64,000 bases of DNA from a bacterium (GTDB lineage: Bacteria; Actinomycetota; Acidimicrobiia; Spongiisociales; Spongiisociaceae), in assembly GCA_026710435.1 (NCBI GenBank), contig JAPOQZ010000082.1, positions 19,770 to 83,769 on the forward strand, given 5' to 3'. Within the stretch, counting starts at the first letter, position 1. Each line of letters starts with the position of its first letter. The position numbers and the translations under genes were made by a program. The notes under the pieces are model-generated. The model saw only the letters and a program-made list of their open reading frames with translations. It was not told where the DNA came from and did no database searches. Positions 1 through 64,000 of this stretch are shown piece by piece.

Positions 1-1
1 G

Positions 2-322
2 CAGGCTTTCCAGGAGAGGCTCGACCGCATCGGGCAGATCTTCTCCGACCTGGTGGAACACGCCGAGGTGTCGTCACGTACGCGGTGCCCCTACCGGGAC
101 CGGCACGACCTCTGTACGGCTCTGTTCCGGTGCCGCAACCAACTGGCTTCGCCGTCAGACCCAGACCAGCTCTCGTGCGGTCACGACGGAACCTTCGATT
201 ACCGCACCGCCTGGGAGGCTCACCCCCGTGCCCGGGTCAGGGCCAAGGAAAAGATCGAGAACATCAAGCGGGAAGCAGAATCGCGGCGAGAGGATCGCTC
301 CGGAAAGGCGGCCCCGCGGTGA
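2..322 (+). CDS. 3' end of an unknown Cys-rich protein (5' partial at window edge), translationally coupled to the downstream corrinoid activase gene
   Basis: The frame is open from base 2 to the TGA at 320-322. It has host-like codon usage, a Cys-rich tail (CPYRDRHDLCTALFRC...SCGHDG), and a GTGA overlap with the next gene. Confidence 0.4.
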   Translation, partial: QAFQERLDRIGQIFSDLVEHAEVSSRTRCPYRDRHDLCTALFRCRNQLASPSDPDQLSCGHDGTFDYRTAWEAHPRARVRAKEKIENIKREAESRREDRSGKAAPR

Positions 323-2004
323 CAACCGTCTCCCACCACGGCAGTACCAGGCCGCTGGTCGTCGACCGCACGATCTTCGACTACGCGGACGAGTTGGCCG
401 TAGAGGTACCGACGTCCTGCCTGCGTAACGGAGAGTGCCACGAATGCGTGGTGGAGATAACGAACGGGATGGCGTCACTCTCGCCCCCGACGGAGCCTGA
501 AGAGTTCCTGCGCGGTGACTTCCGGCTGGCGTGCCAGGCCCGGATCGTGCGGAAGGACCGCAACATCAGTTTCATGCCTCTGCGCAGGCGACCGAGAATC
601 CTCGAAGTGAGCCGGCAACGTGGCCGGCATGTGCCACTCGACCCGATGGTCACCCGGGTGGGGGAAGAGGTTTGGTACGGCGACACCGCCATCGACGTGT
701 ACCGGGGCGCCATCTACGGCTTGGCGGTGGACCTCGGCACCACCACTGTGGTGGTCGAGATGGTGGACCTCGAAACCGGGGAAACGGCGGCGGTGACCAG
801 TTTCGAGAACCCGCAGCAGTTCGGCGGCAGCGACGTGATGAACCGGATCTCTTACGAAGCCCGCCCGGGTGTCTCCGGCGAGCTCCAGAACGCCGTGGTC
901 ACGGCCATCAACCAGGCCATCCGTGAGATGGTCAGCGGCCAGGGCTTCCGCCCACCACACGTGTACGAGGTCGTGGTGGCGGCCAACTCCACGATGAGGG
1001 ACGTCCTGTTCGGCCTGGACGTGCAGGGCATCGGCCAGAAACCCTACAAGTCGCTGATCGAGCACGAGTACCTGGCCGGGCTCCGTGCCCACACCGCGTT
1101 GCTGACCGGGACCCGCGATCTCGGGCTGCGGGCGAACCGCCGCGCGAAGGTGTACGGCCTCCCGCTGATCGCCAGCCATGTGGGAGCCGATGCGGCTGCC
1201 TGCCTCGAGACGGTGCAACTCGGAGAGACCGGCGAGACCGAGATGCTGGTCGACATGGGAACCAACACCGAGGTGATCCTCCACCACCGCGGGCGCCTTT
1301 ACGCGGCGTCATGCCCCGCAGGACCAGCCTTCGAAGGAGGCCTGATCACGTACGGTATGAGGGCCTACGACGGCGCCATCGAGTCGATCACCCTGGCCAC
1401 CGATGGTTCGGCCGACCGCTACGAGACCATCGGAGGATTTCCGGCCGCCGGTATCTGCGGTTCCGGTCTAACCGACCTGCTGGCCGAACTGCGGGGGAAG
1501 GGCCTGATGACGCCCCTCGGGGTGTTCACGGAGAACCGGAAGCTCTTCTCCATCGACGTCGTGCCCGAGCGGGGTATCACCTTCTCCAAGCAGGACATCG
1601 GCAACCTAGCCCAGGCCAAGGCGGCGAATTACTGCGGCCAGTTCATCGTGATGCGAACCGCGGGCGTCGACCCGGATGAGATCGACCGCCTGTACCTGGC
1701 CGGGGGGTTCGCCACCTACCTCAATGTGCGAAACGCCATCGACATCGGGCTGATCGCCCCCGTTCCGGAGGACCGGGTGGTCAAGATGGGCAACGCCGCG
1801 ATAGATGGCGCCCGCGCCCTGCTCGTGGACCGGTCGAGGCGCCGGCGAGCGGAGGAGCACGCCAAGGAGATCACCCACATCGAACTGGAGACCACCCCGG
1901 ACTTCTTCGAGATCTTCGTGGAGGGCTGCCAGATGAAGCCCATGCCTCTTGAGCTCCCCATGCCACCGACCGGAACCCTGGCACCGGAGCTTGTGGCCTC
2001 GTGA
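319..2004 (+). CDS. RACo-like reductive activator of corrinoid proteins: N-terminal plant-type 2Fe-2S ferredoxin plus ASKHA ATPase (DUF4445)
   Basis: The N-terminus has a C-x5-C-x2-C...C pattern (SCLRNGECHECVVEI...RLACQARI). It is followed by an ASKHA phosphate-1 like motif (YGLAVDLGTTTVV) and a long ASKHA body. The GTG at 319 overlaps the upstream stop; the longer ORF from 85 is probably spurious. Confidence 0.8.
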   Translation: MTTVSHHGSTRPLVVDRTIFDYADELAVEVPTSCLRNGECHECVVEITNGMASLSPPTEPEEFLRGDFRLACQARIVRKDRNISFMPLRRRPRILEVSRQRGRHVPLDPMVTRVGEEVWYGDTAIDVYRGAIYGLAVDLGTTTVVVEMVDLETGETAAVTSFENPQQFGGSDVMNRISYEARPGVSGELQNAVVTAINQAIREMVSGQGFRPPHVYEVVVAANSTMRDVLFGLDVQGIGQKPYKSLIEHEYLAGLRAHTALLTGTRDLGLRANRRAKVYGLPLIASHVGADAAACLETVQLGETGETEMLVDMGTNTEVILHHRGRLYAASCPAGPAFEGGLITYGMRAYDGAIESITLATDGSADRYETIGGFPAAGICGSGLTDLLAELRGKGLMTPLGVFTENRKLFSIDVVPERGITFSKQDIGNLAQAKAANYCGQFIVMRTAGVDPDEIDRLYLAGGFATYLNVRNAIDIGLIAPVPEDRVVKMGNAAIDGARALLVDRSRRRRAEEHAKEITHIELETTPDFFEIFVEGCQMKPMPLELPMPPTGTLAPELVAS

Positions 2005-3026
2005 ACCTGCCCCGCTTCACCGTCATCGGCGAGAACGTCCACACCACCCGGATCGTCCTCAGGAAGGGGAAACGGTTCGCCACCTGGGATGGGGTAGAAG
2101 GCGTCCGCTACGAGCGGCTCGACGGAACACCCCGGTTGCTGCCGATCTCCGGCAGGATGCGCCGGAGCCAGGCCTACGACGAAGGCCGTATCAAGCACGT
2201 CGCGCTGGCGGTCGACGTAGCGATGGACGGCGGACCCGATGCCGAGGACGGCCACGAGTACCTGCGGCGGGTGGTCGTGGACCAGGAGCAGGCGGGTGCC
2301 CACTACCTGGACGTGAACGTGGACGAGATCTCGCTCAAGACTGCTGAGCAGCGGGCGGCGATGGAGTGGCTGGTCCGTTACGTCGGTTCGCTGACCGAGC
2401 TTCCCATCTCGATCGACTCCTCCGACATCTCTGTCATCGAAACCGGTCTCAGCACCGCTCGCCGGGTGGGCGACCGGCGGCCCATGCTCAACTCCGCGTC
2501 CCTGGAACGCACCGAAGCCGTCGACCTGGCCGTCACCTACGGCGCGAGGGTGATCGTCACCGCCGCGGGCGAGAGCGGCATGCCTTCGAGTGCGGCCGAG
2601 CGGGTGGACAACGCCTCCCGGATGGTGGAGGCGGCCCTCGGGGCGGGGATCGAGATAGGGGACATATTCGTCGATCCGTTGGTATTCCCAATCTCGGTGG
2701 ACGGGACCTTCGGCCTTCACACCCTCGACGCCATCCGCACCATCCGGAGCCGGTACGGACCCGACATCCACATCACGGGAGGGATGAGCAATGTCTCGTT
2801 CGGCATCCCCGCTCGCAAGCTGATGAACACCGTCTTCATCAACCTGGCCGTCGATGCCGGAGCGGACAGCGGCATCATCGACCCTGTCATGAACCCACTC
2901 CCCGCGGTGTTCGCCGCTGATCGTGAGTCCACGGCCTACCGCCTTGCCGAAGACACCCTCCTGGGCCGGGACGACTTCTGCGCCAACTACATCAGAGCCT
3001 GGCGCAAGGGTACTCTGACCGAATGA
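2001..3026 (+). CDS. Pterin-binding (DHPS-like) methyltetrahydrofolate:corrinoid methyltransferase family protein (MtrH/AcsE/MtgA-like)
   Basis: Family-typical segments are present: HYLDVNVDE, PISIDSS, LNSASLE, ITGGMSNVSFGIP. The GTGA overlap with the upstream activase suggests an operon. Confidence 0.8.
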   Translation: MNLPRFTVIGENVHTTRIVLRKGKRFATWDGVEGVRYERLDGTPRLLPISGRMRRSQAYDEGRIKHVALAVDVAMDGGPDAEDGHEYLRRVVVDQEQAGAHYLDVNVDEISLKTAEQRAAMEWLVRYVGSLTELPISIDSSDISVIETGLSTARRVGDRRPMLNSASLERTEAVDLAVTYGARVIVTAAGESGMPSSAAERVDNASRMVEAALGAGIEIGDIFVDPLVFPISVDGTFGLHTLDAIRTIRSRYGPDIHITGGMSNVSFGIPARKLMNTVFINLAVDAGADSGIIDPVMNPLPAVFAADRESTAYRLAEDTLLGRDDFCANYIRAWRKGTLTE

Positions 3027-3219
3027 AGAGGTGCGCAGCCGGCGGCTAAGACCTGGGAGGCGGGGTTCCGAGGTGAGAGTTGTCCGTCGTGATCGAGTCC
3101 CCATGCCATGCCTCGAGACCAGCGGATGCCCTTCACGCACCCGTCCGTCAGTACTTCGTAGTGCGATCACCTGCGGTCCACAAAACTCGGCGCCAAAGGC
3201 GTGCGTGGCACTCCAATGC

Positions 3220-3232
3220 TATAGTTGTGGCA
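3220..3232 (+). promoter_or_regulatory. Candidate -10 box (TATAGT) for a leaderless mazE-like transcript
   Basis: TATAGT at 3220-3225 lies 6 nt before the ATG at 3232 with no SD in between. This is the geometry of leaderless actinobacterial mRNAs. I did not recognise a clear -35. Confidence 0.3.
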
Positions 3233-3468
3233 TGCCCAGGACACGAATAAGCACCACGGTGAGTGATGAACTCCTGACCCAGGCTCGCGCTGCCTTACCG
3301 GGCCTCAATGATGCCACCCTGCTGGACCGCGCCCTGGCATCGCTTTGCGCTGAGCATCGCGCCGCCGAGATCGACCGATCATACGAAGCCTACGACGCTC
3401 TCCCACTTGACACAGAAGACGAGTGGGGAAACCTGGCTGACCTGCTGGATGCTGCTGCCACTACGTGA
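3232..3468 (+). CDS. Type II antitoxin (partner of the MazF/PemK toxin)
   Basis: This is a 78-aa acidic-tailed protein (MPRTRISTTVSDELLTQARAAL...). It ends in a GTGA overlap with the toxin gene, the classic TA arrangement. Confidence 0.65.
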   Translation: MPRTRISTTVSDELLTQARAALPGLNDATLLDRALASLCAEHRAAEIDRSYEAYDALPLDTEDEWGNLADLLDAAATT

Positions 3469-3791
3469 GCGCGTTACCCCGACGGGGCGAGGTTTGGTGG
3501 TACGAGGCTCCGGACAGGGACCCTCGTCCAGTGGTTGTGCTGTCCAGAAACGCAGCAATCCCGAAGTTAAGGCGGACGGTCGTCGCCCCGTGCAGTACTG
3601 TGATCCGCAACCTCGCGACCGAAGTTAGGCTCGAACCGGGCGAAGAACCGATAACGCTACCCAGCGTCGTCCAACTGGACTCAGTGTTCAATGTCTCGGT
3701 AGCACACCTCACGGCGCGCCTCGGACGACTCAGCGACGAACGGATTCGCCGGGTCTGTAAAGCCTTGACCACTGCCTTGGACTTCCCGTAG
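3465..3791 (+). CDS. mazF: MazF/PemK family type II toxin (endoribonuclease)
   Basis: The N-terminal RGEVWW...RPVVVLS pattern and the 108-aa size are typical of PemK/MazF. It sits immediately downstream of the antitoxin. Confidence 0.8.
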   Translation: MSALPRRGEVWWYEAPDRDPRPVVVLSRNAAIPKLRRTVVAPCSTVIRNLATEVRLEPGEEPITLPSVVQLDSVFNVSVAHLTARLGRLSDERIRRVCKALTTALDFP

Positions 3792-3916
3792 TCGACTGCG
3801 GGGGTCCCTGCGTTGGTTGGGTCGGAGCCGTTCAGCCTCTGTCATCGGGTTGACGAGGCCCCGATCTGTTGAAGTCTCCAGTGTCAGCACAGCCAGTCGT
3901 CCGGTCGGCTGCTCGC

Positions 3917-4099
3917 TCAGCCCGTCTCCCCTTTACCGACGCTGGTATCCGCATCCTTGACGTACTTCTCGAACAGATCGCGGGCAGCACGACGGCCGAA
4001 AGCCCTCGGATCCTCACCCGGGACGTACACCGTACGGCCCGGAGGACGGCTTTTTTTGATCTTCTCTCGGCGGATCGCTTCCTCTAACGTTCTGTTCAT
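3917..4099 (-). CDS. Small basic hypothetical protein (60 aa), overlapping the 3' end of the proteasome-like gene
   Basis: The ATG at 4099 is preceded by GTAGGAGGTAGGA, a strong SD with 7-nt spacing. The ORF overlaps the upstream ORF by 86 nt in the +1 frame and lies in the low-GC islet. Confidence 0.45.
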   Translation of the reverse strand: MNRTLEEAIRREKIKKSRPPGRTVYVPGEDPRAFGRRAARDLFEKYVKDADTSVGKGETG

Positions 4100-5399
4100 T
4101 CCTACCTCCTACTCTATCAGACGTCCGAAGTCCACGGTCCTGCTCGAAGTAGCGGGGATTCATCTCGGGCGCGAAATAGTGCTTGCGCTTGATCCAGACC
4201 AGCCCGTCGCCCTTCGAGATCACCGCAACATCAACCGGACCTCCTACGGTCTCGTCGTCAGGAGTAACTCGCCTCTTCAGCGAGGTGAGGTTAACGAGCG
4301 CTTCGGCCATTTCAGCCAGTTCCTCCTTCGGCAACATGTCGACAACCGCCATTACCGGATCTGAGTGTTGTGTTTCCAGCAGGTCTCTCAGTTGACTGTG
4401 AAAGTGCTCGACAATGTCCAGCCTCGCCCTATCCATGGTATCTATCAAAGCTGCGTAGTCATCCGACGAAACCGCATCTTTCACTCGGTCACCAAAGTGA
4501 GCCGCGAACAACTTGATCGTTTCGTCCACGAATTCCCCAAGAGCACGGGGATAGTCCGGATGAAGACCATCCATGAAGGTCTGCACCATATCCTGCTGAG
4601 CAAACGGGCAAATCGCAGCAGAATCCTCCCAGCCGATCTGGATTTCCTCTAACTGGCGGGCTCGTACCCGACCCGCGTGCACTCCATCGACCAGATAAAG
4701 GGAGAGGGCTGGAAACATCTGTGCTCTGCCAAATCCTGCAACAACGACACCGGAAGACGCCGGTCCCCAGACTGCGTTACCCAGAGAGGCACACACCATC
4801 GCCCGAACATTCGTCCGTACGCGATCCGTCACCGGGAGACCCTTCAAGGATCTCTTGACCAATGTGTCCCAGTCATCAATCGCCTCGTCCAACTCCCGTG
4901 CAGCCACCGACTCGCCAGGACCATCCCCGGTATCTAATTCCTCGAGCCTCTGGAGCCTCGACTCGATCTGGTCCATGAGTACCTGTCCAACCACCTGTTC
5001 ACCATCGCCATGCTCGTCTGCCAAGGTGCGATCAACGGCTTTCCGGAGCCGGTCTAGCTCCCAAGACGCCCTCATGCGAACACGTGCCTGCAGGAACTCG
5101 ACTGGCATGTGGTGTATCAGGGAGGAGAGGTACTCAATGAACTCCGCGGCGTACTGCTCTACCGTGTCAAATGTCTGGAGGGACAAGTGACGTCGGTGCT
5201 CCTTGACAACCGTTGCCCACGGGATGCCCTCGAATGAGCCCCCTCCGTAGACCATCACAGCCACCGGTTCCAGCCTTGAGAGGGCAAAGAGTTTGTTGGC
5301 ACTGTTGTAGACCTTGCCGACCTGGCCACCCAGCGTGAGAGCACTGTCGGCAGCCATGACCACTGCCTCACGATTGAGGATCGCGACTTCGGCTGTCAT
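4014..5399 (-). CDS. Hypothetical 461-aa protein with a proteasome-beta/HslV-like (Ntn hydrolase) N-terminal signature and large insertions
   Basis: MTAEVAILNREAVVMAADSALTLGG...NKLFAL gives Thr at mature position 1, Asp at 17 and Lys at 35 (28 is an alternative). Later segments GVVVAGFG and GGPVDVAVISKGDG resemble the central and C-terminal proteasome-fold strands. GC and GC3 are lower than in the neighbours. Confidence 0.7.
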   Translation of the reverse strand: MTAEVAILNREAVVMAADSALTLGGQVGKVYNSANKLFALSRLEPVAVMVYGGGSFEGIPWATVVKEHRRHLSLQTFDTVEQYAAEFIEYLSSLIHHMPVEFLQARVRMRASWELDRLRKAVDRTLADEHGDGEQVVGQVLMDQIESRLQRLEELDTGDGPGESVAARELDEAIDDWDTLVKRSLKGLPVTDRVRTNVRAMVCASLGNAVWGPASSGVVVAGFGRAQMFPALSLYLVDGVHAGRVRARQLEEIQIGWEDSAAICPFAQQDMVQTFMDGLHPDYPRALGEFVDETIKLFAAHFGDRVKDAVSSDDYAALIDTMDRARLDIVEHFHSQLRDLLETQHSDPVMAVVDMLPKEELAEMAEALVNLTSLKRRVTPDDETVGGPVDVAVISKGDGLVWIKRKHYFAPEMNPRYFEQDRGLRTSDRVGGRNEQNVRGSDPPREDQKKPSSGPYGVRPG

Positions 5400-5421
5400 C
5401 TATACCTTTCTTTCACTCTGT

Positions 5422-5449
5422 ATTATAACGCTCACTAACCTAGTTACAA
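5422..5449 (-). promoter_or_regulatory. Sigma-70-like promoter for the proteasome-like gene
   Basis: Read on the minus strand it is TTGTAA (5449-5444), a 16-nt spacer, then TATAAT (5427-5422). It lies about 25 nt upstream of the ATG at 5399 in an AT-rich spacer. Confidence 0.5.
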
Positions 5450-5650
5450 GGCAGTTCTGGCCGCTAGCACGCTGCCTACCGATACCTGACGCGATTCTGT
5501 CTGGCTCCCCACCAGGTTTGAACGGCTCGGTCTCTTCCTGCCTTCTCAACGAAGACGATCCGAGCCGGTGGTAGCAGCTTGGCTATCGTCCGCTGACCAG
5601 GCACTTCGTCATCGAGAGTGGTGGGAGGGGCGCTTTGGCACTCGAATCAG

Positions 5651-6049
5651 CTAGCCGAACTCGGCTTCTATCACGTCCCGCTCGGCGCCTGACGGGCTGT
5701 ACATCCAGAAGAGCTTGACCGGCGTGTCGCCCGTGTTGAAGAACTGGTGGCTGACACCGGGCGGCGTGTAGACAACCGTTCCCGGACCGGTGACGATCTC
5801 CTCCTCCCCGATCACCGCTCGGCCGTGACCCTCGGAGAACATCCAGATCTCGGCGGCGTCCGGATGGGTGTGGAGGCTCCCCATCTGCTGTGGTGGGACC
5901 TCGCACGTGCCGACCGCGAAGTCCTCCAGGCCTTCCTGGAGCATCGGCGAGAGCAGCACCTTCACATGCCGCACGTAGGGCTCGGGAGTGGTCAGCCCCA
6001 CCCCGTCGGATTCCGTAACCACGATGGGCGTGCCGGGAACGTAGCTCAT
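5651..6049 (-). CDS. Cupin domain protein
   Basis: Cupin motifs are present (GSLHTHPDAAEIWMFSEGHG ... PPGVSHQFFNTG). The ATG at 6049 has a GGAGG SD; the longer 173-aa ORF is unlikely. Confidence 0.8.
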   Translation of the reverse strand: MSYVPGTPIVVTESDGVGLTTPEPYVRHVKVLLSPMLQEGLEDFAVGTCEVPPQQMGSLHTHPDAAEIWMFSEGHGRAVIGEEEIVTGPGTVVYTPPGVSHQFFNTGDTPVKLFWMYSPSGAERDVIEAEFG

Positions 6050-6223
6050 GATCAAACCTCCGGTCGATAAATCTAGCGGGAGCCTTCGATCACTCCCGAA
6101 GCCCATCGCCGGAAGCGACCGCAGAGACCCGTCATGTCGAGAACGGCGCGAGCGTTCAGGGGTCGTGGCCATGATGTCCCCTTATACTCCCATCCACACC
6201 CCGGCCATGGTCACGGAGGCGGA

Positions 6224-6868
6224 ATGAGCGACATCCGGTTGATCTATGCGGAGACCATTCCGGCCAAGGCTGCGGCGGCATGGACGGTAGACGCCGGCCA
6301 GGTCATCCGTATCACCGACATCGAAGGTGGCCAGGTGGGAGACCTCGTCCTGTTCGCACGGGAAGACCTCCGCGATCGGAACTCGATTTCCTGGACTCGC
6401 ACCAGGAACCTCAGAAACACCTCGACTTACGAACCGCCGCTCGGGCTGGCTCCCGGTAACACCATCTGGTCCACCGGGTTCCGCCCCCTTGCCACCGTTG
6501 TCGAGGATACGTCACCGGTCATAGGGATACACGACCTCTACGGCAGGATGTGCAACCGCGGCATGTACGAGATGTACGGAGTCGCCCCCCAGGACGGGTG
6601 CTTCGAACTTCTCCAAGGGGTTCTCACGCCTCACGGGGTAGCACCGTCCGAGATTCCCGACCCGATCGGGGTGTTCATGAACACCCAACCGGACCCCGAA
6701 ACCCAGGTGATGCGGATACATCAGCCCGTCACCCGGCCGAATGACTGCATCTCGATCCGGGCCGAGGTCGACCTGCTGGCCGCCATGAGTACGTGCCCGA
6801 TGGATGTCCTCGCGCCGACCAACAGCTACCACATCACCCCGATGAAGGTCGAGGTTCTAGGAGGGTAA
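6224..6868 (+). CDS. DUF1989 / urea-carboxylase-associated family protein
   Basis: The sequence MSDIRLIYAETIPAKAAAAWTVDAGQVIRITDIEGGQVGDLVLF... is typical of this family. The ATG at 6224 follows GGAGG. Confidence 0.75.
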   Translation: MSDIRLIYAETIPAKAAAAWTVDAGQVIRITDIEGGQVGDLVLFAREDLRDRNSISWTRTRNLRNTSTYEPPLGLAPGNTIWSTGFRPLATVVEDTSPVIGIHDLYGRMCNRGMYEMYGVAPQDGCFELLQGVLTPHGVAPSEIPDPIGVFMNTQPDPETQVMRIHQPVTRPNDCISIRAEVDLLAAMSTCPMDVLAPTNSYHITPMKVEVLGG

Positions 6869-6920
6869 GGCCGGTATGGAAATCCCGCGCGGCCCGCCGG
6901 CCCGCCGGATTCGGCGGGTC

Positions 6921-7550
6921 TCAGCCGAGCGGCCAGCGTTCCTTTCTGTAAGCCATGTCCCAGAACATGTACTCGTAGTTCACGCCGATGCGGAAGCTGT
7001 CCAGCATCTGGGCGCGGCGTTCATCGGAGAGACCTTGCGAGTAGCGGTCGACGAAGTCCCGGTAGTCACTGCAGAGAGTGTGATGGGATTCGCTCATGTA
7101 GAACTCCCACCAGTCAGCCTGGAACTCTGTGAGCGGAGCATCCGCAAGCTGGTAGCCGATGGCGTCGTAACTCAGCGGGCACGGTAGGAAGGACCCCAGA
7201 TACTCGACCGGGTCGCGAGCGAAGGCGAGGTAGAAGAGGTGGCGCGAGTAGGCGTAGAGGGTCGGGGCGACCGGCGCTTCGAAGGTGCCCCCCACGTTGC
7301 GGAGCATTTCCTCCTGGTGGTAGTACTCGTCGAGGATCAGTTGCGTATTGCGAAGGAAGAAGTCCCTGATCTCGTCGTTCTGGGCTTTGGCGGCGACGAT
7401 CGCACGGCACCGGAGCACGGCGTCTATGTAGTGCACGTTCTGCTCGAAGTAGAAGGCCAACGTGTCGTTGCCCAGAGTTCCGGTCCTGAGCTCCTGCAGG
7501 AACGGGTGCTCGTAGATACGGTCGAACAGCGGCGCGGTCTCCTCCATCAT
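6921..7550 (-). CDS. TenA/PqqC-like (haem-oxygenase-like fold) protein
   Basis: The N-terminus (IYEHPFLQELRTGTL...FYFEQNVHYI) and the roughly 210-aa length fit TenA/thiaminase-II-like proteins. An alternative GTG start at 7568 overlaps the upstream stop. Confidence 0.7.
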   Translation of the reverse strand: MMEETAPLFDRIYEHPFLQELRTGTLGNDTLAFYFEQNVHYIDAVLRCRAIVAAKAQNDEIRDFFLRNTQLILDEYYHQEEMLRNVGGTFEAPVAPTLYAYSRHLFYLAFARDPVEYLGSFLPCPLSYDAIGYQLADAPLTEFQADWWEFYMSESHHTLCSDYRDFVDRYSQGLSDERRAQMLDSFRIGVNYEYMFWDMAYRKERWPLG

Positions 7551-7564
7551 GTGTTCGGTCCAGC

Positions 7565-8917
7565 TCACGGTGATCCACCCGAGCGCTTGTGCCGGGCCAG
7601 GCGCGCGACCGCCTCGCGGGCCCGCTCGGCTACTTCCGCTTCGTCGACGGTTTTGACGACCCGGTCCTCCATCACGATGCGCCCATCGACAATCACCGTA
7701 CGGACCATGTTCCCGTTCGTGCCAAAGACCATCCTGGGCGCCAGGTTGGCCCTGTATGCAGGGGACCGGATGTCGAAGAAATCCATCTCGGCCTCCACCA
7801 GGATGAGATCCGCCTTGCGGCCCGGTTCGATGACGCCGGCATCTACGCCGAGAGCTCGCGCCCCGCTGGCCGTTGCCATTCTCAGTACCCGATCTGCCGG
7901 CATGAGCTTCGGGTCCGCGTAAAGGGCCCGTTGCAGGTATGCCGCGGTCCGCATCACGTCGAACATGTCCATGGTGTTGTTGCCTTCTGTGGAGTCGTGT
8001 CCGAGCCCGACGTTCACGCCTGCTTCCAGAAGACGGACGGCGGGAGCGATCCCCTCTCCCAGCTTCGAGTTGGCAGCCGGATTGTGGGACACGTGGGTTC
8101 CGGTCTCCGCGATCATGGAGATGTCGTCGGGGGTCAGCCACACGCAGTGAGCCGCCACGGTCGAGGGCCCGAGCAGACCGTGGTCGTAGGCAACCTTGGT
8201 CGGTCGGGCCCCGAACTCGCTCAAGCAGGTCTCGACCTCTGCCTGGGACTCGCTCAGATGAAGGTGCAGCCCGGTACCGAGTTCGTTGGCCAGGCCCGCC
8301 GCCTCTCCCAGCATCTCCGGCGTGGCCAGGGGAATCCACTCGATGCCCACCACGACCCGGACCAGATCATCCGCGCCGCCTGAGCAGGCACGGAACGCGG
8401 CCCGGTTGTCCTCGAGGACATCCAGACCGTCCTCGGGACGGGCCACCAGGCTGCTGAGGGTGGCGCGGATGCCCACATCCCTTGCCGCCCGGGCGAGCGA
8501 CTCCACATGCCGGAACATGTCATTGACCATGGTGGTGCCACCCCGTAGCGCCCGGACATAGCTGTAGAGGGCACCGGCGTATGCGGTCTCGGCGTCCAGG
8601 TTCCTCATCATCGGGTACCAGTGCTGGAAGAGTGCCTGCTCGACCTCTAGCGACTCCGAATAGCCACCACGTTCGATGTCCGTGTGGAAGTGCAGGTCGA
8701 CGAGGCCGGGCATGACCACCAGACCCGTCGCGTCGATTGTGCGGGCTCCGGCAACCTCCGGGCCCGACCCCGAGCCGGCGGACACCACCACGCCGTCCCG
8801 TATCAACACATGGCCGTCGTGGTAGATGTCCCAGTCCCCGTTCAGGGTGACGACCGCCGCGTTCCGGATCAGGATGACGGTACGGTCGTCGGTGGCCGGG
8901 ACAGCCTCGACGGTCAT
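7565..8917 (-). CDS. Metal-dependent amidohydrolase (chlorohydrolase / aminohydrolase, TRZ/ATZ-SsnA-like)
   Basis: PGLVDLHFHT (HxH), HLHLSES, the late HD in GLGHDS and GRKADLILV are present. The ATG at 8917 forms an ATGA overlap with the ABC ATPase gene. Confidence 0.85.
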   Translation of the reverse strand: MTVEAVPATDDRTVILIRNAAVVTLNGDWDIYHDGHVLIRDGVVVSAGSGSGPEVAGARTIDATGLVVMPGLVDLHFHTDIERGGYSESLEVEQALFQHWYPMMRNLDAETAYAGALYSYVRALRGGTTMVNDMFRHVESLARAARDVGIRATLSSLVARPEDGLDVLEDNRAAFRACSGGADDLVRVVVGIEWIPLATPEMLGEAAGLANELGTGLHLHLSESQAEVETCLSEFGARPTKVAYDHGLLGPSTVAAHCVWLTPDDISMIAETGTHVSHNPAANSKLGEGIAPAVRLLEAGVNVGLGHDSTEGNNTMDMFDVMRTAAYLQRALYADPKLMPADRVLRMATASGARALGVDAGVIEPGRKADLILVEAEMDFFDIRSPAYRANLAPRMVFGTNGNMVRTVIVDGRIVMEDRVVKTVDEAEVAERAREAVARLARHKRSGGSP

Positions 8918-9708
8918 GCCCCGCCGGTCCCGTGCAGATGCAGTTCGGCCTTCAGGGTGCGCTCCAGCCGGAGGAATCCGTCGGTGATCTCGATCCCTTT
9001 CTCGCGCGGACGCGGTAGTTCGATGTCGAGCACGGCCTGGATCCGACCTGGGCGGGGGGTCATGACGTAGACCCGGTCCGATAGGTAAACGGCCTCGGCG
9101 ACGTCGTGGGTTATGAACAGCACCGTGGTGCGGATCTCCTCCCAGACCCCCATCAGCCACTGTTGCAGGCTCGTTCTTGTGTAGCTGTCCAGCGCTCCGA
9201 AAGGCTCATCCAGCAGCATGACCGACCTCTGCTGGACCATCGTCCGCAGGAAAGCGACGCGCTGTCTCATTCCGCCGGAAAGTTGGTCCGGGTAGGCGCC
9301 GGCGAACTCGGCCAGCCCGAAACGATCGAGATACGGCCCGACCAGGCTTCTCGCCTCCCTGCGGGAGAGGCCGTCCATCTCGAGGCCGAGAACCGCGTTG
9401 CCCATGACCGTCCGCCAAGGGAACAGGAGATCCTTCTGGAACATGTAGGCGATCTCTCCCAGCCGATCATGGCTGGGCCCCCCATCAAGCCGGATATAGC
9501 CCGAATCAGACGCTTCGAGGCCGGCGACGATGTTGAAGAGAGTGCTCTTGCCACACCCGCTGGGGCCGATCAGGGTCACGAACTCCCCCGGCTCGACCAC
9601 CATGTCGACGCCGTCGAGTGCCACAACCGGACCCGATTTGGGGCGGAAGGTCTTGGCCAGACCCTCGATCGTCAGGCCTCCCTGTCCGGCCCATCCCGAC
9701 GGTGCCAT
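8914..9708 (-). CDS. ABC transporter ATP-binding protein (NitT/TauT family)
   Basis: It has Walker A GPSGCGKST, the signature LSGGMRQR and Walker B LLDEPFGALD. Confidence 0.9.
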   Translation of the reverse strand: MAPSGWAGQGGLTIEGLAKTFRPKSGPVVALDGVDMVVEPGEFVTLIGPSGCGKSTLFNIVAGLEASDSGYIRLDGGPSHDRLGEIAYMFQKDLLFPWRTVMGNAVLGLEMDGLSRREARSLVGPYLDRFGLAEFAGAYPDQLSGGMRQRVAFLRTMVQQRSVMLLDEPFGALDSYTRTSLQQWLMGVWEEIRTTVLFITHDVAEAVYLSDRVYVMTPRPGRIQAVLDIELPRPREKGIEITDGFLRLERTLKAELHLHGTGGA

Positions 9709-9710
9709 GG

Positions 9711-10565
9711 TCACCGGGGATCCCCCTGCGTCTTGGGCCGGTACCAGGGCATGACGAGTCGCTGCAGGACCACGACCCCTCCGTACAGGAGAAGGGTGAC
9801 TGCCGAGGTAACGGTCACCGCCCCGAAGACCAGGTCGGTCCGCAGCGCGTTCTTCATCGTGAGCATGTAGATCCCGAGCCCTTCGACCGCACCGACGAAC
9901 TGAGCGATCACCGCCGCTATCACCGCGAACGACATCGCCACCCGTATTCCCGTGAAGAGTTGCGACAGAGCGCTCGGAAACCGCACCTTGAGCAGGAGAC
10001 GGACCCTGCCGGCACCCATCGTCCTGAGCAGGTTCATCGCGTCCTTGTCCGTGGACGCCAAGCCCTGAGCGAGGGCGACAGCCACCGGGAAGAACGTGTA
10101 CATGGCGACCACGGACGCATGGGACGAGATCCCGAATCCGAACCAGATCACGACCAGGGGCGCGATGGCAACTATCGGCAGGGTCTGGGATACCACGATC
10201 ACCGGATAGATACTGCGCCTCACCCAACCGAAGCTGTCGACCAGGACCCCGATCACGACCGCCAGTACGAGCGCGGAGCCGAACCCGAGAAGCACCGTCT
10301 GCAGGGTGATCCACGTGGCACCCCACAGGTTGGCTCGGTCGTCCCACATCGCATCCAGGACATCGGTGGGGGTCGGAAGGACCGCCGGACGTATGTCCTG
10401 CCAGCGAACGAGCAACTCCCATGCCGCCAGGACCGCCAGCACGGTGACCAGAGGAGGCCAACCCATTCGCACGAGGGACAGCTTGGCATCCGGACGGGCG
10501 CCGGCCGATGGTGAGACCGGTTCTGCTGCTCGCTTATCGGAGTTCTTCGCAGCAGACTTCAGCAC
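9711..10565 (-). CDS. ABC transporter permease (NitT/TauT family)
   Basis: The translation has multiple TM segments and an EAA-like loop (LASTDKDAMNLLRTMGAGRVRLLLKVRFPSAL). The start could instead be the internal Met near 10466. Confidence 0.85.
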   Translation of the reverse strand: MLKSAAKNSDKRAAEPVSPSAGARPDAKLSLVRMGWPPLVTVLAVLAAWELLVRWQDIRPAVLPTPTDVLDAMWDDRANLWGATWITLQTVLLGFGSALVLAVVIGVLVDSFGWVRRSIYPVIVVSQTLPIVAIAPLVVIWFGFGISSHASVVAMYTFFPVAVALAQGLASTDKDAMNLLRTMGAGRVRLLLKVRFPSALSQLFTGIRVAMSFAVIAAVIAQFVGAVEGLGIYMLTMKNALRTDLVFGAVTVTSAVTLLLYGGVVVLQRLVMPWYRPKTQGDPR

Positions 10566-10606
10566 GCGTCAGCCCACGATGTCCCTGTCGAGACTCGCCC
10601 TATCGG

Positions 10607-10715
10607 TCGAGAAGGGTGCTGAGCAATCCGCCGGCGGCCTGACAGTCACCGGCATGACTCCTGGGTCGGCGGGCGGCAGGCCCGAGCAATCGTCACTGTT
10701 CAGCACCCTTCGAGG
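10607..10715 (+). repeat. MITE-like palindromic repeat, copy 1 (most diverged)
   Basis: It aligns over its full length with 35238-35343, 57830-57937 and, inverted, 62702-62808. Its termini are GAGAAGGGTGCTGAGCAAT ... CTGTTCAGCACCCTTCGAG. Confidence 0.8.
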
Positions 10716-10717
10716 TG

Positions 10718-11879
10718 TCAGCAATCGGGTAGGAGTTCGTTGGTTGCGTACACCGAGAACTCGGGTGCTGTCACCACTTGACCGTCCTCGTCGAGTAGCA
10801 CACCCGACCGTTCCAGTAGACCACCGATACCGGCAAAGTGAGACGTCTGCACGCAGCCCCAGACTCCGTCCTCGTTGAGATACTGGGCTGCCCGGTACTG
10901 GGCACTCTCCCTGACCAGAGGCTCACTCTGCTGCAGGTCCGTAACCTCGCTGATGAGAATGTCGGCTGCCTGGTCAGGGTTCTCAGCCGCGAACGTGTAT
11001 GCCTCGCCCAGAGCCCTCAGAGCCCTCGCAAGTACGTCCGGTTGTTGCTCGATCATCTCCGAGCGGGCTATGAAGACCACGTCCGGATACACGATCTCCG
11101 GAATGAAGTCGACGTAGGGGAAGAGACGGAGTTCGGTGCCGCTCAGCCGGGCGGCGATCTCGCTCCACCCCTGGAACACCGCGCTGAAGTCGACCCGGTC
11201 CTCGATCAGGGCCTCGATCGCGCCGCCCTGCAGCACCACTTCCTGGAAATCGCCAGGCGTATCAGCCCCCGGCCGCGGCGAGCATCTCGGTAACGAGCGG
11301 TCGCTCGTGCGGAGTTCCGTATCCACCGTAGGACTCGGCCGCGTCCAGGTCGGCCGCCGTCTGGTACGGAGAGTCGGCCGGAACGACCAGCGCCACGTTG
11401 TTCTCCTGGATGATGGCCGCCACGATCTTCAGCGCCGAGCCGAGCGCCACCTCTCGGAGGATGTCGGGTGGATACGCGATGCCCAGGTCCGCGTCTCCTG
11501 CCTCGACGAGGACACCGGTGACGGTGAACGCCCAGGGAACGACCTCGACATCCAGGTTCTCGCGCTCGAAAAGCCCCATTGATCGGGCGATGAAGACACC
11601 GGCATGGTTGGTGTTGGGAATGAAGTCGAGCGCGATCCTCACCGTGGCCCGCTCCGGCGGCGGTGCTGTGGTGTCGGGTGCCGCCGTGGTGTCAGGGGCC
11701 GCCGTAGTATCGGGAGCGGCCGTGGTTTGTGGCGCCGCGGTAGTAGCAGCCGAGGTCGCCTCAGCAGAGGGCTCGGGCTCGCTGTCACCGCACGCGGCCG
11801 CTACCAGGAGCAGTACGGACAGACCTATCAAGAGCTTCCGGGCGATGCCTTTCCGCCCTCGTCCCAGCCGGTACCTCAT
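10718..11879 (-). pseudogene. NMT1/THI5-like ABC substrate-binding lipoprotein, split by a frameshift
   Basis: Two ORFs (11262-11879 and 10718-11326) together make one SBP. The N-terminal part has the signal/lipobox LLLVAAAC and a TTAAPD x4 linker (18-bp tandem units at about 11665-11754). The frames switch at a C5 run at 11266-11270; removing one base gives ...EMLAAAGADTPGDFQEVVL... Confidence 0.7.
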
Positions 11880-12037
11880 GATCTCTCCCCTCCCGGCATC
11901 AGGCGGGTCCGAGCGGCCCGCCGCCGAAACCTTGTGCATCAACCGTATCAGAAGTCCAGAAAGCCTGCTACGAAATCGTATGCCGAATACTGAAATGGAT
12001 CGACACGAACAAACCAAAGACACCTTACGGTTGCGCG

Positions 12038-13384
12038 TTACCGAGCCACCCGGTTGGGGCCGAGTTCGAGTACCGAGGCACGCAGAGCTGCAACACCCCG
12101 TTCCAGATCCTCAATGTCGATTGTCAGAGCGGGATTGACGCTCATGACATCCCCTACCAGCGCGCTTCCATGGTGGATAGCGCGGGCTAGGAATCCCCGC
12201 TGCCACATCGCCTCGGGGAGTAACCGGGTGACCTCCACCTCAGGAGGCAGAGGGATTCGCTCCGTTCTTTCCTCCACCAGTTCGATTCCCCGCAACAGGC
12301 CGCGCCCTCGAACGTCTCCCACCCACCGGAGGTCCTCTATCAGGTCTGCCAGGAGGTCGGATAGCAGGTCGCCCTTCTTCCCGGCTTGCTCGGCCAGTCC
12401 TTCGGACTCGATTGCGTCGAGTACCGCCAGCCCTACTGCACAGGACTGGGCGCTGCCGCTGTAGGTGTGGACCTCGGCCATCCGTCGCTGCTCGGCGGCA
12501 ATGGTGTCGGCTACGGCTTCACTGATCAGCGTGGCGCCGAGCGGGGCGTAGCCCGCTCCCAGCCCCTTGGCCATCGTGGTCATGTCGGCCACCGCGCCTG
12601 TGTGATCGAGGGCCAGGAACCTCCCGGTACGCCACATTCCGGTTATCACCTCGTCGGCTATGAACAGGACTCCGTGCCGGTCGCAGACCTCCCGGACGAG
12701 GGGCCAGTATTCGTCGGGGGGAACCGCCATGCCGGTCGACAAGGCGATCGGTTCGGCTATGAACGCCGAGACCGAGTGGGGACCTTCGCTCTCGATGGCG
12801 GCATCGAGAGCATCGGCAGCCCGCCGGGCGACTTCCTCGGAGGCCAGGCCCCGGTACTGCCCCCGGTAGGTAACCGGAGCGGGGACCTTGCCGGTCCGGA
12901 AGAGATACGGCTGGTAACTGCGGTTGATGTCCCACCGGCCGGTCATCGACAGCGCCCCGGCGGTGGCGCCGTGGTAACTAGGCGCGAGGCCGACCACCTT
13001 CCAACGGGAGGCATCACCTCGGGCCAAGTGGTACTGGCGAGCGATGCGGAGGGCTATCTCGTTGGCCTCGCTCCCACCGGAACTGAACATCACCCGGTTG
13101 ATGCCTTCCGGCGCCAGGTCTGCCAGCCGCTGCGCGAGTTGCTCCTGGGGGAGGGTGGTGCCGGCCACGGTGTGCATGTAGGAGAGGCGCCGGACCTGTT
13201 CCACCATGGCTTCGGCGATGTCTTCCCGTCCCTGACCGATGATCGCCGCACCGGAGACGCCGCTCGTCAGGTCCACCAATTCGTGGCCTGTTGCGTCCCA
13301 GAGGCGGCATCCCTCGGCCCGGACGAACAGCGTGTAATCATCGCCGGGGCTGCGATAGAAGACAGCAGACCGGCCGCTATCCAT
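12038..13384 (-). CDS. Class III (omega) aminotransferase, PLP-dependent
   Basis: SGGSEANE, FIADEVITGMWRTGR and TMAKGLGAGYAPLGA (PLP Lys) are present. Confidence 0.9.
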   Translation of the reverse strand: MDSGRSAVFYRSPGDDYTLFVRAEGCRLWDATGHELVDLTSGVSGAAIIGQGREDIAEAMVEQVRRLSYMHTVAGTTLPQEQLAQRLADLAPEGINRVMFSSGGSEANEIALRIARQYHLARGDASRWKVVGLAPSYHGATAGALSMTGRWDINRSYQPYLFRTGKVPAPVTYRGQYRGLASEEVARRAADALDAAIESEGPHSVSAFIAEPIALSTGMAVPPDEYWPLVREVCDRHGVLFIADEVITGMWRTGRFLALDHTGAVADMTTMAKGLGAGYAPLGATLISEAVADTIAAEQRRMAEVHTYSGSAQSCAVGLAVLDAIESEGLAEQAGKKGDLLSDLLADLIEDLRWVGDVRGRGLLRGIELVEERTERIPLPPEVEVTRLLPEAMWQRGFLARAIHHGSALVGDVMSVNPALTIDIEDLERGVAALRASVLELGPNRVAR

Positions 13385-13708
13385 CGAAGAACCCCCACAA
13401 CCGGATACGGCAGGGCGGGAATGCGATCCCCTCGCTCGGTCCCCAGAGAGGTCTCGGCGGGAGGCAAGCCCAGGCCGAGGACCCTGGATGCATCGAGGGG
13501 CTGTGCTGGTAGCCGGACGCCATCGCCCTCATCGGAAAAGCCATAGGCCGTTTCGCACCCGGGAATCCGTCGGTTGTAGCCACAGAGCGGTCTGCCGTCA
13601 CGTCTCCCCCAGTCGATCTCCCGTTCGTACACCTTATTGGTGGCCGGTCCATCCTTCGAGCGATCAAGGTCTTGAGAGAAGCGTAGATGCCTCGCCTGCC
13701 CGGAGTGC

Positions 13709-14941
13709 TCAGGAGTGGCGTGTGCGCCCGATACGCCGGGCCATGTAGACCGCTCCGAGTAGAACGGGTACGGCCATGACCAGTGCTGCCAACCTCACGC
13801 TCACCAGGGTGGCCACCGAGCCGTCGATCAGGCTCGCCACCGGCCGGAGGCCCAGGAAGGCCACACCCCACAGAGCCATCACCCGGCCCCGATGCTCCTC
13901 GGCGACGTTGATCTGAACGAGGGTGGTGGACAGGGTCACCGACACGATGTACATGATCCCGCCCACGAAGAGTGCGGCGAGACCCATGTTCGCGTGGGTG
14001 GACAAGCCGAAAGCTGCGACCGCCGCACCGAGTCCGGCCATACCGACCGCGATACTCCGGAACGTTGCCTTCACCTTCGTCACTACGAAGGCGGCGGTCA
14101 GGGCCGCTCCCAACCCGAATGCCCCGATCAGGACGCCCGTGAACGTGTCCGGCCTCTCGTATATCTCGACGGCGAAAGCAGGTGTCAGGTTGTTTACAGG
14201 ATCGACGGCGATCGACACTGCCCCGATGGCGAGCAACAGCGGGCCGATGAGCGGATCCCTCCGCACGACACGGATGGTCTCCCGCAGCTTGGTACGTTCG
14301 GCGGTCCTGCCACCGCGACGCCTCTCGACCTTGACGATCATCACCGCCGCAGCGAGAGCCAGGAAGGAGAGGGCGTTGATGGAGAAGGCCCATGTGAACC
14401 CGAGGGTCAGGATGACCCCCGCCCCTATCACCGGTCCGACCGCCCTGGCCAGGTTGAAGCTGATCGAACTGAGCGCCACGGCGGCCTGCAGATCCTTCCG
14501 CTCCACCAGATGCGGAACCAGAGCCTGCTGCGCCGGGAGCAGGAATGCCTTCGTGACGCTGAAGAACAGGGCGGCCCCTATAAGCCATACGGGGGTGACC
14601 AGCCCCAGGAAATTGACCAGGGCAAGGACCCCGCCCGCCAACGAAGCCGCTACCTGGGTGACGACGATCAGGGTGCGCCGATCGAAGCGGTCGGCAACCG
14701 GACCGGTCCACGGAGCAAGCACGATCAGACCCAAGAACTGGGAGAACGTGGTCATCGCCACCAGGAAGGTGGACCCCGTAAGCCGGAAGATGAGAAGCGC
14801 AAGGGCGATGTTCTGGATCCAGGTGCCCATGTTGGACGCCAGGTTGCCGAAGAAGTAGGGACCGAAGTTCCTGCGGAAAAGCACGCGTAGCGGCGGGCTG
14901 GGCGTTATGTCCGGTTGAGCGGCGTCGATGTCTGAGTCCAT
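13709..14941 (-). CDS. MFS transporter (EntS/MFS_3-like)
   Basis: The translation has about 12 predicted TM segments and a conserved PWTGPVADRFDRR loop after TM2. Confidence 0.85.
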   Translation of the reverse strand: MDSDIDAAQPDITPSPPLRVLFRRNFGPYFFGNLASNMGTWIQNIALALLIFRLTGSTFLVAMTTFSQFLGLIVLAPWTGPVADRFDRRTLIVVTQVAASLAGGVLALVNFLGLVTPVWLIGAALFFSVTKAFLLPAQQALVPHLVERKDLQAAVALSSISFNLARAVGPVIGAGVILTLGFTWAFSINALSFLALAAAVMIVKVERRRGGRTAERTKLRETIRVVRRDPLIGPLLLAIGAVSIAVDPVNNLTPAFAVEIYERPDTFTGVLIGAFGLGAALTAAFVVTKVKATFRSIAVGMAGLGAAVAAFGLSTHANMGLAALFVGGIMYIVSVTLSTTLVQINVAEEHRGRVMALWGVAFLGLRPVASLIDGSVATLVSVRLAALVMAVPVLLGAVYMARRIGRTRHS

Positions 14942-15018
14942 TACCCCGACCCTGGACGGTACTGCCTGCTGAGGTTATAGCCGGAGCTAGGGCCGGGGAA
15001 TATGAGACAGTTCGAGAT

Positions 15019-16011
15019 TCAGTCCGCCAGACCCATTTCTCGCAACCGCGGCAGGACCTGATCACCGAGCAACTCGATCGATTCGAACCAGCGATCGAAC
15101 CTGAGGCGCAGGTCGAACACCAGGTGCTCCACTTCGACCGCAGCGAACTTGGTGACCTCCTCCGCTACGTCTTCGGGAGACCCGGCGATAAGCGAACCTT
15201 GGATGTCCTCGGCTGTCCTGAAGACACCCGAAGGAGGCTTGACCCACCACTTGCCCCGTTCGTTGGCCCAGCGCAGCAGGCCGTCGATGTTGAGGCCGTC
15301 GAACGCCTCCTCTCGGGTCTTGGCGATGGAGGTGGGCGGGATCACCGCAACCGTGGGTCGGGAACGGCCCGCCTCGGCAGCCATCCTGTCCATTGCCTCC
15401 ACCCGCTTGGCGATGGTGGCCAGGGTGGTCCTTCCCGGCATCCAACCGTCGCAGTATCGCACCGCTCTCCGCGCCGAGGCCGGGGTCGATCCGCAGTACC
15501 AGAAGGGGATGTGGCCGGACGGTTTCGGCTCGATCGAGATCGCCTTGAGTTCGTAGTGGGCATCCTGGTAATCGACCCGGTCTGCGGTGAACAGGCGCTT
15601 CAGGATGTTGGCGTTCGACTCAACCAGCTCGGGTCGGAAGATGCCTGGCATCCCGATCGCCTCGAACTCGTGATCGAAGGTGCCCGCCCCGTAGCCGAGG
15701 ATGATCCGATCGCCGACCAGCCGGGCGAGCGACCCGACCGACAACGCGGTGTGGATCGGATGGCGGAACGGGATCAGCGATCCGGTCCCCAACGTGATGC
15801 TGTCGGTGACGGCACCGACAGCCGTGAGGGTCGTTAGAGCCTCGTAGAAGACGATGTTGGGGTTCTCGAGCTCTTCGTGGGGTTCGAACACCAGATGGTC
15901 CCGAACCCAGAGAGAATCGAAGCCCAATTCCTCGGCGAGCCGGGAACCGATCAGGATCCGCTCGCGGTTCGCGTACGCACCGAAATGGGGTAGGAGCAGT
16001 CCGAATTTCAT
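15019..16011 (-). CDS. LLM-class (luciferase-like) flavin/F420-dependent oxidoreductase
   Basis: The MKFGLLLPHFG... N-terminus with LGFDSLWVRDHL is typical of the LLM family. The SD is GAAGGGGA. Confidence 0.85.
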   Translation of the reverse strand: MKFGLLLPHFGAYANRERILIGSRLAEELGFDSLWVRDHLVFEPHEELENPNIVFYEALTTLTAVGAVTDSITLGTGSLIPFRHPIHTALSVGSLARLVGDRIILGYGAGTFDHEFEAIGMPGIFRPELVESNANILKRLFTADRVDYQDAHYELKAISIEPKPSGHIPFWYCGSTPASARRAVRYCDGWMPGRTTLATIAKRVEAMDRMAAEAGRSRPTVAVIPPTSIAKTREEAFDGLNIDGLLRWANERGKWWVKPPSGVFRTAEDIQGSLIAGSPEDVAEEVTKFAAVEVEHLVFDLRLRFDRWFESIELLGDQVLPRLREMGLAD

Positions 16012-16030
16012 TAGCGGTAATCCCCTTCTT

Positions 16031-17404
16031 CTACTGGCTGGGTCTCACATGACGGCCGTATCCGGGTCTCCCCTTGACGGTGCCGTCTCCGTATATCTCG
16101 GTGCCCCGCAGGAAGGTGCGTTCCACCGCCCCGACGACCTGCCGACCGTCGTAGGGGGTCCATCCGATTTTGGACAGCACGTCCTCGTTGCGGATGGTCC
16201 ACTCCTTGACGGGGTCGACAATCAGGAGATCGGCGTCGAAGCCGGGCCGGAGGTATCCCTTGGAAGCGATGTCGAAGGACCGGGCGGGTGCTTCGGCTAT
16301 CAGCTCCACCACCCGTTCGATCGTGAGCCTCCCCTGGTTGGCGGCGTCGAGCATCAGGGGCACCTGGTGCTGGATTCCGGGAGTGCCGGTGTGGGCAGCC
16401 CACATGTCATCCCAGCCGACATCCTTCTCCGCTCGGGTGTGGGGAGCATGATCCGAGGACACGATGTCGATCGTTCCGTCAGCCAGGGCCTCCCAGATAG
16501 CCTCCCGGTGGTGATCGGGCACCCAGTAGGAGAGGCAGTACGGCCCTAACTCGAGCACGTCCTCCCATGTGCTCAGGAATAGGGCCCAGTGATTGACCTC
16601 CCCCGTGACCGGGATGCCTTCGTCCTTGGCCCGGCGGATCATCTCTATCCCCTCGGTGGTCTGGACATGGACGATGTGGAGGCGGCAGCCGGTGGCCTTC
16701 GCCATCCGCAGGAGGGTGGCGGTGGCGGTGTCCCAGATGATGCCGTCGTAGGCGGCAAGGGTTTTGGCATACGCTTCCGGGCTGCGGTCACCCCTCTTCC
16801 AGTAGCCCTGCTCGACATGGTCCATCAGGGCCTGGTCGTGCGGGTGGACCATGAAGATGCGTCCCGTTTCCTCGACGTCCTCGAACATCTGCAGCAGGTG
16901 GCCGTGGTCGTGGATGCCCGTGCCGGCCGGATGGGGATACGTGCGGCCGGTGTCAACCACCATGTAGACCTTGAAGGCTGCCACTCCCGCCTCGGCCATG
17001 GCCTCGGTCTCGCCGTGGGTGGGCACCGGGTTGTGGTTGTAGTCGACGATACTCCTGGCCCCGTAGAGGTCCAGAACCTCTTCGAGGTAGGTCCTGGTCA
17101 CGGTCGGGGGATCGAGGTTGGGCATCCCGAACATGGTCGTCACCCCGCCGGCCGCGGCGGCCTGGGAACAGGTGATCAGGTCTTCCTTGTGCGTGTAACC
17201 GGGCTCCCGGGTGTGGACGTGGACGTCCACCATGCCGGGCAGCACCAGCTTGCCGATGGCGTCCACCACTCGGTCCGCCTCCGCGCCGGCGCCACCACCG
17301 GCGGCGACCTCGACTATCCGCCCACCGGAGACGAGGATGTCTGCCCGTTGCCGGCCCGAGCCGGATACGAGAGTCCCTCCGACTACCGCCAGATCGTATG
17401 TCAT
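16031..17404 (-). CDS. Cyclic amidohydrolase (dihydroorotase / allantoinase / hydantoinase family)
   Basis: PGMVDVHVHTREPG (HxH), the 457-aa length and a late SDHAPH motif are present. Confidence 0.85.
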   Translation of the reverse strand: MTYDLAVVGGTLVSGSGRQRADILVSGGRIVEVAAGGGAGAEADRVVDAIGKLVLPGMVDVHVHTREPGYTHKEDLITCSQAAAAGGVTTMFGMPNLDPPTVTRTYLEEVLDLYGARSIVDYNHNPVPTHGETEAMAEAGVAAFKVYMVVDTGRTYPHPAGTGIHDHGHLLQMFEDVEETGRIFMVHPHDQALMDHVEQGYWKRGDRSPEAYAKTLAAYDGIIWDTATATLLRMAKATGCRLHIVHVQTTEGIEMIRRAKDEGIPVTGEVNHWALFLSTWEDVLELGPYCLSYWVPDHHREAIWEALADGTIDIVSSDHAPHTRAEKDVGWDDMWAAHTGTPGIQHQVPLMLDAANQGRLTIERVVELIAEAPARSFDIASKGYLRPGFDADLLIVDPVKEWTIRNEDVLSKIGWTPYDGRQVVGAVERTFLRGTEIYGDGTVKGRPGYGRHVRPSQ

Positions 17405-18327
17405 GTTGTCACTCCTGCGTCATGTCTGACCGTCACGGGCTCCCTGCGTAGGTATGTGCTGAACCAATCGCTGATCTGGGGTATCACCGTGTCCGCGTGC
17501 TGCGCGTAGGCACCGTAGTGGGTGGTGTGGCGCTGCATCAGCAGCTTCTTGGGGGGACGGGCACGCTCGTAGAGGTCCACCGCGTGGTCGGTGGGCGTGA
17601 CGGGGTCGTCCTCCACCCCGATGATGAGGAGGGGGGCGTCGGCGATCCTGCCGACCGCTTCGATGGGCTTGTAGGCGAGTATCCCTTCAACACTCCGCAA
17701 CTGCACCCGCGTGGGTACCCGGGAGTCCACGTCCTTCTTCACCTTGGTGGCTCTTCTCTCCGGTGTCTGGAGCATGATGTCCTCGCGGGGATGCACGAGG
17801 CGGCCCTCTCCCGTCAAGACCCGCGCGGTTCGGTCGGCCCGGAGGGACTCCAGCAGTTCGTACCACTCGTACTCGCGGCGCATCCGGCGTAGCCAGTCCT
17901 CCCCGTCGGCCACCGGCACCTGCGAGACGGCGCACCGGATGCGGGAGTCGGCCGCGGCCAGCATGATGGCATTCCCGCCGCCCGTTCCCCCGCTCCCGAA
18001 AGTGCCGATACTGTCATCGTCTACGTCCGTCCGTGAAGCTACGAACGTAACCGCGTTGATCAGGTCCTCAAGCTGGCGAGAGGGCAGCAGGAGGTCGCTC
18101 GCGCCGCCCGAAGAGCCGAAGCCGCGGTAGTCGAAGATGAGCACGGCGATCCCGGCCGCAGTCAGGGCTTCGTGATAAGGGAGGTAGAGCTGCGCGTCCT
18201 TGAGACCCAGCCAGCCAGGCCCTTGGACCACCGCTGGGAAGGGAGCGTCCCCGGATCGGTCGGGAAGCCTGAGCGTCGCCGAGACGCGCTCCCCTTCCGA
18301 GTAGAACGAGACGTCCTCGACCCTCAC
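17401..18327 (-). CDS. Alpha/beta hydrolase (dienelactone hydrolase/peptidase S9-like)
   Basis: FDYRGFGSSGG and GTFGSGGTGG (a nucleophile-elbow-like motif) are present. An ATGA overlap joins it to the downstream gene. Confidence 0.75.
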   Translation of the reverse strand: MRVEDVSFYSEGERVSATLRLPDRSGDAPFPAVVQGPGWLGLKDAQLYLPYHEALTAAGIAVLIFDYRGFGSSGGASDLLLPSRQLEDLINAVTFVASRTDVDDDSIGTFGSGGTGGGNAIMLAAADSRIRCAVSQVPVADGEDWLRRMRREYEWYELLESLRADRTARVLTGEGRLVHPREDIMLQTPERRATKVKKDVDSRVPTRVQLRSVEGILAYKPIEAVGRIADAPLLIIGVEDDPVTPTDHAVDLYERARPPKKLLMQRHTTHYGAYAQHADTVIPQISDWFSTYLRREPVTVRHDAGVTT

Positions 18328-18384
18328 AACCTTCCTCCAACCAGAACCTTCGCCGCTGCAGTCACGGGGCGAGTATAGAGATCG

Positions 18385-18400
18385 GATATACCGTATACAG
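18385..18400 (-). promoter_or_regulatory. TGTATAC-type operator-like box upstream of the 18327-15019 operon
   Basis: The minus-strand reading CTGTATACGGTATATC matches the boxes at 29862, 51045 and 37075/37089. It lies 58 nt upstream of the alpha/beta hydrolase start. Confidence 0.3.
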
Positions 18401-18471
18401 CGGCTGCTCGGTTGCCGGCTCCAGGTCGAGACTACGGGCTTCCTAGCTCCGGTAACGGCGAAACCGGAACA

Positions 18472-19740
18472 TCAACCGCATATCTCCGCTATGCATTGGG
18501 CGTAGACCTTGGTGCAGCCGACCAGGTTGTCGATGGAGACGATCTCCCCGTACTGGTCGTACACGTCGTAGACCCCGTCCTTGCGGATACCGCCAGGACC
18601 GTAGGTGAGTGCGGGCACACCGTACTCGTGGAGTATCGAGGTGTCGGCCGAGACGTCATACCGATACGGCTCCACTTTGCGGGAGGTCTCTCCGAACACT
18701 GCGTGATGGGCACGTCCCACCGTCTGGACCAAGGGCTCGTCATCGCCGATCTCGTACCCGTTCCGGCACAGGAAGAAGGAAAGCTCGGTCTCCAGCTCCG
18801 GATCCTTCTCCCGGAGGTCATCCAGGAAACCCCGGACCTGGCGGTGGATGTCCATGATCGTGGCAGTAGGTGGGAAGCGGAAGTCGAGGTAGATCGTGCA
18901 GTGCCGGGCAGGGTTCACCGCCGGCTGGAAAGGGTTCCCACCTCGGATCGCCCCGAACCCGATCCGCGTTCCCATGGTCGGGTGGGCATGGGAGGCGGCG
19001 AACTCCGGTTCCCATGCCCGGAAGGCGTCCAGCACCCGGACCCCCTTGTCTATGGCGTCGTCGCCGTGCTCCTTGGACCAGGTGTGGCGGGAGATGCCTC
19101 TGGTGGTGACCTTGGCGAAGACATAGCTCGAGTTGCCGGTCTGGACCCTCAGTCCGGTGGGTTCGCCGATGATGGCTGCGTCCGCCACCACGCCGTGCTG
19201 GGCGGCGTACATGGTGCCCCAGCCGCCGGCTCGGTAGGCCGGACCGGCGAACTCGTCGGTGGGGGACTTCTCCGTTTCTCCTATCACACCTGCCAGGACG
19301 ATATCGCCTCGGAGTTCGACATCTGCGTCCTGGACGGCCTTGAACGCTCCGTAGTAGGCGGCGAAAGCCGACTTCATGTTGGACACGCCGAGACCATATA
19401 TCCACCCGGCGCCGTCGAGAGTCGCCTTGGGAAGCAGGCCGAACGGCATCCCCGGGTCCTTGCCGGTCATCCCCGTATCGAAGTGTGCTCCCAGCAGTAG
19501 GCTCCGGCCCCTCCCGGACCCGCGCAGGCGACCGATCACGTTGTAACGGTCGGGTTCGATCTCCTGGAGTTCTATGTCCATCCCGTCGATCTCCCGGAAC
19601 CGGTGGGCCACGTAGTCGGCGATGGCGCCTTCCTCTCCCGTCGGGCTCGGTATGTCCACGAGATCGCAGGTCATGCCAACCATCTCGTCCCGGAGTTCCG
19701 GGGTGAAGGAGGGCAGGAGGGTGTCGAGTAGTTCGTTCAT
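18472..19740 (-). CDS. M20 family metallohydrolase (ArgE/DapE/carbamoylase-like)
   Basis: LLLGAHFDTG, the overall length, and a dimerisation-domain-like middle are present. Confidence 0.85.
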   Translation of the reverse strand: MNELLDTLLPSFTPELRDEMVGMTCDLVDIPSPTGEEGAIADYVAHRFREIDGMDIELQEIEPDRYNVIGRLRGSGRGRSLLLGAHFDTGMTGKDPGMPFGLLPKATLDGAGWIYGLGVSNMKSAFAAYYGAFKAVQDADVELRGDIVLAGVIGETEKSPTDEFAGPAYRAGGWGTMYAAQHGVVADAAIIGEPTGLRVQTGNSSYVFAKVTTRGISRHTWSKEHGDDAIDKGVRVLDAFRAWEPEFAASHAHPTMGTRIGFGAIRGGNPFQPAVNPARHCTIYLDFRFPPTATIMDIHRQVRGFLDDLREKDPELETELSFFLCRNGYEIGDDEPLVQTVGRAHHAVFGETSRKVEPYRYDVSADTSILHEYGVPALTYGPGGIRKDGVYDVYDQYGEIVSIDNLVGCTKVYAQCIAEICG

Positions 19741-19918
19741 GTTCGGGGTCCTCCTTCGATCCGGGGATCCTCGCGCCTGCCAAGGGCGCCGGCCTCTCCC
19801 CGGCAGGGTGATGACCGGCAGGTAGTCCGGAGGAAGGACCGCTGGACCGCCGGGCTATGCGTAGCCGGACGACCGTGTTGCTTCGGAATCCTCTGCGCTC
19901 TCCCTGGCGGCACGGGTG

Positions 19919-20320
19919 TCAGCCGGCCCAGCCGATCAATGCGTCGATGCTTATCTCGCCCGGGCCCTGGATCAGCAGGACCACCCCCACGATGATCAGC
20001 GTGAACGGCCAGTCCCACCCGTCCACGAAGCCTTGCTTCCACTTCACCATCGGTATCGCCAGGATGAGGACGAGGATCAACGGGATGACCGCCACCCGGG
20101 TCAGCAGGCCGACGACCAGCAGGAGCCCGCACAGCGTCTCCACGTATCCGGCGAGCAACGCCACCGCCGCCGGGTAGGGAACGCCCTTGCTCCGCAGGAG
20201 GTTCTCGGTGCGGCGCGGGCCGTGCCCCGTGTCCGCTTTCCTGAAGATCTTCGGCCAGCCGTGCGCCACGAAGACGGCGCCCATGGTGGCTCGCAGCAAC
20301 CCGATCGCGAGGTCTTCCAT
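19919..20320 (-). CDS. DoxX family membrane protein
   Basis: It is 133 aa with four hydrophobic segments and GAVFVAHGWPK near the N-terminus. Confidence 0.8.
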   Translation of the reverse strand: MEDLAIGLLRATMGAVFVAHGWPKIFRKADTGHGPRRTENLLRSKGVPYPAAVALLAGYVETLCGLLLVVGLLTRVAVIPLILVLILAIPMVKWKQGFVDGWDWPFTLIIVGVVLLIQGPGEISIDALIGWAG

Positions 20321-20418
20321 CGCTACTCCTCCCGCAGTCCGGTAGCCCGGAGCGGCACTGGATTACGGCCCGTCTTGCCGGTGGCCGGAGACCGCTCCGG
20401 ATCGGATACTCTAACCAT

Positions 20419-21291
20419 GTGAAGCCACCGCCCTTCCGCTACGCCTCACCTGCCACCGTCCGCGAGGCGACCGACATGCTGGCCCGGGCCGATGGCCGGG
20501 CGCTCGTGCTCGCCGGCGGCCAGAGCCTCATCCCCATGCTTCGCCACCGGCTGGCCGAACCCGAGGCGCTGGTCGATCTCCGCCGGATCGACTCCCTGCA
20601 CCATCTCTCCTTCGACGGGCTCCGCACTATCAGGCTAGGAGCGATGGTGACCCACCACGGCTTCGAGCGGTGGGGCTTCGACCACGGGCAGCGCCTCCTC
20701 ACCGATGCCGCCGCGCACATCGGTCACCGTTCGGTCAGGACGATGGGCACCGTCATCGGCAGCCTCGCCCACGCGGATCCCGCCGCCGAGTGGAGTGCAG
20801 TCTCCCTGGTCCTGGAGGGGGTGTGCCACGTCGCCGGACCGGGCGGAGAGCGGGAGGTACGGGTCGACCAGCTGTTCACCGGCCCGTTCTCGACCAGCCT
20901 GGGCAGCTCGGAAATCATCACTTCGTTGACCCTCTCACTACCCCCATCCGGTAGCGGGTCGGCCTTCGCGGAGGTGGCGCCCCGCCACGGCGATCCGGCG
21001 GTGGCCGGTGCGGCCGCTGCTCTGACGCTCGACGGCCCCGAAGTGGAGCGGGCCCGGGTGGCGCTCATCGGGCTGGCTGCCACCCCGTGCCGGTCCCCGT
21101 CGGTCGAAGCAGTTCTTGCCGGCCGTCCGGTCTCGGCCTGTATCGAAGCTGCCGCGCAAGCCGTGGAGAACGACATCGACCCGATGGGAGACATCCACGG
21201 TTCCGAGGTGTACCGGCGACGGGTGGCGCCGGTGGTGGTCGCCCGCGCTCTGCGCTCGGCGCTGGCCCGGGCGGAGGGCGGCCGGCCGTGA
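20419..21291 (+). CDS. Mo-hydroxylase FAD-binding (medium, CoxM/CutM-like) subunit
   Basis: LAGGQSLIPMLRHRL is a typical FAD-binding-5 motif. The gene is followed by overlapping S and L subunit genes. Confidence 0.85.
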   Translation: MKPPPFRYASPATVREATDMLARADGRALVLAGGQSLIPMLRHRLAEPEALVDLRRIDSLHHLSFDGLRTIRLGAMVTHHGFERWGFDHGQRLLTDAAAHIGHRSVRTMGTVIGSLAHADPAAEWSAVSLVLEGVCHVAGPGGEREVRVDQLFTGPFSTSLGSSEIITSLTLSLPPSGSGSAFAEVAPRHGDPAVAGAAAALTLDGPEVERARVALIGLAATPCRSPSVEAVLAGRPVSACIEAAAQAVENDIDPMGDIHGSEVYRRRVAPVVVARALRSALARAEGGRP

Positions 21292-21785
21292 AGGAGACCG
21301 TCCGGATCACGCTGCTCGTCAACGGCGTCGATCAGACCACGGCGGTCGAGTCCCGCATGATCCTGGCGGACGTATTGAGGGAGCGCCTGGATCTGCACAG
21401 CATCCACCTGGGATGCGAGGAGGGGGTGTGCGGCGCCTGCACCGTGCTCGTGGACGGGGAGCCGGCTACCTCCTGCCTGGTCCTAGCGGTACAGGCCGAT
21501 GGTCGCGCCATCACCACGCTGGAAGGGCTGGACGGCGACCCGACCATGGCCGGCCTGCAGGCTGCCTTCCACGAGAACTTCGCGCTCCAGTGCGGCTTCT
21601 GCACCCCCGGCATGCTGGTGAGCCTCTTCTCGCTGCTCGAAGGCCGGGCACCGTCCTCACCTCCCTTCGAGGACGAGGTCCGGACCCGCTTGAGCGGGAA
21701 CCTGTGCCGGTGCACCGGTTACCAGAGCATCGTCGCGGCGGCGATGCAGGCGGCCCGATCCGGCGCCCGTTGCGAGGATGCATGA
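21288..21785 (+). CDS. Mo-hydroxylase 2x[2Fe-2S] (small, CoxS-like) subunit
   Basis: GCEEGVCGACTV and QCGFCTPGM...CRCTGY are present. The GTG at 21288 overlaps the upstream TGA. Confidence 0.9.
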   Translation: MKETVRITLLVNGVDQTTAVESRMILADVLRERLDLHSIHLGCEEGVCGACTVLVDGEPATSCLVLAVQADGRAITTLEGLDGDPTMAGLQAAFHENFALQCGFCTPGMLVSLFSLLEGRAPSSPPFEDEVRTRLSGNLCRCTGYQSIVAAAMQAARSGARCEDA

Positions 21786-24139
21786 TGGTGCGTCCGACCT
21801 TCGGTAGGCCGGTTCTCCGCCGGGAAGACGGCAGGTTCCTCAAGGGCAAGGGGGTTTACGTGCCCGATGTCGGGCTGCCCGGCACCGCGGAAGCGGTCGT
21901 CAAGCGCAGCCCCCACGCCCATGCGCTGATCAGGGATCTCGACATCTCGGAGGCAGCCGGCGCACCCGGCGTCGTTGCGGTGATAACCGCGCGCGACCTG
22001 ACCGATACCGGGATCTACCGCCCGTACCACAAGTCGCCGCCCGCATTCGCCAACCTGCTCAAGCCGCTTGAGAAGGGCCACGACGTGCCGCTCCTGGCCG
22101 CCGGAAGGGTGAGGAGGGTCGGTGAACCGATCGCCCTCGTCGTGGCGGAGAACCGCTACCTCGCGGAGGACGCCGCCGGGCTCATCCGGGTCGATTACGA
22201 ACCGCTGGAACCGGTGCTCGATCCCGAGGCGGGCTTGCGGCCGGAGGCGCCGGTCATCCACGAAGAGTTGGGGGACAACACCCAGAGCGGGGTCCGGGTG
22301 GTGGCCGGCGATCCGGACGGGGCGATGGCCGCCGCCGATCACAGAGCCACGTTCCGCTTCACGATCCGGCGGCAGATCGGCAGCCCGCTGGGACCCAGGG
22401 CGGTGCTGGCCCGGTTCGACCCGGAGGAGGGGCTGACCGTCTGGTCCGCCACCCAGATGCAGCATCTGGCCCGCAAGGTCATCGGGGGGATCCTGGGGCT
22501 GGCGGAGGATCGCATCAGGGTCATCTGCCCGGACATGGGCGGCAGCTTCGGCGGGGGCGTCTACTACGAGGACATCCTTATCCCGTATCTGGCCCGGCGG
22601 GTAGGCCGCCCGGTGCGCTGGATCGAGGACAGGACGGAGAACCTGGTCAACGCCCGCCACGCCCGTGACCAGGTCCATGATGTCGAGGTGGGGTTCGACA
22701 GCCGGGGCCGTGTCCTCGCCCTGCGCGACCGGATCCTCGTCGATATGGGCATCGCCAACTTCTACGGGCTGGTGGTGCCATACAACACCATCTCGCATCT
22801 GCGGAGCCAGTACCGGATCGACAACTACGAGGCCGAGGCCACCTGCGTGATCACGAACAAGACCCCCAACGCTCCCGCGCGGGGCGCCGGGCGGGTCACG
22901 GCCGCCTTCGTGATCGAGCGGGTACTGGAGAGGGTGGCCCGCCGGCTGGACCTCGATCCGGCCGAGGTGAGAAGGATCAACCTCATCCCCTCCGACGCCA
23001 TGCCCTTCGACACCGGGGTGCCCTACCGGGACGGCAAGCCGTCGGTTTACGACAGCGGGGACTTTCCGGCGCAACTCGAGATGGCCCTGGAAGCGATCGG
23101 CTACCAGGACTTCCGCGCCCGCCAGGCCCGCCTGCGGGCCGAGGGACGGCACGTCGGGATCGGTATCGCCGCCCACATGGAGGGAACCGGTTTCGGACCT
23201 CCCGAGAGCGCCATCGTCAGGGTCGACGGATCGGGAGCGGTGACGATCCTCAGCGGCTCGAACAACCACGGCCAGAGCCACGAGACCACGCTCGCCCAGG
23301 TGTGCGCCGACGCTCTAGGCGTCGACATCGACAATATCTCGCTTCGGGACGGTGACACCGCCCTGGTCCGCCAGGGTGGCGGCACCTTCGCGAGCCGCAC
23401 GGCGGTCACCGGAAGCATGGCGGTGGCGGGCGCGGCCGGGAAGCTCCGGCAGAAGGCCATCGAGATCGCCGCGCGCCTCCACGGCCTGGATGCCGGCGGG
23501 CTCACCGTGATCGATGGGATCATCCGGGACGGCTCCGGCAATCGGATCACGACGCTCGCCGAGGTGGCCCGGACGGCAGGCAACGAGGCCGGATACGGAG
23601 AGCCGACTGGTGGGAAAGCCCGCCTGGAGGCGATCGACTCGTTCGCGTCGCCCACCGTCACCTGGGCGTCGGGAACCCACATCGTGACCCTCGAGGTGGA
23701 CCGTGACACGGGCCAGGTCGAGTTGGAGCGCTACGTGATAGCCCACGACGCGGGCAACATCATCAACCCGGCGGTGGTCGAGGGCCAGATCGTGGGCGGC
23801 GTGGTGCACGGGATCGGCAACGCCCTGTCGGAAGAAGCGGTCTACGACGAAGCCGGCAACCTGCTGACCGCCGGCTTTGTGGACTACCGGCTCCCGCGGG
23901 CGATCGAGGTCCCGCCGATCGAGGTTCACCACCAGGAGTTTCCCTCCCCGCTGAACGAACTGGGGATCAAAGGGTGCGGCGAGGGAGGAACGGTGGGTGC
24001 GCCCGCCGCCATCGCCAACGCCGTCGAGGACGCTCTCCGCCCCCTGGACCTCCGCATAACCGAGATGCCCCTCCAGCCGGAGAAGCTACTGAAATATATC
24101 CACAAGGCCGAGGCAGCGGCCGCGCATAGCAGGACCTGA
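21782..24139 (+). CDS. Mo-hydroxylase molybdopterin-binding (large) subunit, xanthine dehydrogenase family
   Basis: MGGSFGGG, ARGAGR and a C-terminal GCGEGG are present in a product of about 785 aa. An ATGA overlap joins it to the small subunit gene. Confidence 0.9.
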   Translation: MMVRPTFGRPVLRREDGRFLKGKGVYVPDVGLPGTAEAVVKRSPHAHALIRDLDISEAAGAPGVVAVITARDLTDTGIYRPYHKSPPAFANLLKPLEKGHDVPLLAAGRVRRVGEPIALVVAENRYLAEDAAGLIRVDYEPLEPVLDPEAGLRPEAPVIHEELGDNTQSGVRVVAGDPDGAMAAADHRATFRFTIRRQIGSPLGPRAVLARFDPEEGLTVWSATQMQHLARKVIGGILGLAEDRIRVICPDMGGSFGGGVYYEDILIPYLARRVGRPVRWIEDRTENLVNARHARDQVHDVEVGFDSRGRVLALRDRILVDMGIANFYGLVVPYNTISHLRSQYRIDNYEAEATCVITNKTPNAPARGAGRVTAAFVIERVLERVARRLDLDPAEVRRINLIPSDAMPFDTGVPYRDGKPSVYDSGDFPAQLEMALEAIGYQDFRARQARLRAEGRHVGIGIAAHMEGTGFGPPESAIVRVDGSGAVTILSGSNNHGQSHETTLAQVCADALGVDIDNISLRDGDTALVRQGGGTFASRTAVTGSMAVAGAAGKLRQKAIEIAARLHGLDAGGLTVIDGIIRDGSGNRITTLAEVARTAGNEAGYGEPTGGKARLEAIDSFASPTVTWASGTHIVTLEVDRDTGQVELERYVIAHDAGNIINPAVVEGQIVGGVVHGIGNALSEEAVYDEAGNLLTAGFVDYRLPRAIEVPPIEVHHQEFPSPLNELGIKGCGEGGTVGAPAAIANAVEDALRPLDLRITEMPLQPEKLLKYIHKAEAAAAHSRT

Positions 24140-24189
24140 CTTCCAGCCCCGTTCCACCACACTCCTAGGAGGCTTGGCCCGAAAGGTTA

Positions 24190-24217
24190 CCTTTAGAATA
24201 TCATGATAATCTAAAGG
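24190..24217 (+). promoter_or_regulatory. Perfect 8-bp inverted repeat overlapping the SD of the AAA ATPase gene
   Basis: The structure is CCTTTAGA-(12 nt, atatcatgataa)-TCTAAAGG. The right arm contains the AAAGGA SD 3 nt before the ATG at 24220, in an AT-rich context. Confidence 0.35.
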
Positions 24218-24219
24218 AC

Positions 24220-25371
24220 ATGTTTCAACGGCTGCTAACTTTGCCGGTGCCCGGGGCGGAGACGTTCTTCCTGTGGGGTCCCCGGCAGGTGGGCAAGAGC
24301 ACATTGCTCAGGCAGTGTTATCCCGACGGCGTGTGGGTCGACCTGCTCAAGGCCGACGAGTTCCGCCGCTATACGGCGCGTCCCGAACTGCTGCGCCAGG
24401 AGCTCGAGGCGGCAGGCCCGGATCCGTCCCGGCAGGTGGTCATCGACGAGGTCCAGAAGGTCCCCGCACTGCTCGACGAGGTGCACTGGCTTATCGAGAA
24501 CCGCGGGCTGTGCTTCGCGCTGTGCGGTTCGAGCGCGCGCAAGGTACGGCGCGGCGCCGCCAACCTGTTGGGCGGTCGCGCCCTGCGCTACGACCTGCGG
24601 GGCCTCATCTCAGGAGAGATCGGGGAGGCATTCGACCTCGACCGGGCGCTCAACCATGGCTACCTGCCCAGGATGTACCAGTCTGCCCGGCCCCGGCAGT
24701 TGCTCGACGCCTACATCGGCGACTACCTGCGCCAGGAGATCGCCGCCGAGGGCCTGGTACGGAACCTTCCCGCCTTCTCGGATTTCCTCGACGCTGCCGC
24801 CCTGAGCGACGGCGACCCCGTCAACTACTCGAACATCGCCCGAGACTGCGGCGTATCCGGGCCCACGGCCAAGGCGTACTTCGGCATTCTCGAGGACACG
24901 TTGCTGGCTCGCCGGTTGCCGCGCTGGCGGAAGCGGGCGAAGCGCCGCCTGGCCGGGGCGCCAAGGGTCTACTTCGAGGATGTGGGCATCGTGAACCGCC
25001 TAGCCCGCCGTGGCCAGGTCGAACGGGGTTCGGACCGGTACGGCAAAGCCTTCGAGAATTGGGTCTTCCACGAACTCTCCTCGTACATCGCCTACCGCGA
25101 CCTCGACGAGGAACTGGCCTACTGGAGGCTCCCCAGCGGCATCGAGGTCGACTTCGTGATCGGCGACATGCGTCTGGCGATCGAGACGAAGGCAAGCGCC
25201 CGGATCAGCAGCCACCACCTCAAGGGACTCCGCATCCTGGCCGAGGAGCATCCCGGCGTCCGCCGGGTCATGGTCTGCCTCGAACCCCGCCCTCGCCGCA
25301 CCGCCGACGGCATCGACATCATCCCGGCAACTGACTTCGCACTCCGCCTCTGGCAGGACCACCTCGCCTAA
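24220..25371 (+). CDS. AAA+ ATPase with C-terminal DUF4143 (COG1373-like)
   Basis: It has Walker A GPRQVGKST and Walker B VVIDEVQ, and the C-terminal EVDFVI segment is typical of DUF4143. Confidence 0.8.
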   Translation: MFQRLLTLPVPGAETFFLWGPRQVGKSTLLRQCYPDGVWVDLLKADEFRRYTARPELLRQELEAAGPDPSRQVVIDEVQKVPALLDEVHWLIENRGLCFALCGSSARKVRRGAANLLGGRALRYDLRGLISGEIGEAFDLDRALNHGYLPRMYQSARPRQLLDAYIGDYLRQEIAAEGLVRNLPAFSDFLDAAALSDGDPVNYSNIARDCGVSGPTAKAYFGILEDTLLARRLPRWRKRAKRRLAGAPRVYFEDVGIVNRLARRGQVERGSDRYGKAFENWVFHELSSYIAYRDLDEELAYWRLPSGIEVDFVIGDMRLAIETKASARISSHHLKGLRILAEEHPGVRRVMVCLEPRPRRTADGIDIIPATDFALRLWQDHLA

Positions 25372-25752
25372 GGCACCCCCGCAAAACCGAGAGCAGCAAC
25401 CGCTACGGCTCGGCGCTACCAACCTTTGCGGCCAGCGATGAACCCTCGGGCCGGAACGACCGGGCACGGCAACCAGCCTCCGAAGAAGCCCGGATCGCCG
25501 GTCGGGATGTCGTACCGCAGCCGGAGGGTGAGCCAGACGAGATGACCGTAGACGATCCGGTGGTGGCCAAGGTGTGGCGAGACTCGGGCTACCGATGGGA
25601 TGTGACAGGGTCGCGCATTCACCGCGCCGAGGCGGATTTTCGGCTCAGCCGAGTTGGTTGATCAGGTGGGCGGCGGTGGGATATGGCGCCGCAAGCGGCG
25701 TCGATGGCGGTCCAGAGTACGCCGACCGCAACGCAGACCAACCACGTTCAAA

Positions 25753-25953
25753 CTAGGAGAAACCGATGACCAGTCCTGCAGCACCAAGTACGAGAGCCGT
25801 CATCCAGACAATCAGCTTCCAGACCTGGCCGCTGATCCACTGGGTTTGATCGTTGAACCGCTGTTCGATGGCGGCCCGCAGTTCGTTGAGCTTGGCATCG
25901 AGCCGATCTTCCGTGACGTTCAAGATCCCTACCTCCTGCGACAAGCGCCTCAC
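25753..25953 (-). CDS. Small coiled-coil protein with a C-terminal TM anchor (XhlA/DUF1640-like architecture)
   Basis: It has a GTG start with a GGAG SD, a heptad-like LDAKLNELRAAIEQRF, then WKLIVWMTALVLGAAGLVIGF. It sits in an AT-rich patch. Confidence 0.5.
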   Translation of the reverse strand: MRRLSQEVGILNVTEDRLDAKLNELRAAIEQRFNDQTQWISGQVWKLIVWMTALVLGAAGLVIGFS

Positions 25954-26062
25954 TGCGTCTCCGTTCAGCCGTCAGTATTGTACCAACAATCCTATATTAT
26001 ACTGTAGTCATTGCTTACGATGGATGGCAGTACAGCATTCCACGGAATAGTCGATACCCCCC

Positions 26063-27523
26063 TCAAGGTTGGTGGGCCTCGCCGGTTCCGAGCAACATCG
26101 GCGGACGGACATCCCCAGCGGCCGCCTCGTAGGCTGCCGCGACCCGCAGCAGCAAGGGTTCCTGGAGCCGGCGCGCTGCTAGCTGCAGGCCGACCGGCAG
26201 ACCGTCGACATAGCTGCCGGACGGAATGGCGATCGCCGGTACACCTACCAGGTTCCAGGGCAACGTGAGCCGGGTGGTGAGCCTGCTCTGTGCCCCCGGC
26301 CGGGCCAGGTCGACGCTCCTTCCGCCACCGATCCCGACCTTCCCGGCCTCGATCGGGAAGGCGACGGTCGAGTTGCACGGCGCGAGAACGACATCCACCC
26401 TCTCGAACACCCGGGCGACACCGGCACGGATCTCGTTGCGAACCTGCATACCCCTGCGGTGATCTGTGGCGGATACGAACTCGCCGGCCAGGATGCGGTA
26501 CCGGATCTCCGGGGTGGCGAAGCCGTCCGGACGGGCGAGGGCGTAAGGGAGGAGGACCGACTGCGATTCGTGTTGCGCGGCCGCCAGCGCCAAGGGGATC
26601 TCGTAGAAGGCTGATAGATCTACCTCCTCCACCGCCGCTCCCAGTTCCTCGAAGACCCGAGCGGCTTCACGTACGGCCCTGACCACTTCTGCCAGCGCAT
26701 CGTCGAAGAAGTAGGAGGAAGCCAATCCCACCCTCAAACCACCTATCCCCCGTCCCAGGTCTTGGTGGTAGGAGCCTTCGAAGCCGGATTGGATGGACAC
26801 CGGGTCCTTCGGGTCGTGTCCGGCCATCACGTCGAGCATGGTTGCGGCATCTCCGACCGTGCGGGTGATCGGGCCGATGGTGTGGTGCCACGAGCTGGTG
26901 GGTGGCAGCTCCCCGAAACGGCTGGCCAGCCCGTGGGTGGGCATCAGGCCGACCACCCCGCAGTAGGAGGCCGGGGTCCGGATCGAGCCCCAGCCGTCGG
27001 TGCCGACCGCAGCCCAGGCCATCCCGGCGCTGACCGCCACGGCGGATCCTCCGCTCGAACCACCGGGTATGTGGTCAACGTCCCAGGGGTTGCGCACCGT
27101 ACCGAAGTACATGTCCTTGCAGGTACCCCCCATACCCCACTCGTGCATGTTGTTCTTCCCGATGAGGATGGCTCCGGCTCGCCGCAGGCGGGTGACGACC
27201 TCCGCATCGAAGTCGGTGGTGTGATCGGCCCACAGCACCGACCCGTTGGTGGTGGGATGGCCCGCAACCGCTACGTTGTCCTTCACCGCCACCGGGATCC
27301 CGTGCAGCGGACCGCGGTAGTTCCCGTTCGCGATGTCGCTGGCGGCGACCCTTGCCTCTGCCAGGCCGTCCTCCTCGAACACGGTGATGTAGGCCCGCAG
27401 GACGGGGTCCAGGGACCGGATACGGTCGAGCGCCAAGGTGACCAGCTCGACGGGCGAGATCTCGAGGGCCGAGACACGGTTCGCGACCTCGCCGATTGGG
27501 GCGAAGGCGACGTCGTCGCTCAA
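26063..27523 (-). CDS. Amidase-signature (AS) family amidase
   Basis: GIPVAVKDN and GGSSGGSAVAVSAG are present in a 486-aa product. Confidence 0.9.
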   Translation of the reverse strand: MSDDVAFAPIGEVANRVSALEISPVELVTLALDRIRSLDPVLRAYITVFEEDGLAEARVAASDIANGNYRGPLHGIPVAVKDNVAVAGHPTTNGSVLWADHTTDFDAEVVTRLRRAGAILIGKNNMHEWGMGGTCKDMYFGTVRNPWDVDHIPGGSSGGSAVAVSAGMAWAAVGTDGWGSIRTPASYCGVVGLMPTHGLASRFGELPPTSSWHHTIGPITRTVGDAATMLDVMAGHDPKDPVSIQSGFEGSYHQDLGRGIGGLRVGLASSYFFDDALAEVVRAVREAARVFEELGAAVEEVDLSAFYEIPLALAAAQHESQSVLLPYALARPDGFATPEIRYRILAGEFVSATDHRRGMQVRNEIRAGVARVFERVDVVLAPCNSTVAFPIEAGKVGIGGGRSVDLARPGAQSRLTTRLTLPWNLVGVPAIAIPSGSYVDGLPVGLQLAARRLQEPLLLRVAAAYEAAAGDVRPPMLLGTGEAHQP

Positions 27524-28725
27524 CGCTCGGCCGCGTACGGGGTCGTCCGGGGATCGGCGGTAGCCGGCACCCGCTCGGCGAGCTTCCCGGACCTGCGAAG
27601 GATCTGCACAACGTAGGGAACCAGCACCTCCGTCTCCTCCGGATCCAGCGCGTCACCGAACCGGTCCAGGATCAGGAGCCGGGCACGCGGCGAGAGGTCT
27701 TCATCCCCTGCGGAGGATTCGCCGGCCCCGCGGTTCCCCGCATCCGGGCCCGCTGAAGGCGAGCCTGCTTCCCGGCCCCAGACGAGCCGGAGGAGGTCGG
27801 GTCGGTCGTACTGGCGGTTGACCAGCTGTGCCCAGGTACCTGCCTCCGGGTCGATGTCGGCATAGAGGATGCCCTCGCCGCGCTGGGGACCGGCCAGGAC
27901 GCTGCCTCGCGGCGCGTAGATCATGGAGGCGGGCTCCTCGGTCATTGCCATGAGGTTGGCCCGCTGCGCCGTACCGGCTTCGACCCGGTCCGCAGCCTCC
28001 GGGTCGGATGCGGCGGCGGCCGCCAGTACGTGGGCCGTGTTCTGGTAAGCCACAGCCCGCCCGGTGATCGTCACTACGTTTTGCATGACACCGGGAGCGT
28101 GGAAGTGGGGCGGCCAGAGGGCGACGTGGATGCGAGCTCCAAGGCTCCGCATGGCGTAGGTGAGCAAGGGGTTGGAGTTCTCGCCTCCTGCCAGAACGCT
28201 CACCGGGCCCCACGGCGAATCGAAGACCCTGATCGACTCCCCGTCGCCGGGATGGAAGAACACCCGCTCCCCCACGGCGGGGACCAGCTTTCGCCTCACC
28301 CCGAGCAACTCCCCTTCCGGCGACACGACCAGCTGGCTGTCGAACACGACGCTCACCCGAGGGTCGGGTCGTTCGACAAAACCGATGACCACCATCGTCC
28401 CCGCTCTGGCGGCGGCCTCGCTCAGCCGATCACTCTCCGGACCCGGAACCGTCAGGGCATTCTCCACCATGGCGGCGGCGAGTTCCCGCGACCGGCCGGA
28501 CGTGGGAGGAAGGGCGTGGAACCAGATGGGATGTCCGGGAAGGAAGTTCTCGCCGAAGGCGACCAGGCGAGCCCCGGCAGCCGCGGCCTCCTCGATCAGG
28601 TCGCACGCTTTGCGGACGGATGCAGCCCGGTCGAGGAACACCGGGGCCGCCTGTACCACGGCTACCCGGATGGGTCCTTCAGTTGCGGCAGACACGGGCT
28701 GATCGTATACGATGTCCGGACCCAT
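27520..28725 (-). CDS. Nitrilase-superfamily (CN hydrolase) protein with a C-terminal extension of about 85 aa
   Basis: The CN-hydrolase core runs from IRVAVVQAAP to LVAFGENFLPG; I could not place the catalytic Cys with confidence. The tail LSPRARLLILDRFGDALDPEETEVLVPYVVQILRRSGKLAERVP lies outside the core. The stop overlaps the amidase start. Confidence 0.75.
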   Translation of the reverse strand: MGPDIVYDQPVSAATEGPIRVAVVQAAPVFLDRAASVRKACDLIEEAAAAGARLVAFGENFLPGHPIWFHALPPTSGRSRELAAAMVENALTVPGPESDRLSEAAARAGTMVVIGFVERPDPRVSVVFDSQLVVSPEGELLGVRRKLVPAVGERVFFHPGDGESIRVFDSPWGPVSVLAGGENSNPLLTYAMRSLGARIHVALWPPHFHAPGVMQNVVTITGRAVAYQNTAHVLAAAAASDPEAADRVEAGTAQRANLMAMTEEPASMIYAPRGSVLAGPQRGEGILYADIDPEAGTWAQLVNRQYDRPDLLRLVWGREAGSPSAGPDAGNRGAGESSAGDEDLSPRARLLILDRFGDALDPEETEVLVPYVVQILRRSGKLAERVPATADPRTTPYAAER

Positions 28726-28757
28726 GACAGCCCGACATCCATGAACACCGGTCGCCG

Positions 28758-29723
28758 ATGACCCTCCGCTTCGGTCTCCTGGTTCCCCACTTCGGCCCGC
28801 ATTCGACCTGGGACCGGGTGTTCGGGATCGGTCCGCGCCTGGAGGAACTCGGGTTCTCCAGCGTCTACTTCCGGGACCAGCTCGGCTTCTCGGGTGGCGT
28901 GTCGTTCGAGAACCCCAGCCACCACTTCGTCGATCCATTCGTCGCCATGAGCGCGGTGGCGGCAACCACCGACCTGACCGTGGGCATGGCAACCCTGACC
29001 CCGATTCGCCCGCCCGTGGTACTCGCCCAGATGGTGGGATCCCTCGCCTACCTCGCTCGCGGGAGGCTGGTACTCGGAGTGGGTCTGGGAGGCCAGCCGA
29101 ACGCCTTCCGGCTGGCCGGCCTCTCCATCGAAGATCGGCTGGGTCTGTTCGAGGAGATGGTGACGGTACTGCGGGCCACGTCGCATGCCGGCGCGGCCCA
29201 TTCCGGCTCCCAAATCGCCTTCGACAACCTCACTCTCGACCCGGCCCCGCCCGAGGACCTGACGCTCCTCTACTGTGGCTCCAGCCTGGCGGCCGTCCGG
29301 CGGGCCGTCCGCTTCACAGATGGTTGGTTCCCCGGTCGGTGCCCCCTCCGGGTATTCGACCGCCTGTCGGTACGACTCCGGGAGGAGGCCGGCGCGGCCG
29401 GCAAGACCATGCGGGTCGCCATCGTCCCCCTGGTCTCCCTCGGCCGGACCCGTGAATGTGCCCTGGCCAAGGTCAATGTCGAGGGAATACTCGAGGAGTC
29501 CCGCAGGAAACCGGCCTGGCGGCCGGACGGACCGTTCGCCTCGGCGGAGGATCTGCGCGGAACGCTCATCGCCGGCACGCCTGGCGACGTGGTCGAGGAA
29601 CTCCACCAGCTGGAGAGCCGCGGCGTAGACGAGGTGGTACTCGACCTGCGGGAAAGGATGGACGCCTTCGAGGAGGGCATCGAGCAACTCGGAGCCGAGG
29701 TCCTCCCATCTTTCGCGACATAG
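28758..29723 (+). CDS. LLM-class flavin/F420-dependent oxidoreductase
   Basis: MTLRFGLLVPHFG...LGFSSVYFRDQL is present, and the sequence is paralogous to 15019-16011 and 33298-34299. Confidence 0.85.
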   Translation: MTLRFGLLVPHFGPHSTWDRVFGIGPRLEELGFSSVYFRDQLGFSGGVSFENPSHHFVDPFVAMSAVAATTDLTVGMATLTPIRPPVVLAQMVGSLAYLARGRLVLGVGLGGQPNAFRLAGLSIEDRLGLFEEMVTVLRATSHAGAAHSGSQIAFDNLTLDPAPPEDLTLLYCGSSLAAVRRAVRFTDGWFPGRCPLRVFDRLSVRLREEAGAAGKTMRVAIVPLVSLGRTRECALAKVNVEGILEESRRKPAWRPDGPFASAEDLRGTLIAGTPGDVVEELHQLESRGVDEVVLDLRERMDAFEEGIEQLGAEVLPSFAT

Positions 29724-29861
29724 CGACTCATCAGGACCGTCCGACCGGCGGGGATCCTGCCGACTGCGCGGCCGCGGGAGGAAGAAGGCACCGGAGGATC
29801 TTCCTCGGACTCGAAAGAGGCACTCCTGCAACCGGCAATCAGGTTGCGCGGGTAGGCCATC

Positions 29862-29877
29862 CTGTATACATTATGCG
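29862..29877 (+). promoter_or_regulatory. TGTATAC-type operator-like box upstream of the SBP/permease operon
   Basis: CTGTATACATTATGCG(GAA) matches TTGTATACGTTATGCA(GAA) at 51045-51063 in all but three positions. It lies 97 nt upstream of the ATG at 29974. Confidence 0.4.
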
Positions 29878-29973
29878 GAAGTTCGATGAGCTATGTCTCG
29901 GACTCGGGATGTAGCACCGTACGACAGGTCGCGGGGCTCCTCGCGCACCTACCAGTTACGGGAGGGAGTTCAG

Positions 29974-31107
29974 ATGAAACACATAAGGCTCTTAGCACTG
30001 GTGCTGGGCTTCGCCTTGTTTGTCGCGGCTTGCGGGGAGGACGAGGAAACCACCGCTACCACACAAGCGGCGACCACCACGCAGGCGACGCAGCCCGCGG
30101 AGGAAGCGGCGCCAACCGAGACCACTCCAGCCGACGATGCGATGATGGACGCGGATGCGATGATCGCTGATATCCGGTCTCGTATCGAGGGCCAGTCGGT
30201 GGTGGTAGGTAGCTCCGGGTTCCCGAACGCTTCGCTGACTGGAGCGTTCCGCACGATGGACTTCCTGCGGGATGACTTCGGTCTCGACGTCGAGTTCCGC
30301 CTGCTGGACTCCGACCCGCTCGTAGCGGCGACCATCGCCGGAGAGGTGGCCGTAGGCCAGCTGTCGTTGGCTGGTATGGCCAACGCGGTGTCGGCCGGTT
30401 CCGACTTCGTAGCGTTCGGTGGTGACGACCAGAAGAACTCGTTCATCATCGCCGCCAAGGCGCCGATCACCTCGATGGAGGAACTGCGGGGCCACCCGGT
30501 GGCAGCCACCCAGAGCCTCAACCAGATCACCGGCCAGACCCTCCAGAAGTGCCTGGCTGACGTGGGCATGACCGTCGACGACGTCCAGCTGGTACGCCTG
30601 GCGCACACCGGTGAGGCAACCGCCGCGATAGTGTCGGGACAGGTCGTCGGCGGGATCTCCGCGACCTGGCGTCTCACCCAGCTCACACTCAACGAGGGCG
30701 AAGGTGCCTACAACATGCTCTGCGCCGGCTGGGAGTCCAACCCCCAGATCTCCTCGGTGTGGTACGCCGAGCGGGACTGGGTCGAGGCCAACCCCGACAT
30801 CGCTCTGGCCTTCAACATCGCCTCGCTGAAGTCGGCACGGTGGGCCCAGGAGGACAAGCAGCGGTGGATCGATTACGCGCTCTCGAAGATTGAGCGCCTG
30901 ACTCCTGAAGCCGCCGCTATCGACTACGACGGTCTGATCAACGAGTTGGACATGTGGCCGGTCAACGGGTCCCTCGACCACGACCTGATGCAGACCACTC
31001 TGGACACCTCCCTCGCGTTCGAAGCCGTCGACCGGGCTTACACCGTCGAAGAACTCGTCACCTTCGAGTTCCAAGACAAAGCCCTGGAAATACTCGGACG
31101 CTCATAG
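29974..31107 (+). CDS. ABC substrate-binding lipoprotein (NitT/TauT-like)
   Basis: It has the signal/lipobox LFVAAC, a Thr/Ala-rich linker and the SD GGGAGGGA. Confidence 0.85.
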   Translation: MKHIRLLALVLGFALFVAACGEDEETTATTQAATTTQATQPAEEAAPTETTPADDAMMDADAMIADIRSRIEGQSVVVGSSGFPNASLTGAFRTMDFLRDDFGLDVEFRLLDSDPLVAATIAGEVAVGQLSLAGMANAVSAGSDFVAFGGDDQKNSFIIAAKAPITSMEELRGHPVAATQSLNQITGQTLQKCLADVGMTVDDVQLVRLAHTGEATAAIVSGQVVGGISATWRLTQLTLNEGEGAYNMLCAGWESNPQISSVWYAERDWVEANPDIALAFNIASLKSARWAQEDKQRWIDYALSKIERLTPEAAAIDYDGLINELDMWPVNGSLDHDLMQTTLDTSLAFEAVDRAYTVEELVTFEFQDKALEILGRS

Positions 31108-31134
31108 ACCGGCGACGGAACATACGACAATGAT

Positions 31135-31177
31135 CTGCGGGCCTTCCGGATTCCTTGGGGATACGGAAGGCCCGCAG
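31135..31177 (+). terminator. Strong intercistronic stem-loop after the SBP gene (no U-tract)
   Basis: CTGCGGGCCTTCCG-(15 nt)-CGGAAGGCCCGCAG forms a perfect 14-bp stem. It is probably an mRNA-stabilising or attenuating hairpin rather than a full terminator. Confidence 0.45.
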
Positions 31178-31274
31178 GTCCGTAAGGTAGAGAAACGTCT
31201 ACGGGACTCGGCGCTAAGGTTGCCGTAGGAAGCTGGTCCCATTGCCTTTGTCGTGGTGACCGGATGGGAAGCAC

Positions 31275-32126
31275 TTGGAGATGGCCGCAGTCGATACGAT
31301 GACCGCCCGCGAGCAGGGTCCAGCAACCCTCGCTACCGGGGTGAGCCGCCCTGTGTTGCGCTTCCTGAACCTGTTCCAGTCGAGTTGGGTGATCCGGCTC
31401 CTCACCCTGGCCGTCATCCTCACCGGCTGGGAAGTCTTCGGCAGGCGTACGAGTACGGTCACATTCGCCTCGGTGTCGAGAACCTGGAACGCGCTGTGGG
31501 ATCTGACCGTCAGCGGCGACCTGTGGAAGGCATGGCGGTCCGACCTGGCGATCATGTTCACCGCCCTGGCCATCTCGGCGGTGGCCGGGATCGTCTTGGG
31601 CTTCGTCATGGGACGCTACCGGTCGATCGACAACACCGTCGAGCCGGTGTTCGTGGGGGTGTTCATGACCCCCAAGATCGCCCTGCTCCCGATCATCGCC
31701 CTCTGGCTCGGCTACCAGTTCAACGCCAAAGTACTGATAGTCATCCTGTTCAGCTTCTTCGAGATCTTCTTCACCGTCCGTGACGGGATCAAGGTGACCA
31801 ACGCCGAATACGTGGACGTCGCCAGGGCGTACTCCATCCCGGAAGGCATGATGCTCACGAAGATCATCGCGCCGGCCACCGCTCCCTACATCATCACCGG
31901 GCTCCGCCTCGGCCTCCTGCACGGGATGGTCGGAGTGGTGCTCGCCGGCTTCTTCCTGGAGGCCAACGGTATCGGCGGGCTCATAAGCAACCAGACCAAC
32001 GAGTTCAGGATGCACACGACCTTCGCCGGCATGCTGACCGTGATGGCTGTGGGTGTCGCCATCAACCTAGCCCTGCGGCTGCTCGAGCGCTGGGTGACCC
32101 CGTGGAGCATCAAGGACACGCCGTGA
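31275..32126 (+). CDS. ABC transporter permease
   Basis: The translation has multiple TM segments and an EAA-like loop (VTNAEYVDVARAYSIPEGMMLTKIIAPA). Confidence 0.85.
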   Translation: MEMAAVDTMTAREQGPATLATGVSRPVLRFLNLFQSSWVIRLLTLAVILTGWEVFGRRTSTVTFASVSRTWNALWDLTVSGDLWKAWRSDLAIMFTALAISAVAGIVLGFVMGRYRSIDNTVEPVFVGVFMTPKIALLPIIALWLGYQFNAKVLIVILFSFFEIFFTVRDGIKVTNAEYVDVARAYSIPEGMMLTKIIAPATAPYIITGLRLGLLHGMVGVVLAGFFLEANGIGGLISNQTNEFRMHTTFAGMLTVMAVGVAINLALRLLERWVTPWSIKDTP

Positions 32127-33139
32127 CCGCCGAAACGTCGACCAGCAGCGCCGGCGGAGCGCAACCCGGCGCGGAGAGCCGTTCTTCGTTCAGGATCAGC
32201 CGGGTGAGGATCCTCCAGTTGACGGGAATAGTGGTGTTCCTGGGACTATGGGAGCTGTTGGGCGCCCGCAAGCCCGAATGGTATTCGCAGCCGAGCCTGA
32301 CGCTGAGCGAGCTGTGGAGGCTGATGGGTGCCGAGCAGGTGCTCCCGTACATCGACGGGAGCTTTCCTCTGCTCGTGATGAAGTCCCTGGGGGCGCTCCT
32401 GATCGGCATCGTGCTCTCGTTCATCGTGGGGGTAACGCTCGGCTTCCTGATCGGCCGTTACCGGGTGTTCCGGGTGGCCCTGGATCCATACCTGGCGGCC
32501 ATCTACTCCGTGCCGCGGGTCGCCTTCGTCCCGATCATGGTCGTGTGGTTCGGGATCGCGGACAAGTTCCTCCTGGCTACTATCGAGATTCCCTTCTCCA
32601 GGTTCGTGATAGCCAGCGTGGTGGTGGCCTGCTCGGTCCTGATCGCATTCTCCACCGCGGCAGGCGTCCACGAGTTGATGAAGGAGTACAACGAGATCTC
32701 CTACGCCTTCAACCTGCGGTCGGGCAAGGGTGTCACCGAGGAGTGGGTCGGCGCGATACTTCTCATCATCGCCTTCCTGGCCACCGCCGCGGGATGGCTG
32801 ACCCTCATACAGGGTCTGGTATTGCTGTTCGCCACGGTGGGCCTGCTCGTCGTGCGCGACCGGCACATGTTCCTGAAGATCCTCCTGCCGGGTGCCGTAC
32901 CATTCCTTGCGACCGGCCTCCGCATCGCCGTGCAGCGAGCCCTGATCGCGGTGATCGTGGCGGAGTTCCTGATCGGCGTGCCCGGTCTGGGCTTCGTGAT
33001 CCGTGACGCCCGGGCCGCCTACAACACCGACCGTCTCTTCGCCATGGCCCTCCTGCTGATGGTGCTCGGAGGGATCCTGATCACCATCACGAAGGCGGTG
33101 GAGTCCCGGTTGTCCTCATGGCGACCCAAGGCATTCTGA
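32123..33139 (+). CDS. ABC transporter permease (second subunit)
   Basis: It is a TM-rich paralogue of the preceding permease. The GTG at 32123 overlaps the upstream TGA; an alternative start lies at 32102. Confidence 0.8.
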   Translation: MTAETSTSSAGGAQPGAESRSSFRISRVRILQLTGIVVFLGLWELLGARKPEWYSQPSLTLSELWRLMGAEQVLPYIDGSFPLLVMKSLGALLIGIVLSFIVGVTLGFLIGRYRVFRVALDPYLAAIYSVPRVAFVPIMVVWFGIADKFLLATIEIPFSRFVIASVVVACSVLIAFSTAAGVHELMKEYNEISYAFNLRSGKGVTEEWVGAILLIIAFLATAAGWLTLIQGLVLLFATVGLLVVRDRHMFLKILLPGAVPFLATGLRIAVQRALIAVIVAEFLIGVPGLGFVIRDARAAYNTDRLFAMALLLMVLGGILITITKAVESRLSSWRPKAF

Positions 33140-33297
33140 GACCCGGGACCGGAAAACGCAATGCGATCCACCAGACTCGGAACCTTGCAGACCGTCCGGG
33201 ATCGGCCCGGCGCGGGAAGGCCGACCCACCCTCCGGCGCCTCGGCCGGCGTGAGCGGGCAGATGGACAGGCACCCCTTACGGAGACCCAGAACCGGG

Positions 33298-34299
33298 ATG
33301 ACCTTCGGGGTGCTGCTACCCCACTTCGGTCCCCACGCCTCCCGGACCCGCCTGATCGAAGGCATCAAGCTCATCGAAGATCTGGGCTTCGACGCGGTGT
33401 GGGCCCGGGACCATCTACTCTGGCATCCGCACAGCCACGAGGAACACACGGACATGACGTTCCTCGAACCTTTCACCACCCTGATCGGGCTGGGAACCCT
33501 GGTGGAGCGCCTGGTCATCGGGACCGGCGTGATGATCCCGGTCCGCCACCCGATCCGGGTCGCCCAGCAGTACATGACGCTCTCGTACCTCACCGGCGGA
33601 CGGGTCATAGCAGGCTTCGGCGCCGGGCACGGGGGCGAGTTGCGTGCAGCCGGGATCGATCCCGACCGCAAGCACCAAGCCGTGCTCGAAATGATCGAGA
33701 TCGTGCGCCGGTTGTGGGCCGGGAACGGGGTGACATTCGAGGGCGAGATTTTCCGGATCCACCATGCTTCCCTGGAACCCAAGCTCCAGCATCCGCTACC
33801 CATCCTCTACGGGGGACCCTCGCGGCGGGCAGCCCGGATCGCTGCCTGCCACGCGGACGGATGGCTGGCCGGCACCGTACCGTTGACGACTGTCGACGCC
33901 CGGCTCTCCTACATGCGGGAACTGCTGGGGAGCATCGACCATCTCTTCCTGTCGGTCACCCCCCGGACGATTCTCGACGAGGACCGGGAGCGGGCCCGCA
34001 CCAGTGTGGACGTGGAGCGGATGTCGAGAGACGGAAAGCGCAACTGGGTGACCCCACCGGGGGGTGCCTTCCGGACCCTCGAGGACATCCGGGGCGTGGT
34101 GGTGGTGGGCGACGCCCATGACGTAGCGGCCGGTGTCATCGAGTACTACAAACGCGGATTCGACCATTTCACATTCGACGTGCGCAACCAGTTCGACCGT
34201 TTCGAGGAGACCCTGGAAGCGATAAGCGGGTCCGTGCTACCGATCGTGCGGAAGGAGATCGCCCGGTCGAACCTGCCACAGTCCAACAGAAGGAGCTGA
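33298..34299 (+). CDS. LLM-class flavin/F420-dependent oxidoreductase
   Basis: MTFGVLLPHFG...LGFDAVWARDHL is present; the ATG at 33298 lies inside the longer ORF. Confidence 0.85.
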   Translation: MTFGVLLPHFGPHASRTRLIEGIKLIEDLGFDAVWARDHLLWHPHSHEEHTDMTFLEPFTTLIGLGTLVERLVIGTGVMIPVRHPIRVAQQYMTLSYLTGGRVIAGFGAGHGGELRAAGIDPDRKHQAVLEMIEIVRRLWAGNGVTFEGEIFRIHHASLEPKLQHPLPILYGGPSRRAARIAACHADGWLAGTVPLTTVDARLSYMRELLGSIDHLFLSVTPRTILDEDRERARTSVDVERMSRDGKRNWVTPPGGAFRTLEDIRGVVVVGDAHDVAAGVIEYYKRGFDHFTFDVRNQFDRFEETLEAISGSVLPIVRKEIARSNLPQSNRRS

Positions 34300-34302
34300 G
34301 CG

Positions 34303-34866
34303 ATGGGGATCGTCGATCACGGCAAGCTGAAGTCCAACTACCTGGGTGTGGTCGAAAAGCTGGCCGGCAACCACGCTGCCGGCCTCGTCCATCCCTACGT
34401 GTCGGCCGAGACCATCGAGGACTTGAGCGTCCGGTCCTCCTTCATTCAGTACGACCGCGAGTTCACCTTCTTCGGGGATGAAGCCCGGGACCGGGGAGGC
34501 CACGAGCGAGGCCCCAGCCCAATCCGGTACTTCCTGAGCGGGATCGCCTTCTGCATGCTCGGCTGGTACGCGAAAGGTGCCGCTTTCGCGGAGTGCGAAG
34601 TCGAGGGCTTGGGGATGAACATCACCACCCATCTCGACCTGCGGGGGGAGCATGGCTTCGAGGACAAACCAATCCACATCCAGTGGCTGGTGTTCGACGT
34701 CCAGGTGGACAGTCCGTCGTCGGCCGATTCCGTCCTGGCCATGGTCGACTGGGGCGATGCCCGGTGCCCACTCGGCGCCTTCTCCCGGCGGGCGGTGCCC
34801 GTTTACACCGTCGTCAACCACAACGGAACCGTCATCCGCGACACGGTTCCACGCGGAGTCGGGTAG
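34303..34866 (+). CDS. OsmC/Ohr family protein
   Basis: The GPSPIRYFLSGIAFC and late ARCP segments resemble the two OsmC Cys motifs. Confidence 0.75.
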   Translation: MGIVDHGKLKSNYLGVVEKLAGNHAAGLVHPYVSAETIEDLSVRSSFIQYDREFTFFGDEARDRGGHERGPSPIRYFLSGIAFCMLGWYAKGAAFAECEVEGLGMNITTHLDLRGEHGFEDKPIHIQWLVFDVQVDSPSSADSVLAMVDWGDARCPLGAFSRRAVPVYTVVNHNGTVIRDTVPRGVG

Positions 34867-34953
34867 CCAGATCCCAGGCCGACGGGAATCCCGGCTCGTC
34901 GCCAACCCGCCAGACCCGCCTCGTTCCTTCGCGGGCGTGGTACATTTTGATCG

Positions 34954-35241
34954 GTGGAGTACACAGAAGAACAGATCGAACGCATCACTGAATTCGCCAG
35001 TAAGCCCGGCAACTTGGAACCCGCTGGTCCTGATGCGCGGGACAATGGTCGGCGCATGGCTAGAGCAATCGCAGATACATTCAGCGAGCACGACTGGGCG
35101 ACTCTTCTGAATAGGTTGTCCGCAGATCGCGCAGCTCAACAGATCGCGCAGCGCCCAGCCGAAGAGCGCGAAGTCCTGCTCAGCTTGCTCGGCACCGAAC
35201 GCAGGACCGATGTCGAAGCACATCTTCCCGTGACGGTCTAG
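34954..35241 (+). CDS. Hypothetical protein (foreign codon usage)
   Basis: It is a 95-aa ORF with many A/T-ending codons, unlike its neighbours. Its TAG stop lies inside the terminus of MITE copy 2. Confidence 0.4.
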   Translation: MEYTEEQIERITEFASKPGNLEPAGPDARDNGRRMARAIADTFSEHDWATLLNRLSADRAAQQIAQRPAEEREVLLSLLGTERRTDVEAHLPVTV

Positions 35242-35343
35242 GAGGGTGCTGAGCAATCCACCAGCGGCCTGCCAATCGCCGGCATTATTCCCGGGCTGGC
35301 GAGCGGCAGGCCTGAGCAATCATCATTGTTCAGCACCCTCCTA
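35238..35343 (+). repeat. MITE-like palindromic repeat, copy 2
   Basis: It reads CTAGGAGGGTGCTGAGCAAT ... ATTGTTCAGCACCCTCCTA, with roughly 20-bp terminal inverted repeats. Confidence 0.85.
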
Positions 35344-35367
35344 AAGGGATCCTCCCCCCGCCTTCAG

Positions 35368-35602
35368 TGGCAGTCAAGCCCCACATCGCTCGATCCGCCT
35401 GCAAGTACGGCATCGACTACCTCGATGTCTACTCTGTGTTAGACGACCCACTCCTCGTTGCAACCATGGCGGATTACCGTGACTCAAGGCGCTGTCCGGA
35501 TAACAAGTGCTCAACAAGGGACCACAGTTTGGTCAGATCCTTGATTCGCTTGGCACTGCGTTTCAGATCCTTCTCGAACCTGGTTGTAGTGCGCAGCCGC
35601 AT
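35368..35602 (-). pseudogene. yafQ: Degraded YafQ/RelE-family toxin
   Basis: From the ATG at 35602 it encodes MRLRTTTRFEKDLKRSAKRIKDLTKLWSLVEHLLSGQRLESR and then stops. Downstream pieces in other frames (CNEEWVV; HRVDIEVVDAVLAGGSSDVGL) resemble the remaining YafQ motifs (ECH..DWLLIY; RTGSHSDL). Confidence 0.55.
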
Positions 35603-35605
35603 GAA

Positions 35606-35863
35606 TCACTTGAACCTGGCTCTCAGCTCCTCCACACTGGCGTACTCCCTAAAGTCCTCACCGTCACGCGCATGCTGCAACGCCTTCAGGGTCTCGGTGT
35701 TGGGAATCCTCACAGCGAACAGCAGGCCTTTCTGCAAGGTCACCTGCTTGTAGAACAGCGTGATCGCCTGCGTCACGGAAAGGCCCAACTGCGCGAACAG
35801 TTCCTCCGCCTGTAGCTTCAGCTCAGGTTCGATTCGAGCGCGGATCGTGGCAGTCTTGGTCAT
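35606..35863 (-). CDS. dinJ: RelB/DinJ family antitoxin
   Basis: MTKTATIRARIEPELKLQAEELFAQLGLSVTQAITLFYKQV is a textbook DinJ N-terminus. Confidence 0.8.
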   Translation of the reverse strand: MTKTATIRARIEPELKLQAEELFAQLGLSVTQAITLFYKQVTLQKGLLFAVRIPNTETLKALQHARDGEDFREYASVEELRARFK

Positions 35864-35932
35864 CGCGGTTACTCCCTTAGTGAACTCCCCCCCTAATGTA
35901 GCGCAAATGGGGTACATACTTACCTGTGGTCG

Positions 35933-36124
35933 ATGTGTGAGCGACCCGTAGACCACCTCCTCACATCTGGAGACGGTCACGTCGCTATCACCAAGGAGTT
36001 CCGGGACGAGAAACCGTCGACGTGGCTGCAGGCCACGTCTTCCGGCCGCCGGGCCTTCGCGAACTATCTCGCCAACCTGGAGAAGGTGTTGAAGTGGGTC
36101 CCTCCTCTTCCTCGGGAGGATTAG
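35933..36124 (+). pseudogene. C-terminal remnant of a winged-helix (HTH_34-like) transcriptional regulator
   Basis: GHVAITKEFRDEKPSTWLQATSSGRRAFANYLANLEKVL matches the wing/C-terminal half of the family. No N-terminal HTH half is present upstream. Confidence 0.4.
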
Positions 36125-36187
36125 TTGCCGGAACGGGGGATGACTCGTTCGCCGGTGTCCCGCCGCGAGCGATCAGGGAACGTCCTG

Positions 36188-37012
36188 TCAAACGGTGGCG
36201 GTCTTGCCCGGCAGCAGCTTGTTCCAGATGTCGTACCGCATGTCGGCGAACAAGGGGTCCCGCTTCAGGTCCCCCTCGGTCCTCGGATACGGGAAGGGAA
36301 CGTCGATTATCTCGCTCACCGTGCCCGGGTGGGCCGACATGACTGCTACCCGCCCGGACAGGAAGATCGCCTCGTCCACGCTGTGGGTGACGAACACCAC
36401 CGTCTTGCGGGTCTTCTCCCAGATCCCGAGCAGTTCGATCTGCATCAACTCACGGGTTTGGGCATCTAGGGCTCCGAACGGTTCGTCCATCAGCAGGATC
36501 TCGGGATCCACGGCGAGTGCCCTCGCTATGCCGACCCTCTGCTGCATACCGCCCGACAACTCGTGGGGGTGTAGGTTCGCAAAGCTCTCGAGGCCCACCA
36601 TCCGTATGTACTTCCAGGCGATCTCCTCGCGCTCGGCTCTTGACTTGCCTGCCGCCTCGAGAGGTAGGGTCACGTTTCCAATCACCGTACGCCACGGGAA
36701 CAAACCGAAGTTCTGGAAGACGAAAGCACGGTCTCGGCCAGGTCCGGTGACCGGTCTCCCCGATACCCTCACTGAGCCCGCGTCGTAGGGCACCAGACCA
36801 TCCAGCACCTTCAAGAGGGTGGTCTTGCCACATCCACTGGGACCGATGAGGCTGACGAATTCGCCTTCCGCAACAGTCAAACTGGCATCACTCAGTGCCT
36901 GAACGGTTCCATGCTGCCTTCCCCGCCTGCCGAAGCGCGTGGATGTCGTACCGGTCTTCCGGTAGTACTTGTCGACGTGCTCGATCTCGATCTTCGGCCT
37001 GGCCACCGGCAA
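36188..37012 (-). CDS. ABC transporter ATP-binding protein (NitT/TauT family)
   Basis: It has Walker A GPSGCGKTT, the signature LSGGMQQR and Walker B LMDEPFGALD. Confidence 0.9.
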   Translation of the reverse strand: MPVARPKIEIEHVDKYYRKTGTTSTRFGRRGRQHGTVQALSDASLTVAEGEFVSLIGPSGCGKTTLLKVLDGLVPYDAGSVRVSGRPVTGPGRDRAFVFQNFGLFPWRTVIGNVTLPLEAAGKSRAEREEIAWKYIRMVGLESFANLHPHELSGGMQQRVGIARALAVDPEILLMDEPFGALDAQTRELMQIELLGIWEKTRKTVVFVTHSVDEAIFLSGRVAVMSAHPGTVSEIIDVPFPYPRTEGDLKRDPLFADMRYDIWNKLLPGKTATV

Positions 37013-37074
37013 CTCCTACTCGAACCAACGGCGCTGTACAAGACGCGCGACCGGACGGCGCGCTGCTCGCTCAT

Positions 37075-37098
37075 CTGTATACAGTGCTCTGTATACAG
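37075..37098. promoter_or_regulatory. Two tandem perfect 10-bp palindromes (CTGTATACAG x2) in a divergent promoter region
   Basis: CTGTATACAG at 37075-37084 and 37089-37098 are separated by TGCT. They lie between the ABC ATPase gene (minus) and the MFS gene (plus). A third TGTACA is at about 37034. Confidence 0.45.
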
Positions 37099-37136
37099 AA
37101 TAGCGGAGGCACCGATCCTGCCTACTAGAAACCGAG

Positions 37137-38612
37137 ATGGCCGTCGGCCCTCTCGTCCAGTCGCTCCCACCGTACCCTACGCGGGCCGGCGTGCTCACCA
37201 CTCGGGTCGATACGGGCAGGCCGGAACGGACATGTGGCGTGGACACCGTTAGGGGCCGGCTTTCGCCGACCGCCATCCTTGCCATGGTCGCGGCGGCCGT
37301 GTTCCTCACCGTGGCCAACACGTCGGCGTCGGCGGTCTCCCAACCCGCCATCGCCGCAACCTTCGGTGCCGGCCCAGCCGATGTCGGGTGGGTGGTCTTC
37401 GGTTATTCGGGAACGTTCGCGGTGGCCACCGCCCTGTACGGGAGGCTGGCCGCCCGTTTCGGGTTGGGAAGAACCCTCTCGTTCGGGATCCTCCTCCTGG
37501 CCTTTGGGTCGCTGGTTGCGGTCGTAGCGCCGACCCTGCCGGCAGTGATCGCCGCCCGGGTGATCCAGGGGGCGGGTTCGGGGGCCATCCCGACCCTGTC
37601 GGTGGCCATCCTCGCCACCAGGTTCCCATCCCCGAAGCGCCAGTTCGCGTACGGGATCATCACGGCGGTGGTGGGCGTCGCCCAGGCACTCGGACCGATG
37701 ATCGGTGGCCTGCTCGTGGACCTCATCAGTTGGAGAGCCGCGGTGGCGATAGGGATGCTGATCTCGCCCGTCGCCGCCTTCATCTGGTATGACCTGCCCC
37801 AGCGCGGGGACCCGGCCCACCGCCTGGACTATGCCGGAGCCGGCTCGGTCCTGCTGATGATCGGCGGCTTCGTCTACGCCATCAACCGGGTACCGATGGA
37901 CGGTGCCACGCTCCTGACCGGGGGTGCGGTGATCATTGCCGCTCTGGGCGCTGTACTCACCGCCTCCCGGGCGAAGCGCCACCCTGCCCCGTTCATCCCC
38001 AGATCGGTGGTGTGCGACCGGGGGTTTCTCCCGCTGGCAATCGCCGCCTTCGTGGGCAGCGCTTCCTATCTGGGCACGATCGTTGCGTTGCCATCCGCTC
38101 TGTCCCGGGTCTACGAGATAGATGCGGTGGGAATCGGCTTGGTCATCGTCCCCGCGGCGGCTTCGGTCGCCGTCGCATCCACAGTCAACAGCGTTGCAGT
38201 ACGCCGATTAGGCCATGCGGCCACAACCCTGGCGTCGCTACTGTTCCTGTTGGTCGGTACCGGGTTGCTCGCCGCGCTGGGGATAGAGCGCGGCCTGGGT
38301 TCGGTGGCCCTCATGGTGATACCACTGGGCATCGGGTTCGGACTACTCACTCCTCCGCTGGTGGATGCGGTGACGAAACGCTTCGAAGGTACCTCACAGT
38401 CGATCGCGATCGGGGTCTTCTACCTCGGATTCTTCCTGGGTGGATCATCGGGTGGAGCACTGGCGACCGGGATCATCCAGCGCGACCTGTCCATCCCGCT
38501 GCTGGGTTCGGGGTTTCCGGTGGGCGAAGCCGGGCTGACCGCTGTGGCATTGGCGGGAGCCGTCATGATGGCGCGTATCCTCATCAGGAACCCCCGACGG
38601 GTTGACGCATGA
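37137..38612 (+). CDS. MFS transporter (DHA2/EmrB-like, about 14 TM)
   Basis: The translation is TM-rich and has a GRLAARFGLGRT loop. The true start may be a downstream GTG near 37240. Confidence 0.85.
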   Translation: MAVGPLVQSLPPYPTRAGVLTTRVDTGRPERTCGVDTVRGRLSPTAILAMVAAAVFLTVANTSASAVSQPAIAATFGAGPADVGWVVFGYSGTFAVATALYGRLAARFGLGRTLSFGILLLAFGSLVAVVAPTLPAVIAARVIQGAGSGAIPTLSVAILATRFPSPKRQFAYGIITAVVGVAQALGPMIGGLLVDLISWRAAVAIGMLISPVAAFIWYDLPQRGDPAHRLDYAGAGSVLLMIGGFVYAINRVPMDGATLLTGGAVIIAALGAVLTASRAKRHPAPFIPRSVVCDRGFLPLAIAAFVGSASYLGTIVALPSALSRVYEIDAVGIGLVIVPAAASVAVASTVNSVAVRRLGHAATTLASLLFLLVGTGLLAALGIERGLGSVALMVIPLGIGFGLLTPPLVDAVTKRFEGTSQSIAIGVFYLGFFLGGSSGGALATGIIQRDLSIPLLGSGFPVGEAGLTAVALAGAVMMARILIRNPRRVDA

Positions 38613-38739
38613 CCGGTGTCTCCGGGGAACCACCGTTCCGGGCGTTGGGACGGTCCGGCGGTATCCTCAGGGACCATGGACCGTCGACATCATGGGACGC
38701 GCGGCCGATGAACCACCTACCGTAGGGAAACCCGTGAAC

Positions 38740-39810
38740 ATGCCGAGGACCATGCGGGCGATGGCGCTCATGGAGGTCGGCGGGCCTCACCACATCGTGG
38801 ATACGAACCTGCCCGTACCGGAACCGGCGGCCGACGAGGTGCTGATCCGGGTCCGGACGGTGGCTGTCAACCACCAGGATCGATTCACGATGTCGGGCCG
38901 GGCCCACAAGGCGAACCTCTCCTTTCCCCATGTGATGGGCATCGATCCGTCGGGAGTGGTAGCCGGACGCGGCTCGCAGGTCACCTCCCTTGCGATCGGG
39001 CAGCGGGTGGTCGTCAAACCCCCGATAGCGTGCGGCGCCTGCAGCTTCTGTATCCAAGACATGGACGACTCCTGCCCCTCGCTCCACAACGTCGGGGTTC
39101 ACCGATGGGGCGGCCACGCCGAGTACGTCACGGTGCCCGAACGCAGCGTGTTCCCCATTGCCCCGGGGTTGAGCCACGTGAAGGCCAGCGCACTGGCCCA
39201 CTCGTTTCCGGTGGCGGAGCAGATGTTCACCCGCGTGGGGCTGAGCGGGGACGACGTGGTGTTGGTAGCGGGGGCGTCCGGCGCCATCGGCTCCGCCGCC
39301 GTCCAGCTTGCCAAGCTCGCCGGTGCCTTCGTCATCGGTGCGGCCGGCTCCCCCGATCGCGCGGCTCGGGCAGCCGCAGCAGGCGCGGACGCCACCATCG
39401 ACTACACCTCCGAACCCGACTTCTCGGGCAGGGCACGCAGCCTCGTCCCCGAGGGCGTTACCGTCTTCCTCGACCCGGCCAGCAACCCACAGGTATGGAA
39501 CGAGGTCCTCAAGACGCTCCGGAACCGGGCCCGGGTCGTGGTCTGCGGATCGCACGCCGGTCCGATGGTCGAACTCAACAACAACTGGTTGTTCCGATCG
39601 CGGGTGGCGATCTACGGGAGTTCGGGGTCCACGCGGAGGGGGATGCGGAGGTGTATCGACCTGGCAGCAGCGGGCGGCATCCGTCCGGCGATCGATTCGG
39701 TCCGGCCCCTCGGCGGCATCCGGGAGGCATACGCCGACCTGGGTTCGAGGCGCAACATAGGCAAGATCGTCCTGCGCGTATCGGGCGGCGACAACCCGGC
39801 GGGCGGCTGA
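38740..39810 (+). CDS. Zinc-type alcohol dehydrogenase/quinone oxidoreductase (MDR superfamily)
   Basis: GIDPSGVV, the structural-zinc-like CGACSFCIQDMDDSC and the NAD-binding GASGAIGSAAVQLAK are present. Confidence 0.85.
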   Translation: MPRTMRAMALMEVGGPHHIVDTNLPVPEPAADEVLIRVRTVAVNHQDRFTMSGRAHKANLSFPHVMGIDPSGVVAGRGSQVTSLAIGQRVVVKPPIACGACSFCIQDMDDSCPSLHNVGVHRWGGHAEYVTVPERSVFPIAPGLSHVKASALAHSFPVAEQMFTRVGLSGDDVVLVAGASGAIGSAAVQLAKLAGAFVIGAAGSPDRAARAAAAGADATIDYTSEPDFSGRARSLVPEGVTVFLDPASNPQVWNEVLKTLRNRARVVVCGSHAGPMVELNNNWLFRSRVAIYGSSGSTRRGMRRCIDLAAAGGIRPAIDSVRPLGGIREAYADLGSRRNIGKIVLRVSGGDNPAGG

Positions 39811-39969
39811 ACGCTCACCCACCCGCTTCAGGATCCCCTCGAGGCTGCCCGCATGACACGATCCCTCCTCAACCCAGTGTCCTGGATCTGAGATGCGCCG
39901 ACGGCGTCCTTGGTCACGACCCGGACTGCCTCCGGGGTTCGAGACCGTGAGAAGGGCCGGACCTGCCGC

Positions 39970-40132
39970 CTCCGGCGGGGTCCCACCCCCTACCGCCGCC
40001 TCCTCGGCGCCGAAACGCGTCCCGCCATCGCCCCTACCGGGGTCGTACGGTCAGCATGATCCCAGCCCGGCCCGGTCGGTACCCAAAACGGACCGCTTGG
40101 TGCTTTGCGGTTACCTACCAGTATGCGACGGG
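39970..40132 (+). repeat. Non-coding repeat family 2, copy A (downstream flank of the E1-E1-Mo module)
   Basis: A roughly 60-bp core (CTCCGGCGGGGTCCCACCCCCTACCGCCGCCTCCTCGGCGCCGAAACGCGTCCCGCCATC) and a distal box (GGTTACCTACCAGTATGCGA) match 46789-46945 in the same orientation. Confidence 0.6.
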
Positions 40133-40205
40133 CCTGTGACAGAACCGTTTCTCGCATCATGATCCAAGGCTTCGACATCGAATAGCTAACAGTGACTCCA
40201 GGGCA

Positions 40206-42464
40206 TCATGAATGTCCTGAGCGGATCGCCTCCCACACCCGGGCGGGGGTAAGAGGGAAGCCCAAGGACGTCACGCCGTCTTCGCGCAACGCGTCGTGGA
40301 CCGCGTTCAGGATTGCTGGTGGAGCCCCTATGCAGCCGGCCTCGCCCGTCCCCTTGACGCCTAGGGGATTGCCGGGCGCGGGAGTGGTGGTCCGCCGGGT
40401 CGTCAGCGGGAAGGGTTGGATGGCGCTGGGAACCAGGTAGCCGGCCAGGTTGCCGTTCATCGGTTGCCCGTCCGCGTCGTAGACGACCTCCTCCAGCAGG
40501 GCCTCCCCGATGCCTTGCATGATCGAGCCATGTACTTGGCCCTCGACGATCATCGGGTTGAGCACGTTGCCACAGTCGTCGACAGCCACCAGCAACAGCA
40601 GATCGACCTCGCCCGTCTCGCGTTCCACTCCGACCACCGCCACGTAACTGCCGAACGGGTAGGCGAGCGTCCTGGCTATGTACATCTCCTCGGCAGCCAG
40701 TTCGACGGCGGCGGCCCGGGCTCCGGCAGCCACCTCGGCGAGCGTGACCGTCGCGCCCGGCGAGCCAACCACACCGAAGCTCCCGTCGACCAGGACCAGG
40801 TCCGCCTCCGACGCTTCGAGCATCCCGGCGGCGACCTCCCGGGCTCGGGTGCGAACCTCGAGGGCGGTTCGAAGGATCGCCGACGCGCCTAGTTGCGCGG
40901 AGCGGCTCGCGAAGCTGCCCACACCGGTTGCCACCTCGCCGGTGTCGCCCGCGTAGAAGGTCACGCTCCCGGTGGGCACGGAGAACACGCCGGCGGCGAT
41001 CTGGGACCAGACCGACCGGTGCCCCTGGCCGGCGGGCGTGGATCCGGTCCGCACGACCACGCCGCCGTCCTCGCTGATCTCGCCCCTGCCGTACTCGCCA
41101 GTACCCGGCGCCCCTCCGGCCCTTTCTATGAACGAGCCGACACCTATGCCGATGGGATCCTCCCCACGGCCGCGCCGGTCCGCCTGGAGCTTCCGCCACC
41201 CGGCGACATCGGCCGTATTCAGGGCCAACTCCAGGGCGCCCGCGTAGTCGCCGGAGTCGTAGACCGAGCCGGTGTGGGTCGTGTAGGGGAAGGCTGCCTT
41301 GTCGAGGAAACTGCGGCGCCGCACGTCCTCGGGAGGCAACCCGGCCGCGTCCGCGAAGGCATCCACCGCCCGCTCGATCGCGATGGCCGCCTCCGGCCTC
41401 CCGGCGCCACGGTACGGGCCGACCGGGGCTCGATTGGTCACCACGGCCGTTCCGGTGACTTCGAGATGCTCGACGTCGTAGGGGCCCTGCATCACGGGAA
41501 GAGCGAAGAAGGGGACCCGGGCACCGGCACAGGGGTACGCCCCCGCGTCGCCCAGCACATCCGCTGACAGGTAACGGATCCGCCCGTGCCGGTCACCGCC
41601 GATCCGCACGCTGATGTGCATGGCTCGCCCGTGGGTCCCGCAGACCAACTGCTCGGTGCGGCTCTGGAGCCAGACCGCGGGCCTACCCAGGCGATGGGCG
41701 ATAGCCGCCACCACCGGGTACTCGGGGTAGAACTGGCCCTTCGTGCCGAAACCACCACCCACGTCCGGCACCCTGGCCCTGATCCTTGCCGGATCGAGAC
41801 CCAGGATCGCTCCGAGCTGGCCCGGCAGACCGGCGGGGTGCTGGTGGCCGCACCAAACCTCGAGCCCGGCGCTCACCGGGCGGGCGAGGATGGTCAGGGG
41901 CTCGATGGTCACGGGCGACACTCTGGGAATGTCGACCTCGACCGAGGCCTCGATCTCGGCCGGGGGGCGGAACCCTCCGGTCCCGATGGTCTGGCGGTGT
42001 ACAACGTTCGAGCCGGTGTCCGGGAACAGCAGCACGTCGCCGGCCAGCGCGGAGGTGGGATCCACCGCGGGGAGCTCCTCGATGTCGACCCACACCATGC
42101 CCGCGGCGTCCACCGCCTGGACGGCCGACTCGGCAACCACCACCGCAACCGGCTCCCCGACGTGGCGCACCCGGTCACGGGCGAGCGGCGGCTGACCCAT
42201 GCCGGCCGCCTCCGGCGCACCTGGATGGGGACACGGCGGCATGTCCGGCAAGCCGAGATCGTCAGCGCCGAACACGGCGACCACGCCAGGAAGGTCGCGG
42301 GCATCGGCCAGATCGGGTGTTAGGAGCCTGCCATGGGCGACGGGGCTGCGGACGAATGCACAGTGAAGGGTGTCCTCGTCCACCAAGTCGCCGACATACC
42401 GGCCGGCGCCGGTGATCAGCGGGGGGTCCTCGAGCCTCACCGCCAAGTTGCCTAGATCCACCAT
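40206..42464 (-). CDS. Mo-hydroxylase molybdopterin-binding large subunit (xanthine dehydrogenase family), with no adjacent FeS/FAD subunits
   Basis: VGGGFGTKG, PYRGAGRPE and the C-terminal GTGEAG are present. The ATG at 42464 has the SD GGAGGAG. Confidence 0.9.
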   Translation of the reverse strand: MVDLGNLAVRLEDPPLITGAGRYVGDLVDEDTLHCAFVRSPVAHGRLLTPDLADARDLPGVVAVFGADDLGLPDMPPCPHPGAPEAAGMGQPPLARDRVRHVGEPVAVVVAESAVQAVDAAGMVWVDIEELPAVDPTSALAGDVLLFPDTGSNVVHRQTIGTGGFRPPAEIEASVEVDIPRVSPVTIEPLTILARPVSAGLEVWCGHQHPAGLPGQLGAILGLDPARIRARVPDVGGGFGTKGQFYPEYPVVAAIAHRLGRPAVWLQSRTEQLVCGTHGRAMHISVRIGGDRHGRIRYLSADVLGDAGAYPCAGARVPFFALPVMQGPYDVEHLEVTGTAVVTNRAPVGPYRGAGRPEAAIAIERAVDAFADAAGLPPEDVRRRSFLDKAAFPYTTHTGSVYDSGDYAGALELALNTADVAGWRKLQADRRGRGEDPIGIGVGSFIERAGGAPGTGEYGRGEISEDGGVVVRTGSTPAGQGHRSVWSQIAAGVFSVPTGSVTFYAGDTGEVATGVGSFASRSAQLGASAILRTALEVRTRAREVAAGMLEASEADLVLVDGSFGVVGSPGATVTLAEVAAGARAAAVELAAEEMYIARTLAYPFGSYVAVVGVERETGEVDLLLLVAVDDCGNVLNPMIVEGQVHGSIMQGIGEALLEEVVYDADGQPMNGNLAGYLVPSAIQPFPLTTRRTTTPAPGNPLGVKGTGEAGCIGAPPAILNAVHDALREDGVTSLGFPLTPARVWEAIRSGHS

Positions 42465-42672
42465 GTCAATGCTCCTCCGTGGGAACGACCCGATCACCGG
42501 AGTCGATCCGTCGCGGGAACCACTCCACGTCCCGGTCCTCTCCACCCGGTACGGGCCGGAGAGTACCCGCCGGCCTCGGGACCGGTTTCGCTCTGTCCCG
42601 GTCGAGCGGTCACCGGCGACGGCACCTCACTCCTGCGGCTTGCGGCAAGGGAAACCGCGCCACCCGGCACGC

Positions 42673-43662
42673 CTACCCGGGGGCGGCGCCGACCACCGAG
42701 CGCACCGCGGCGACGATCTTGTCGGTGGTCGGCTCCACATGCTGCTCGAGGGGCGGGCTGAACGGTATCGGGACGTCGGCGGTGGTCACCCTCACCGGAG
42801 GAGACACCAGGTCTCCGAACGAGTTCTCCGTCACCACTGCCATGATCTCGGCAGCCACACCGCACCGGCGGTGGCATTCGTCGACGACCACCAGCCGGCC
42901 GGTCTTCGCCACCGAGTCGAGGATGGCCTGCTCGTCGAGCGGGGAGAGGGTACGAGGATCGATGACCTCCACGTCGATGCCTTCGCTACCCAGGGTCTCG
43001 GCCGCCTCGAGCGCCCGCAGCACCATCCAGGATGAGGCGAACACGGTCACGTCCCCACCCCGGCGCTTGACATCGGCCACCCCGAAGGGGATGGCGAAGT
43101 CGTCGCCATCGTCGGGAACCGGACCACGGGTGTCGAAGAGGCGCACATGATCAACCCAGGCGGTCGGGTTGTCGGAGGCGGCGGCGGTCTTGACGAGCCC
43201 CATCACGTCGCGGGGGGTCGAGGGAGCCATTATCTCCAGCCCGGGGGTGTTCCAGAGCATCGCCTGCGGGCTGTGGGTGTGCTGGGCGGCGCCCCCGCCC
43301 CGGATCCCGTGGTTGAAGTGGAAGATCATCGGTACCTTCGTGGATCCGCCGGACATGTAGTGGATGTTGGCCGCCTCGTTCACTATCTGGGGAAAGGCCT
43401 GGAATATGAAGCTGGCCGTCGCTATGTCCACGATCGGCCTCAGCCCGGCCAGTGCCGCACCGATCGCCACCCCCACGTAGCCGACCTCGGCAATCGGAGG
43501 GTGGTACACCCGGCCCGGGTAGTCCGCGTGCAGGCGGGCCATGATCTCCCGGTGCTTGGTGAGGCCTAGGAAGTACAGCCCCATCAGGTGAACCCGCTCG
43601 TCCGTTGCCAGCCGGCGCCGCAACGACTCGACCAGTGCCTCGGCATAGAGCATCTCGCGCAT
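42673..43662 (-). CDS. 2-oxoacid/acetoin dehydrogenase E1 component beta subunit (pair 2)
   Basis: It shows transketolase-like pyrimidine-binding and C-terminal domains (PIAEVGYVGVAIGAALAGLRPIV; VIDPRTLSPLD). Confidence 0.9.
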   Translation of the reverse strand: MREMLYAEALVESLRRRLATDERVHLMGLYFLGLTKHREIMARLHADYPGRVYHPPIAEVGYVGVAIGAALAGLRPIVDIATASFIFQAFPQIVNEAANIHYMSGGSTKVPMIFHFNHGIRGGGAAQHTHSPQAMLWNTPGLEIMAPSTPRDVMGLVKTAAASDNPTAWVDHVRLFDTRGPVPDDGDDFAIPFGVADVKRRGGDVTVFASSWMVLRALEAAETLGSEGIDVEVIDPRTLSPLDEQAILDSVAKTGRLVVVDECHRRCGVAAEIMAVVTENSFGDLVSPPVRVTTADVPIPFSPPLEQHVEPTTDKIVAAVRSVVGAAPG

Positions 43663-43673
43663 ACCATCCTCTC

Positions 43674-44693
43674 CTAGGCGTAGACGGACTCGAGGGCGCT
43701 GGCCGCGAGGGGATACGGACTGTCGAGAGCGAACCGGATTCCCGCATCGATCTGGTTCTTGACCTGCTCGTCCATCGCCAGCACTTCGTCGGCGGTGAGG
43801 ACTCCTGCCGAGAGCAGTTCCCGAACGTAGCGGAGCAGCCCGTCCTGCTCGGTGTGCCACACCGCGTAGTCGGCCGGGATCGCCGAGGCATCCCAGGCGT
43901 AGGTCGGATCGGTGGGACCGGTGAGAAGCTGCGGCCAGAGCGGTCGGCTCCCCGGCCAGCGAACTGTGAGGGCCTCTATGAACGTGGGGCCACCGCCCCC
44001 TCGCGCTCGCCCGACGGCTGTGGCCATCGCATCGTGGACCGCGCCGGTATCCGTGCCGTCCACCGTGATCGTGGGCACCTTGAAGGCCGCGGCGAGGTCG
44101 GTGAGCGGGGCGGCCGCCATGGTGGAGGACGGGTACTCGTTGGCCTTCTGGCCGAGCGCCTCCAGGCTGTTGTTCTCGCACAGGTAGATAACGGGGAGGC
44201 CCTCGAGGGAGGCGATGTTGATCGACTCGTGGAAGGTGCCCTCCTCAAGCGCCCCGTCCCCGAACAGACAGACGGACACCCGATCCTTTCCGAGCCGGGA
44301 GAAGGCGAACGCGGCACCGGTCGCCAGCGGCGTGCAGCCCCCGGTGGCCGCAGACGTGGTCGGGAAGCCGTTCTCGACCGAGGCGATGTGCAGGGTGCCT
44401 CCCTTGCCGCGGTTGGTACCGGTCTCCTTGCCCAGGATCTCAGCGAACATGGCGGCCGGATCGGTGCCTCTGGACAGCAGGTGACCATGGTTCCGGTGGG
44501 TGGTGAAACCGACGTCTCCCGGTTCGAGCTGCGCCAGAGCCGCCACACCGGTGGCCTCCTGGCCGATGTACACATGGAAATGGCCGACGGCGTACTCGCC
44601 GGCCAGCTTTATCAGCCCCTCCTCGAAGCGGCGGATGACCAGCATCCGGCGCAGGTAGTCGCGGAGGCGATCAGGTGGTAGGCCGGGAATCAT
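43674..44693 (-). CDS. TPP-dependent dehydrogenase E1 component alpha subunit (pair 2)
   Basis: The TPP motif is GDGALEEG...CENN. Confidence 0.9.
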   Translation of the reverse strand: MIPGLPPDRLRDYLRRMLVIRRFEEGLIKLAGEYAVGHFHVYIGQEATGVAALAQLEPGDVGFTTHRNHGHLLSRGTDPAAMFAEILGKETGTNRGKGGTLHIASVENGFPTTSAATGGCTPLATGAAFAFSRLGKDRVSVCLFGDGALEEGTFHESINIASLEGLPVIYLCENNSLEALGQKANEYPSSTMAAAPLTDLAAAFKVPTITVDGTDTGAVHDAMATAVGRARGGGGPTFIEALTVRWPGSRPLWPQLLTGPTDPTYAWDASAIPADYAVWHTEQDGLLRYVRELLSAGVLTADEVLAMDEQVKNQIDAGIRFALDSPYPLAASALESVYA

Positions 44694-45700
44694 GTTCTTA
44701 CTCCCTTCTGTCGATCCGTTGCGGGTGGCGCCTCGCCGAGCAGGCCTCGCACCGCCCTCACGATGTCTCCGGAACCGGGTGCGAACGCATCCTCCAACTC
44801 CGGGGCGGCGCCCACCGGGGCGAATGGGGCGCCCAACCGGGCGATCGGAGCGGCCGGGAGGACGCCGGGCGCGGCCTGGAGGCGGGCCACCACCTCGGCG
44901 CCCCCCCCGCCGCTAGTGACGGCCTCGTGGGCGACCACGGCCCGGCCCGTCCGGTTCAGCGAAGCCACCACCGGCGCCAGATCGAGCGGAGCCAGCCACC
45001 GGAGGTCGATCACCTCGCACTCGATCCCGTCCGCCGCCAGGGTGCCTGCCGCTGCGAGCGCGTGGTGGACCATCCTCGAGTAGGAAACGACGGTGACATG
45101 ATCACCGCGGCGTCGCACCACCGACCCGGACGAAGGCTCGTCCCCCGTAACCTCACCCTTCTTCCAGTAGAGACCCCGGTGCTCCACGTACACCACCGGG
45201 TTGTCGTCGGCGATCGCCGTCTCGAGGAGCGTCTTGGCGTCTCCCGGAAAGGCAGGGGCCACCACCTTGAGGCCCGGTGTATGCAGGAACCAGGCTTCGA
45301 GGCTCTGGGAATGGTGGGCTCCGAACCGCCCGCTCACCCCGCCCTGAACCCTCACCGTGAGCGGCACCCGAAGGAGGCCGCCGGTCATGAAACCCAGCTT
45401 GGCGGCATGGTTTACCAACTGGTCCATCGCCAGGGTGGCGAAGTCGACGAACATGATCTCGACGACGGGGCGCAGTCCGGTGGCCGCAGCCCCGGTGGCC
45501 ATCCCCATCACGGTGGCCTCGCTTATCGGCGTGTCGAGGATCCGGTCTTTGCCGAACTCGTCGGCCAGACCCTTGGTGGCGCCGAAGGGACCGCCGTACC
45601 GTACGTCCTCACCGAGCACGATGACCCCCGGATCCGACAGCATGGAGGACCGCAGCCCATGCCTCACGGCCTCGATATACCGGAGCCGTCCGGCCGTCAT
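44690..45700 (-). CDS. 2-oxoacid/acetoin dehydrogenase E1 component beta subunit (pair 1)
   Basis: ILDTPISEATVMGMATGAAATGLRPVV and VIDLRWLAPLD are present. ATGA overlaps occur at both ends. Confidence 0.9.
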   Translation of the reverse strand: MTAGRLRYIEAVRHGLRSSMLSDPGVIVLGEDVRYGGPFGATKGLADEFGKDRILDTPISEATVMGMATGAAATGLRPVVEIMFVDFATLAMDQLVNHAAKLGFMTGGLLRVPLTVRVQGGVSGRFGAHHSQSLEAWFLHTPGLKVVAPAFPGDAKTLLETAIADDNPVVYVEHRGLYWKKGEVTGDEPSSGSVVRRRGDHVTVVSYSRMVHHALAAAGTLAADGIECEVIDLRWLAPLDLAPVVASLNRTGRAVVAHEAVTSGGGGAEVVARLQAAPGVLPAAPIARLGAPFAPVGAAPELEDAFAPGSGDIVRAVRGLLGEAPPATDRQKGVRT

Positions 45701-46656
45701 ACGTACACGTCGCCGGTCGCGTCCGCCGGGTCGGCCGGCGGATCCGCCAGAGCCCGCTCGGCCGCACGGGCGACCATTGCCCGGGCCTCCGCCTCGACCT
45801 CATCGAGGCTCTCCGCCGTTACCCCGGACCCCAGCAGGTGTCTCGAGAAACGGGCGACGGGGTCCTTCTGCTTCCACTCATCCCGTTCGGATAGCTTCCG
45901 GTACCGGGCCGGATCGCCTTCGTAATGACCGCGAAGGCGGTGGGTGAGCACCTCCACGAAGGAAGGGCCGTTCCCTTCCCGGGCTGTGTCGACCGCCCGG
46001 CGGACGGCGGCCTCGACCGCCAGGACATCACCACCGTCGACGGTGACCGCCGGAATGGAGTAGACGGACGCGTAGTCGGCGAGGCGTTCCACCACCGTGT
46101 GGGCGGAGAGCGGAGAGAACTCGACGTATCCGTTGTTCTCGCAGACCAGGACCACCGGCAGCTTCCACAACGCGGCCAGGTTGAGGCTCTCGTGGAACGG
46201 ACCGCTCTGGCCGGCCCCGTCCCCGAAGAAGGCCACCGACACCCGCTTCTCGTTGCGAGTGACGCTGGAGAGGGCCGCACCCAGCGCCAGGGGGATGTTG
46301 CCGGCCACCACCCCGGTGGCGGTTATGAAGCCCACGTCGGGTGCGGAGATGTGCATGGACCCCCCCTTCCCCTTGCAGTAACCGGTGGACCGCCCGGCGA
46401 TCTCGGCCATCAACTTCCGGAGGTCCGCTCCCTTGGCTATGGCGTGGGCGTGGGAGCGGTGCGTGCCGAAAACGTAGTCGCCGGAACGGAGGGCGGCACA
46501 GGTACCGACCGCCGATCCTTCCTGGCCGATCCCGAGATGGATCAGCCCGGCCACCCGGCCGGCGGCGTACAGCTCCGACACCTTCTCCTCGAAGGCCCGT
46601 ACCAGCCACATCCGCTCCAGGATCTCCAGGTCCGTCGTCCGCTCGCTATCTGTCAT
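45697..46656 (-). CDS. TPP-dependent dehydrogenase E1 component alpha subunit (pair 1)
   Basis: The TPP motif is GDGAGQSG...CENN. The ATG at 46656 (MTDSERTT...) lies inside the longer ORF. Confidence 0.9.
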   Translation of the reverse strand: MTDSERTTDLEILERMWLVRAFEEKVSELYAAGRVAGLIHLGIGQEGSAVGTCAALRSGDYVFGTHRSHAHAIAKGADLRKLMAEIAGRSTGYCKGKGGSMHISAPDVGFITATGVVAGNIPLALGAALSSVTRNEKRVSVAFFGDGAGQSGPFHESLNLAALWKLPVVLVCENNGYVEFSPLSAHTVVERLADYASVYSIPAVTVDGGDVLAVEAAVRRAVDTAREGNGPSFVEVLTHRLRGHYEGDPARYRKLSERDEWKQKDPVARFSRHLLGSGVTAESLDEVEAEARAMVARAAERALADPPADPADATGDVYV

Positions 46657-46788
46657 GTGGCCCCGTTCAGGGCGAACCGGAGAGTCGTTCCGGACGGCCA
46701 CATGCCGGTCCGGCCATGACGACCGCTCCCCAGGTCGAGACGAGCCGTTGCCATACGACCCGGGAGCGCGAAAACCGTCCAGACGGGT

Positions 46789-46945
46789 GTCTCCGGCGGG
46801 TCCCACCCCCAGCCGCCACCTCCTAGGCGCCGAACGCGCTCCCCCATCCCGATAAGGGTTGGTTTGACAACTTGATCCTCACCCGATCCGTTCGGCCGGG
46901 GCCGGACCGGGAGTACTTGACGGTTACCCATCAGTATGCAATACG
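46789..46945 (+). repeat. Non-coding repeat family 2, copy B (upstream flank / leader of the E1 operon)
   Basis: The core TCTCCGGCGGGTCCCACCCCCAGCCGCCACCTCCTAGGCGCCGAACGCGCTCCCCCATC plus the box GGTTACCCATCAGTATGCAA match copy A at 39970-40132. Confidence 0.6.
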
Positions 46946-47046
46946 GATATGACAGATACAACCCTTCCGAACTTACCGGGCGCGCTTCCAAGAACCGACT
47001 TCCGGCCCAGCCGGCACTCCAGGGTCGACGCAGCCGTCACCGCGCC

Positions 47047-48822
47047 CTAGATGCCGGTATCGGTAGCGTCAAGGGCCTCCGAATCGCGGAGTTGACGGGT
47101 CTGATCCCGATCAACGGTCATGGTCGCGGTGTCGATCACCACTTTGTAGACCCTCCGGGCATGCTCGGGCGTCACCCACTCGTTCATGACGTCTTCGAGC
47201 ACCTTCTCGGGATCCCGCTCGGTCGGATCCCCCACCCCGCCGCCTCCGCCGCTGACCTTCCCGAGGATCTCCCCGGACTTGATCTGCACCATGCGGTGGG
47301 TTCGGGCGGGGATGATCTCGTCCCCCCGGCGGATGTACATCCTCGACAGGGGACCGTCCTCACCCCCGATCGCTCCCGGCGGCTGGGTGAGATCGCCGTC
47401 CGAGCTACCGGTGGCCACTCCCACGTCACCGCCGACGTTCTCGACCTCCCAGAGCATTCCCGAGCCGCCCCGCCATTGGCCGGCCCCCGACATGTCCGGA
47501 ACGAAGTGGTAGCGCACCGCCCGCCAGGGGAACCGGATCTCGATCTCCTCCACGCTGCCCCGTTGGATCGAGCCGAGGCCGGACATTCCCATCGCCCCTT
47601 CGAACCCGTCGTAGCCCCAGACCGCCCCGGAGCCCCCGTCCGCGTCGGTGGTGGTCTGCACGTAGCGTTCGCCGGTACGGGGGTCGATGCCTGCGATGTA
47701 ATGGCCACGTCGGCGACCCCACCCGGCGATGGCCTTGTCCGGCATGGCCTTCGACAGTGCGTTGACCGTCGCCTCCAACACCTGTGTCCCCACGTTCACC
47801 GGGGATCCACCCACCGTCGCCGGGTACTGGGCGTTGCAGACCGAGCCCTCGGGAGCGACCACCGTGATGGGCCGCATGCTGCCGTCGTTGTGGAATTCGG
47901 AATAGGCCGGATCGAAGTAGAGGAAGCTTCCCGCCACCGCCCGGCTGTAGGTGGACGAGTAGACGCAGTTCACGAAGCCCCGCCGCTGGGCGTCGCTCTC
48001 GGAGAAGTCGAGGATCAACTCGTCACCCTTGATAGTGGCCGCGCACCGCACCCACACCAGTTCGTCGAGCACCGTGCCGTCGTCGTCGGTGGCCGACTCG
48101 CCGTAGTAGGTGCCGTCGGGAACCTCGGCGAGCTGCGCGCGCACGTTGTCCTCCATCCGGTCCAGCATCTCCTCCACAGCATCCTTGACCGTCGGCACGC
48201 CGTACTTGTCGAGCAGCGTGACTATCCGGTTGTCGCACACCTGCAGGGCGGCCATCAGCGCGTAGTTGTCGATCTTGACCCCGTCGGGCCACCGGACGTT
48301 GTTCCAGATGAGCTCCAGCACGTCGGTGCGCTCCCGGCCGCGGTCGTAGATCTTGGTGGGGGGGATCATCAACCCCTCGGCGTGGATGTCGTAGCCGTTG
48401 GGGAAGTAGCCACCTGGGAAAGACCCCCCGGTATCCATCTGGTGCCCCCGGGTCAGGGCGACGAACACCAACTCGTCCTCGTAGAAGATCGGGCGGAAGA
48501 AACCCCAGTCGGGGAGGTGGTTGCAGTAGCCCTTGTAGGGGTCGTTGCAGATGATCACATCGCCCGGATGCAGGTCGTCGCCGAACTTGTCGAGGATGTA
48601 CTCCACCGAGAACTGCTGCGACAGGAACATGGATGTGGGTCCCTCCGGCACCGCGATGGTGCGGGCCTGCGCGTCCCAGATACCGGCCGCCATGTCGTGG
48701 AGCTGGGCCATCAGGTAGTTCTGGGCAGTGCGGTCGATGACGTAGCGCATCTCGCGGCCCATGCTCTGGAACGAGTTCCAGATGGTCGAGAGGGTGATCG
48801 GGTCTACGGTGTCGGGTTTCAT
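47047..48822 (-). CDS. hyuB: Hydantoinase B/oxoprolinase family protein (ATP-dependent lactamase/carboxylase beta-type subunit)
   Basis: The N-terminus DPITLSTIWNSFQSMGREM is typical of HyuB. The product is 591 aa, and an ATGA overlap joins the gene to hyuA. Confidence 0.9.
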   Translation of the reverse strand: MKPDTVDPITLSTIWNSFQSMGREMRYVIDRTAQNYLMAQLHDMAAGIWDAQARTIAVPEGPTSMFLSQQFSVEYILDKFGDDLHPGDVIICNDPYKGYCNHLPDWGFFRPIFYEDELVFVALTRGHQMDTGGSFPGGYFPNGYDIHAEGLMIPPTKIYDRGRERTDVLELIWNNVRWPDGVKIDNYALMAALQVCDNRIVTLLDKYGVPTVKDAVEEMLDRMEDNVRAQLAEVPDGTYYGESATDDDGTVLDELVWVRCAATIKGDELILDFSESDAQRRGFVNCVYSSTYSRAVAGSFLYFDPAYSEFHNDGSMRPITVVAPEGSVCNAQYPATVGGSPVNVGTQVLEATVNALSKAMPDKAIAGWGRRRGHYIAGIDPRTGERYVQTTTDADGGSGAVWGYDGFEGAMGMSGLGSIQRGSVEEIEIRFPWRAVRYHFVPDMSGAGQWRGGSGMLWEVENVGGDVGVATGSSDGDLTQPPGAIGGEDGPLSRMYIRRGDEIIPARTHRMVQIKSGEILGKVSGGGGGVGDPTERDPEKVLEDVMNEWVTPEHARRVYKVVIDTATMTVDRDQTRQLRDSEALDATDTGI

Positions 48823-50990
48823 ATCGCGCCTCCTGAAGGTTCTGCAACCGCTCCGTTGCGGTTCAGGTGGTAGCTGCGCTGGGCGTCGACCGTGGCCACG
48901 AACGATCCCGGGATCACCACGGTCGTGGTCGGTTCCTCGATGATCGCCGGCCCGGCGATACGGTTGCCGGCCTGTAGCCGGCCTCCGTCGAAGACGGGGG
49001 TGGATACCCGCTCGCCCCCGAACCAGCAGTCGCGGTGGGACTTGAGCGCAGCCGACGGGTCGGGTCCGCCCTCGGGGATCCGGTGCAGTTCGAACGGCGC
49101 CTTCGGCACGGTGGCCCGCAGCCGGAAGGTCAGCAACTCCACTCCCTGCCAGGGCATGTTGAACGTGTACAGGTCGTAGTGCTTGGCGTGGAAGTTGTCG
49201 ATCGCTTCCTCGACCGCGTCCAGCATCCGCATCCCGCCCGCATCCCGGAAGACGCTCGCCCGGAAGGTCTTCTCGGCGGCCTCCGTGAGATCCTGGCCGG
49301 GGTCCATCGGCATCTCCACCTCGACTTCGTGGAACTGCCCTATGTAGCGGAGATCGGCGGTGCGGTGGAAGCCGACATCCTCGGCCCGGTATCCCATCTC
49401 CTCGAAACCGGCGACGGCTTCCTGCTCCATGTCTTCGTAGAGCGCTTGCACCTTCTCCGCGTCGAGATCGACGAAGCGGGTGATGTACGAGCGGGCGTAG
49501 TTGCGGCCCACATCCATCGCGAACATCCCGAAGGCTGAATAGGTGGAGGCCACGGACGGCACGATCACATTGGGAAGACCCAGTATGTCGGCGATGAACG
49601 CGGCATGCACCGGACCGGCCCCGCCCCCGGCCACGAGGGTCAGGTCCCGCACGTCTATTCCCCGCCGGGTCGAGACCTCGTTGATCTCATCGGCGGTGAA
49701 CGAACTGACCGCGGTCATGATCGCCTCGGCAGCCTGCTCGAGGGTCATCCCGAGGGGTTCGGCCACCCGGTCCATTATCGCCCGTTCTGCGAGGCCGGAA
49801 TCGAGCTCGATCTCGCCTCCCAGGAAGAAGCCCGGATCGATGTAGCCGAGCGCCAGGTCGGCATCGGTGACGGTCGGTTCCTCCCCGCCCTTCCCGTAGC
49901 AGGCCGGTCCGGGATCGCTCCCTGCCGAGTTCGGGCCCACCCGCAGCAGGCCGAGCGAGTCGACCCAGGCGATCGAGCCGCCCCCGGCGCCGGCCGAGAC
50001 GATGTCCACCATCTTGATGGCCACCCGCTCGTCCTGGACCCATCCCTCGGTCGTGGTGGGGATCTCGCCTCTCATCACCACCCCGATGTCGATGGAGGTT
50101 CCGCCCATGTCGAAGCTGAGAAGGTTCTTGTGGCCCGTCTGGGTGCCGAGGTGTACGGCGCCGGCGGGTGCCGCGGCCGGCCCGGACCCGATCAGGTAGA
50201 CGGCCCGGGGAATGCAGTTCTCGACCGTCTCCACGAGACCGTCCGAGAGCATCATCATCAGGCTGCCTGAGAATCCGTTCCCAGCGAGGCGGTCTTCGAG
50301 GGCCAGCAGGTAGCGCTTCACGGCCGGGCCTGTGTATGCCGACACGGCCAGCGTGGAGAAACGCTCCCATTCCCGCCATACCGGGAGGATCTGCGAGGAG
50401 GTGGTCACGTAGACGCCCTCGCCCAGTTCCTCCTCCACGATCTCGGCGGCTCGTTGCTCGTGGGCGGGGGTGGCGTAGGAGTGCAGGAAACCGATGGCGA
50501 CCGACTCGATGCCTTCCTCGCCGAGCCGGCGGGCCGCCTCCCGCACGTCGTCCTCGTCGAGGGTGGTGAGGACCTCGCCGGTGTACAGGACCCGTTCCTC
50601 CGCCTCGAGCCGGAGGTGCCTCGGTATCAGCGGTTTGTACGGGGGCACGAAGACGTTGTACATGGAGATCCGCACGTTCTTGTAGCCGCGTCGTATCTCC
50701 AGCATGTCCCGGAAGTGCTTGGTCGTGATCATCCCGGTCCGGGCACCGTCCTCGTTGATGAGGGTGTTGGTGGCGAGGGTCGTCCCGTGGATGAGGAGAT
50801 CGACCTGTCCTAGGAAGTCCGGCAGCCCGAGCCCGTAGGCCGTTGCCGCCTTGGCAAGTGCGTCGATGCACCCGACCGAGGGATCGGGCGGGGTGGTAGG
50901 CGCTTTGAACTGGCGGAGGTCGCCGGTCTGCTCGTCGAGAACGAGGCAGTCGGTGAACGTGCCTCCCACGTCGATCGCTACCCGGTACAC
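48819..50990 (-). CDS. hyuA: Hydantoinase A/oxoprolinase family protein
   Basis: The ASKHA N-terminus is YRVAIDVGGTFTD. The product is 723 aa with a GTG start. Confidence 0.9.
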   Translation of the reverse strand: MYRVAIDVGGTFTDCLVLDEQTGDLRQFKAPTTPPDPSVGCIDALAKAATAYGLGLPDFLGQVDLLIHGTTLATNTLINEDGARTGMITTKHFRDMLEIRRGYKNVRISMYNVFVPPYKPLIPRHLRLEAEERVLYTGEVLTTLDEDDVREAARRLGEEGIESVAIGFLHSYATPAHEQRAAEIVEEELGEGVYVTTSSQILPVWREWERFSTLAVSAYTGPAVKRYLLALEDRLAGNGFSGSLMMMLSDGLVETVENCIPRAVYLIGSGPAAAPAGAVHLGTQTGHKNLLSFDMGGTSIDIGVVMRGEIPTTTEGWVQDERVAIKMVDIVSAGAGGGSIAWVDSLGLLRVGPNSAGSDPGPACYGKGGEEPTVTDADLALGYIDPGFFLGGEIELDSGLAERAIMDRVAEPLGMTLEQAAEAIMTAVSSFTADEINEVSTRRGIDVRDLTLVAGGGAGPVHAAFIADILGLPNVIVPSVASTYSAFGMFAMDVGRNYARSYITRFVDLDAEKVQALYEDMEQEAVAGFEEMGYRAEDVGFHRTADLRYIGQFHEVEVEMPMDPGQDLTEAAEKTFRASVFRDAGGMRMLDAVEEAIDNFHAKHYDLYTFNMPWQGVELLTFRLRATVPKAPFELHRIPEGGPDPSAALKSHRDCWFGGERVSTPVFDGGRLQAGNRIAGPAIIEEPTTTVVIPGSFVATVDAQRSYHLNRNGAVAEPSGGAI

Positions 50991-51044
50991 GGTGCTTCCC
51001 GCCGGACGGGCTGCTGAGAGGGGTTCGTTTGATCCATGGGGGGA

Positions 51045-51060
51045 TTGTATACGTTATGCA
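51045..51060 (+). promoter_or_regulatory. TGTATAC-type operator-like box upstream of hyuA
   Basis: TTGTATACGTTATGCA(GAA) lies 54 nt upstream of the hyuA start and is near-identical to the box at 29862-29880. Confidence 0.4.
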
Positions 51061-51207
51061 GAACGCCGGATGTGAGAGCCACCTGCTTGTCCCTGCCCTC
51101 GCGATCCTTCGGTTCGGTGACGAGGACGCTGGAACCGGACATGGCGGCTAGCCGCCTCCGTGCCGGAGGATGGGTTACCGATCCACGCGACGGCCCAGGA
51201 GCCCTTC

Positions 51208-51852
51208 CTACATGGAAGCCAGGAGGTCGTCGCAGGCTTCCTCGAGGTGGCCGGTTACGGCGCGGGCAGCCCCGTCCGGATCACCTCCTTCGATGCAGCT
51301 GCGCACCTGAGAGTGGGCGGCGTGCGACAGGTCGGTGTCCTGCAGCAGGTGGTAGCGGCCTACGTTGTCTCGGAGTTGCATGATGAGCCGATGCATCCGG
51401 GGCCGTCCGGAGTGAGAGTAGAGCACGTCGTAGAACCTGCGCCGGGTAGCCCTTCCCTCGGACGCGTCCCCATGTGAGCTGTCCATGTGCTTGGACAACT
51501 CCAGCACCGCTGCCTTCTCCTGCCTGTCGGCAAGGTTCTGCACCGCGTATCGGATGCAGCGACCTTCAAGCATGATCCGCAGTTCGTATATCTCGGCGAT
51601 GTCGCGCTTGGACAGCGCCGTCACCCAGGCCCCGCGCCGGCCGTCGATCCTCACCAGGGCCTCCTCGCCGAGCCGGCGAAGCGCATCACGCAGCGGGATT
51701 CGGCTCACCCCCAGTTGCCGGGCCAGTTCCGCTTGGGCCAGGCGTTCGCCGGGCATGAGCCGACCGCTGAGAATGGCGTCCCTCAGGGCGGATGTAACCG
51801 CGTCTTCGGCGCTGAGCGGTTCGACAGCCGGAAGTAACGGCGTACCGCTCAC
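51208..51852 (-). CDS. GntR family transcriptional regulator (FadR/FCD-type C-terminal domain)
   Basis: The wHTH is LRDAILSGRLMPGERLAQAELARQLGVSRIPLRDALRRL, followed by a helical FCD-like domain. The start is inferred as the GTG at 51852. Confidence 0.8.
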   Translation of the reverse strand: MSGTPLLPAVEPLSAEDAVTSALRDAILSGRLMPGERLAQAELARQLGVSRIPLRDALRRLGEEALVRIDGRRGAWVTALSKRDIAEIYELRIMLEGRCIRYAVQNLADRQEKAAVLELSKHMDSSHGDASEGRATRRRFYDVLYSHSGRPRMHRLIMQLRDNVGRYHLLQDTDLSHAAHSQVRSCIEGGDPDGAARAVTGHLEEACDDLLASM

Positions 51853-51895
51853 GCCAACGGAAGGTCCTTGGTTGGAGAGTCGACGCGATCCATGG

Positions 51896-51912
51896 CTGCA
51901 TATTGTATGCAG
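51896..51912. promoter_or_regulatory. Inverted repeat CTGCATA-TTG-TATGCAG in the GntR/amidohydrolase divergent region
   Basis: The 7-bp arms are perfect. It lies 44 nt upstream of the GntR start and shares the TATGCAG half-site with the box at 51045. Confidence 0.4.
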
Positions 51913-52007
51913 CAGTGCTCCTGGCGACCCGAACGGGACGGGGTCTTTCGTAGAATGTGCCCCGATATTGGCGGAACAAACCCGCCACGACAGTTGAGGA
52001 CACCGAA

Positions 52008-53414
52008 ATGATTGCCGCAGACCCACCCCGCCGGGGCCACTACGTGATCCGCAACACCACTGCTTTGACCATGGATCCGGCATTTGGGGAACTCAAGGGT
52101 ACGGACATCGAGATCGACGACGGGGTCCTGGTCGCTGTAGGCCACCGGTTGCCCGCCGAAGGAGCCGAAACCATCGACGGGAGCAACTCCATCACCTTGC
52201 CGGGTTTCGTGGATTCGCACTGGCACGTGTGGGGAACGCTTCTCAGAGGGGTGGTGGGTGACGGGAAGAAGCACGGATGGTTCGCCACCAAGGGCAGGCT
52301 GGGAGGCTCTTTCACGTCCGGGGATGTGGCGACGGGGGTGATGCTGGGCATGGCCGAGGGTATCGCCGCCGGGGTCACGACGGTCCACGACTGGTCCCAC
52401 AACATCATGCGGCACAGCGACGCCGAGGCCAACCTCGATGTCCACCGGCGGCTGGGCACCAGGGTGCACTTCTCCTACTCGGCTCCCTCGGCGCATCCCT
52501 CGATGCCCATGGAGAAGATGCGGGCCATTCTCGAGAGAGGCGGCGTGCTGCCCGACGAGGTGATGGACTTCGGAAGTATCGGGCAGATCGCCGAGGACCG
52601 GGTGCCGCAGTCGGAGGAACTCCTGACCCTCGGAGTGGGTGTTCGCGGGCCGGCCCGGTCCACACCAGAGGTCTACCGCAAGGAGTGGGCGCTGGCGAGG
52701 GAGCAGGGATTGACCATATCGATGCACTGCGCCGGGACCCGGGCGGAGGTGCAGCGCATCCACCAGGTCCGGATACTGCACGACGAGGGGCTCCTGGGGC
52801 CCGACATGCTCCTGGCCCATTGCCTCTACATCTCCCAGGCCGAACGGGAGTACCTGGCCGCCAACCGGATCCCGGTGAGCATGAGCCCCATGTCCTCGTT
52901 GAGGTTGGGCATGGGTGCACCACCCGTGACCGGGCACCTCGCCGCCGGGATCTCCGTCAGCCTGTCGCTCGACACCACCGCGATCTCGGCTTGCGCCGAT
53001 GTCTTCGCGGCTATGCGGGTGGCGGTAGGGCTGGAGGCGATCGCCAACCAGGACGCCGAGGCGCTCAGCCCCCGGCGGGCGCTGGAGTTGGCGACGATCG
53101 AAGGAGCGCGGGCCCTTGGTCTTGACCACCTGGTCGGATCGCTCTCGGTGGGCAAACGGGCCGACCTGATGATGGTACGGACCGACGCCCTGAACATGGC
53201 GCCGGTCCATGACCCGGCGGCGGCGATCGTCCATTCGGCCCAGCCGTCCAACATCGACACAGTCATGATCGACGGACGGATCCTGAAGCGCCACGGACGC
53301 TTGACTACCGTCGACCCGGCTGCGGTGGTGCAGGATGCCACCGAGCACCTGGAAGATCTTTGCCGGCGGGCCGGCTACCAGCCTCCGGACGGTGGGCTAA
53401 GGGGTGCGCAATGA
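52008..53414 (+). CDS. Metal-dependent amidohydrolase
   Basis: PGFVDSHWHVWG (HxH) and a late GKRADLMMV are present in a product of about 468 aa. Confidence 0.85.
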   Translation: MIAADPPRRGHYVIRNTTALTMDPAFGELKGTDIEIDDGVLVAVGHRLPAEGAETIDGSNSITLPGFVDSHWHVWGTLLRGVVGDGKKHGWFATKGRLGGSFTSGDVATGVMLGMAEGIAAGVTTVHDWSHNIMRHSDAEANLDVHRRLGTRVHFSYSAPSAHPSMPMEKMRAILERGGVLPDEVMDFGSIGQIAEDRVPQSEELLTLGVGVRGPARSTPEVYRKEWALAREQGLTISMHCAGTRAEVQRIHQVRILHDEGLLGPDMLLAHCLYISQAEREYLAANRIPVSMSPMSSLRLGMGAPPVTGHLAAGISVSLSLDTTAISACADVFAAMRVAVGLEAIANQDAEALSPRRALELATIEGARALGLDHLVGSLSVGKRADLMMVRTDALNMAPVHDPAAAIVHSAQPSNIDTVMIDGRILKRHGRLTTVDPAAVVQDATEHLEDLCRRAGYQPPDGGLRGAQ

Positions 53415-54265
53415 AGACGACTGTCAAGGTCGGGAACGTCGAGGTGACGGCGATTCGGGACAAGGCCCACTCCTTCGATCGAGCGTGGCACTACCCGGCC
53501 GTTCCGGAAGAGGCCTGGGAACCGTACCTGGACCTCATCGAGAGGGATCCGGGAAACGCCATGGTCAACTTCCACTGCTTCGTGGTTCGTGGAGACGGCC
53601 GGGTCGTTCTGATCGACACCGGTTGGGGACCCGAACTGGGCCCTCCGGGGGCGCCCGAGTCGCGGGGGGCGTTGCCGGACCGGCTCGCGGAACTGGGCCT
53701 GCAGCCGGCCGATGTCGACACGGTGGCGTTCACGCACCTCCACGCCGACCATGTGGGCTGGAATCTGATCTACGACGGGGATGTCATCTCTCCCCGCTTC
53801 GGGAACGCCCGTTACCTGGTCTCCAAGCGGGACTGGGCCTTCTTCAGTTCCCGCGACGAGAACCACCCGAACATCGCCCGCCAAGCCCTGCCGCTGGAGC
53901 GCGCAGGGTTGCTCGACACGTTCCCGGACGGTCACCAGCTGACCAGGTCGATCACGGCGGTCGCCACCCCGGGACACACTCCCGGCCACACCAGCTTCGT
54001 GATCCAATCGGGCGGCGAGCGGCTGTTCGTACTCGGCGACCTCATCCACCATCCGGTGGTGGCAACCGAGACCGGATGGGTACACCGGTTCGACGCCGAC
54101 CCCGACGAAGCGGTCCTCACCCGCAAGCGCCAACTCCGCGGGTTGGAGGCGGAGCGGACCCTGGTGGCCGCCGGCCATCTGAACCATCCCACCTTCGGCA
54201 GGTTCGAGCGCCGGGATGGGCGGCGGGTCTGGCAGCCACGCGCAAGCGGGGAGACCGGCGGCTGA
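53411..54265 (+). CDS. MBL-fold metallo-hydrolase
   Basis: It has the HxHxDH motif THLHADHVG. An ATGA overlap joins it to the upstream gene. Confidence 0.85.
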   Translation: MKTTVKVGNVEVTAIRDKAHSFDRAWHYPAVPEEAWEPYLDLIERDPGNAMVNFHCFVVRGDGRVVLIDTGWGPELGPPGAPESRGALPDRLAELGLQPADVDTVAFTHLHADHVGWNLIYDGDVISPRFGNARYLVSKRDWAFFSSRDENHPNIARQALPLERAGLLDTFPDGHQLTRSITAVATPGHTPGHTSFVIQSGGERLFVLGDLIHHPVVATETGWVHRFDADPDEAVLTRKRQLRGLEAERTLVAAGHLNHPTFGRFERRDGRRVWQPRASGETGG

Positions 54266-54268
54266 TCC

Positions 54269-54733
54269 GTGGACCTCTTCGGTATCTTCCTGTTCCTGCA
54301 CCTGTTCGGCGCGATGGCCGGGATCGGCCCCACCTTCGTGTTCGGGAGGATCAGCCGGCAGGGCGCCGGCACGGAGCACTCTCTCTTCGCCACCCGTGTG
54401 GTCCGCCTGCTCACCAGCACCACGGCCATCCCGCTCTCCGCGCTGGTACTGGTGTCCGGGATCGGGCTGATGGTGGTGCGGGGCTACGCGCTGTTCGACC
54501 GGATGTGGTTGCTGGTGTCGATCATCCTCTTCGCGGGCAGCTTCACATACTCGATCACGGTCCAGAACCCCACCCTGGCGCGGGTGATCGAAGCCACCCG
54601 CGGCGGCGAGCAACCGACCGGGGAGGCGGCGGCCGAGATCGCCCGCCTCCGCATCCGGATACGTCGAGGAGGCATCTACCTGCGCGCCACTGCGACCGTG
54701 ATCCTGGTCCTTATGATCTTCAAGCCGTTCTGA
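54269..54733 (+). CDS. DUF2269-like integral membrane protein
   Basis: It has four hydrophobic helices, a FLHLFGAM N-terminus and a GTG start. Confidence 0.65.
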   Translation: MDLFGIFLFLHLFGAMAGIGPTFVFGRISRQGAGTEHSLFATRVVRLLTSTTAIPLSALVLVSGIGLMVVRGYALFDRMWLLVSIILFAGSFTYSITVQNPTLARVIEATRGGEQPTGEAAAEIARLRIRIRRGGIYLRATATVILVLMIFKPF

Positions 54734-54779
54734 GGGCGAACCATGTGCACATCCATGTCTAGATCGGAGGTCTAACCCG

Positions 54780-55634
54780 ATGGTTGAACCGACTCCCCCC
54801 CTCGTCTCGGGCGACTGGCTCGAAGCACGCCTCGACGACCCCACGGTGAGGGTCATCGAGATCCAGTACGAGGCGGACACCAGCGAGTACCAGGGCGGGC
54901 ACATCCCGGGCGCGGTCAACTGGTACTGGAAGGATGTGCTCTGGCACCCGCTGGAGCGCCAGTTCCCCACCCCCCAACTGATGGCAGAACGGTTCGGGGA
55001 GTCGGGAGTCTCGTCCGATACCACCGTCGTCTTCTACAGCGGGCGCAACCAGTACGCCATCTTCGCCTACTGGGTGACCGCGGTGATGAACGGCCATCCC
55101 GATGCGCGCGTGCTAGACGGGTCTCAGAAACGCTGGCAACTCGACGGCAGGCCCATGACCATGGACGTGCCGACGTTCGACTCCGTGACCTACGAACCGC
55201 AGCAGGCCGAGCGTGACGACTCGACGCGGGTCTTCTGCCACCAGTTGCTGGCAGACCTGGGGAAGCCGGGTCTTGCGGTGCTGGACGGGCGATACGAGTC
55301 GGAGTACGTGGGTGACCGGGTGAAGCCCGGCACCGGGTTCGACTACGGGGCCGAGCGCCACGGCCGCATTCCCGGCGCCCGCCACCTGATGTTCCGCCGC
55401 CTCTTCAACGACGACAACACCCTCCGATCACCGGCGGAACTGGAGGAGACGTTCCGATCGGTGGGAGCCGCACCCGACCAGGCCGACGAGGTGGTCGCCT
55501 ACTGCCGCCTCAGCCACCGGGCGTCCCTGCTCTGGTTCACCGCCACCCGGATACTCGGCTGGGACCACGTCCGCGTATACGACGGATCGTGGACGGAATG
55601 GGGCTCATCGGTCGGATTACCCGTCGAGCGATGA
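54780..55634 (+). CDS. Tandem-rhodanese sulfurtransferase (thiosulfate/3-mercaptopyruvate type)
   Basis: GHIPGAVN lies in domain 1 and the active-site loop CRLSHRAS in domain 2. The SD is GGAGG. Confidence 0.9.
   Translation: MVEPTPPLVSGDWLEARLDDPTVRVIEIQYEADTSEYQGGHIPGAVNWYWKDVLWHPLERQFPTPQLMAERFGESGVSSDTTVVFYSGRNQYAIFAYWVTAVMNGHPDARVLDGSQKRWQLDGRPMTMDVPTFDSVTYEPQQAERDDSTRVFCHQLLADLGKPGLAVLDGRYESEYVGDRVKPGTGFDYGAERHGRIPGARHLMFRRLFNDDNTLRSPAELEETFRSVGAAPDQADEVVAYCRLSHRASLLWFTATRILGWDHVRVYDGSWTEWGSSVGLPVER
55441..55630 (+). repeat. Left copy of an approximately 190-bp direct repeat (the rhodanese 3' end)
   Basis: It aligns base-for-base with 56347-56536, with about ten substitutions and no indels that I could see. 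Confidence 0.85.
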
Positions 55635-55693
55635 ACCGGAGAGGTTGAGCACCGCATCAACGAAGTCCGGTGCTTCGACGCGGAAAAGGACGG

Positions 55694-56029
55694 TTAGTCG
55701 AGGATGGCCCTGAGGCGGGCGAGCACCTCATGTGTGGTGTCGGTGGGCGCGGTCTCGAGGAATCGGCCGTTGCGGGCCCGTAGGTCGAGGACGCGGGGTT
55801 GATCACAGCGGACAACTCCACGCGTTATCGTCTCCGAATCGTCGAGAGATACGGTGAATCCACGCCGGCGCGCGAAGTTTCCGCCGGTGGTGATGGGTAC
55901 CACGATGGGGGTCCTCGTCAGCTGATTGAAGGCTGCGGGCGAAACGACCATGACCGGTCGGGTTCCGCGCTGTTCGTGACCCGCTGCTGGGTTGAGGTCT
56001 ACGAGCCAGATGTCCCCGCGTCGGGTCAA
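55694..56029 (-). CDS. mazF: MazF/PemK family type II toxin
   Basis: RGDIWLVDLNPAAGHEQRGTRPVMVVS...PIVVPITT is classical MazF. A TTG start overlaps the mazE stop. Confidence 0.9.
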   Translation of the reverse strand: MTRRGDIWLVDLNPAAGHEQRGTRPVMVVSPAAFNQLTRTPIVVPITTGGNFARRRGFTVSLDDSETITRGVVRCDQPRVLDLRARNGRFLETAPTDTTHEVLARLRAILD

Positions 56030-56283
56030 AGCAGTTCTTCGCCCACAGCCGCGCCGTCGATCCAGGCCCGATCTTCATCGTCCGGCGGGGCTGTCGGATC
56101 GCATTGCGCGATCAGATCTTCGAGCGCGTAGCTCGGGGGACGCCTGGGTACGACGATCAAGCGCCCGTCATCGATGGCAAGGTCAACCGTCGAACCCGAC
56201 CGCACTTGCAGCACATCGAGAAGCGCTGGAGGCACAGCGAGCATCACCGACCCACCGACCTGGCGAAGCACAGCAGCACGCAT
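56026..56283 (-). CDS. mazE: MazE-like antitoxin (AbrB/SpoVT fold)
   Basis: VGGSVMLAVPPALLDVLQVRSGSTVDLAIDDGRLIV is present with an acidic tail. Confidence 0.8.
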   Translation of the reverse strand: MRAAVLRQVGGSVMLAVPPALLDVLQVRSGSTVDLAIDDGRLIVVPRRPPSYALEDLIAQCDPTAPPDDEDRAWIDGAAVGEELL

Positions 56284-56346
56284 CCACACCTCCAGTGTTA
56301 TACCGGAGTATAACTCTAGTGGCAGCCCCGACAATGCGAGCGGACA

Positions 56347-56540
56347 TGGAGGAGGCGTTCCGGTCGGTGGGAGCTGCACCCGACCAGGCCGACGAGGTGG
56401 TCGCCTACTGCCGCCTCAGCCGCCGGGCGTCGTTGCTCTGGTTCACCGCCACCCGGACACTCGGCTGGGATCACGTCCGCGTATACGACGGATCGTGGAC
56501 GGAATGGGGCTCATCGGTCGGATTACCCGTCGAGCGGTAG
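56347..56540 (+). pseudogene. Orphan duplicate of the rhodanese 3' end (right copy of the direct repeat)
   Basis: It encodes ...EEAFRSVGAAPDQADEVVAYCRLSRRASLLWFTATRTLGWDHVRVYDGSWTEWGSSVGLPVER. The upstream part of the rhodanese gene is absent. Confidence 0.85.
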
Positions 56541-56615
56541 CCGAGCTGCGTACGGGAGCCTGATCCACCTGGCAGGCGGGGTTGGATCAGCGCGGCTAAT
56601 CCGCCGGAGGTGGGC

Positions 56616-57800
56616 TCATCGACCGGATGCTTGATAGGGCGGCCGATTCGTCTCCTGGTCGATCAACTCCTCGGCCAGGTCCGCGTCCGTCGCAGCGTCT
56701 ATCGCGGTCCAGGCCAGGGCCACCGCCCCGTCGATCACGGCCCGGTCGGCCGGCGGCCGGGCCGCGGCGTCCGTGAAGCCGGGCTGGTGGTTCACGGCGG
56801 GGAGCGAGTCGATGCCGATGAACGGATGGATGGTGGGGAGGTAAACGGATACGTTGCCCATGTCGGTCGATACCGGAGGGACGTTCCCGTCGTAGAAGGA
56901 CCTTCCCAGGCGTTCGGCATTGCGCCGGTACCGCCCGGCCAGACCGTTGTGGTGCTCGAGATGGCTGTAGGGAGGATTCGGCTTGCCGACGGTCAATTCG
57001 GCGCCGGTGGCCAGCGCGCCGGCCTCGAAGCACGCCTCCACCCGCCGGCGCAGTGCGTCGAGTTGGTCGATGTGGGGGGTTCTCACCATGTAGGAGGCTT
57101 CCCCCAGCGCGGGGATGATGTTGGCGGCCGTCCCCGCCTCGGTGACTATTCCGTGGACCCGGTAGGTGGAGTTGAGATGCTGGCGGAGCAGCCCGATGCC
57201 CACCTGTGCCACCACGAGCGCGTCGGCTGCGTTGACTCCCTGCTCCGGGAAGGCGGACGCGTGGGCTTCCTTCCCCCTGTAGGAGATCTCCAGCCATTCG
57301 ATGGCCACCACCGGCGGCGCAGCCACGTCGAACGGGGCGGGATGGACCATCATGGCCAGATGGGCCGAGTCGAAGGCGCCGGCCTCGAGGAGCAACACCT
57401 TGCCCCCGCCCGCCTCCTCCGCCGGTGTGCCGAGAACCACGACCTCCAACCCCACATCGTCGGCGACCTCGGCCAGCCCGATCCCGGCGCCCACCGCCGA
57501 TGCAGAGATGACGTTGTGTCCGCAGGCGTGCCCGATCCCCGGAAGGGCGTCGTACTCGGCGCAGATCACCACCTGCAACGGGCCGTCCCCGGCGACGGCC
57601 CGGACCGCGGTGGGGATCCCCCCGTAGCCGGCTTCCACACTGAACCCGGCCCGGTCGAGAGAGTCACCCACGCATGCCGCCGACCGCACCTCCTCGAAGG
57701 CCGTTTCCGACAAGCCATGGATGGTATGGCTCAGCGAGACGAGTTCCTCCCTCGCCCGCTCGATCACCCCCTGGACTACCGCTCTAGCATCCGTACCCAC
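56616..57800 (-). CDS. M20D family amidohydrolase (aminoacylase/hippurate hydrolase/AbgB-like)
   Basis: EYDALPGIGHACGHN is the hallmark M20D motif. Confidence 0.85.
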   Translation of the reverse strand: MGTDARAVVQGVIERAREELVSLSHTIHGLSETAFEEVRSAACVGDSLDRAGFSVEAGYGGIPTAVRAVAGDGPLQVVICAEYDALPGIGHACGHNVISASAVGAGIGLAEVADDVGLEVVVLGTPAEEAGGGKVLLLEAGAFDSAHLAMMVHPAPFDVAAPPVVAIEWLEISYRGKEAHASAFPEQGVNAADALVVAQVGIGLLRQHLNSTYRVHGIVTEAGTAANIIPALGEASYMVRTPHIDQLDALRRRVEACFEAGALATGAELTVGKPNPPYSHLEHHNGLAGRYRRNAERLGRSFYDGNVPPVSTDMGNVSVYLPTIHPFIGIDSLPAVNHQPGFTDAAARPPADRAVIDGAVALAWTAIDAATDADLAEELIDQETNRPPYQASGR

Positions 57801-57829
57801 ACCGACTCCCTGCGCTGCTCGTCACCTTC

Positions 57830-57937
57830 CTAGGAGGGTGCTGAGCAATCCACCAGCGGCCTGCCAATCGCCCGGCATGACTCCTGGGTCGGCGGGCGGC
57901 AGGACCGAGCAATCGGCATTGTTCAGAGCCCTTCTAG
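57830..57937 (+). repeat. MITE-like palindromic repeat, copy 3
   Basis: It reads CTAGGAGGGTGCTGAGCAATCCACCAGCGGCCTGCCAATCG...ATTGTTCAGAGCCCTTCTAG. Confidence 0.85.
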
Positions 57938-58155
57938 TCCGGAGGTTACCCCCCGACGCCCGTCTCGGCCGCTCGGGGCCGGGACGGACCGAAAGCCATC
58001 CCCATCGATACCCCATACCGAAGCGCCACGACCCGACACCGGCCATAGCTCGATTCAGGCTTCACTTCCCCAGGATGCGGGCGGGTTGAGGAGCCAACGA
58101 CTTCTGCTCGCGGTATAGTTTCTCTAGCGGCGAACATGTGTTATGGTGGTAGGGG

Positions 58156-59508
58156 ATGAGAGTTCGTAGGGTTCTGGTAGTGCTGGCGGTCACTGTCTGG
58201 GCGGTGATGCCGGTGCCCGTTTCGGGGGAGGACAGTTCGGGGGAAGAGACAGTAGCTGCCCTGTGCGATCCGGGTTCGGTGAGTCAGTTCACCGATGTGG
58301 TCACGGGTGAGTACGGAGCGGACTACATCCTATGTGTGAGGGCTCTGGGCTTGTCGGCGGGCACAGCAGGCGGCGCCTACGGTCCGGAATCCGAACTCAC
58401 GCGGGCGCAGATGGCCACGTTCTTGGTGCGGCTATGGCAGGACGTGTTGGGGAGGGATTGCCCGGAGAGCATGGGCGTACCGTTTGTCGACGTGGCGGGT
58501 AACACCCATGAGGGGGCTATCGGCTGCTTGTACGGTCTCGGTGTCACGGTGGGTACGACCGCGGTGACTTACGACCCGGATGGGACGGTGACAGGTTCTC
58601 AGATTTCGCGGTTCTTGGCACGCGTCTACGAGAAGGCTGGCAACAGTTGCGGTTTCGAGGGTGAGGAACTCGACCGGGCGGTGGATTGTTTGGCAGCTTC
58701 GAAGGTTATACCGTCGGAAGCTGAAGGCACCAGCACCGGGTCGGCCACCAGGGACCAGATGGCTGTGTACCTGATCGGGCTGTGGCACAACCTGGCAGGT
58801 CGGGGTCTCCCGCCGGCGCCTCCCCACAAACCTGCCAACCGCATGGCCGATGTCGCCCAGACCGTCGCTGTGACAAGGCGGTCTCTGGAAGACGACGGGG
58901 AATACGACGACGAAGGCGACGAGGACGACGACAACCCCAACGCAGGGACAACAACGCGGACCACGGTCCCCGACAACACCCCCTACACCGACAACGACGG
59001 AACCGACTCCGACGGCTACGACACCCCCGACGGAAGCAGCACAGTCGGTACACAGACAACCACCGGCACCACGGGACCGACATCAGCCTCAACCGGCACC
59101 ACAGCAGTCCCCGACAACACTCCGTACACCGACAACGACGGAACCGACTCCGACGGCTACGACACCCCCGACGGGAGCACCACAGTAGGTACACGAACAA
59201 CCACCGGCACCACGGGGCCGACATCAGCCTCAACCGGCACCACAGCAGTCCCCGACAACACTCCGTACACCGACAACGACGGAACCGACTCCGACGGCTA
59301 CGACACCCCCGACGGGAGCACCACAGTAGGTACACAGACAACCACCGGCACCACGGGGCCGACATCGACCTCAACCGGCAGCACAGTCGGTACGCAAGCA
59401 ACCACCGCTACCACGGTCTCTGCATCCACCACGACGGGGCCGACATCGACCTCAACCGGCACCACAGTCCCCGACTACAGCGACAGCGCCGACAGCGACA
59501 GCGATTGA
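58156..59508 (+). CDS. Secreted protein with SLH-like domains and three 47-aa Asp/Thr-rich repeats
   Basis: It has a signal peptide (VLVVLAVTVWAVMPVPVSG). Two clear SLH-like units are present (FTDV...TRAQMATFLVRLW; FVDV...GSQISRFLARVY) plus a weaker third. The repeats contain DNDGTDSDGYDTPDG, a calcium-binding thrombospondin-type-3-like pattern. Confidence 0.8.
   Translation: MRVRRVLVVLAVTVWAVMPVPVSGEDSSGEETVAALCDPGSVSQFTDVVTGEYGADYILCVRALGLSAGTAGGAYGPESELTRAQMATFLVRLWQDVLGRDCPESMGVPFVDVAGNTHEGAIGCLYGLGVTVGTTAVTYDPDGTVTGSQISRFLARVYEKAGNSCGFEGEELDRAVDCLAASKVIPSEAEGTSTGSATRDQMAVYLIGLWHNLAGRGLPPAPPHKPANRMADVAQTVAVTRRSLEDDGEYDDEGDEDDDNPNAGTTTRTTVPDNTPYTDNDGTDSDGYDTPDGSSTVGTQTTTGTTGPTSASTGTTAVPDNTPYTDNDGTDSDGYDTPDGSTTVGTRTTTGTTGPTSASTGTTAVPDNTPYTDNDGTDSDGYDTPDGSTTVGTQTTTGTTGPTSTSTGSTVGTQATTATTVSASTTTGPTSTSTGTTVPDYSDSADSDSD
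58966..59388 (+). repeat. 3 x 141-bp near-identical tandem repeat (coding)
   Basis: Units start at 58966, 59107 and 59248. Each encodes VPDNTPYTDNDGTDSDGYDTPDGS(S/T)TVGT(Q/R)TTTGTTGPTSASTGTTA. Confidence 0.9.
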
Positions 59509-60722
59509 CGGCTGCTCGTTCGGTCTGGTCGGGAGGTCGGCGGATTGCTTATCCCCGTGACCCTACGTTGGCCGGGTTGGGGAACCTGTTCGATACGGAG
59601 TGGGTGTGGGAGGCGTACTGCCAGCGGTTCGGTGGACGCAGGTCGGATCCTCGCCGCCTTGCGGTTCGTCTCGTTAACCACAGCCCGGGGAGGCGGATCC
59701 TGGTCTCCTACAGGATCGACTGGCAGCGTGGCGACTACCTGCCGTCGGAGTACTTCACGGTGTTGCTCGAGCGTGGCGACCCTGTTGAGATGTTCCGATA
59801 CCCGGCCGACCCCTACCTGCCGGGTCTCGCGCAAGCGGCCGATCCCGGAGCTGCGCACAGGCTGATCGGCCGACATGTACTGGTTTTCCCCGGCCGTCGG
59901 GTACGTGTGGAACTGGTTCGTTACCGGCCCCGCAGCCGAGCGGTGCTCCGCCACCGCCTCGGCAAAGTGAAGCTCTACGTCCGGGTGATGCGCCCGGCCG
60001 GTATGCCTTCTTTGCTGGAAGCAGCGCAACTCGTCGCACGTTCGGGATTCGCTGCTCCCCGAGTGGCCGGACGGTGGGACGACGGTGGGGTCGTATGGCT
60101 GTCGGAGATACCGGGCATCAACGTGCGCCAGTCCCTCAGGCAGGGAAACCCGCCAACCCCCGACATGCTTCTAGACGGACTTGAAAGCCTCTGGAGTCTT
60201 CCCCGCCACACAACCAGTGCCCGCCCGTTCGGTCTCCGCGGACGGTACTACTACGCAAGGCGGGTCATCCGCCACGCCCTCGAGAACCACCGAGCGACAT
60301 CTGCGCTTCGGGACACGACCCGGGTCCTCGACCGGTTCGTGGACGGCTGGGCACCGTCTGGCATCGCCCACAACGACTTCTACGACGACCAGATGATCGT
60401 CCTACCCGACGGCAGGCCGGCACTGGTCGACTTCGAGGAAGCAGGACCGGGTGACCCCATGCTCGACATCGGGAACTTCCTCGCCCACCTCAGATGGAAC
60501 TCGACTTTCAACAAGAACCCCGACGGAGACCCCAACGGCGTCTACTACGACCTGTTCCGGTCGGCGGCACTCGAACGGTACCGGTGGAACGAAGCGGACC
60601 TCAACCTACGCGAAGCCGTCTGCCTGTTCAGGATCGCCACCAACCCGATCCGACGGCCCCGCCCAGGGTGGCGCAACAAAGTAGAAACCGGCCTACATCT
60701 GGTCAACAACACACTCAACTGA
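59505..60722 (+). CDS. Phosphotransferase enzyme family (APH/choline-kinase-like) protein
   Basis: Catalytic-loop-like IAHNDFYDDQMIV and LVDFEEAGPGDPMLDIGNFLAHL are present. The start is uncertain: the TTG at 59505 overlaps the upstream stop, and a GTG near 59601 is the alternative. Confidence 0.65.
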   Translation: MTAARSVWSGGRRIAYPRDPTLAGLGNLFDTEWVWEAYCQRFGGRRSDPRRLAVRLVNHSPGRRILVSYRIDWQRGDYLPSEYFTVLLERGDPVEMFRYPADPYLPGLAQAADPGAAHRLIGRHVLVFPGRRVRVELVRYRPRSRAVLRHRLGKVKLYVRVMRPAGMPSLLEAAQLVARSGFAAPRVAGRWDDGGVVWLSEIPGINVRQSLRQGNPPTPDMLLDGLESLWSLPRHTTSARPFGLRGRYYYARRVIRHALENHRATSALRDTTRVLDRFVDGWAPSGIAHNDFYDDQMIVLPDGRPALVDFEEAGPGDPMLDIGNFLAHLRWNSTFNKNPDGDPNGVYYDLFRSAALERYRWNEADLNLREAVCLFRIATNPIRRPRPGWRNKVETGLHLVNNTLN

Positions 60723-60931
60723 ACCAACCCGCGTCATGGATGGATGCCTGGGCCGGTCCGATTAGCCGAGAGTTGTGTAGAACCCCAACATCGCCAACAA
60801 CCCGACGGTTTCGATGGTCCGTTCGTGGCGCAACTCTCGGACGGTGCCCTATGAGGAGAGGTCGTCGTTCTCCTGTCATCTGCGAAATTAACTTCTCGCT
60901 ACAATGCCTTTACCGATATTATTGTTTCCAT

Positions 60932-61258
60932 GTGTCTGCCGAGAAGGTGCTCAGTCCGGTAACTCTCGAGGCTGCCCGGCTGTTGGGCAATCGGGTGGCG
61001 TTAGCGCGGCGCGATCGCCGGTGGACAATCGCGGAGCTCGCCGAGAGGGTGGGTGTGTCGGTTGTCACGATCCGCAAGGTGGAGAGGGGTGACCCGAGCG
61101 TCGCCCTGGGCACGGCCCTCGAAGCGGCCGCTCTTGTCGGGGTGACGCTGTTCCACGGGGATCCGGCACGGCGCTCCCTGGAGGCGGAAGTCGTGCAGGC
61201 CAGGCTCGCACTGTTGCCGGCCTCGGTGCGCCGTAGGGTCGTCGATGACGACTTTTGA
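60932..61258 (+). CDS. XRE-family HTH protein (HipB-like antitoxin/regulator)
   Basis: It has the HTH_3 core WTIAELAERVGVSVVTIRKVERGD. It lies directly upstream of a HipA N-terminal fragment. The start is a GTG at 60932 or 60947. Confidence 0.7.
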   Translation: MSAEKVLSPVTLEAARLLGNRVALARRDRRWTIAELAERVGVSVVTIRKVERGDPSVALGTALEAAALVGVTLFHGDPARRSLEAEVVQARLALLPASVRRRVVDDDF

Positions 61259-61292
61259 TCGGAGCCCGGACCCTTTGGACCCTTTCGTGTAG

Positions 61293-61658
61293 GTGTGGCT
61301 GCCGGGGGCGACCGAGCCGGTTGTCGCAGGCAGGCTGAACGACCGCGGCCCGGTGACATTCGTCTACGGACGCAGCTACCTGCAGCGGCCCGACGCGGTC
61401 GCGCTGTACCTGCCCGAGCTTCCGCTGCAACCCGGGGAGATGTGGCCACTGTCGGGCGAGATCGCCGGCTTCGTGGCCGACTCGGCCCCCGACGCCTGGG
61501 GACGGCGGGCGATCATCGAGCACCTGATCAACGTGATCCGCACCGACTGGAATGATGTCTGCGATCTCGCCGCTATGCCCGCCGTCGATAGGCAACGGCT
61601 CTGGGGACGCCAGTTCCTCAACCCCTCCTCCCTGTACGGATACACCGTTGGCGGATAG
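61293..61658 (+). pseudogene. Truncated HipA-family toxin (N-terminal coupling domain only, kinase core missing)
   Basis: VWLPG...VAGRL...FVYGRSY...LPELPL...ADSAPDAWGRRAI fits the HipA N-terminal domain. The ORF is only 121 aa, whereas HipA is about 440 aa. Confidence 0.5.
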
Positions 61659-61759
61659 GTGACAGTGGACTATAAGGGGGGCCATGGTATTTGTGGCACC
61701 GTCGGGGATCGACAGGTAGGTTTCGGGACTCCTATCGTTCTGGTCGGAGAGAGGTAGTA

Positions 61760-62683
61760 ATGCCCGCCATGTCCCAGGAACACGTACATGCCGCGGTGGT
61801 GCAAGCAGCTTCGGTCGCCTTCGATCCGCAGAAGACGCTTACCAAGGCAACCGAGCTGGCCACCAAGGCCGCCGCTCAGGGGGCCGATCTGATCCTGTTT
61901 CCAGAGGCTTTCCTTTCGGGGTATCCGAGGGGTATGGGCTTTGACACTGTGGTCGGGGCCCGAACCGAGAAGTCCCGGGATCTTTTCCTCGACTACTGGA
62001 ATTCGGCCATCGAGATTCCAGGCCCGGAGAACGATCACCTAGCCGCACTGGCAGCCGATCTGAGTGCATACCTGGTCATGGGATGCGTCGAGCGAGACGG
62101 GGGGACTCTTTACTGCACCATCCTCTACTACTCACCCGACCAAGGCCTGCTGGGGAAGCATCGCAAGGTGATGCCCACCGCTAGCGAAAGGCTCATCTGG
62201 GGATACGGCGACGGCTCCGACCTCGACGTGTACCAGACACCGATCGGGAACCTCGGAGGGGCGGTCTGCTGGGAGAACTACATGCCGCTGCTGCGCATGA
62301 GCCTGTACCAGCAGGACATCCAGATCTGGTGCGCGCCTACTGCCGATGCCCGCGACAGCTGGACAGCCTCGATGCGACACATCGCCGTCGAGGGACGATG
62401 CTTCGTGCTGGGCGCCAACCAGTATGCAACCCGGTCCGACTATCCGGAGAGCTACGACTCGGTCTTCGGCGATGACCCCGAGACGCTCGTCACGCGGGGA
62501 GCGAGCTGCATCGTCGATCCGTTCGGCCGGCTTCTGGCCGGCCCGCACACCGACGGCGAAACGATCCTCCTGGCAGAACTCGACCTGCGGGACACGGTAC
62601 GCGGAAGGTTCGACCTCGACGTCGCTGGTCACTACTCGCGAGGCGAAATCTTCGAGATGAGGGTCCGAACCCGCCCCGCCTAA
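61760..62683 (+). CDS. Nitrilase (branch 1 nitrilase-like CN hydrolase)
   Basis: FPEAFLSGYP (Glu), HRKVMPT (Lys) and GGAVCWENYMP (Cys) form the catalytic triad. The SD is GGAGAGAGG. Confidence 0.9.
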   Translation: MPAMSQEHVHAAVVQAASVAFDPQKTLTKATELATKAAAQGADLILFPEAFLSGYPRGMGFDTVVGARTEKSRDLFLDYWNSAIEIPGPENDHLAALAADLSAYLVMGCVERDGGTLYCTILYYSPDQGLLGKHRKVMPTASERLIWGYGDGSDLDVYQTPIGNLGGAVCWENYMPLLRMSLYQQDIQIWCAPTADARDSWTASMRHIAVEGRCFVLGANQYATRSDYPESYDSVFGDDPETLVTRGASCIVDPFGRLLAGPHTDGETILLAELDLRDTVRGRFDLDVAGHYSRGEIFEMRVRTRPA

Positions 62684-62701
62684 CTGCTGACTCGTCCGGC
62701 G

Positions 62702-62808
62702 CTAGGCGGGTGCTGAACAATGACGATTGCTCGGGCCTGCCGCCCGCCGGCCCAGGCATTTTGCCGGCGGTTGGCAGGCCGCTGGTGGATTGCTCAGCAC
62801 CCTCCTAG
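62702..62808 (-). repeat. MITE-like palindromic repeat, copy 4 (inverted orientation)
   Basis: Its reverse complement aligns with copies 2 and 3. It lies between convergent genes, and its terminus contains the stop codon of the D-aminoacylase gene. Confidence 0.85.
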
Positions 62809-64000
62809 GCGGAACGTTTCAGGACCTGGCCGGGCCGGGCGCCGTTGTGGGTTCCTTGCTCGACGACCCGCGTGCCGTTGACCCAGACTCCGTGTATCCC
62901 CGCGGGAAACCGGTGGGGTGCTTCGTAGGTTCCCAGGTCGACGATCTCCTGCGGATCGAACAGGACGAGATCGGCGATGGCGCCCGGTCTGATGACCCCG
63001 CGGTCGGCCAGGCCGAAGACGTGTGCCGGGCGTCCGGTCATCTTGTGAACCGCCTGTTCGATGGTGAGCAGCCCGAGATCCCGGCCGTAGCGGCCGATGA
63101 CCCTGGCAAACGTTCCGTAGAGACGTGGATGGGGCGTACCGTCCAATGTGGGAACACCGTCACTGCCGACCATTATGTCAGGACGGGCCACAGCCGTCCG
63201 GACGTCTTCCTCGGACATCATGTGTAGTACGACGGTCGCGTTTGGCTCTGCCTCGAGGACAACCCCACCCACCTCCGAGGGAACGACACCCAGTCCGTCC
63301 GCCAGATCGGCGAGGGAGCGGCCGTGCCACTCGGGGTGGTCTTTCGTCGACGCGATCACGACCGTCTCGGGCGAGGTGTTCCTGATGCCGCCGTCGACTA
63401 CCGCCGCCAGCCCGGTACTCCCGGCCGTGTACGGATAGTGGTCGGCGGTGACCGTAGGACCCGCCCGGTCGATCCGGGCCAGGGCGTCGCTGACCTTGCC
63501 GAAGTTGCGGTTCCCGGCCACCTTCAGATGCGAGATCACCACCGGCGCACAGGCCGCCTGCCCGATCGCGATGGCCTCGTCCACAGCCTCGATCAGCCGG
63601 TCGCCCTCGTCGCGTATGTGCGACGCGTAGACACCCCCTGTCTCGCCCACCGGGCTGGCAACTTGGGCTATTTCTTCCGTAGTGGCGTACCTTCCCGGCT
63701 CGTACACCAACCCGGTCGACACACCGACGCACCCGGCTTCCAGAGCCTTGCTGACCAGGCTGGACATCTCGCCGATCTGGGCCGGGCTCGGATCGGCGGG
63801 ACCTCGTCCTGCAACGCCCTCCCGTATCGTCCCGTGACCGGCCAGTGCAGCTACGTTCACCGAGGCCGGAGAGGCGTCCATGTAGTCGAAGTAATCCTGG
63901 AAGTCCTTCCACTCCGGCAGTTCCGCGTCACCATGGACCATGCGCACGAAGAACTCGTTCCAGCGCCGGGGCGCCGCCCCGATCCCGCAATTGCCGACCA
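62805..64000 (-). CDS. D-aminoacylase / N-acyl-D-amino-acid deacylase family amidohydrolase (5' end beyond the window)
   Basis: YASHIRDEG, VVISHLKV and the late GSDG are present. The frame stays open to base 64000 and reads ...VGNCGIGAAP, the GNCG motif of the family. Confidence 0.85.
   Translation of the reverse strand, partial: VGNCGIGAAPRRWNEFFVRMVHGDAELPEWKDFQDYFDYMDASPASVNVAALAGHGTIREGVAGRGPADPSPAQIGEMSSLVSKALEAGCVGVSTGLVYEPGRYATTEEIAQVASPVGETGGVYASHIRDEGDRLIEAVDEAIAIGQAACAPVVISHLKVAGNRNFGKVSDALARIDRAGPTVTADHYPYTAGSTGLAAVVDGGIRNTSPETVVIASTKDHPEWHGRSLADLADGLGVVPSEVGGVVLEAEPNATVVLHMMSEEDVRTAVARPDIMVGSDGVPTLDGTPHPRLYGTFARVIGRYGRDLGLLTIEQAVHKMTGRPAHVFGLADRGVIRPGAIADLVLFDPQEIVDLGTYEAPHRFPAGIHGVWVNGTRVVEQGTHNGARPGQVLKRSA

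What the first reader, a model, noticed from the sequence alone, without database searches (positions are those of the whole stretch)
3792..5650. Low-GC islet: proteasome-like (Ntn) protein with large insertions, a tiny overlapping partner ORF and its own near-consensus promoter, next to mazEF
Seen in sequence: the segment between mazF (ends 3791) and the cupin gene (ends 5651) is visibly less GC-rich, and its ORFs use many A/T-ending codons, unlike the rest of the window. It has a near-consensus promoter (TTGTAA-16-TATAAT, 5449-5422), a 461-aa ORF and a 60-aa ORF with a strong SD. The 461-aa protein starts MTAEVAILNREAVVMAADSALTLGG...NKLFAL. After Met removal this places Thr at position 1, Asp at 17 and a Lys at 35. 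Established knowledge: proteasome beta/HslV active sites use Thr1, Asp17 and Lys33. Later segments (GVVVAGFG; GGPVDVAVISKGDGLVWIK) resemble the central and C-terminal strands of that fold. They are separated by two long, mostly helical insertions that canonical proteasome subunits, HslV, Anbu and BPH lack. Inference: this is a divergent, possibly self-compartmentalising or regulated Ntn peptidase carried on a horizontally acquired islet beside a toxin-antitoxin pair. That context is typical of stress or phage-defence cargo. I know of no described system with this architecture.
Basis: partly seen in the sequence, partly recalled or inferred. Interest (0 to 1): 0.7.

Follow-up and report, generated by a model that had tools for sequence, protein, structure and literature searches.

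The report
Proteasome-like enzyme with small conserved partner
This low-GC islet carries a mobile two-gene cassette: a proteasome-related enzyme with an N-terminal threonine (a family described only by computer in 2021, function unknown) and a ~60-residue partner protein that follows it in nearly every one of 134 loci compared, an undescribed pairing that makes the enzyme's function testable.

Summary
The 461-aa ORF (4014-5399, minus strand) has a confident AlphaFold model. Its best PDB matches are all 20S proteasome beta subunits. Thr2, Asp18 and Lys36 (also Lys29) are invariant in about 400 distinct relatives, and Thr always follows the start codon directly. Two helical insertions interrupt the fold.

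The claim that nothing with this architecture has been described is wrong for the enzyme. Fuchs, Alva and Lupas (2021) described "PMI" proteasome homologues with insertions at exactly these two sites. This family fits PMI-4 by insertion sites and taxonomic spread. I could not test that by sequence.

What appears to be new is the partner. The 60-aa ORF (3917-4099) belongs to an unannotated small-protein family. An HMM finds it in 64-68 of about 135 non-redundant loci from bacteria, archaea and phages. Every hit lies just downstream on the same strand. 132 of 134 loci have a small ORF at that position. No third gene is conserved.

The cassette turns up in prophage moron slots, satellite phages, plasmids, and beside R-M, toxin-antitoxin and integrase genes.

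Best reading: a specific, partner-bound Thr1 peptidase or transpeptidase, resembling connectase, with a possible role in phage-host conflict. Function is not shown.

The parts
5422..5449 (-). Sigma-70-like promoter candidate: TTGTAA (5449-5444), 16-nt spacer, TATAAT (5427-5422). The -10 element ends 22 nt upstream of the ATG of the large ORF.
   Evidence: It is the only such site in 3000-6500. Shuffles give 0.8 on average, so position supports it but statistics do not.
5405..5410 (-). Weak Shine-Dalgarno-like GAAAGG, 5 nt before the ATG at 5399.
   Evidence: Read directly from the sequence.
4014..5399 (-). 461-aa proteasome-beta-like Ntn protein (PMI-type). Beta-sheet core strands are at residues 4-52, 216-267 and 389-405. 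Helical region 1 covers residues 61-207 and helical region 2 covers 269-377. The tail 427-461 is disordered.
   Evidence: ORF. AF2 model with pLDDT 81.5 and pTM 0.78. Foldseek top hits are 20S beta subunits; phrog_5990 at E 8e-101; more than 4,236 homologues and 6,039 clusters at 50% identity.
5394..5396 (-). Codon for Thr2, the predicted N-terminal nucleophile once the initiator Met is removed.
   Evidence: Thr follows the start codon directly in all ~160 loci and in 386 of 386 aligned family members. With the insertions spliced out, hhalign places it on Thr1 of proteasome beta.
4105..4110 (-). Strong Shine-Dalgarno AGGAGG for the small ORF. It lies inside the 3' end of the large ORF, 5 nt before the ATG at 4099.
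3917..4099 (-). 60-aa partner protein. It has helix 3-14, an extended conserved segment (S17...Y25-V26-P27), and helix 31-55 that begins at D30-P31 and carries the motif EDPRAFGRRAARDLFEKYV.
   Evidence: conserved as protein downstream of homologues 70% and 55% identical; the family HMM hits only the immediately downstream position (65 of 65 hits among 42,294 segments; 0 decoys); alignments. AF2 model.
4014..4099 (-). 86-nt out-of-frame overlap between the disordered C-terminal tail of the large ORF and the start of the small ORF. The arrangement suggests translational coupling.
   Evidence: In other loci the small ORF starts between -125 and +33 of the large ORF's stop, most often at -4 (ATGA overlap). 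The tail ending G..G[VL][RH]PG, shared with P0013 and P0040, is best explained by constraint from the overlapping small ORF.
3232..3791 (+). mazE-like and mazF (PemK) toxin-antitoxin pair, convergent with the cassette. It is part of the same low-GC patch but is not a conserved part of the cassette.
   Evidence: PemK at E 3e-15 and a weak CcdA-like match at E 0.14; public gene calls. GC3 0.60-0.70; the pair is absent next to homologues elsewhere.

Best explanation
The islet carries an autonomous, horizontally mobile two-gene cassette.

Gene 1 encodes a Thr1 N-terminal-nucleophile enzyme of the proteasome-beta superfamily. It is of the 'PMI' type (proteasome homologue with multiple insertions) and most probably PMI-4. 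It has no propeptide, so removal of the initiator Met exposes the nucleophile. Two helical insertions sit at the H1/H2 and H3/H4 positions, which form ring contacts in real proteasomes.

Gene 2 is translationally coupled to gene 1. It encodes a two-helix protein of about 60 residues with two conserved motifs: [FY].S..E[FY]E[KR].[YF][FL]P, and (E)DP..[LF]G..LA.E.L.

Shown here:
- the fold;
- invariance of the catalytic-type residues;
- near-universal pairing of the two genes in bacteria, archaea and phages;
- the absence of any third conserved gene;
- mobile and variable genomic contexts.

Inferred:
- The small protein is the enzyme's dedicated ligand.
- Most likely it is a specific substrate or pseudosubstrate. 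Its conserved extended X-Pro segment would lie in the active-site cleft.
- The enzyme would then act as a sequence-specific, partner-controlled peptidase or transpeptidase. This is how the monomeric proteasome homologue connectase acts on the KD|PGA motif of MtrA. It would not be a bulk-degrading ring.
- Carriage on prophages, satellites, plasmids and defence-type islands suggests a role in phage-host conflict.
For: Fold:
- AF2 model with pLDDT 81.5 and pTM 0.78.
- All of the top ~40 Foldseek PDB hits are 20S beta subunits, at E 4e-4, probability 1.0 and target-normalised TM about 0.5. The alignments span both insertions.
- With the insertions spliced out, hhalign runs colinearly over proteasome beta positions 1-196. 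T2 falls on T1, D18 on D/E17, and ETVGGPIDVAVISKGDG on SASGGMIDVAVITRKDG.

Active site:
- T2 386/386, D18 390/391, S19 391/391, K29 387/391, K36 390/391, and G222, G224 and G278 402/402.
- Thr always follows the start codon directly.

Family:
- phrog_5990 at E 8e-101.
- 6,039 clusters at 50% identity.
- The published description of PMI-3 and PMI-4 insertion sites and distribution matches.

Partner:
- It is conserved downstream of close and distant homologues.
- An iterated HMM hits 64 of 137 non-redundant loci. All 65 hits among 42,294 segments are immediately downstream on the same strand.
- A restricted search hits 68 loci and no reversed or shuffled decoys.
- 132 of 134 loci have an ORF of at least 45 aa starting at -140 to +60 of the stop.
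- The small gene is annotated after the main gene in real phages and in chromosomes.

No third partner: 157 Pfam families occur among 150 flanking genes.

Mobility and conflict context:
- Lowest GC in the window.
- Between Q/Dam and the holin in a Providencia phage, and at the ends of Streptococcus satellite phages.
- Q-like antiterminators and repressors among viral flanks.
- Ten plasmid records.
- Integrase with Dcm and a ubiquitin-like island, a type I R-M system, and an insertion between hydantoinase A and B.

Connectase precedent: PMC7980362.
Against: - There is no direct evidence that the two proteins interact. No natural fusions were found. Complex prediction was not possible with these tools.
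- The D-P dipeptide of motif 2 is conserved only moderately: D in 39 of 68 and P in 35 of 57 ungapped sequences. The best-conserved positions are the Pro of motif 1 (63 of 64), then Gly and Ala of motif 2. That pattern fits a binding helix at least as well as a scissile bond.
- Many phage-borne partners are too divergent for the HMM. Homology of all downstream small ORFs is therefore inferred from position and pattern.
- The 'any ORF' positional control is weak: 72-74 of 134 loci at control positions against 132 of 134 observed.
- Sequence-level similarity to proteasome beta is weak. A profile search of PDB sequences found nothing.
- There is no PADLOC match and no quantified enrichment of defence genes. 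At least one context (L005) is mostly housekeeping.
- Which lysine, K29 or K36, corresponds to Lys33 is unresolved.
Confidence: 0.55

Rival explanations
1. Toxin-antitoxin or abortive-infection logic. The Ntn enzyme is a latent toxic protease. The co-translated small protein is a labile inhibitor that masks it. Phage infection or stress removes the inhibitor, the protease then cleaves essential or phage proteins, and infection is blocked.
For: - Gene layout: tightly coupled or overlapping two-gene unit with its own promoter candidate.
- Divergence: the small partner evolves much faster than the enzyme, at about 15-25% against 31-36% identity across phyla.
- Location: prophage moron slots and satellite-phage ends, next to R-M, toxin-antitoxin, integrase and ubiquitin-like islands.
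- Distribution: patchy across phyla.
Against: - There is no PADLOC model match.
- The small protein has no recognisable DNA-binding fold for autoregulation.
- Gene order, with the enzyme first, is the less common order for type II toxin-antitoxin systems.
- Defence-gene neighbours make up only about 3-5% of immediate flanks, and no baseline is available.
- No toxicity or phage data exist.
Confidence: 0.25
2. Self-compartmentalising protease. The enzyme assembles into HslV- or Anbu-like rings. The helical insertions form a cap, and the small protein acts as an assembly, gating or adaptor subunit for general protein quality control.
For: - It has the proteasome-beta fold with a complete catalytic residue set.
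- Fuchs et al. note that the insertions could face outwards and form a regulatory cap.
- At least one locus lies among housekeeping genes (L005).
Against: - The insertions sit at H1/H2 and H3/H4, which mediate ring and inter-ring contacts. Fuchs et al. predict steric clashes that would prevent ring and double-ring assembly.
- No AAA+ partner is nearby.
- Its sparse, patchy, mobile distribution and foreign GC do not suit a housekeeping protease.
Confidence: 0.1
3. Precursor peptide plus maturation protease. The small protein is a precursor that the Ntn enzyme processes at a conserved X-Pro site into a bioactive peptide, such as a signal or toxin.
For: - A small ORF is always paired with a peptidase-type enzyme.
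- The small ORF has conserved X-Pro motifs.
- Connectase is a precedent for cleavage at Asp-Pro.
Against: - Both halves of the small protein are conserved and there is no hypervariable core.
- There is no signal peptide, and no conserved exporter, immunity or modification gene nearby.
- The small ORF lies downstream of the enzyme rather than upstream.
Confidence: 0.06
4. The 60-aa ORF is a chance or overprinted ORF, or an unrelated moron, with no functional tie to the enzyme. Alternatively, the enzyme is a catalytically dead scaffold.
For: - The window's small ORF overlaps the enzyme's tail.
- Control positions also carry random ORFs of at least 45 aa in about half of the loci.
Against: - Conservation at the protein level across phyla, with perfect positional specificity and no decoy hits.
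- Independent gene calls in phages and chromosomes.
- Thr2, Asp18 and the two lysines are invariant, which argues against a dead enzyme.
Confidence: 0.03

Closest known systems
PMI-4 (and PMI-3), 'Proteasome homolog with Multiple Insertions' (Fuchs, Alva and Lupas, Bioinformatics 2021, PMC8665760)
   Same: - Proteasome-beta-like core with Thr1, Asp17 and Lys33-type residues and no propeptide.
- Long insertions after H1/H2 and between H3/H4, and none between S3 and S4.
- A large family spread over Proteobacteria, Firmicutes, Actinobacteria, Bacteroidetes, PVC, Cyanobacteria, Euryarchaeota and phages.
   Different: - That paper reports no informative genomic context or co-occurring gene. Here a small partner follows the gene almost everywhere.
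- Identity with PMI-4 could not be checked by sequence, because the representative HDY66466.1 is not retrievable with these tools.
- The family is also far larger than reported: 6,039 clusters at 50% identity against 501 nr90 sequences.
Connectase (archaeal monomeric proteasome homologue, DUF2121; PMC7980362)
   Same: - Ntn enzyme with Thr1 or Ser1 exposed by Met removal.
- Monomeric because of changed helical elements.
- Helical insertions thought to control specificity.
- Acts on one specific protein through a short conserved motif containing Asp-Pro, bound by beta-augmentation. The small partner here has conserved X-Pro motifs in an extended segment and at a helix N-cap.
   Different: - Connectase lacks H1/H2 and has its insertion between S3 and S4. 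This family keeps the helices and carries insertions elsewhere.
- The connectase substrate MtrA is a large enzyme that is not encoded next to it.
- Connectase is restricted to methanogens.
- No biochemical data exist for the present family.
- There is no significant sequence similarity.
HslV, 20S proteasome beta, Anbu, BPH
   Same: - Shared fold and catalytic residues.
- Like Anbu and BPH, the family has no propeptide.
   Different: - About 230 extra residues in two helical insertions.
- No AAA+ or alpha-subunit partner genes.
- Accessory, mobile distribution.
- Ring assembly is doubtful.
pup-prcB-prcA operon of Actinobacteria (small ~64-aa Pup next to proteasome genes)
   Same: A gene for a small, largely helical or disordered protein of about 60 residues sits next to a proteasome-beta-type gene.
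   Different: - Pup lies upstream and ends in GGQ/GGE for conjugation by PafA.
- The partner here has a variable C-terminus and lacks that motif.
- No ligase, depupylase or Mpa genes are present.
Type II toxin-antitoxin and small two-gene anti-phage modules carried as prophage or satellite morons
   Same: - Compact coupled gene pair.
- Foreign GC and variable insertion sites.
- Carriage on prophages, satellites and plasmids, and next to R-M and toxin-antitoxin genes.
   Different: - No match to any PADLOC model.
- No toxin-antitoxin-type domains.
- Function untested.

Membership tests
Proteasome-like Ntn hydrolases (proteasome beta, HslV, Anbu, BPH, connectase superfamily) | Alpha-beta-beta-alpha Ntn core fold of proteasome beta | tested here: met
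   - AF2 model with pLDDT 81.5.
- All of the top ~40 Foldseek PDB hits are 20S beta subunits, at probability up to 1.0 and TM about 0.5 normalised to the target.
Proteasome-like Ntn hydrolases (proteasome beta, HslV, Anbu, BPH, connectase superfamily) | Thr, Ser or Cys nucleophile at mature position 1 | tested here: met
   - Thr follows the start codon directly in all ~160 loci.
- T2 is present in 386 of 386 aligned members.
- Removal of Met before Thr is established knowledge about methionine aminopeptidase. It was not tested here.
Proteasome-like Ntn hydrolases (proteasome beta, HslV, Anbu, BPH, connectase superfamily) | Asp/Glu17 and Lys33 equivalents, and the C-terminal ..GG.[IV]D[IV]..[IV]...G motif | tested here: met
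   - D18 390/391, K36 390/391 and K29 387/391.
- hhalign places D18 on residue 17 and aligns TVGGPIDVAVISKGDG with ASGGMIDVAVITRKDG.
- Which lysine equals Lys33 is unresolved. hhalign picks K29. Spacing and the predicted strand favour K36.
Proteasome-like Ntn hydrolases (proteasome beta, HslV, Anbu, BPH, connectase superfamily) | Significant sequence or profile similarity to Pfam Proteasome (PF00227) or to solved proteasome chains | tested here: not met
   - No Pfam or NCBIfam hit.
- phmmer and profile hmmsearch against PDB sequences found no proteasome chain.
- hhalign gives only E about 2e-3 at probability 11-16%.
- Membership therefore rests on fold and active-site residues. The same is true of the published PMI families.
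PMI-4 (Fuchs et al. 2021) | Long insertions after H1/H2 and between H3/H4, with no S3/S4 insertion | tested here: met
   - The AF2 secondary structure shows strands 37-39 and 46-52 close together.
- Helices fill residues 61-207 and 269-377, between the sheet segments.
PMI-4 (Fuchs et al. 2021) | Broad distribution that includes Actinobacteria, Firmicutes, Bacteroidetes, PVC, Cyanobacteria, Euryarchaeota and phages. PMI-3 is limited to Proteobacteria, other bacteria and Euryarchaeota. | tested here: met
   - Genome loci come from all of these groups.
- 224 viral-contig loci.
- 13 phage records.
- Table 1 of the paper.
PMI-4 (Fuchs et al. 2021) | Sequence clustering with the PMI-4 representative HDY66466.1 or with the authors' alignment | not testable with these tools
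   The representative sequence and the Mendeley and MPI-Toolkit data cannot be fetched here. The supplement held as text does not contain it.
Connectase | Two-helix insertion between S3 and S4, loss of H1/H2, and MtrA KDPGA substrate | tested here: not met
   - There is no S3/S4 insertion and the helices after S4 are present.
- The family occurs far beyond methanogens.
- The resemblance is only in the proposed mode of action.
HslVU or 20S-type self-compartmentalising protease systems | Adjacent AAA+ unfoldase or alpha-subunit gene, and ring assembly | tested here: not met
   - No AAA+ or alpha-type neighbour appears in any annotated context.
- Ring assembly itself cannot be tested here.
Known anti-phage defence systems (PADLOC-DB v2.0.0) | Match of either protein to a defence-system model | tested here: not met
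   No PADLOC hit for either protein at E up to 1.

The most novel reading that the evidence does not exclude
The enzyme and its small partner form a previously unrecognised and very widespread two-component module, with at least 6,000 sequence clusters in bacteria, archaea, phages and satellites. In it, a connectase-like Thr1 transpeptidase or protease acts on, or is gated by, its own co-encoded ~60-residue protein. The module would function in phage-host conflict as defence, exclusion or counter-defence. That would give the first function for any of the 22 'orphan' proteasome homologues, and possibly a new family of sequence-specific protein ligases or proteases.
Probability: 0.3. Interest if true: 0.8.

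Novelty: new variant of a known kind. Interest (0 to 1): 0.6.

Why it matters
Fuchs et al. catalogued 22 new proteasome homologues in 2021. They stated that no genomic context hinted at what any of them does. The held literature contains no follow-up on the PMI families.

A near-universal, translationally coupled small partner turns this orphan enzyme into a defined two-protein system. It can be co-expressed, pulled down, checked by mass spectrometry for Thr1-dependent cleavage or ligation, and tested against phages.

If the enzyme works like connectase, the family could yield new sequence-specific ligases or proteases, each supplied with its own recognition tag. If it is a defence or exclusion module, it adds a proteasome-type protease to the prokaryotic immune repertoire.

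The case also shows how short, overlapping genes that often go unannotated can hide conserved operon partners.

Tried and rejected
- Sequence-level family assignment failed. Pfam, NCBIfam and PADLOC gave nothing for either protein. phmmer and profile hmmsearch against PDB sequences gave only noise such as bacterioferritin and de novo helical bundles.
Splicing out the insertions gave a colinear alignment, but with low probability.
- My first small-ORF HMM, built from Acidimicrobiia copies, found the partner only in close relatives and one Methanosaeta locus. A seed of diverse copies was needed.
- The simple 'is there any ORF downstream' test has weak controls: 72-74 of 134 loci at control positions. 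I rely on the HMM's positional specificity instead.
- A search for in-frame fusions of partner and enzyme found none.
- The BFVD viral fold library gave one uninformative hit.
- A profile search for the small protein in the 5.8-billion-protein database returned only 14 unnamed hits.
- No att-like repeats, tRNAs or Rfam elements mark the islet borders.
- I considered predicting the complex from a linker fusion.
- I rejected a Pup-like tag because there is no GGQ/GGE end and no PafA or Mpa gene.
- I rejected a RiPP-like precursor as the main reading because there is no variable core and no export or modification genes.
- mazEF is not part of the system. It is adjacent only in this organism.
Full report
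OBSERVATION

All the described features are present.

The minus strand carries a 461-aa ORF at 4014..5399, starting MTAEVAILNREAVVMAADSALTLGG. A 60-aa ORF at 3917..4099 overlaps its 3' end by 86 nt in another frame. AGGAGG lies at 4110-4105, 5 nt before the ATG of the small ORF.

TTGTAA-16-TATAAT lies at 5449-5422, 22 nt upstream of the ATG of the large ORF. It is the only promoter-like site in 3000-6500. Shuffled sequence gives 0.8 such sites on average, so its position is suggestive but its occurrence is not statistically remarkable.

The flanking genes are a PemK/MazF toxin (Pfam E 3e-15) with a small upstream antitoxin-like ORF, and a cupin.

The segment 3792-5650 has GC 0.577. It is the lowest-GC 1859-nt stretch in the 64-kb window, whose median is 0.655. 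GC3 is 0.64-0.66 for the two ORFs and 0.85-0.87 for the neighbouring metabolic genes. mazE and mazF (GC3 0.60-0.70) belong to the same patch. No att-like repeats, tRNA genes or Rfam elements mark the borders.

WHAT THE LARGE PROTEIN IS

Sequence libraries do not recognise it. Pfam, NCBIfam and PADLOC give no hit. Single-sequence and profile searches of PDB sequences give only noise. It does match PHROG 5990, of unknown function, end to end at E 8e-101.

It belongs to a very large family:
- more than 4,236 hits in the 90%-identity clustered database, none with a Pfam domain and none named;
- 6,039 clusters at 50% identity with E at most 1e-3, and 3,363 with E at most 1e-30.

An AlphaFold2 model built on a 59-sequence alignment is confident, with pLDDT 81.5 and pTM 0.78. 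It shows beta strands at residues 4-52, 216-267 and 389-405. Two all-helical regions (61-207 and 269-377) separate them, and the tail 427-461 is disordered.

Foldseek against the PDB returns 20S proteasome beta subunits as all of the top ~40 hits. These include yeast beta4, human and parasite beta subunits, and M. tuberculosis PrcB. The best E is 4.3e-4, probability reaches 1.0, and TM is about 0.5 when normalised to the target. The alignments span about 405-440 columns, so they bridge both insertions. The large rmsd values reflect those unaligned insertions.

At sequence level the signal is weak but colinear.
- The full profile aligns only TVGGPIDVAVISKGDG with ASGGMIDVAVITRKDG (E 0.003).
- With the insertions spliced out, the alignment runs over template positions 1-196 (E 0.002, probability 13%). 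It places T2 on Thr1, D18 on residue 17, and VVVAGFG...LVDG on the LLVGG...IDAAG strands.

ACTIVE SITE

In every one of about 160 loci the start codon (ATG, GTG or TTG) is followed directly by Thr. These loci come from genomes and viral contigs and are 31-100% identical to the window protein.

Conservation across 402 distinct family members:

| Residue | Conserved |
|---|---|
| T2 | 386/386 |
| N9 | 390/390 |
| D18 | 390/391 |
| S19 | 391/391 |
| K29 | 387/391 |
| K36 | 390/391 |
| G222, G224, G278 | 402/402 |
| Q268 | 399/402 |
| D390 | 398/399 |

Thr in the second position permits removal of the initiator Met by methionine aminopeptidase. This is established knowledge, and the connectase paper exploits it. 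The mature protein should therefore begin with the nucleophile. Like Anbu, BPH and connectase, it has no propeptide.

hhalign picks K29 as the Lys33 equivalent. Both lysines are invariant, so the assignment stays open.

IS IT KNOWN?

Yes, as a computational family. Fuchs, Alva and Lupas (Bioinformatics 2021, PMC8665760) described 22 new proteasome homologues, among them PMI-1 to PMI-6 ('Proteasome homolog with Multiple Insertions').

PMI-3 and PMI-4 have long insertions after H1/H2 and between H3/H4. PMI-5 and PMI-6 have an insertion between S3 and S4, which the protein here lacks. PMI-4 is the numerous subtype, with 501 nr90 sequences. It occurs in Proteobacteria, Firmicutes, Actinobacteria, Bacteroidetes, PVC, Cyanobacteria, other bacteria, Euryarchaeota and phages.

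My loci cover exactly that range:
- Acidimicrobiia, Clostridium, Paenibacillus and Bacillus;
- cyanobacteria, Bacteroidota and Planctomycetota;
- many Proteobacteria;
- Methanosaeta, ANME-1 and Methanoregulaceae;
- 224 viral contigs.

The family is therefore most probably PMI-4. I could not verify this by sequence, because the representative HDY66466.1 is not retrievable here.

[quoted passage not shown] They argue that the insertions should hinder ring and double-ring assembly. No other paper in the held literature mentions PMI-4. No paper combines 'proteasome homolog' with defence systems and phages. A 2026 review cites the 2021 paper only in its reference list.

THE SMALL PARTNER

The 60-aa ORF is a real, conserved gene.

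A recognisably homologous small ORF follows the large gene in every close relative fetched: L005 to L010, at about 50-70% identity. L009 carries two tandem copies. It also follows a Methanosaeta homologue that is only 36% identical.

I seeded an HMM with nine diverse copies and iterated it. It hits 64 of 137 non-redundant loci. All 65 hits among 42,294 stop-to-stop segments lie on the same strand immediately downstream of the large gene, and none lies elsewhere. A search restricted to downstream candidates, with reversed and shuffled decoys added, gives 68 loci and no decoys.

132 of 134 usable loci have a same-strand ORF of at least 45 aa starting between -140 and +60 of the large gene's stop. 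Starts among the HMM-positive copies cluster around -4 (an ATGA overlap). This presence test alone is weak, because control positions score 26-74 of 134. Many of the HMM-negative ORFs, mostly phage-borne, still show the first motif, for example ELREWQKKFNP or FVKHYFPN.

The consensus is [KR].[FY].S[IM].E[FY]E[KR].[YF][FL]P, then a charged linker of about 10-14 residues, then E-D-P-x-x-[LF]-G-x-x-L-A-x-E-x-L-x-K. Among aligned, ungapped sequences:
- Pro of motif 1: 63 of 64;
- Ala: 54 of 60;
- Gly: 52 of 61;
- Ser: 49 of 57;
- Asp: 39 of 68;
- Pro of motif 2: 35 of 57.

The window's copy keeps a degenerate motif 1 (K-S-RPPGRT-V-Y-V-P), a shortened linker and a clear motif 2 (EDPRAFGRRAARDLFEKYV).

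Its AlphaFold model has pLDDT 70. It shows helix 3-14, an extended segment 15-30 that contains motif 1, and a long helix 31-55 with pLDDT about 86 that starts at D30-P31.

The small protein has no Pfam domain and no name in any source. A profile search returned 14 database hits, all 'hypothetical' and 55-68 aa long. Gene callers do report it in several places:
- after the homologue in Providencia phage PSTRCR_117lys (58 aa);
- after the homologue in a Porphyromonas phage (55 aa);
- in four chromosomal contigs.

No in-frame fusions of the two proteins were found.

The window enzyme's long C-terminal tail ends in G..G[VL][RH]PG, as do P0013 and P0040. This is best explained as read-through over the start of the small ORF, not as a functional extension.

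CONTEXT

No third gene is conserved. The 150 immediate neighbours of genomic loci fall into 157 Pfam families. The commonest, the N6_N4 DNA methylase, occurs 4 times. The top PADLOC matches are mad2 (7 of 150) and type II methyltransferases (4 of 150).

The cassette is mobile. Records that carry it:
- 13 phage records. Several are Streptococcus satellite phages and prophages with the gene at the very end of the element. A lambdoid Providencia phage has it between Q/Dam and the holin, the classic moron slot.
- Viral contigs whose flanking genes are Q-like antiterminators (9 of 149), repressors, HNH endonucleases, head genes and endolysins.
- 10 plasmid records: Rhizobium, Ruegeria, Mesorhizobium, Pantoea and Enterococcus faecium.

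Annotated chromosomal contexts:
- mazEF in the window;
- HipA-HTH within 5 kb;
- integrase plus Dcm upstream, with an HTH, Multi_ubiq and ThiF island downstream;
- an insertion between hydantoinase B and A;
- a type I R-M system directly downstream;
- one mostly housekeeping locus.

This pattern fits accessory or conflict cargo. I have no background rate, so I do not claim enrichment.

MECHANISM

Shown:
- a proteasome-beta-fold protein with a strictly conserved N-terminal Thr and Asp/Lys set;
- a conserved, coupled small partner;
- autonomy and mobility of the pair.

Inferred: the two proteins act together. The closest functional precedent is connectase. It is a monomeric proteasome homologue whose altered helical elements give it specificity for one protein. 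It binds a short conserved KDPGA motif by beta-augmentation, places the Asp-Pro bond in the active-site cleft, and forms a Thr1-dependent covalent intermediate (PMC7980362).

The partner here offers a nearly invariant [YF][FLV]-Pro in an extended segment and a D-P at a helix N-cap. I therefore favour a specific peptidase or transpeptidase that is occupied or controlled by its partner, with the partner acting as substrate or pseudosubstrate. My confidence in this composite reading is about 0.55.

The main rival (about 0.25) is a toxin-antitoxin or abortive-infection variant, in which the partner is a labile inhibitor of a toxic protease. A ring-forming quality-control protease (about 0.1), a precursor-peptide system (about 0.06) and 'no functional link, or a dead enzyme' (about 0.03) are less likely.

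Points against the favoured reading:
- There is no interaction evidence.
- The D-P dipeptide is only moderately conserved.
- The phage-borne partners are highly divergent.

VERDICT

The structural interpretation is correct.

It is justified for the gene pair. The near-universal small partner appears to be undescribed, and it makes an orphan enzyme family experimentally tractable.

Interest is 0.6. Novelty rating: new variant of a known kind.

Noticed in passing
window 319-3026 and further towards position 1 (L001 12374-17628 in reverse orientation): The low-GC patch is bordered on one side by a corrinoid-dependent methyltransferase cluster. It includes a pterin-binding/CdhD-like protein (2001-3026 +), a RACo-type reductive activator (Fer2/RACo), a B12-binding protein and a URO-D/MtaA-like methyltransferase. 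On the other side are cupin, DUF1989, TenA, an amidohydrolase and an NMT1-type ABC transporter. This fits a methylated-amine or betaine-using sponge-associated Acidimicrobiia-like organism.
   Followed up: no
L009 7283-7708: One Aldehydirespiratoraceae genome has two tandem copies of the small partner gene after a single enzyme gene. Both carry the (Y/D)(E/D)DPREFGRRVA motif.
   Followed up: partly
L171 5692-11121: Here the cassette sits directly after a split phage integrase and a Dcm methylase. An HTH regulator and a Multi_ubiq plus ThiF (E1-like) ubiquitin-like conjugation operon follow it. This places a proteasome homologue next to a bacterial ubiquitin-like system on a mobile island.
   Followed up: no
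L172 3016-10668: The cassette, with a few small ORFs and an SLH-domain gene, lies between the Hydantoinase_B and Hydantoinase_A genes, which are normally adjacent. This looks like a clean insertion. An HNH endonuclease gene is next to it.
   Followed up: no
window 4014-4099; P0013 and P0040 C-termini: The enzyme's disordered C-terminal extension ends in G..G[VL][RH]PG in three otherwise divergent homologues. The conservation is probably imposed by the overlapping frame that encodes the N-terminal part of the small partner (overprinting).
   Followed up: partly
small-partner motif 1 compared with enzyme residues ~74-92: The small-protein HMM gives sub-significant matches (E 0.3-10) to the enzyme's own first helix after S4, for example F.T[VI]EEYA..F[IF]..L against [FY].S[IM].E[FY]E[KR].[YF][FL]P. 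This could be chance, or it could hint at helix mimicry between the partner and the enzyme.
   Followed up: no
MK448488.1, MK448354.1, MK448509.1 and related records (L168): Streptococcus 'Javan' satellite phages carry the enzyme gene at the very end of the 8-14-kb element. In Javan421 it lies near a HAD hydrolase and a RelBE pair. The small partner is not annotated there; a 544-nt gap follows the gene.
   Followed up: partly
window 1-64000: There are no tRNA or tmRNA genes and no Rfam family at gathering threshold anywhere in the 64-kb window, despite the B12- and thiamine-related gene clusters, where riboswitches might be expected.
   Followed up: partly
window 1716-3170 (-): A 484-aa ORF lies antisense to the pterin-binding and RACo genes. 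It is almost certainly a spurious high-GC shadow ORF.
   Followed up: no

Follow-up and report, generated by a model that had tools for sequence, protein, structure and literature searches.

A Kis/Kid-type toxin–antitoxin cassette between two copies of a rhodanese gene end: a probable case of homology-anchored acquisition with one illegitimate joint

Within a 64000-nt stretch of DNA (the window) from a sponge-associated, Ca. Spongiisociaceae-like lineage of the Acidimicrobiia, a predicted Kis/Kid (PemI/PemK) or MazE/MazF type II toxin–antitoxin module lies between two direct copies of the 3′ end of a rhodanese gene. The arrangement probably arose by recombination between two alleles of a single chromosomal locus, having been acquired through homology at the gene end and closed on the other side by a single illegitimate joint. 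Five observations bear on this origin, namely an allelic series in relatives, the linkage of a TGA stop codon to the cassette, a cassette and gene end that are younger than their flanks, microhomology joints that differ between lineages, and a lack of recombinase genes nearby. The locus is a clear, naturally occurring instance of a recombination footprint already known, not a new kind of mobile element.

Results

Structure of the repeat and of the cassette

The features of the locus are collected in Table 1.

Table 1. Features of the rhodanese–mazEF–M20 locus (window positions)
Feature	Position	Strand	Basis
Rhodanese/sulfurtransferase, intact, two-domain, 284 aa, stop TGA	54780–55634	+	Pfam Rhodanese, E 1.9e-29
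Repeat copy 1, functional rhodanese 3′ end	55434–55630	+	Repeat search, base comparison
Spacer, 59 nt, between convergent rhodanese and mazF	55635–55693		Alignment with L177/L090
mazF/kid-type toxin (predicted), 111 aa, TTG start, 4-nt overlap with mazE	55694–56029	−	PemK_toxin, E 4.2e-30
mazE/kis-type antitoxin (predicted), 85 aa, upstream of mazF	56026–56283	−	MazE_antitoxin PF04014, 24.5 bits
mazEF promoter-like site: −35 TTGTCG 56334–56329, −10 TATACT 56312–56307	56297–56334	−	Promoter scan
Illegitimate junction, tail-to-gene switch at 56346/56347	56340–56350		Alignments with L177/L090
Repeat copy 2, displaced orphan rhodanese 3′ end	56340–56536	+	Colinear with empty sites L007, L175
Ancestral rhodanese–M20 intergenic region, 75 nt	56541–56615		BLAST runs unbroken from copy 2 into M20
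M20-family peptidase, convergent with rhodanese, right-hand anchor of the locus	56616–57800	−	Pfam M20_dimer, Peptidase_M20

A repeat search aligned the two copies over 197 nt at 95% identity, gap-free and at a spacing of 906 nt; all other repeats within positions 53000–59000 were at most 35 nt long (71–93% identity). Base-by-base comparison of the 190-nt core (55441–55630) gave 8 substitutions (4.2%), five of them synonymous and three non-synonymous. At the 5′ edge, mismatches at 55439 and 55440 separate this core from an identical GCGGA (55434–55438), and farther upstream the similarity is gone. At the 3′ edge, identity ends after 55630, the copies closing with CGA-TGA (copy 1) and CGG-TAG (copy 2), and the sequence beyond is unrelated. 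The final 65 nt of the repeat are identical between the copies (p~0.03) and 4 of 37 fourfold sites differ. The substitutions are biased towards synonymous changes (3/8 non-synonymous versus 74% expected, p=0.03), a bias that fits copies which acquired most of their differences as parts of working genes. An earlier note on this DNA had described a repeat bracketing mazEF, made of the last 64 or so codons of the gene, free of indels, with different stop codons and with only a mazE–mazF pair on the minus strand between the copies. All of this agrees with the base comparison, the Pfam matches and the open reading frames, except that its count of about ten substitutions is slightly high. The note had also raised the possibility of an assembly artefact, which was not borne out: six independent metagenome assemblies (L001–L006, from ENA and JGI samples) span both copies at 99.97–100% identity, ruling out a one-off collapse or chimera.

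The 705 nt between the copies (55635–56339) hold only mazF, mazE, the 59-nt spacer with a weak hairpin and the putative mazEF promoter/operator region. The toxin carries the PemK/MazF signature over its full length, covering positions 1–109 of the 109 in the PF02452 profile, and residues 3–110 align ungapped with Kid of plasmid R1 (PDB 1m1f, E 3e-42). His17, Arg73 and Asp75, which we take to be the catalytic residues of Kid, are conserved as His18, Arg74 and Asp76. The sequence signal of the antitoxin is marginal (24.5 bits against a PF04014 cut-off of 24.7); its position and size fit a MazE/Kis antitoxin, and among PDB chains it matches an AbrB/MazE/SpoVT chain (7d2n_E, E 1.9e-4) and MazE (1ub4_C, E 5e-3). 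The promoter scan found one sigma70-like site, where shuffled sequences give 0.3. Its −10 element is overlapped by a perfect 7+7 palindrome, GTTATAC-CGGA-GTATAAC (56297–56314), which is kept in L177 and L090 and is likely to be an operator.

The spacer derives by deletion from the ~220-nt one in L177 and L090, the missing part lying between CCGGTTAGGTCG and CCGGAGAAGTCG, and it differs from that of L087 at 3 of 59 positions. The short hairpin described previously is present in it (about 55646–55677), but it folds no better than shuffled sequences (z −1.0) and has no T-run; a scan for terminator-like sites found none. When plasmids were searched with the long insert, enterobacterial plasmids matched only the mazF/mazE coding sequence, at ~66%. 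Neither spacer nor tail had a match in plasmids or phages, and the long insert as a whole had none in phages.

Orthologues of the intact rhodanese occur in L087 (90% aa), L007 (86% aa) and L088 (81% aa). Copy 2 forms an open reading frame of 64 codons, from an in-frame ATG at 56346 that is made by the junction to its TAG stop (56538–56540). It carries a His to Arg replacement in the catalytic loop CRLSHRAS and an Ile to Thr replacement, both derived and at positions invariant in relatives, and it appears to be a decaying pseudogene. We considered and rejected a functional mini-protein: the first half of the catalytic domain is missing, the start codon came about only through the joint, the replacements fall at invariant positions, and the counterpart in L090 is truncated further.

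Empty, simple and duplicated alleles

All close relatives compared are metagenome or MAG sequences, and no circular form, deletion variant or donor strain was seen among them. The earlier note had suggested looking for an empty site that has only one rhodanese 3′ end; L007 and L175 have such a site, with rhodanese (TAG stop) followed directly by M20. Window positions 52026–55639 and 56336–57803 map to one continuous stretch of L007 (7253–10860 and 10651–12113), the second alignment running unbroken from copy 2 into M20; L175 is likewise colinear, with an unbroken alignment over 56347–57809. Copy 2, with its TAG stop and the intergenic DNA behind it, is therefore colinear with the empty sites. 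L177 represents a simple insertion of ~1.1 kb (rhodanese with TGA, spacer, mazFE, tail, M20) with no second copy, its rhodanese stop lying 1113 nt from M20. The duplicated form is found in the window and in L090, whose structure is read from a fragment, its 1.1-kb contig stopping within the repeat; the right-hand junctions of these two are unlike each other.

The stop codon follows the cassette. CGA/CGG-TGA and a common spacer occur in 4/4 cassette-bearing loci (the window, L087, L090 and L177), and mazF lies downstream of the TGA-type end in each of L087, L090 and L177. Copy 1, ending in CGA TGA (55629–55634), is of this cassette-linked type. CGG-TAG is found in copy 2 and in the loci with no cassette after the rhodanese end (L007, L175 and L088). 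L087 additionally has IS-type rve and HTH_21 genes 3.5–5 kb downstream.

Flanking repeats were also sought around paralogous or xenologous mazEF pairs (L091, L092 and L093). No convincing gene-end duplications were seen there, L093 having only weak repeats of 45–53 nt (72–78%), indicating that gene-end duplication is not general to this mazEF family. A scan of metagenome contigs with the rhodanese protein gave nothing closer than 68% aa among the matches listed and no strain-level variants; the window's own JGI contigs are absent among those matches. One candidate, P0245, with a 61-aa fragment ORF starting near the window junction, was set aside, since it is not a cassette site but a full-length gene of a distant relative (66% nt) that carries a frameshift.

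Divergence of the cassette and of its flanks

Three pairwise comparisons show that the cassette and the attached rhodanese end are much younger than their flanks. Between the window and L177, fourfold sites differ at 21/121 (17%) in mazF plus mazE and at 101/205 (49%) in M20 (Fisher p=4.5e-9); between the window and L087, at 12/88 in the cassette and 64/188 in the flanks (p=3e-4). In the comparison of L177 with its genomic sister L175 the step is reversed, the rhodanese fragment differing at 15/38 (39.5%) and M20 at only 34/227 (15%; p=1e-3). The L177 fragment is closer to the window, at 21.6% (8/37) from copy 1 and 6/34 from copy 2. These values, and a neighbour-joining tree of the 190-nt segment in which copy 1, copy 2, L087 and L177 group together (97% bootstrap) with L175 outside, support the earlier suggestions that the cassette carries its own rhodanese 3′ end and that it entered by recombination at that end. 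In L177, the imported cassette and rhodanese end have replaced the resident gene end. In addition, a Max-chi2 breakpoint between the window and L087 falls inside the rhodanese gene at ~55205, with a step from 17.1% to 9.3% (0/1000 permutations).

In the same tree, copies 1 and 2 are each other's closest relatives (90% bootstrap). Over these 190 nt, neither shared polymorphisms nor distances to L177, L087 and L007 single out one copy as native. As the copies are sisters and equally close to the L177 fragment, taking copy 1 as foreign and copy 2 as resident means assuming gene conversion or a near-identical donor. The 4–5% divergence between them, which the earlier note had taken as a sign that one copy came from a different lineage, fits both a slightly diverged donor and divergence after the event with gene conversion.

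Right-hand junctions and search for recombinases

In all cassette-bearing loci the left edge of the insert lies at the rhodanese stop codon. On the copy 1 side the insert is continuous with the homologous gene, and on the other it is joined at a microhomology. In the window, ~6 nt of tail are followed by gene position 55441, and the junction sequence GCGGACATGGAG resembles the cassette tail, which reads GGACATCGAG in L177/L090, as well as the corresponding stretch of the gene, GCGGAACTGGAG. The microhomology is patchy, the window matching the tail at 9/10 and the gene at 10/12, with about 8/12 between tail and gene. L090 has a second, different microhomology joint, with ~80 nt of tail before gene position ~55503; it shares with the window the start of the tail beside copy 2 (first ~10 nt common). 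In L177 the tail runs for ~290 nt up to M20-proximal intergenic DNA, with no trace of a second copy. The crossover core is thus not constant, the right junction lying at 55441 in the window and at ~55503 in L090 and being absent in L177.

The statement that no integrase is present was confirmed for positions ~50163–64000 of the window, where the gene/Pfam table (identical contig L001) lists no integrase or transposase among the called genes. In L177 and L175 there is no tyrosine or serine recombinase within 8–10 kb on either side. A tRNA scan of the whole window and an Rfam scan were both negative, and the locus has no att-like site.

Discussion

The account that we consider probable starts from an ancestral empty allele, in which rhodanese with its TAG stop and M20 would have converged across ~75–90 nt. 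A second allele would have arisen once, by insertion of ~1.1 kb exactly at the last codon and stop of the rhodanese gene, bringing a ~220-nt spacer, the Kis/Kid-type mazE–mazF pair, a ~290-nt tail and a new TGA stop. This allele may then have spread between lineages by ordinary homologous recombination, with arms provided by the rhodanese 3′ end and also by M20 wherever that was available. In the window lineage the incoming DNA would have left the resident gene end in place instead of replacing it. The incoming fragment would have comprised the rhodanese 3′ end from ~55441, the TGA stop, spacer, mazF, mazE, promoter and 6 nt of tail; it may have closed on itself or been linked to the target at the patchy microhomology between tail GGACATCGAG and gene GGAACTGGAG, after which one homologous crossover inside the rhodanese 3′ end would have integrated it. 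The route could have been Campbell-type integration of a circularized fragment or the formally equivalent homology-facilitated illegitimate recombination (HFIR), and the outcome would count as a C-terminal displacement. The product would be a complete gene made of the 5′ part and copy 1 with its TGA stop, followed by the cassette and then by displaced copy 2, TAG, the old intergenic DNA and M20. The trimming of the cassette to its functional minimum may reflect counter-selection, because joints removing the mazEF promoter would be lost. RecA-mediated loop-out between the repeats would bring back an empty site, but the cell would then be left with no antitoxin, and this penalty may favour persistence of the arrangement. 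We infer the order of these events, the choice between a circular intermediate and HFIR, and any stabilization by addiction.

A second account, which we hold to be possible though clearly less probable, derives the window, L090 and L177 by deletion from one older and larger structure (rhodanese with TGA, cassette, long tail, possibly more DNA, second copy with TAG, M20), with gene conversion keeping the window copies 95% alike. Such a history would explain why the window and L090 keep the beginning of the same tail and why the window cassette is shortened by deletion on either side relative to the longer forms; the sister relationship of the copies and their identical 65-nt 3′ block fit conversion. 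It nevertheless needs the same kind of initial event and differs from homology-anchored acquisition only in the number and timing of events, and the L177 tail enters M20-proximal DNA with no second-copy trace. Moreover, the cassettes of the window and L090 differ at more fourfold sites (mazF 11/71, mazE 11/50) than copies 1 and 2 do (4/37), so that gene conversion must be invoked ad hoc.

Site-specific integration, in which the repeats would be attL and attR of an integrase-driven island at the rhodanese 3′ end, since decayed to mazEF, is improbable. An intact gene, an insert and a displaced end are indeed what integrative elements targeting 3′ ends leave, toxin–antitoxin modules are common cargo and outlive decaying islands, and the IS-type genes downstream of L087 could be counted in its favour. 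However, no two lineages share the gene position at which insert and displaced end meet, and the joints lie at imperfect microhomologies; a 190-nt ‘att’ site that is 4% diverged and lacks a conserved core would be atypical; and there is no integrase in the regions searched, no tRNA, and no plasmid or phage match for spacer or tail. The integrase-type reading of the earlier note is thus not upheld. Its idea of a scar of a larger island survives only in the modest sense that the window form is trimmed from a ~1.1-kb insert.

Slightly less probable still is a local duplication in situ, by replication slippage or unequal sister exchange with mazEF already downstream and no transfer between lineages. 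As this would have it, the copies are direct, have a spacing of 906 nt and resemble each other most closely, but the TAG/TGA linkage already contradicts it: the stop and downstream DNA of copy 2 are of the empty-allele and not the cassette-allele type, whereas unequal exchange in an occupied allele would give a second TGA end and a second cassette. The youth of the cassette and gene end relative to the flanks, significant in all three comparisons, also stands against it. Finally, a collapsed or chimeric repeat has next to no probability, for although ~200-nt repeats can break short-read graphs and L090 does end inside the repeat, the six spanning contigs come from separate ENA and JGI assemblies and 8 core differences suffice for reads to resolve the copies.

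Homology-anchored acquisition has experimental precedent. When a non-replicating molecule carrying a lacZ end was introduced into E. coli, 56 of 60 integrants had part of the homologous segment duplicated around the insert, with duplications of 109–950 bp in the 14 integrants sequenced, through a single crossover with a circular molecule (PMC3240628). The window shares with such Campbell-type or HFIR events one homologous arm, one illegitimate microhomology joint and an insert flanked by a direct duplication, although here the event is inferred from natural variation and in E. coli it comes from experiments. HFIR and C-terminal displacement have been proposed for T6SS and Rhs loci, and in Rhs, CDI and T6SS effector–immunity loci an incoming homologous piece of the upstream gene likewise brings new downstream genes and leaves the old 3′ part behind it as a downstream orphan (PMC5361080). 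There the gain consists of new toxic tips with immunity genes, and orphans are reusable, whereas in the window the incoming end leaves the encoded protein the same, an unrelated toxin–antitoxin pair serves as cargo and the orphan is apparently decaying. Islands with attL/attR at gene or tRNA 3′ ends also show an intact target gene, an insert and a displaced 3′-end duplicate; unlike them, this locus has no recombinase in the regions searched and no conserved core, its junctions vary by lineage, and its repeat is long and diverged. The module itself resembles known Kis/Kid and MazE/MazF systems in a toxin that aligns end to end with Kid, an upstream antitoxin with a 4-nt overlap and an AbrB/MazE-type N-terminus, and a palindrome over the −10 element; it differs in being chromosomal, in an uncultured member of the Acidimicrobiia, and in the only marginal similarity of its antitoxin.

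How chromosomal toxin–antitoxin modules lacking mobility genes of their own move is usually left vague. Here natural variation supplies an empty site, a simple insertion and two duplicated forms joined independently, a series in which a homology arm travelling with the module, a divergence step and illegitimate joints are directly readable from sequence, and a repeat-bracketed toxin–antitoxin pair at a gene 3′ end need not be an integrase scar. A more far-reaching reading, which we consider rather unlikely, would make the rhodanese 3′ end and mazEF a recombinase-free, self-perpetuating passenger. Loop-out by RecA would free a 906-bp circle with one homology arm. A single crossover could carry this circle into any naive rhodanese allele and so recreate the form flanked by repeats, and addiction to the Kid-like toxin would penalize cells losing the unit. 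Toxin–antitoxin modules could then move through populations with part of a conserved host gene serving them as an ‘attachment site’ of their own. The biology of the locus is otherwise ordinary. For annotation, the 64-codon ‘rhodanese’ ORF called by the pipeline is best treated as a displaced, apparent pseudogene fragment.

The repeated gene end and the genes that it flanks

A repeat search of positions 53000-59000 showed that 197 nt of the rhodanese 3' end recur ungapped, at 95% identity and an offset of 906, with all remaining repeats in that region being 35 nt or shorter. This repeat is real and far exceeds chance. The approximately 190-bp direct repeats that the earlier note had described around mazEF were therefore confirmed, and Pfam returned the same gene content, with mazE-mazF on the strand opposite to the rhodanese. 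A base-by-base comparison of 55441-55630 with 56347-56536 gave eight differing positions, five synonymous and three replacements (Thr->Ala, His->Arg and Ile->Thr from copy 1 to copy 2 in the rhodanese frame); the final 65 nt are identical. At the 5' edge GCGGA provides five matches, followed by two mismatches and no similarity further upstream; at the 3' edge identity stops after 55630, with CGA-TGA in copy 1 and CGG-TAG in copy 2, and then unrelated DNA. The same arrangement is found in six contigs of separate ENA and JGI assemblies (99.97-100% identity), ruling out the assembly artefact that had been named as a threat to the claim; these contigs represent one strain and are uninformative on history. 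The window has a G+C content of 65.6%; among named genomes a Candidatus Spongiisociaceae MAG (Acidimicrobiia, Actinomycetota) comes nearest, and the window's host is probably a sponge-associated lineage related to it.

Features of the locus and its downstream neighbourhood (window positions)
Feature	Position	Strand	Evidence
Rhodanese gene, 284 aa	54780-55634	+	Pfam
Copy 1, functional rhodanese 3' end	55434-55630		Repeat search
PemK/MazF toxin gene	55694-56029	-	Pfam
MazE-like antitoxin gene, 85 aa	56026-56283	-	24.5 bits, just below Pfam cut-off
Perfect palindrome	56297-56314		
Predicted mazEF -35	56334-56329		
Copy 2, displaced 3' end	56340-56536		Repeat search
M20 peptidase gene, convergent, downstream	56616-57800	-	Pfam
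ORF just downstream of M20, 450 aa	58156-59508		Faint SLH-domain match
141-nt tandem repeat in this ORF, 3.0 copies	58966-59386		95% identity
Sub-threshold match to a plant-virus translation element	59681-59765		Rfam, 28.3 bits (gathering 40), E 0.017
135-aa gene, then 121-aa gene	~60710-61517		HTH_31/HTH_3 (135-aa gene)

The toxin and the Kid protein from plasmid R1 (1m1f; E 3e-42) align end-to-end, and the toxin retains the residues that are catalytic in Kid; the antitoxin matches AbrB/MazE marginally but consistently. The sole promoter-like site of mazEF has its -35 only ~6 nt from the right joint, suggesting that the insert has been trimmed almost to its functional minimum; the predicted -10 overlaps the palindrome, which is kept in the related loci L177 and L090. 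In copy 2, His->Arg alters the catalytic loop, which reads CRLSHRAS in copy 1 and in every relative; Ile->Thr falls at an invariant position and the ATG is a product of the joint. The L090 counterpart of copy 2 is shortened further. Annotation pipelines call copy 2 a 64-aa rhodanese; these sequence features make a pseudogene the best reading. Since 3/8 differences between the copies are non-synonymous against 74% expected (P=0.03, on small numbers), most of their divergence seems to have built up at a time when each still belonged to a working gene.

Empty and occupied alleles in relatives

The empty site with a single rhodanese 3' end, which the earlier note had proposed looking for, was found in two relatives. 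L007 (rhodanese 86% aa) has one gene end, a short intergenic region and M20; window 52026-55639 aligns with L007 7253-10860 and window 56336-57803 with L007 10651-12113 in one continuous stretch, so that both window copies map to a single gene end. In L175, also cassette-free, the gene end (TAG) continues into M20 and the rhodanese 5' part is lost. Among occupied loci, L087 (90% aa) carries rhodanese(TGA) followed by the window's 59-nt spacer, by mazF and by the mazE 3' half; homology is lost at window 56172, and the genes beyond are unrelated. L177, the genomic sister of L175, has the order rhodanese fragment(TGA), ~220-nt spacer, mazF, mazE, ~290-nt tail, M20; a second rhodanese copy is absent from the locus. 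In L090, a 1.1-kb contig with the closest MazF (92% aa), the gene end(TGA) is followed by a long spacer, then by mazF and mazE, then by ~80 nt of the tail shared with L177; rhodanese sequence restarts at ~55503 and continues to the contig end.

By itself, the mazEF module (window ~55688-56322) recurs in the unrelated contexts L091-L094, where neither rhodanese sequence nor convincing flanking repeats were found in the surroundings. The L092 pair (9451-10086; ENA ERZ27241798, from the sample of own-strain contig L001) is paralogous or xenologous, with ~85% nt identity to 55688-56322, and lies between molybdopterin oxidoreductase and PNP_UDP_1 (nucleoside phosphorylase family) genes with sharp homology edges and no flanking repeats. 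Weak direct repeats flank the L093 pair (9070-9114/10315-10359, 45 nt, 78%; 9471-9523/10370-10422, 53 nt, 72%), one of which resembles a mazF 3'-end remnant upstream of the module, beside a CRISPR cas1-cas2 pair.

Origin of the junctions

Copy 2, its TAG and the following 75 nt are colinear with the empty sites, and the last codon of copy 1, its TGA and the following spacer are common to all four occupied loci, suggesting that the primary insertion started exactly at the last codon/stop and supplied its own stop. The 59-nt spacer, common to the window and L087, derives from the ~220-nt form by a deletion between CCGGTTAGGTCG and CCGGAGAAGTCG. The window keeps only ~6 nt of tail; 56340-56350 (GCGGACATGGAG) fits both the tail (GGACATCGAG) and the gene (GCGGAACTGGAG), with the switch at 56346/56347. 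In L090 the joint lies elsewhere (tail GGACGCCTCACC, gene TGCCGCCTCAGCC). Joints that differ by lineage, at imperfect microhomologies, are the signature of illegitimate recombination, and they leave an integrase-type attL/attR insertion unsupported. No integrase, as the earlier note had stated, and no transposase or tRNA was found near the locus, and plasmid and phage searches gave no match to spacer or tail.

Horizontal exchange of the cassette together with its gene end

Divergence at fourfold-degenerate sites (all sites for the L087 spacer)
Comparison	Region	Differences	Divergence
Window vs L177	M20	101/205	49%
Window vs L177	mazF + mazE	21/121	17%
Window vs L087	DUF2269	29/85	34%
Window vs L087	Rhodanese 5' part	35/103	34%
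Window vs L087	Copy 1	10/39	26%
Window vs L087	mazF	10/67	15%
Window vs L087	mazE 3' part	2/21	10%
Window vs L087	Spacer (all sites)	3/59	5%
L175 vs L177	M20	34/227	15%
L175 vs L177	Rhodanese fragment	15/38	39.5%
Window copy 1 vs L177	Rhodanese fragment	8/37	21.6%

The cassette is less diverged than M20 between the window and L177 (P=4.5e-9) and than its flanks between the window and L087 (P=3e-4), the latter with a maximum-chi-square breakpoint within the rhodanese gene near 55205 (0/1000 permutations). Between L175 and L177 it is the fragment that exceeds M20 (P=1e-3): the L177 fragment is nearer window copy 1 than that of its own sister, and a neighbour-joining tree of the 190-nt segment places copy 1, copy 2, L087 and L177 in one clade (97% bootstrap) with L175 outside. 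The rhodanese 3' end has thus been imported along with the cassette; both are horizontally exchanged, the imported end acting as a homology arm. In this respect the proposal that the insert carried its own rhodanese 3' end holds, although the attL/attR reading is not supported. Copies 1 and 2 are mutual nearest relatives and equally near the imported L177 fragment; the recipient may have acquired the DNA from a very closely related donor, or conversion may have partly homogenized the copies, whose last 65 nt are identical.

Mechanism

The locus shows a natural ‘gene-end displacement’, brought about by a Kis/Kid-type toxin-antitoxin (TA) module spreading with a rhodanese homology arm; the earlier observation is confirmed and its interpretation supported in part only. 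Homologous recombination of both arms would give a clean, L177-type replacement. The window form would combine one homologous exchange inside the gene end with one illegitimate joint from the tail to an upstream point of the gene: single crossover of a circularized fragment would yield gene, copy 1, insert, joint, copy 2 and old downstream DNA, an alternative route being homology-facilitated illegitimate recombination (HFIR). When a non-replicating molecule with a lacZ end integrated in E. coli, such duplications were present in 56 of 60 integrants (109-950 bp in the 14 that were sequenced) and came from single crossovers; true HFIR was much rarer in the same experiments (PMC3240628). The same reasoning (HFIR, ‘C-terminal displacement’) has been put forward for Rhs and T6SS effector-immunity arrays (PMC5361080). 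The locus is a fresh case of processes already known and does not define a new kind of element. The window and L090 forms may stem from two separate events, or from a single older one with different deletions afterwards; under either history, an empty allele must have received at least one insertion that was homology-anchored and illegitimate on one side, because copy 2 has that allele's stop and intergenic DNA. We infer that toxin addiction stabilizes the repeat-flanked form. It is improbable that the cassette unit is a recombinase-free passenger that loops out and re-enters.

Other features of the region and its relatives

In L087, mazE lacks its N-terminal DNA-binding half and promoter (11247-11393 and downstream); mazF keeps an intact ORF that carries 12 amino-acid changes, and IS-type rve and HTH_21 genes are found at a distance of 3.5-5 kb. 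At least two independent lineages have a rhodanese gene truncated at its 5' end (L175 8001-8246, L177 3019-3281, L178 4696-5104), with boundaries near window 55372-55390 (L175/L177) and 55225 (L178), leaving 81-aa C-terminal ORFs that adjoin the downstream gene; from these sequences the gene end seems repeatedly to outlast rearrangements. A MoCo-dependent oxidase and transketolase-like block abuts the fragment in opposite orientations in L175 (4743-7926) and L177 (311-2964), which suggests that an inversion took place and that one of its endpoints lies at the 5' boundary of the fragment. Downstream of M20, the tandem repeat encodes Thr/Asp-rich 47-aa units, the sub-threshold Rfam match is almost certainly chance in G+C-rich coding sequence, and the final gene pair in the feature table (L001 10548-11355) could be another small two-gene TA-like module.
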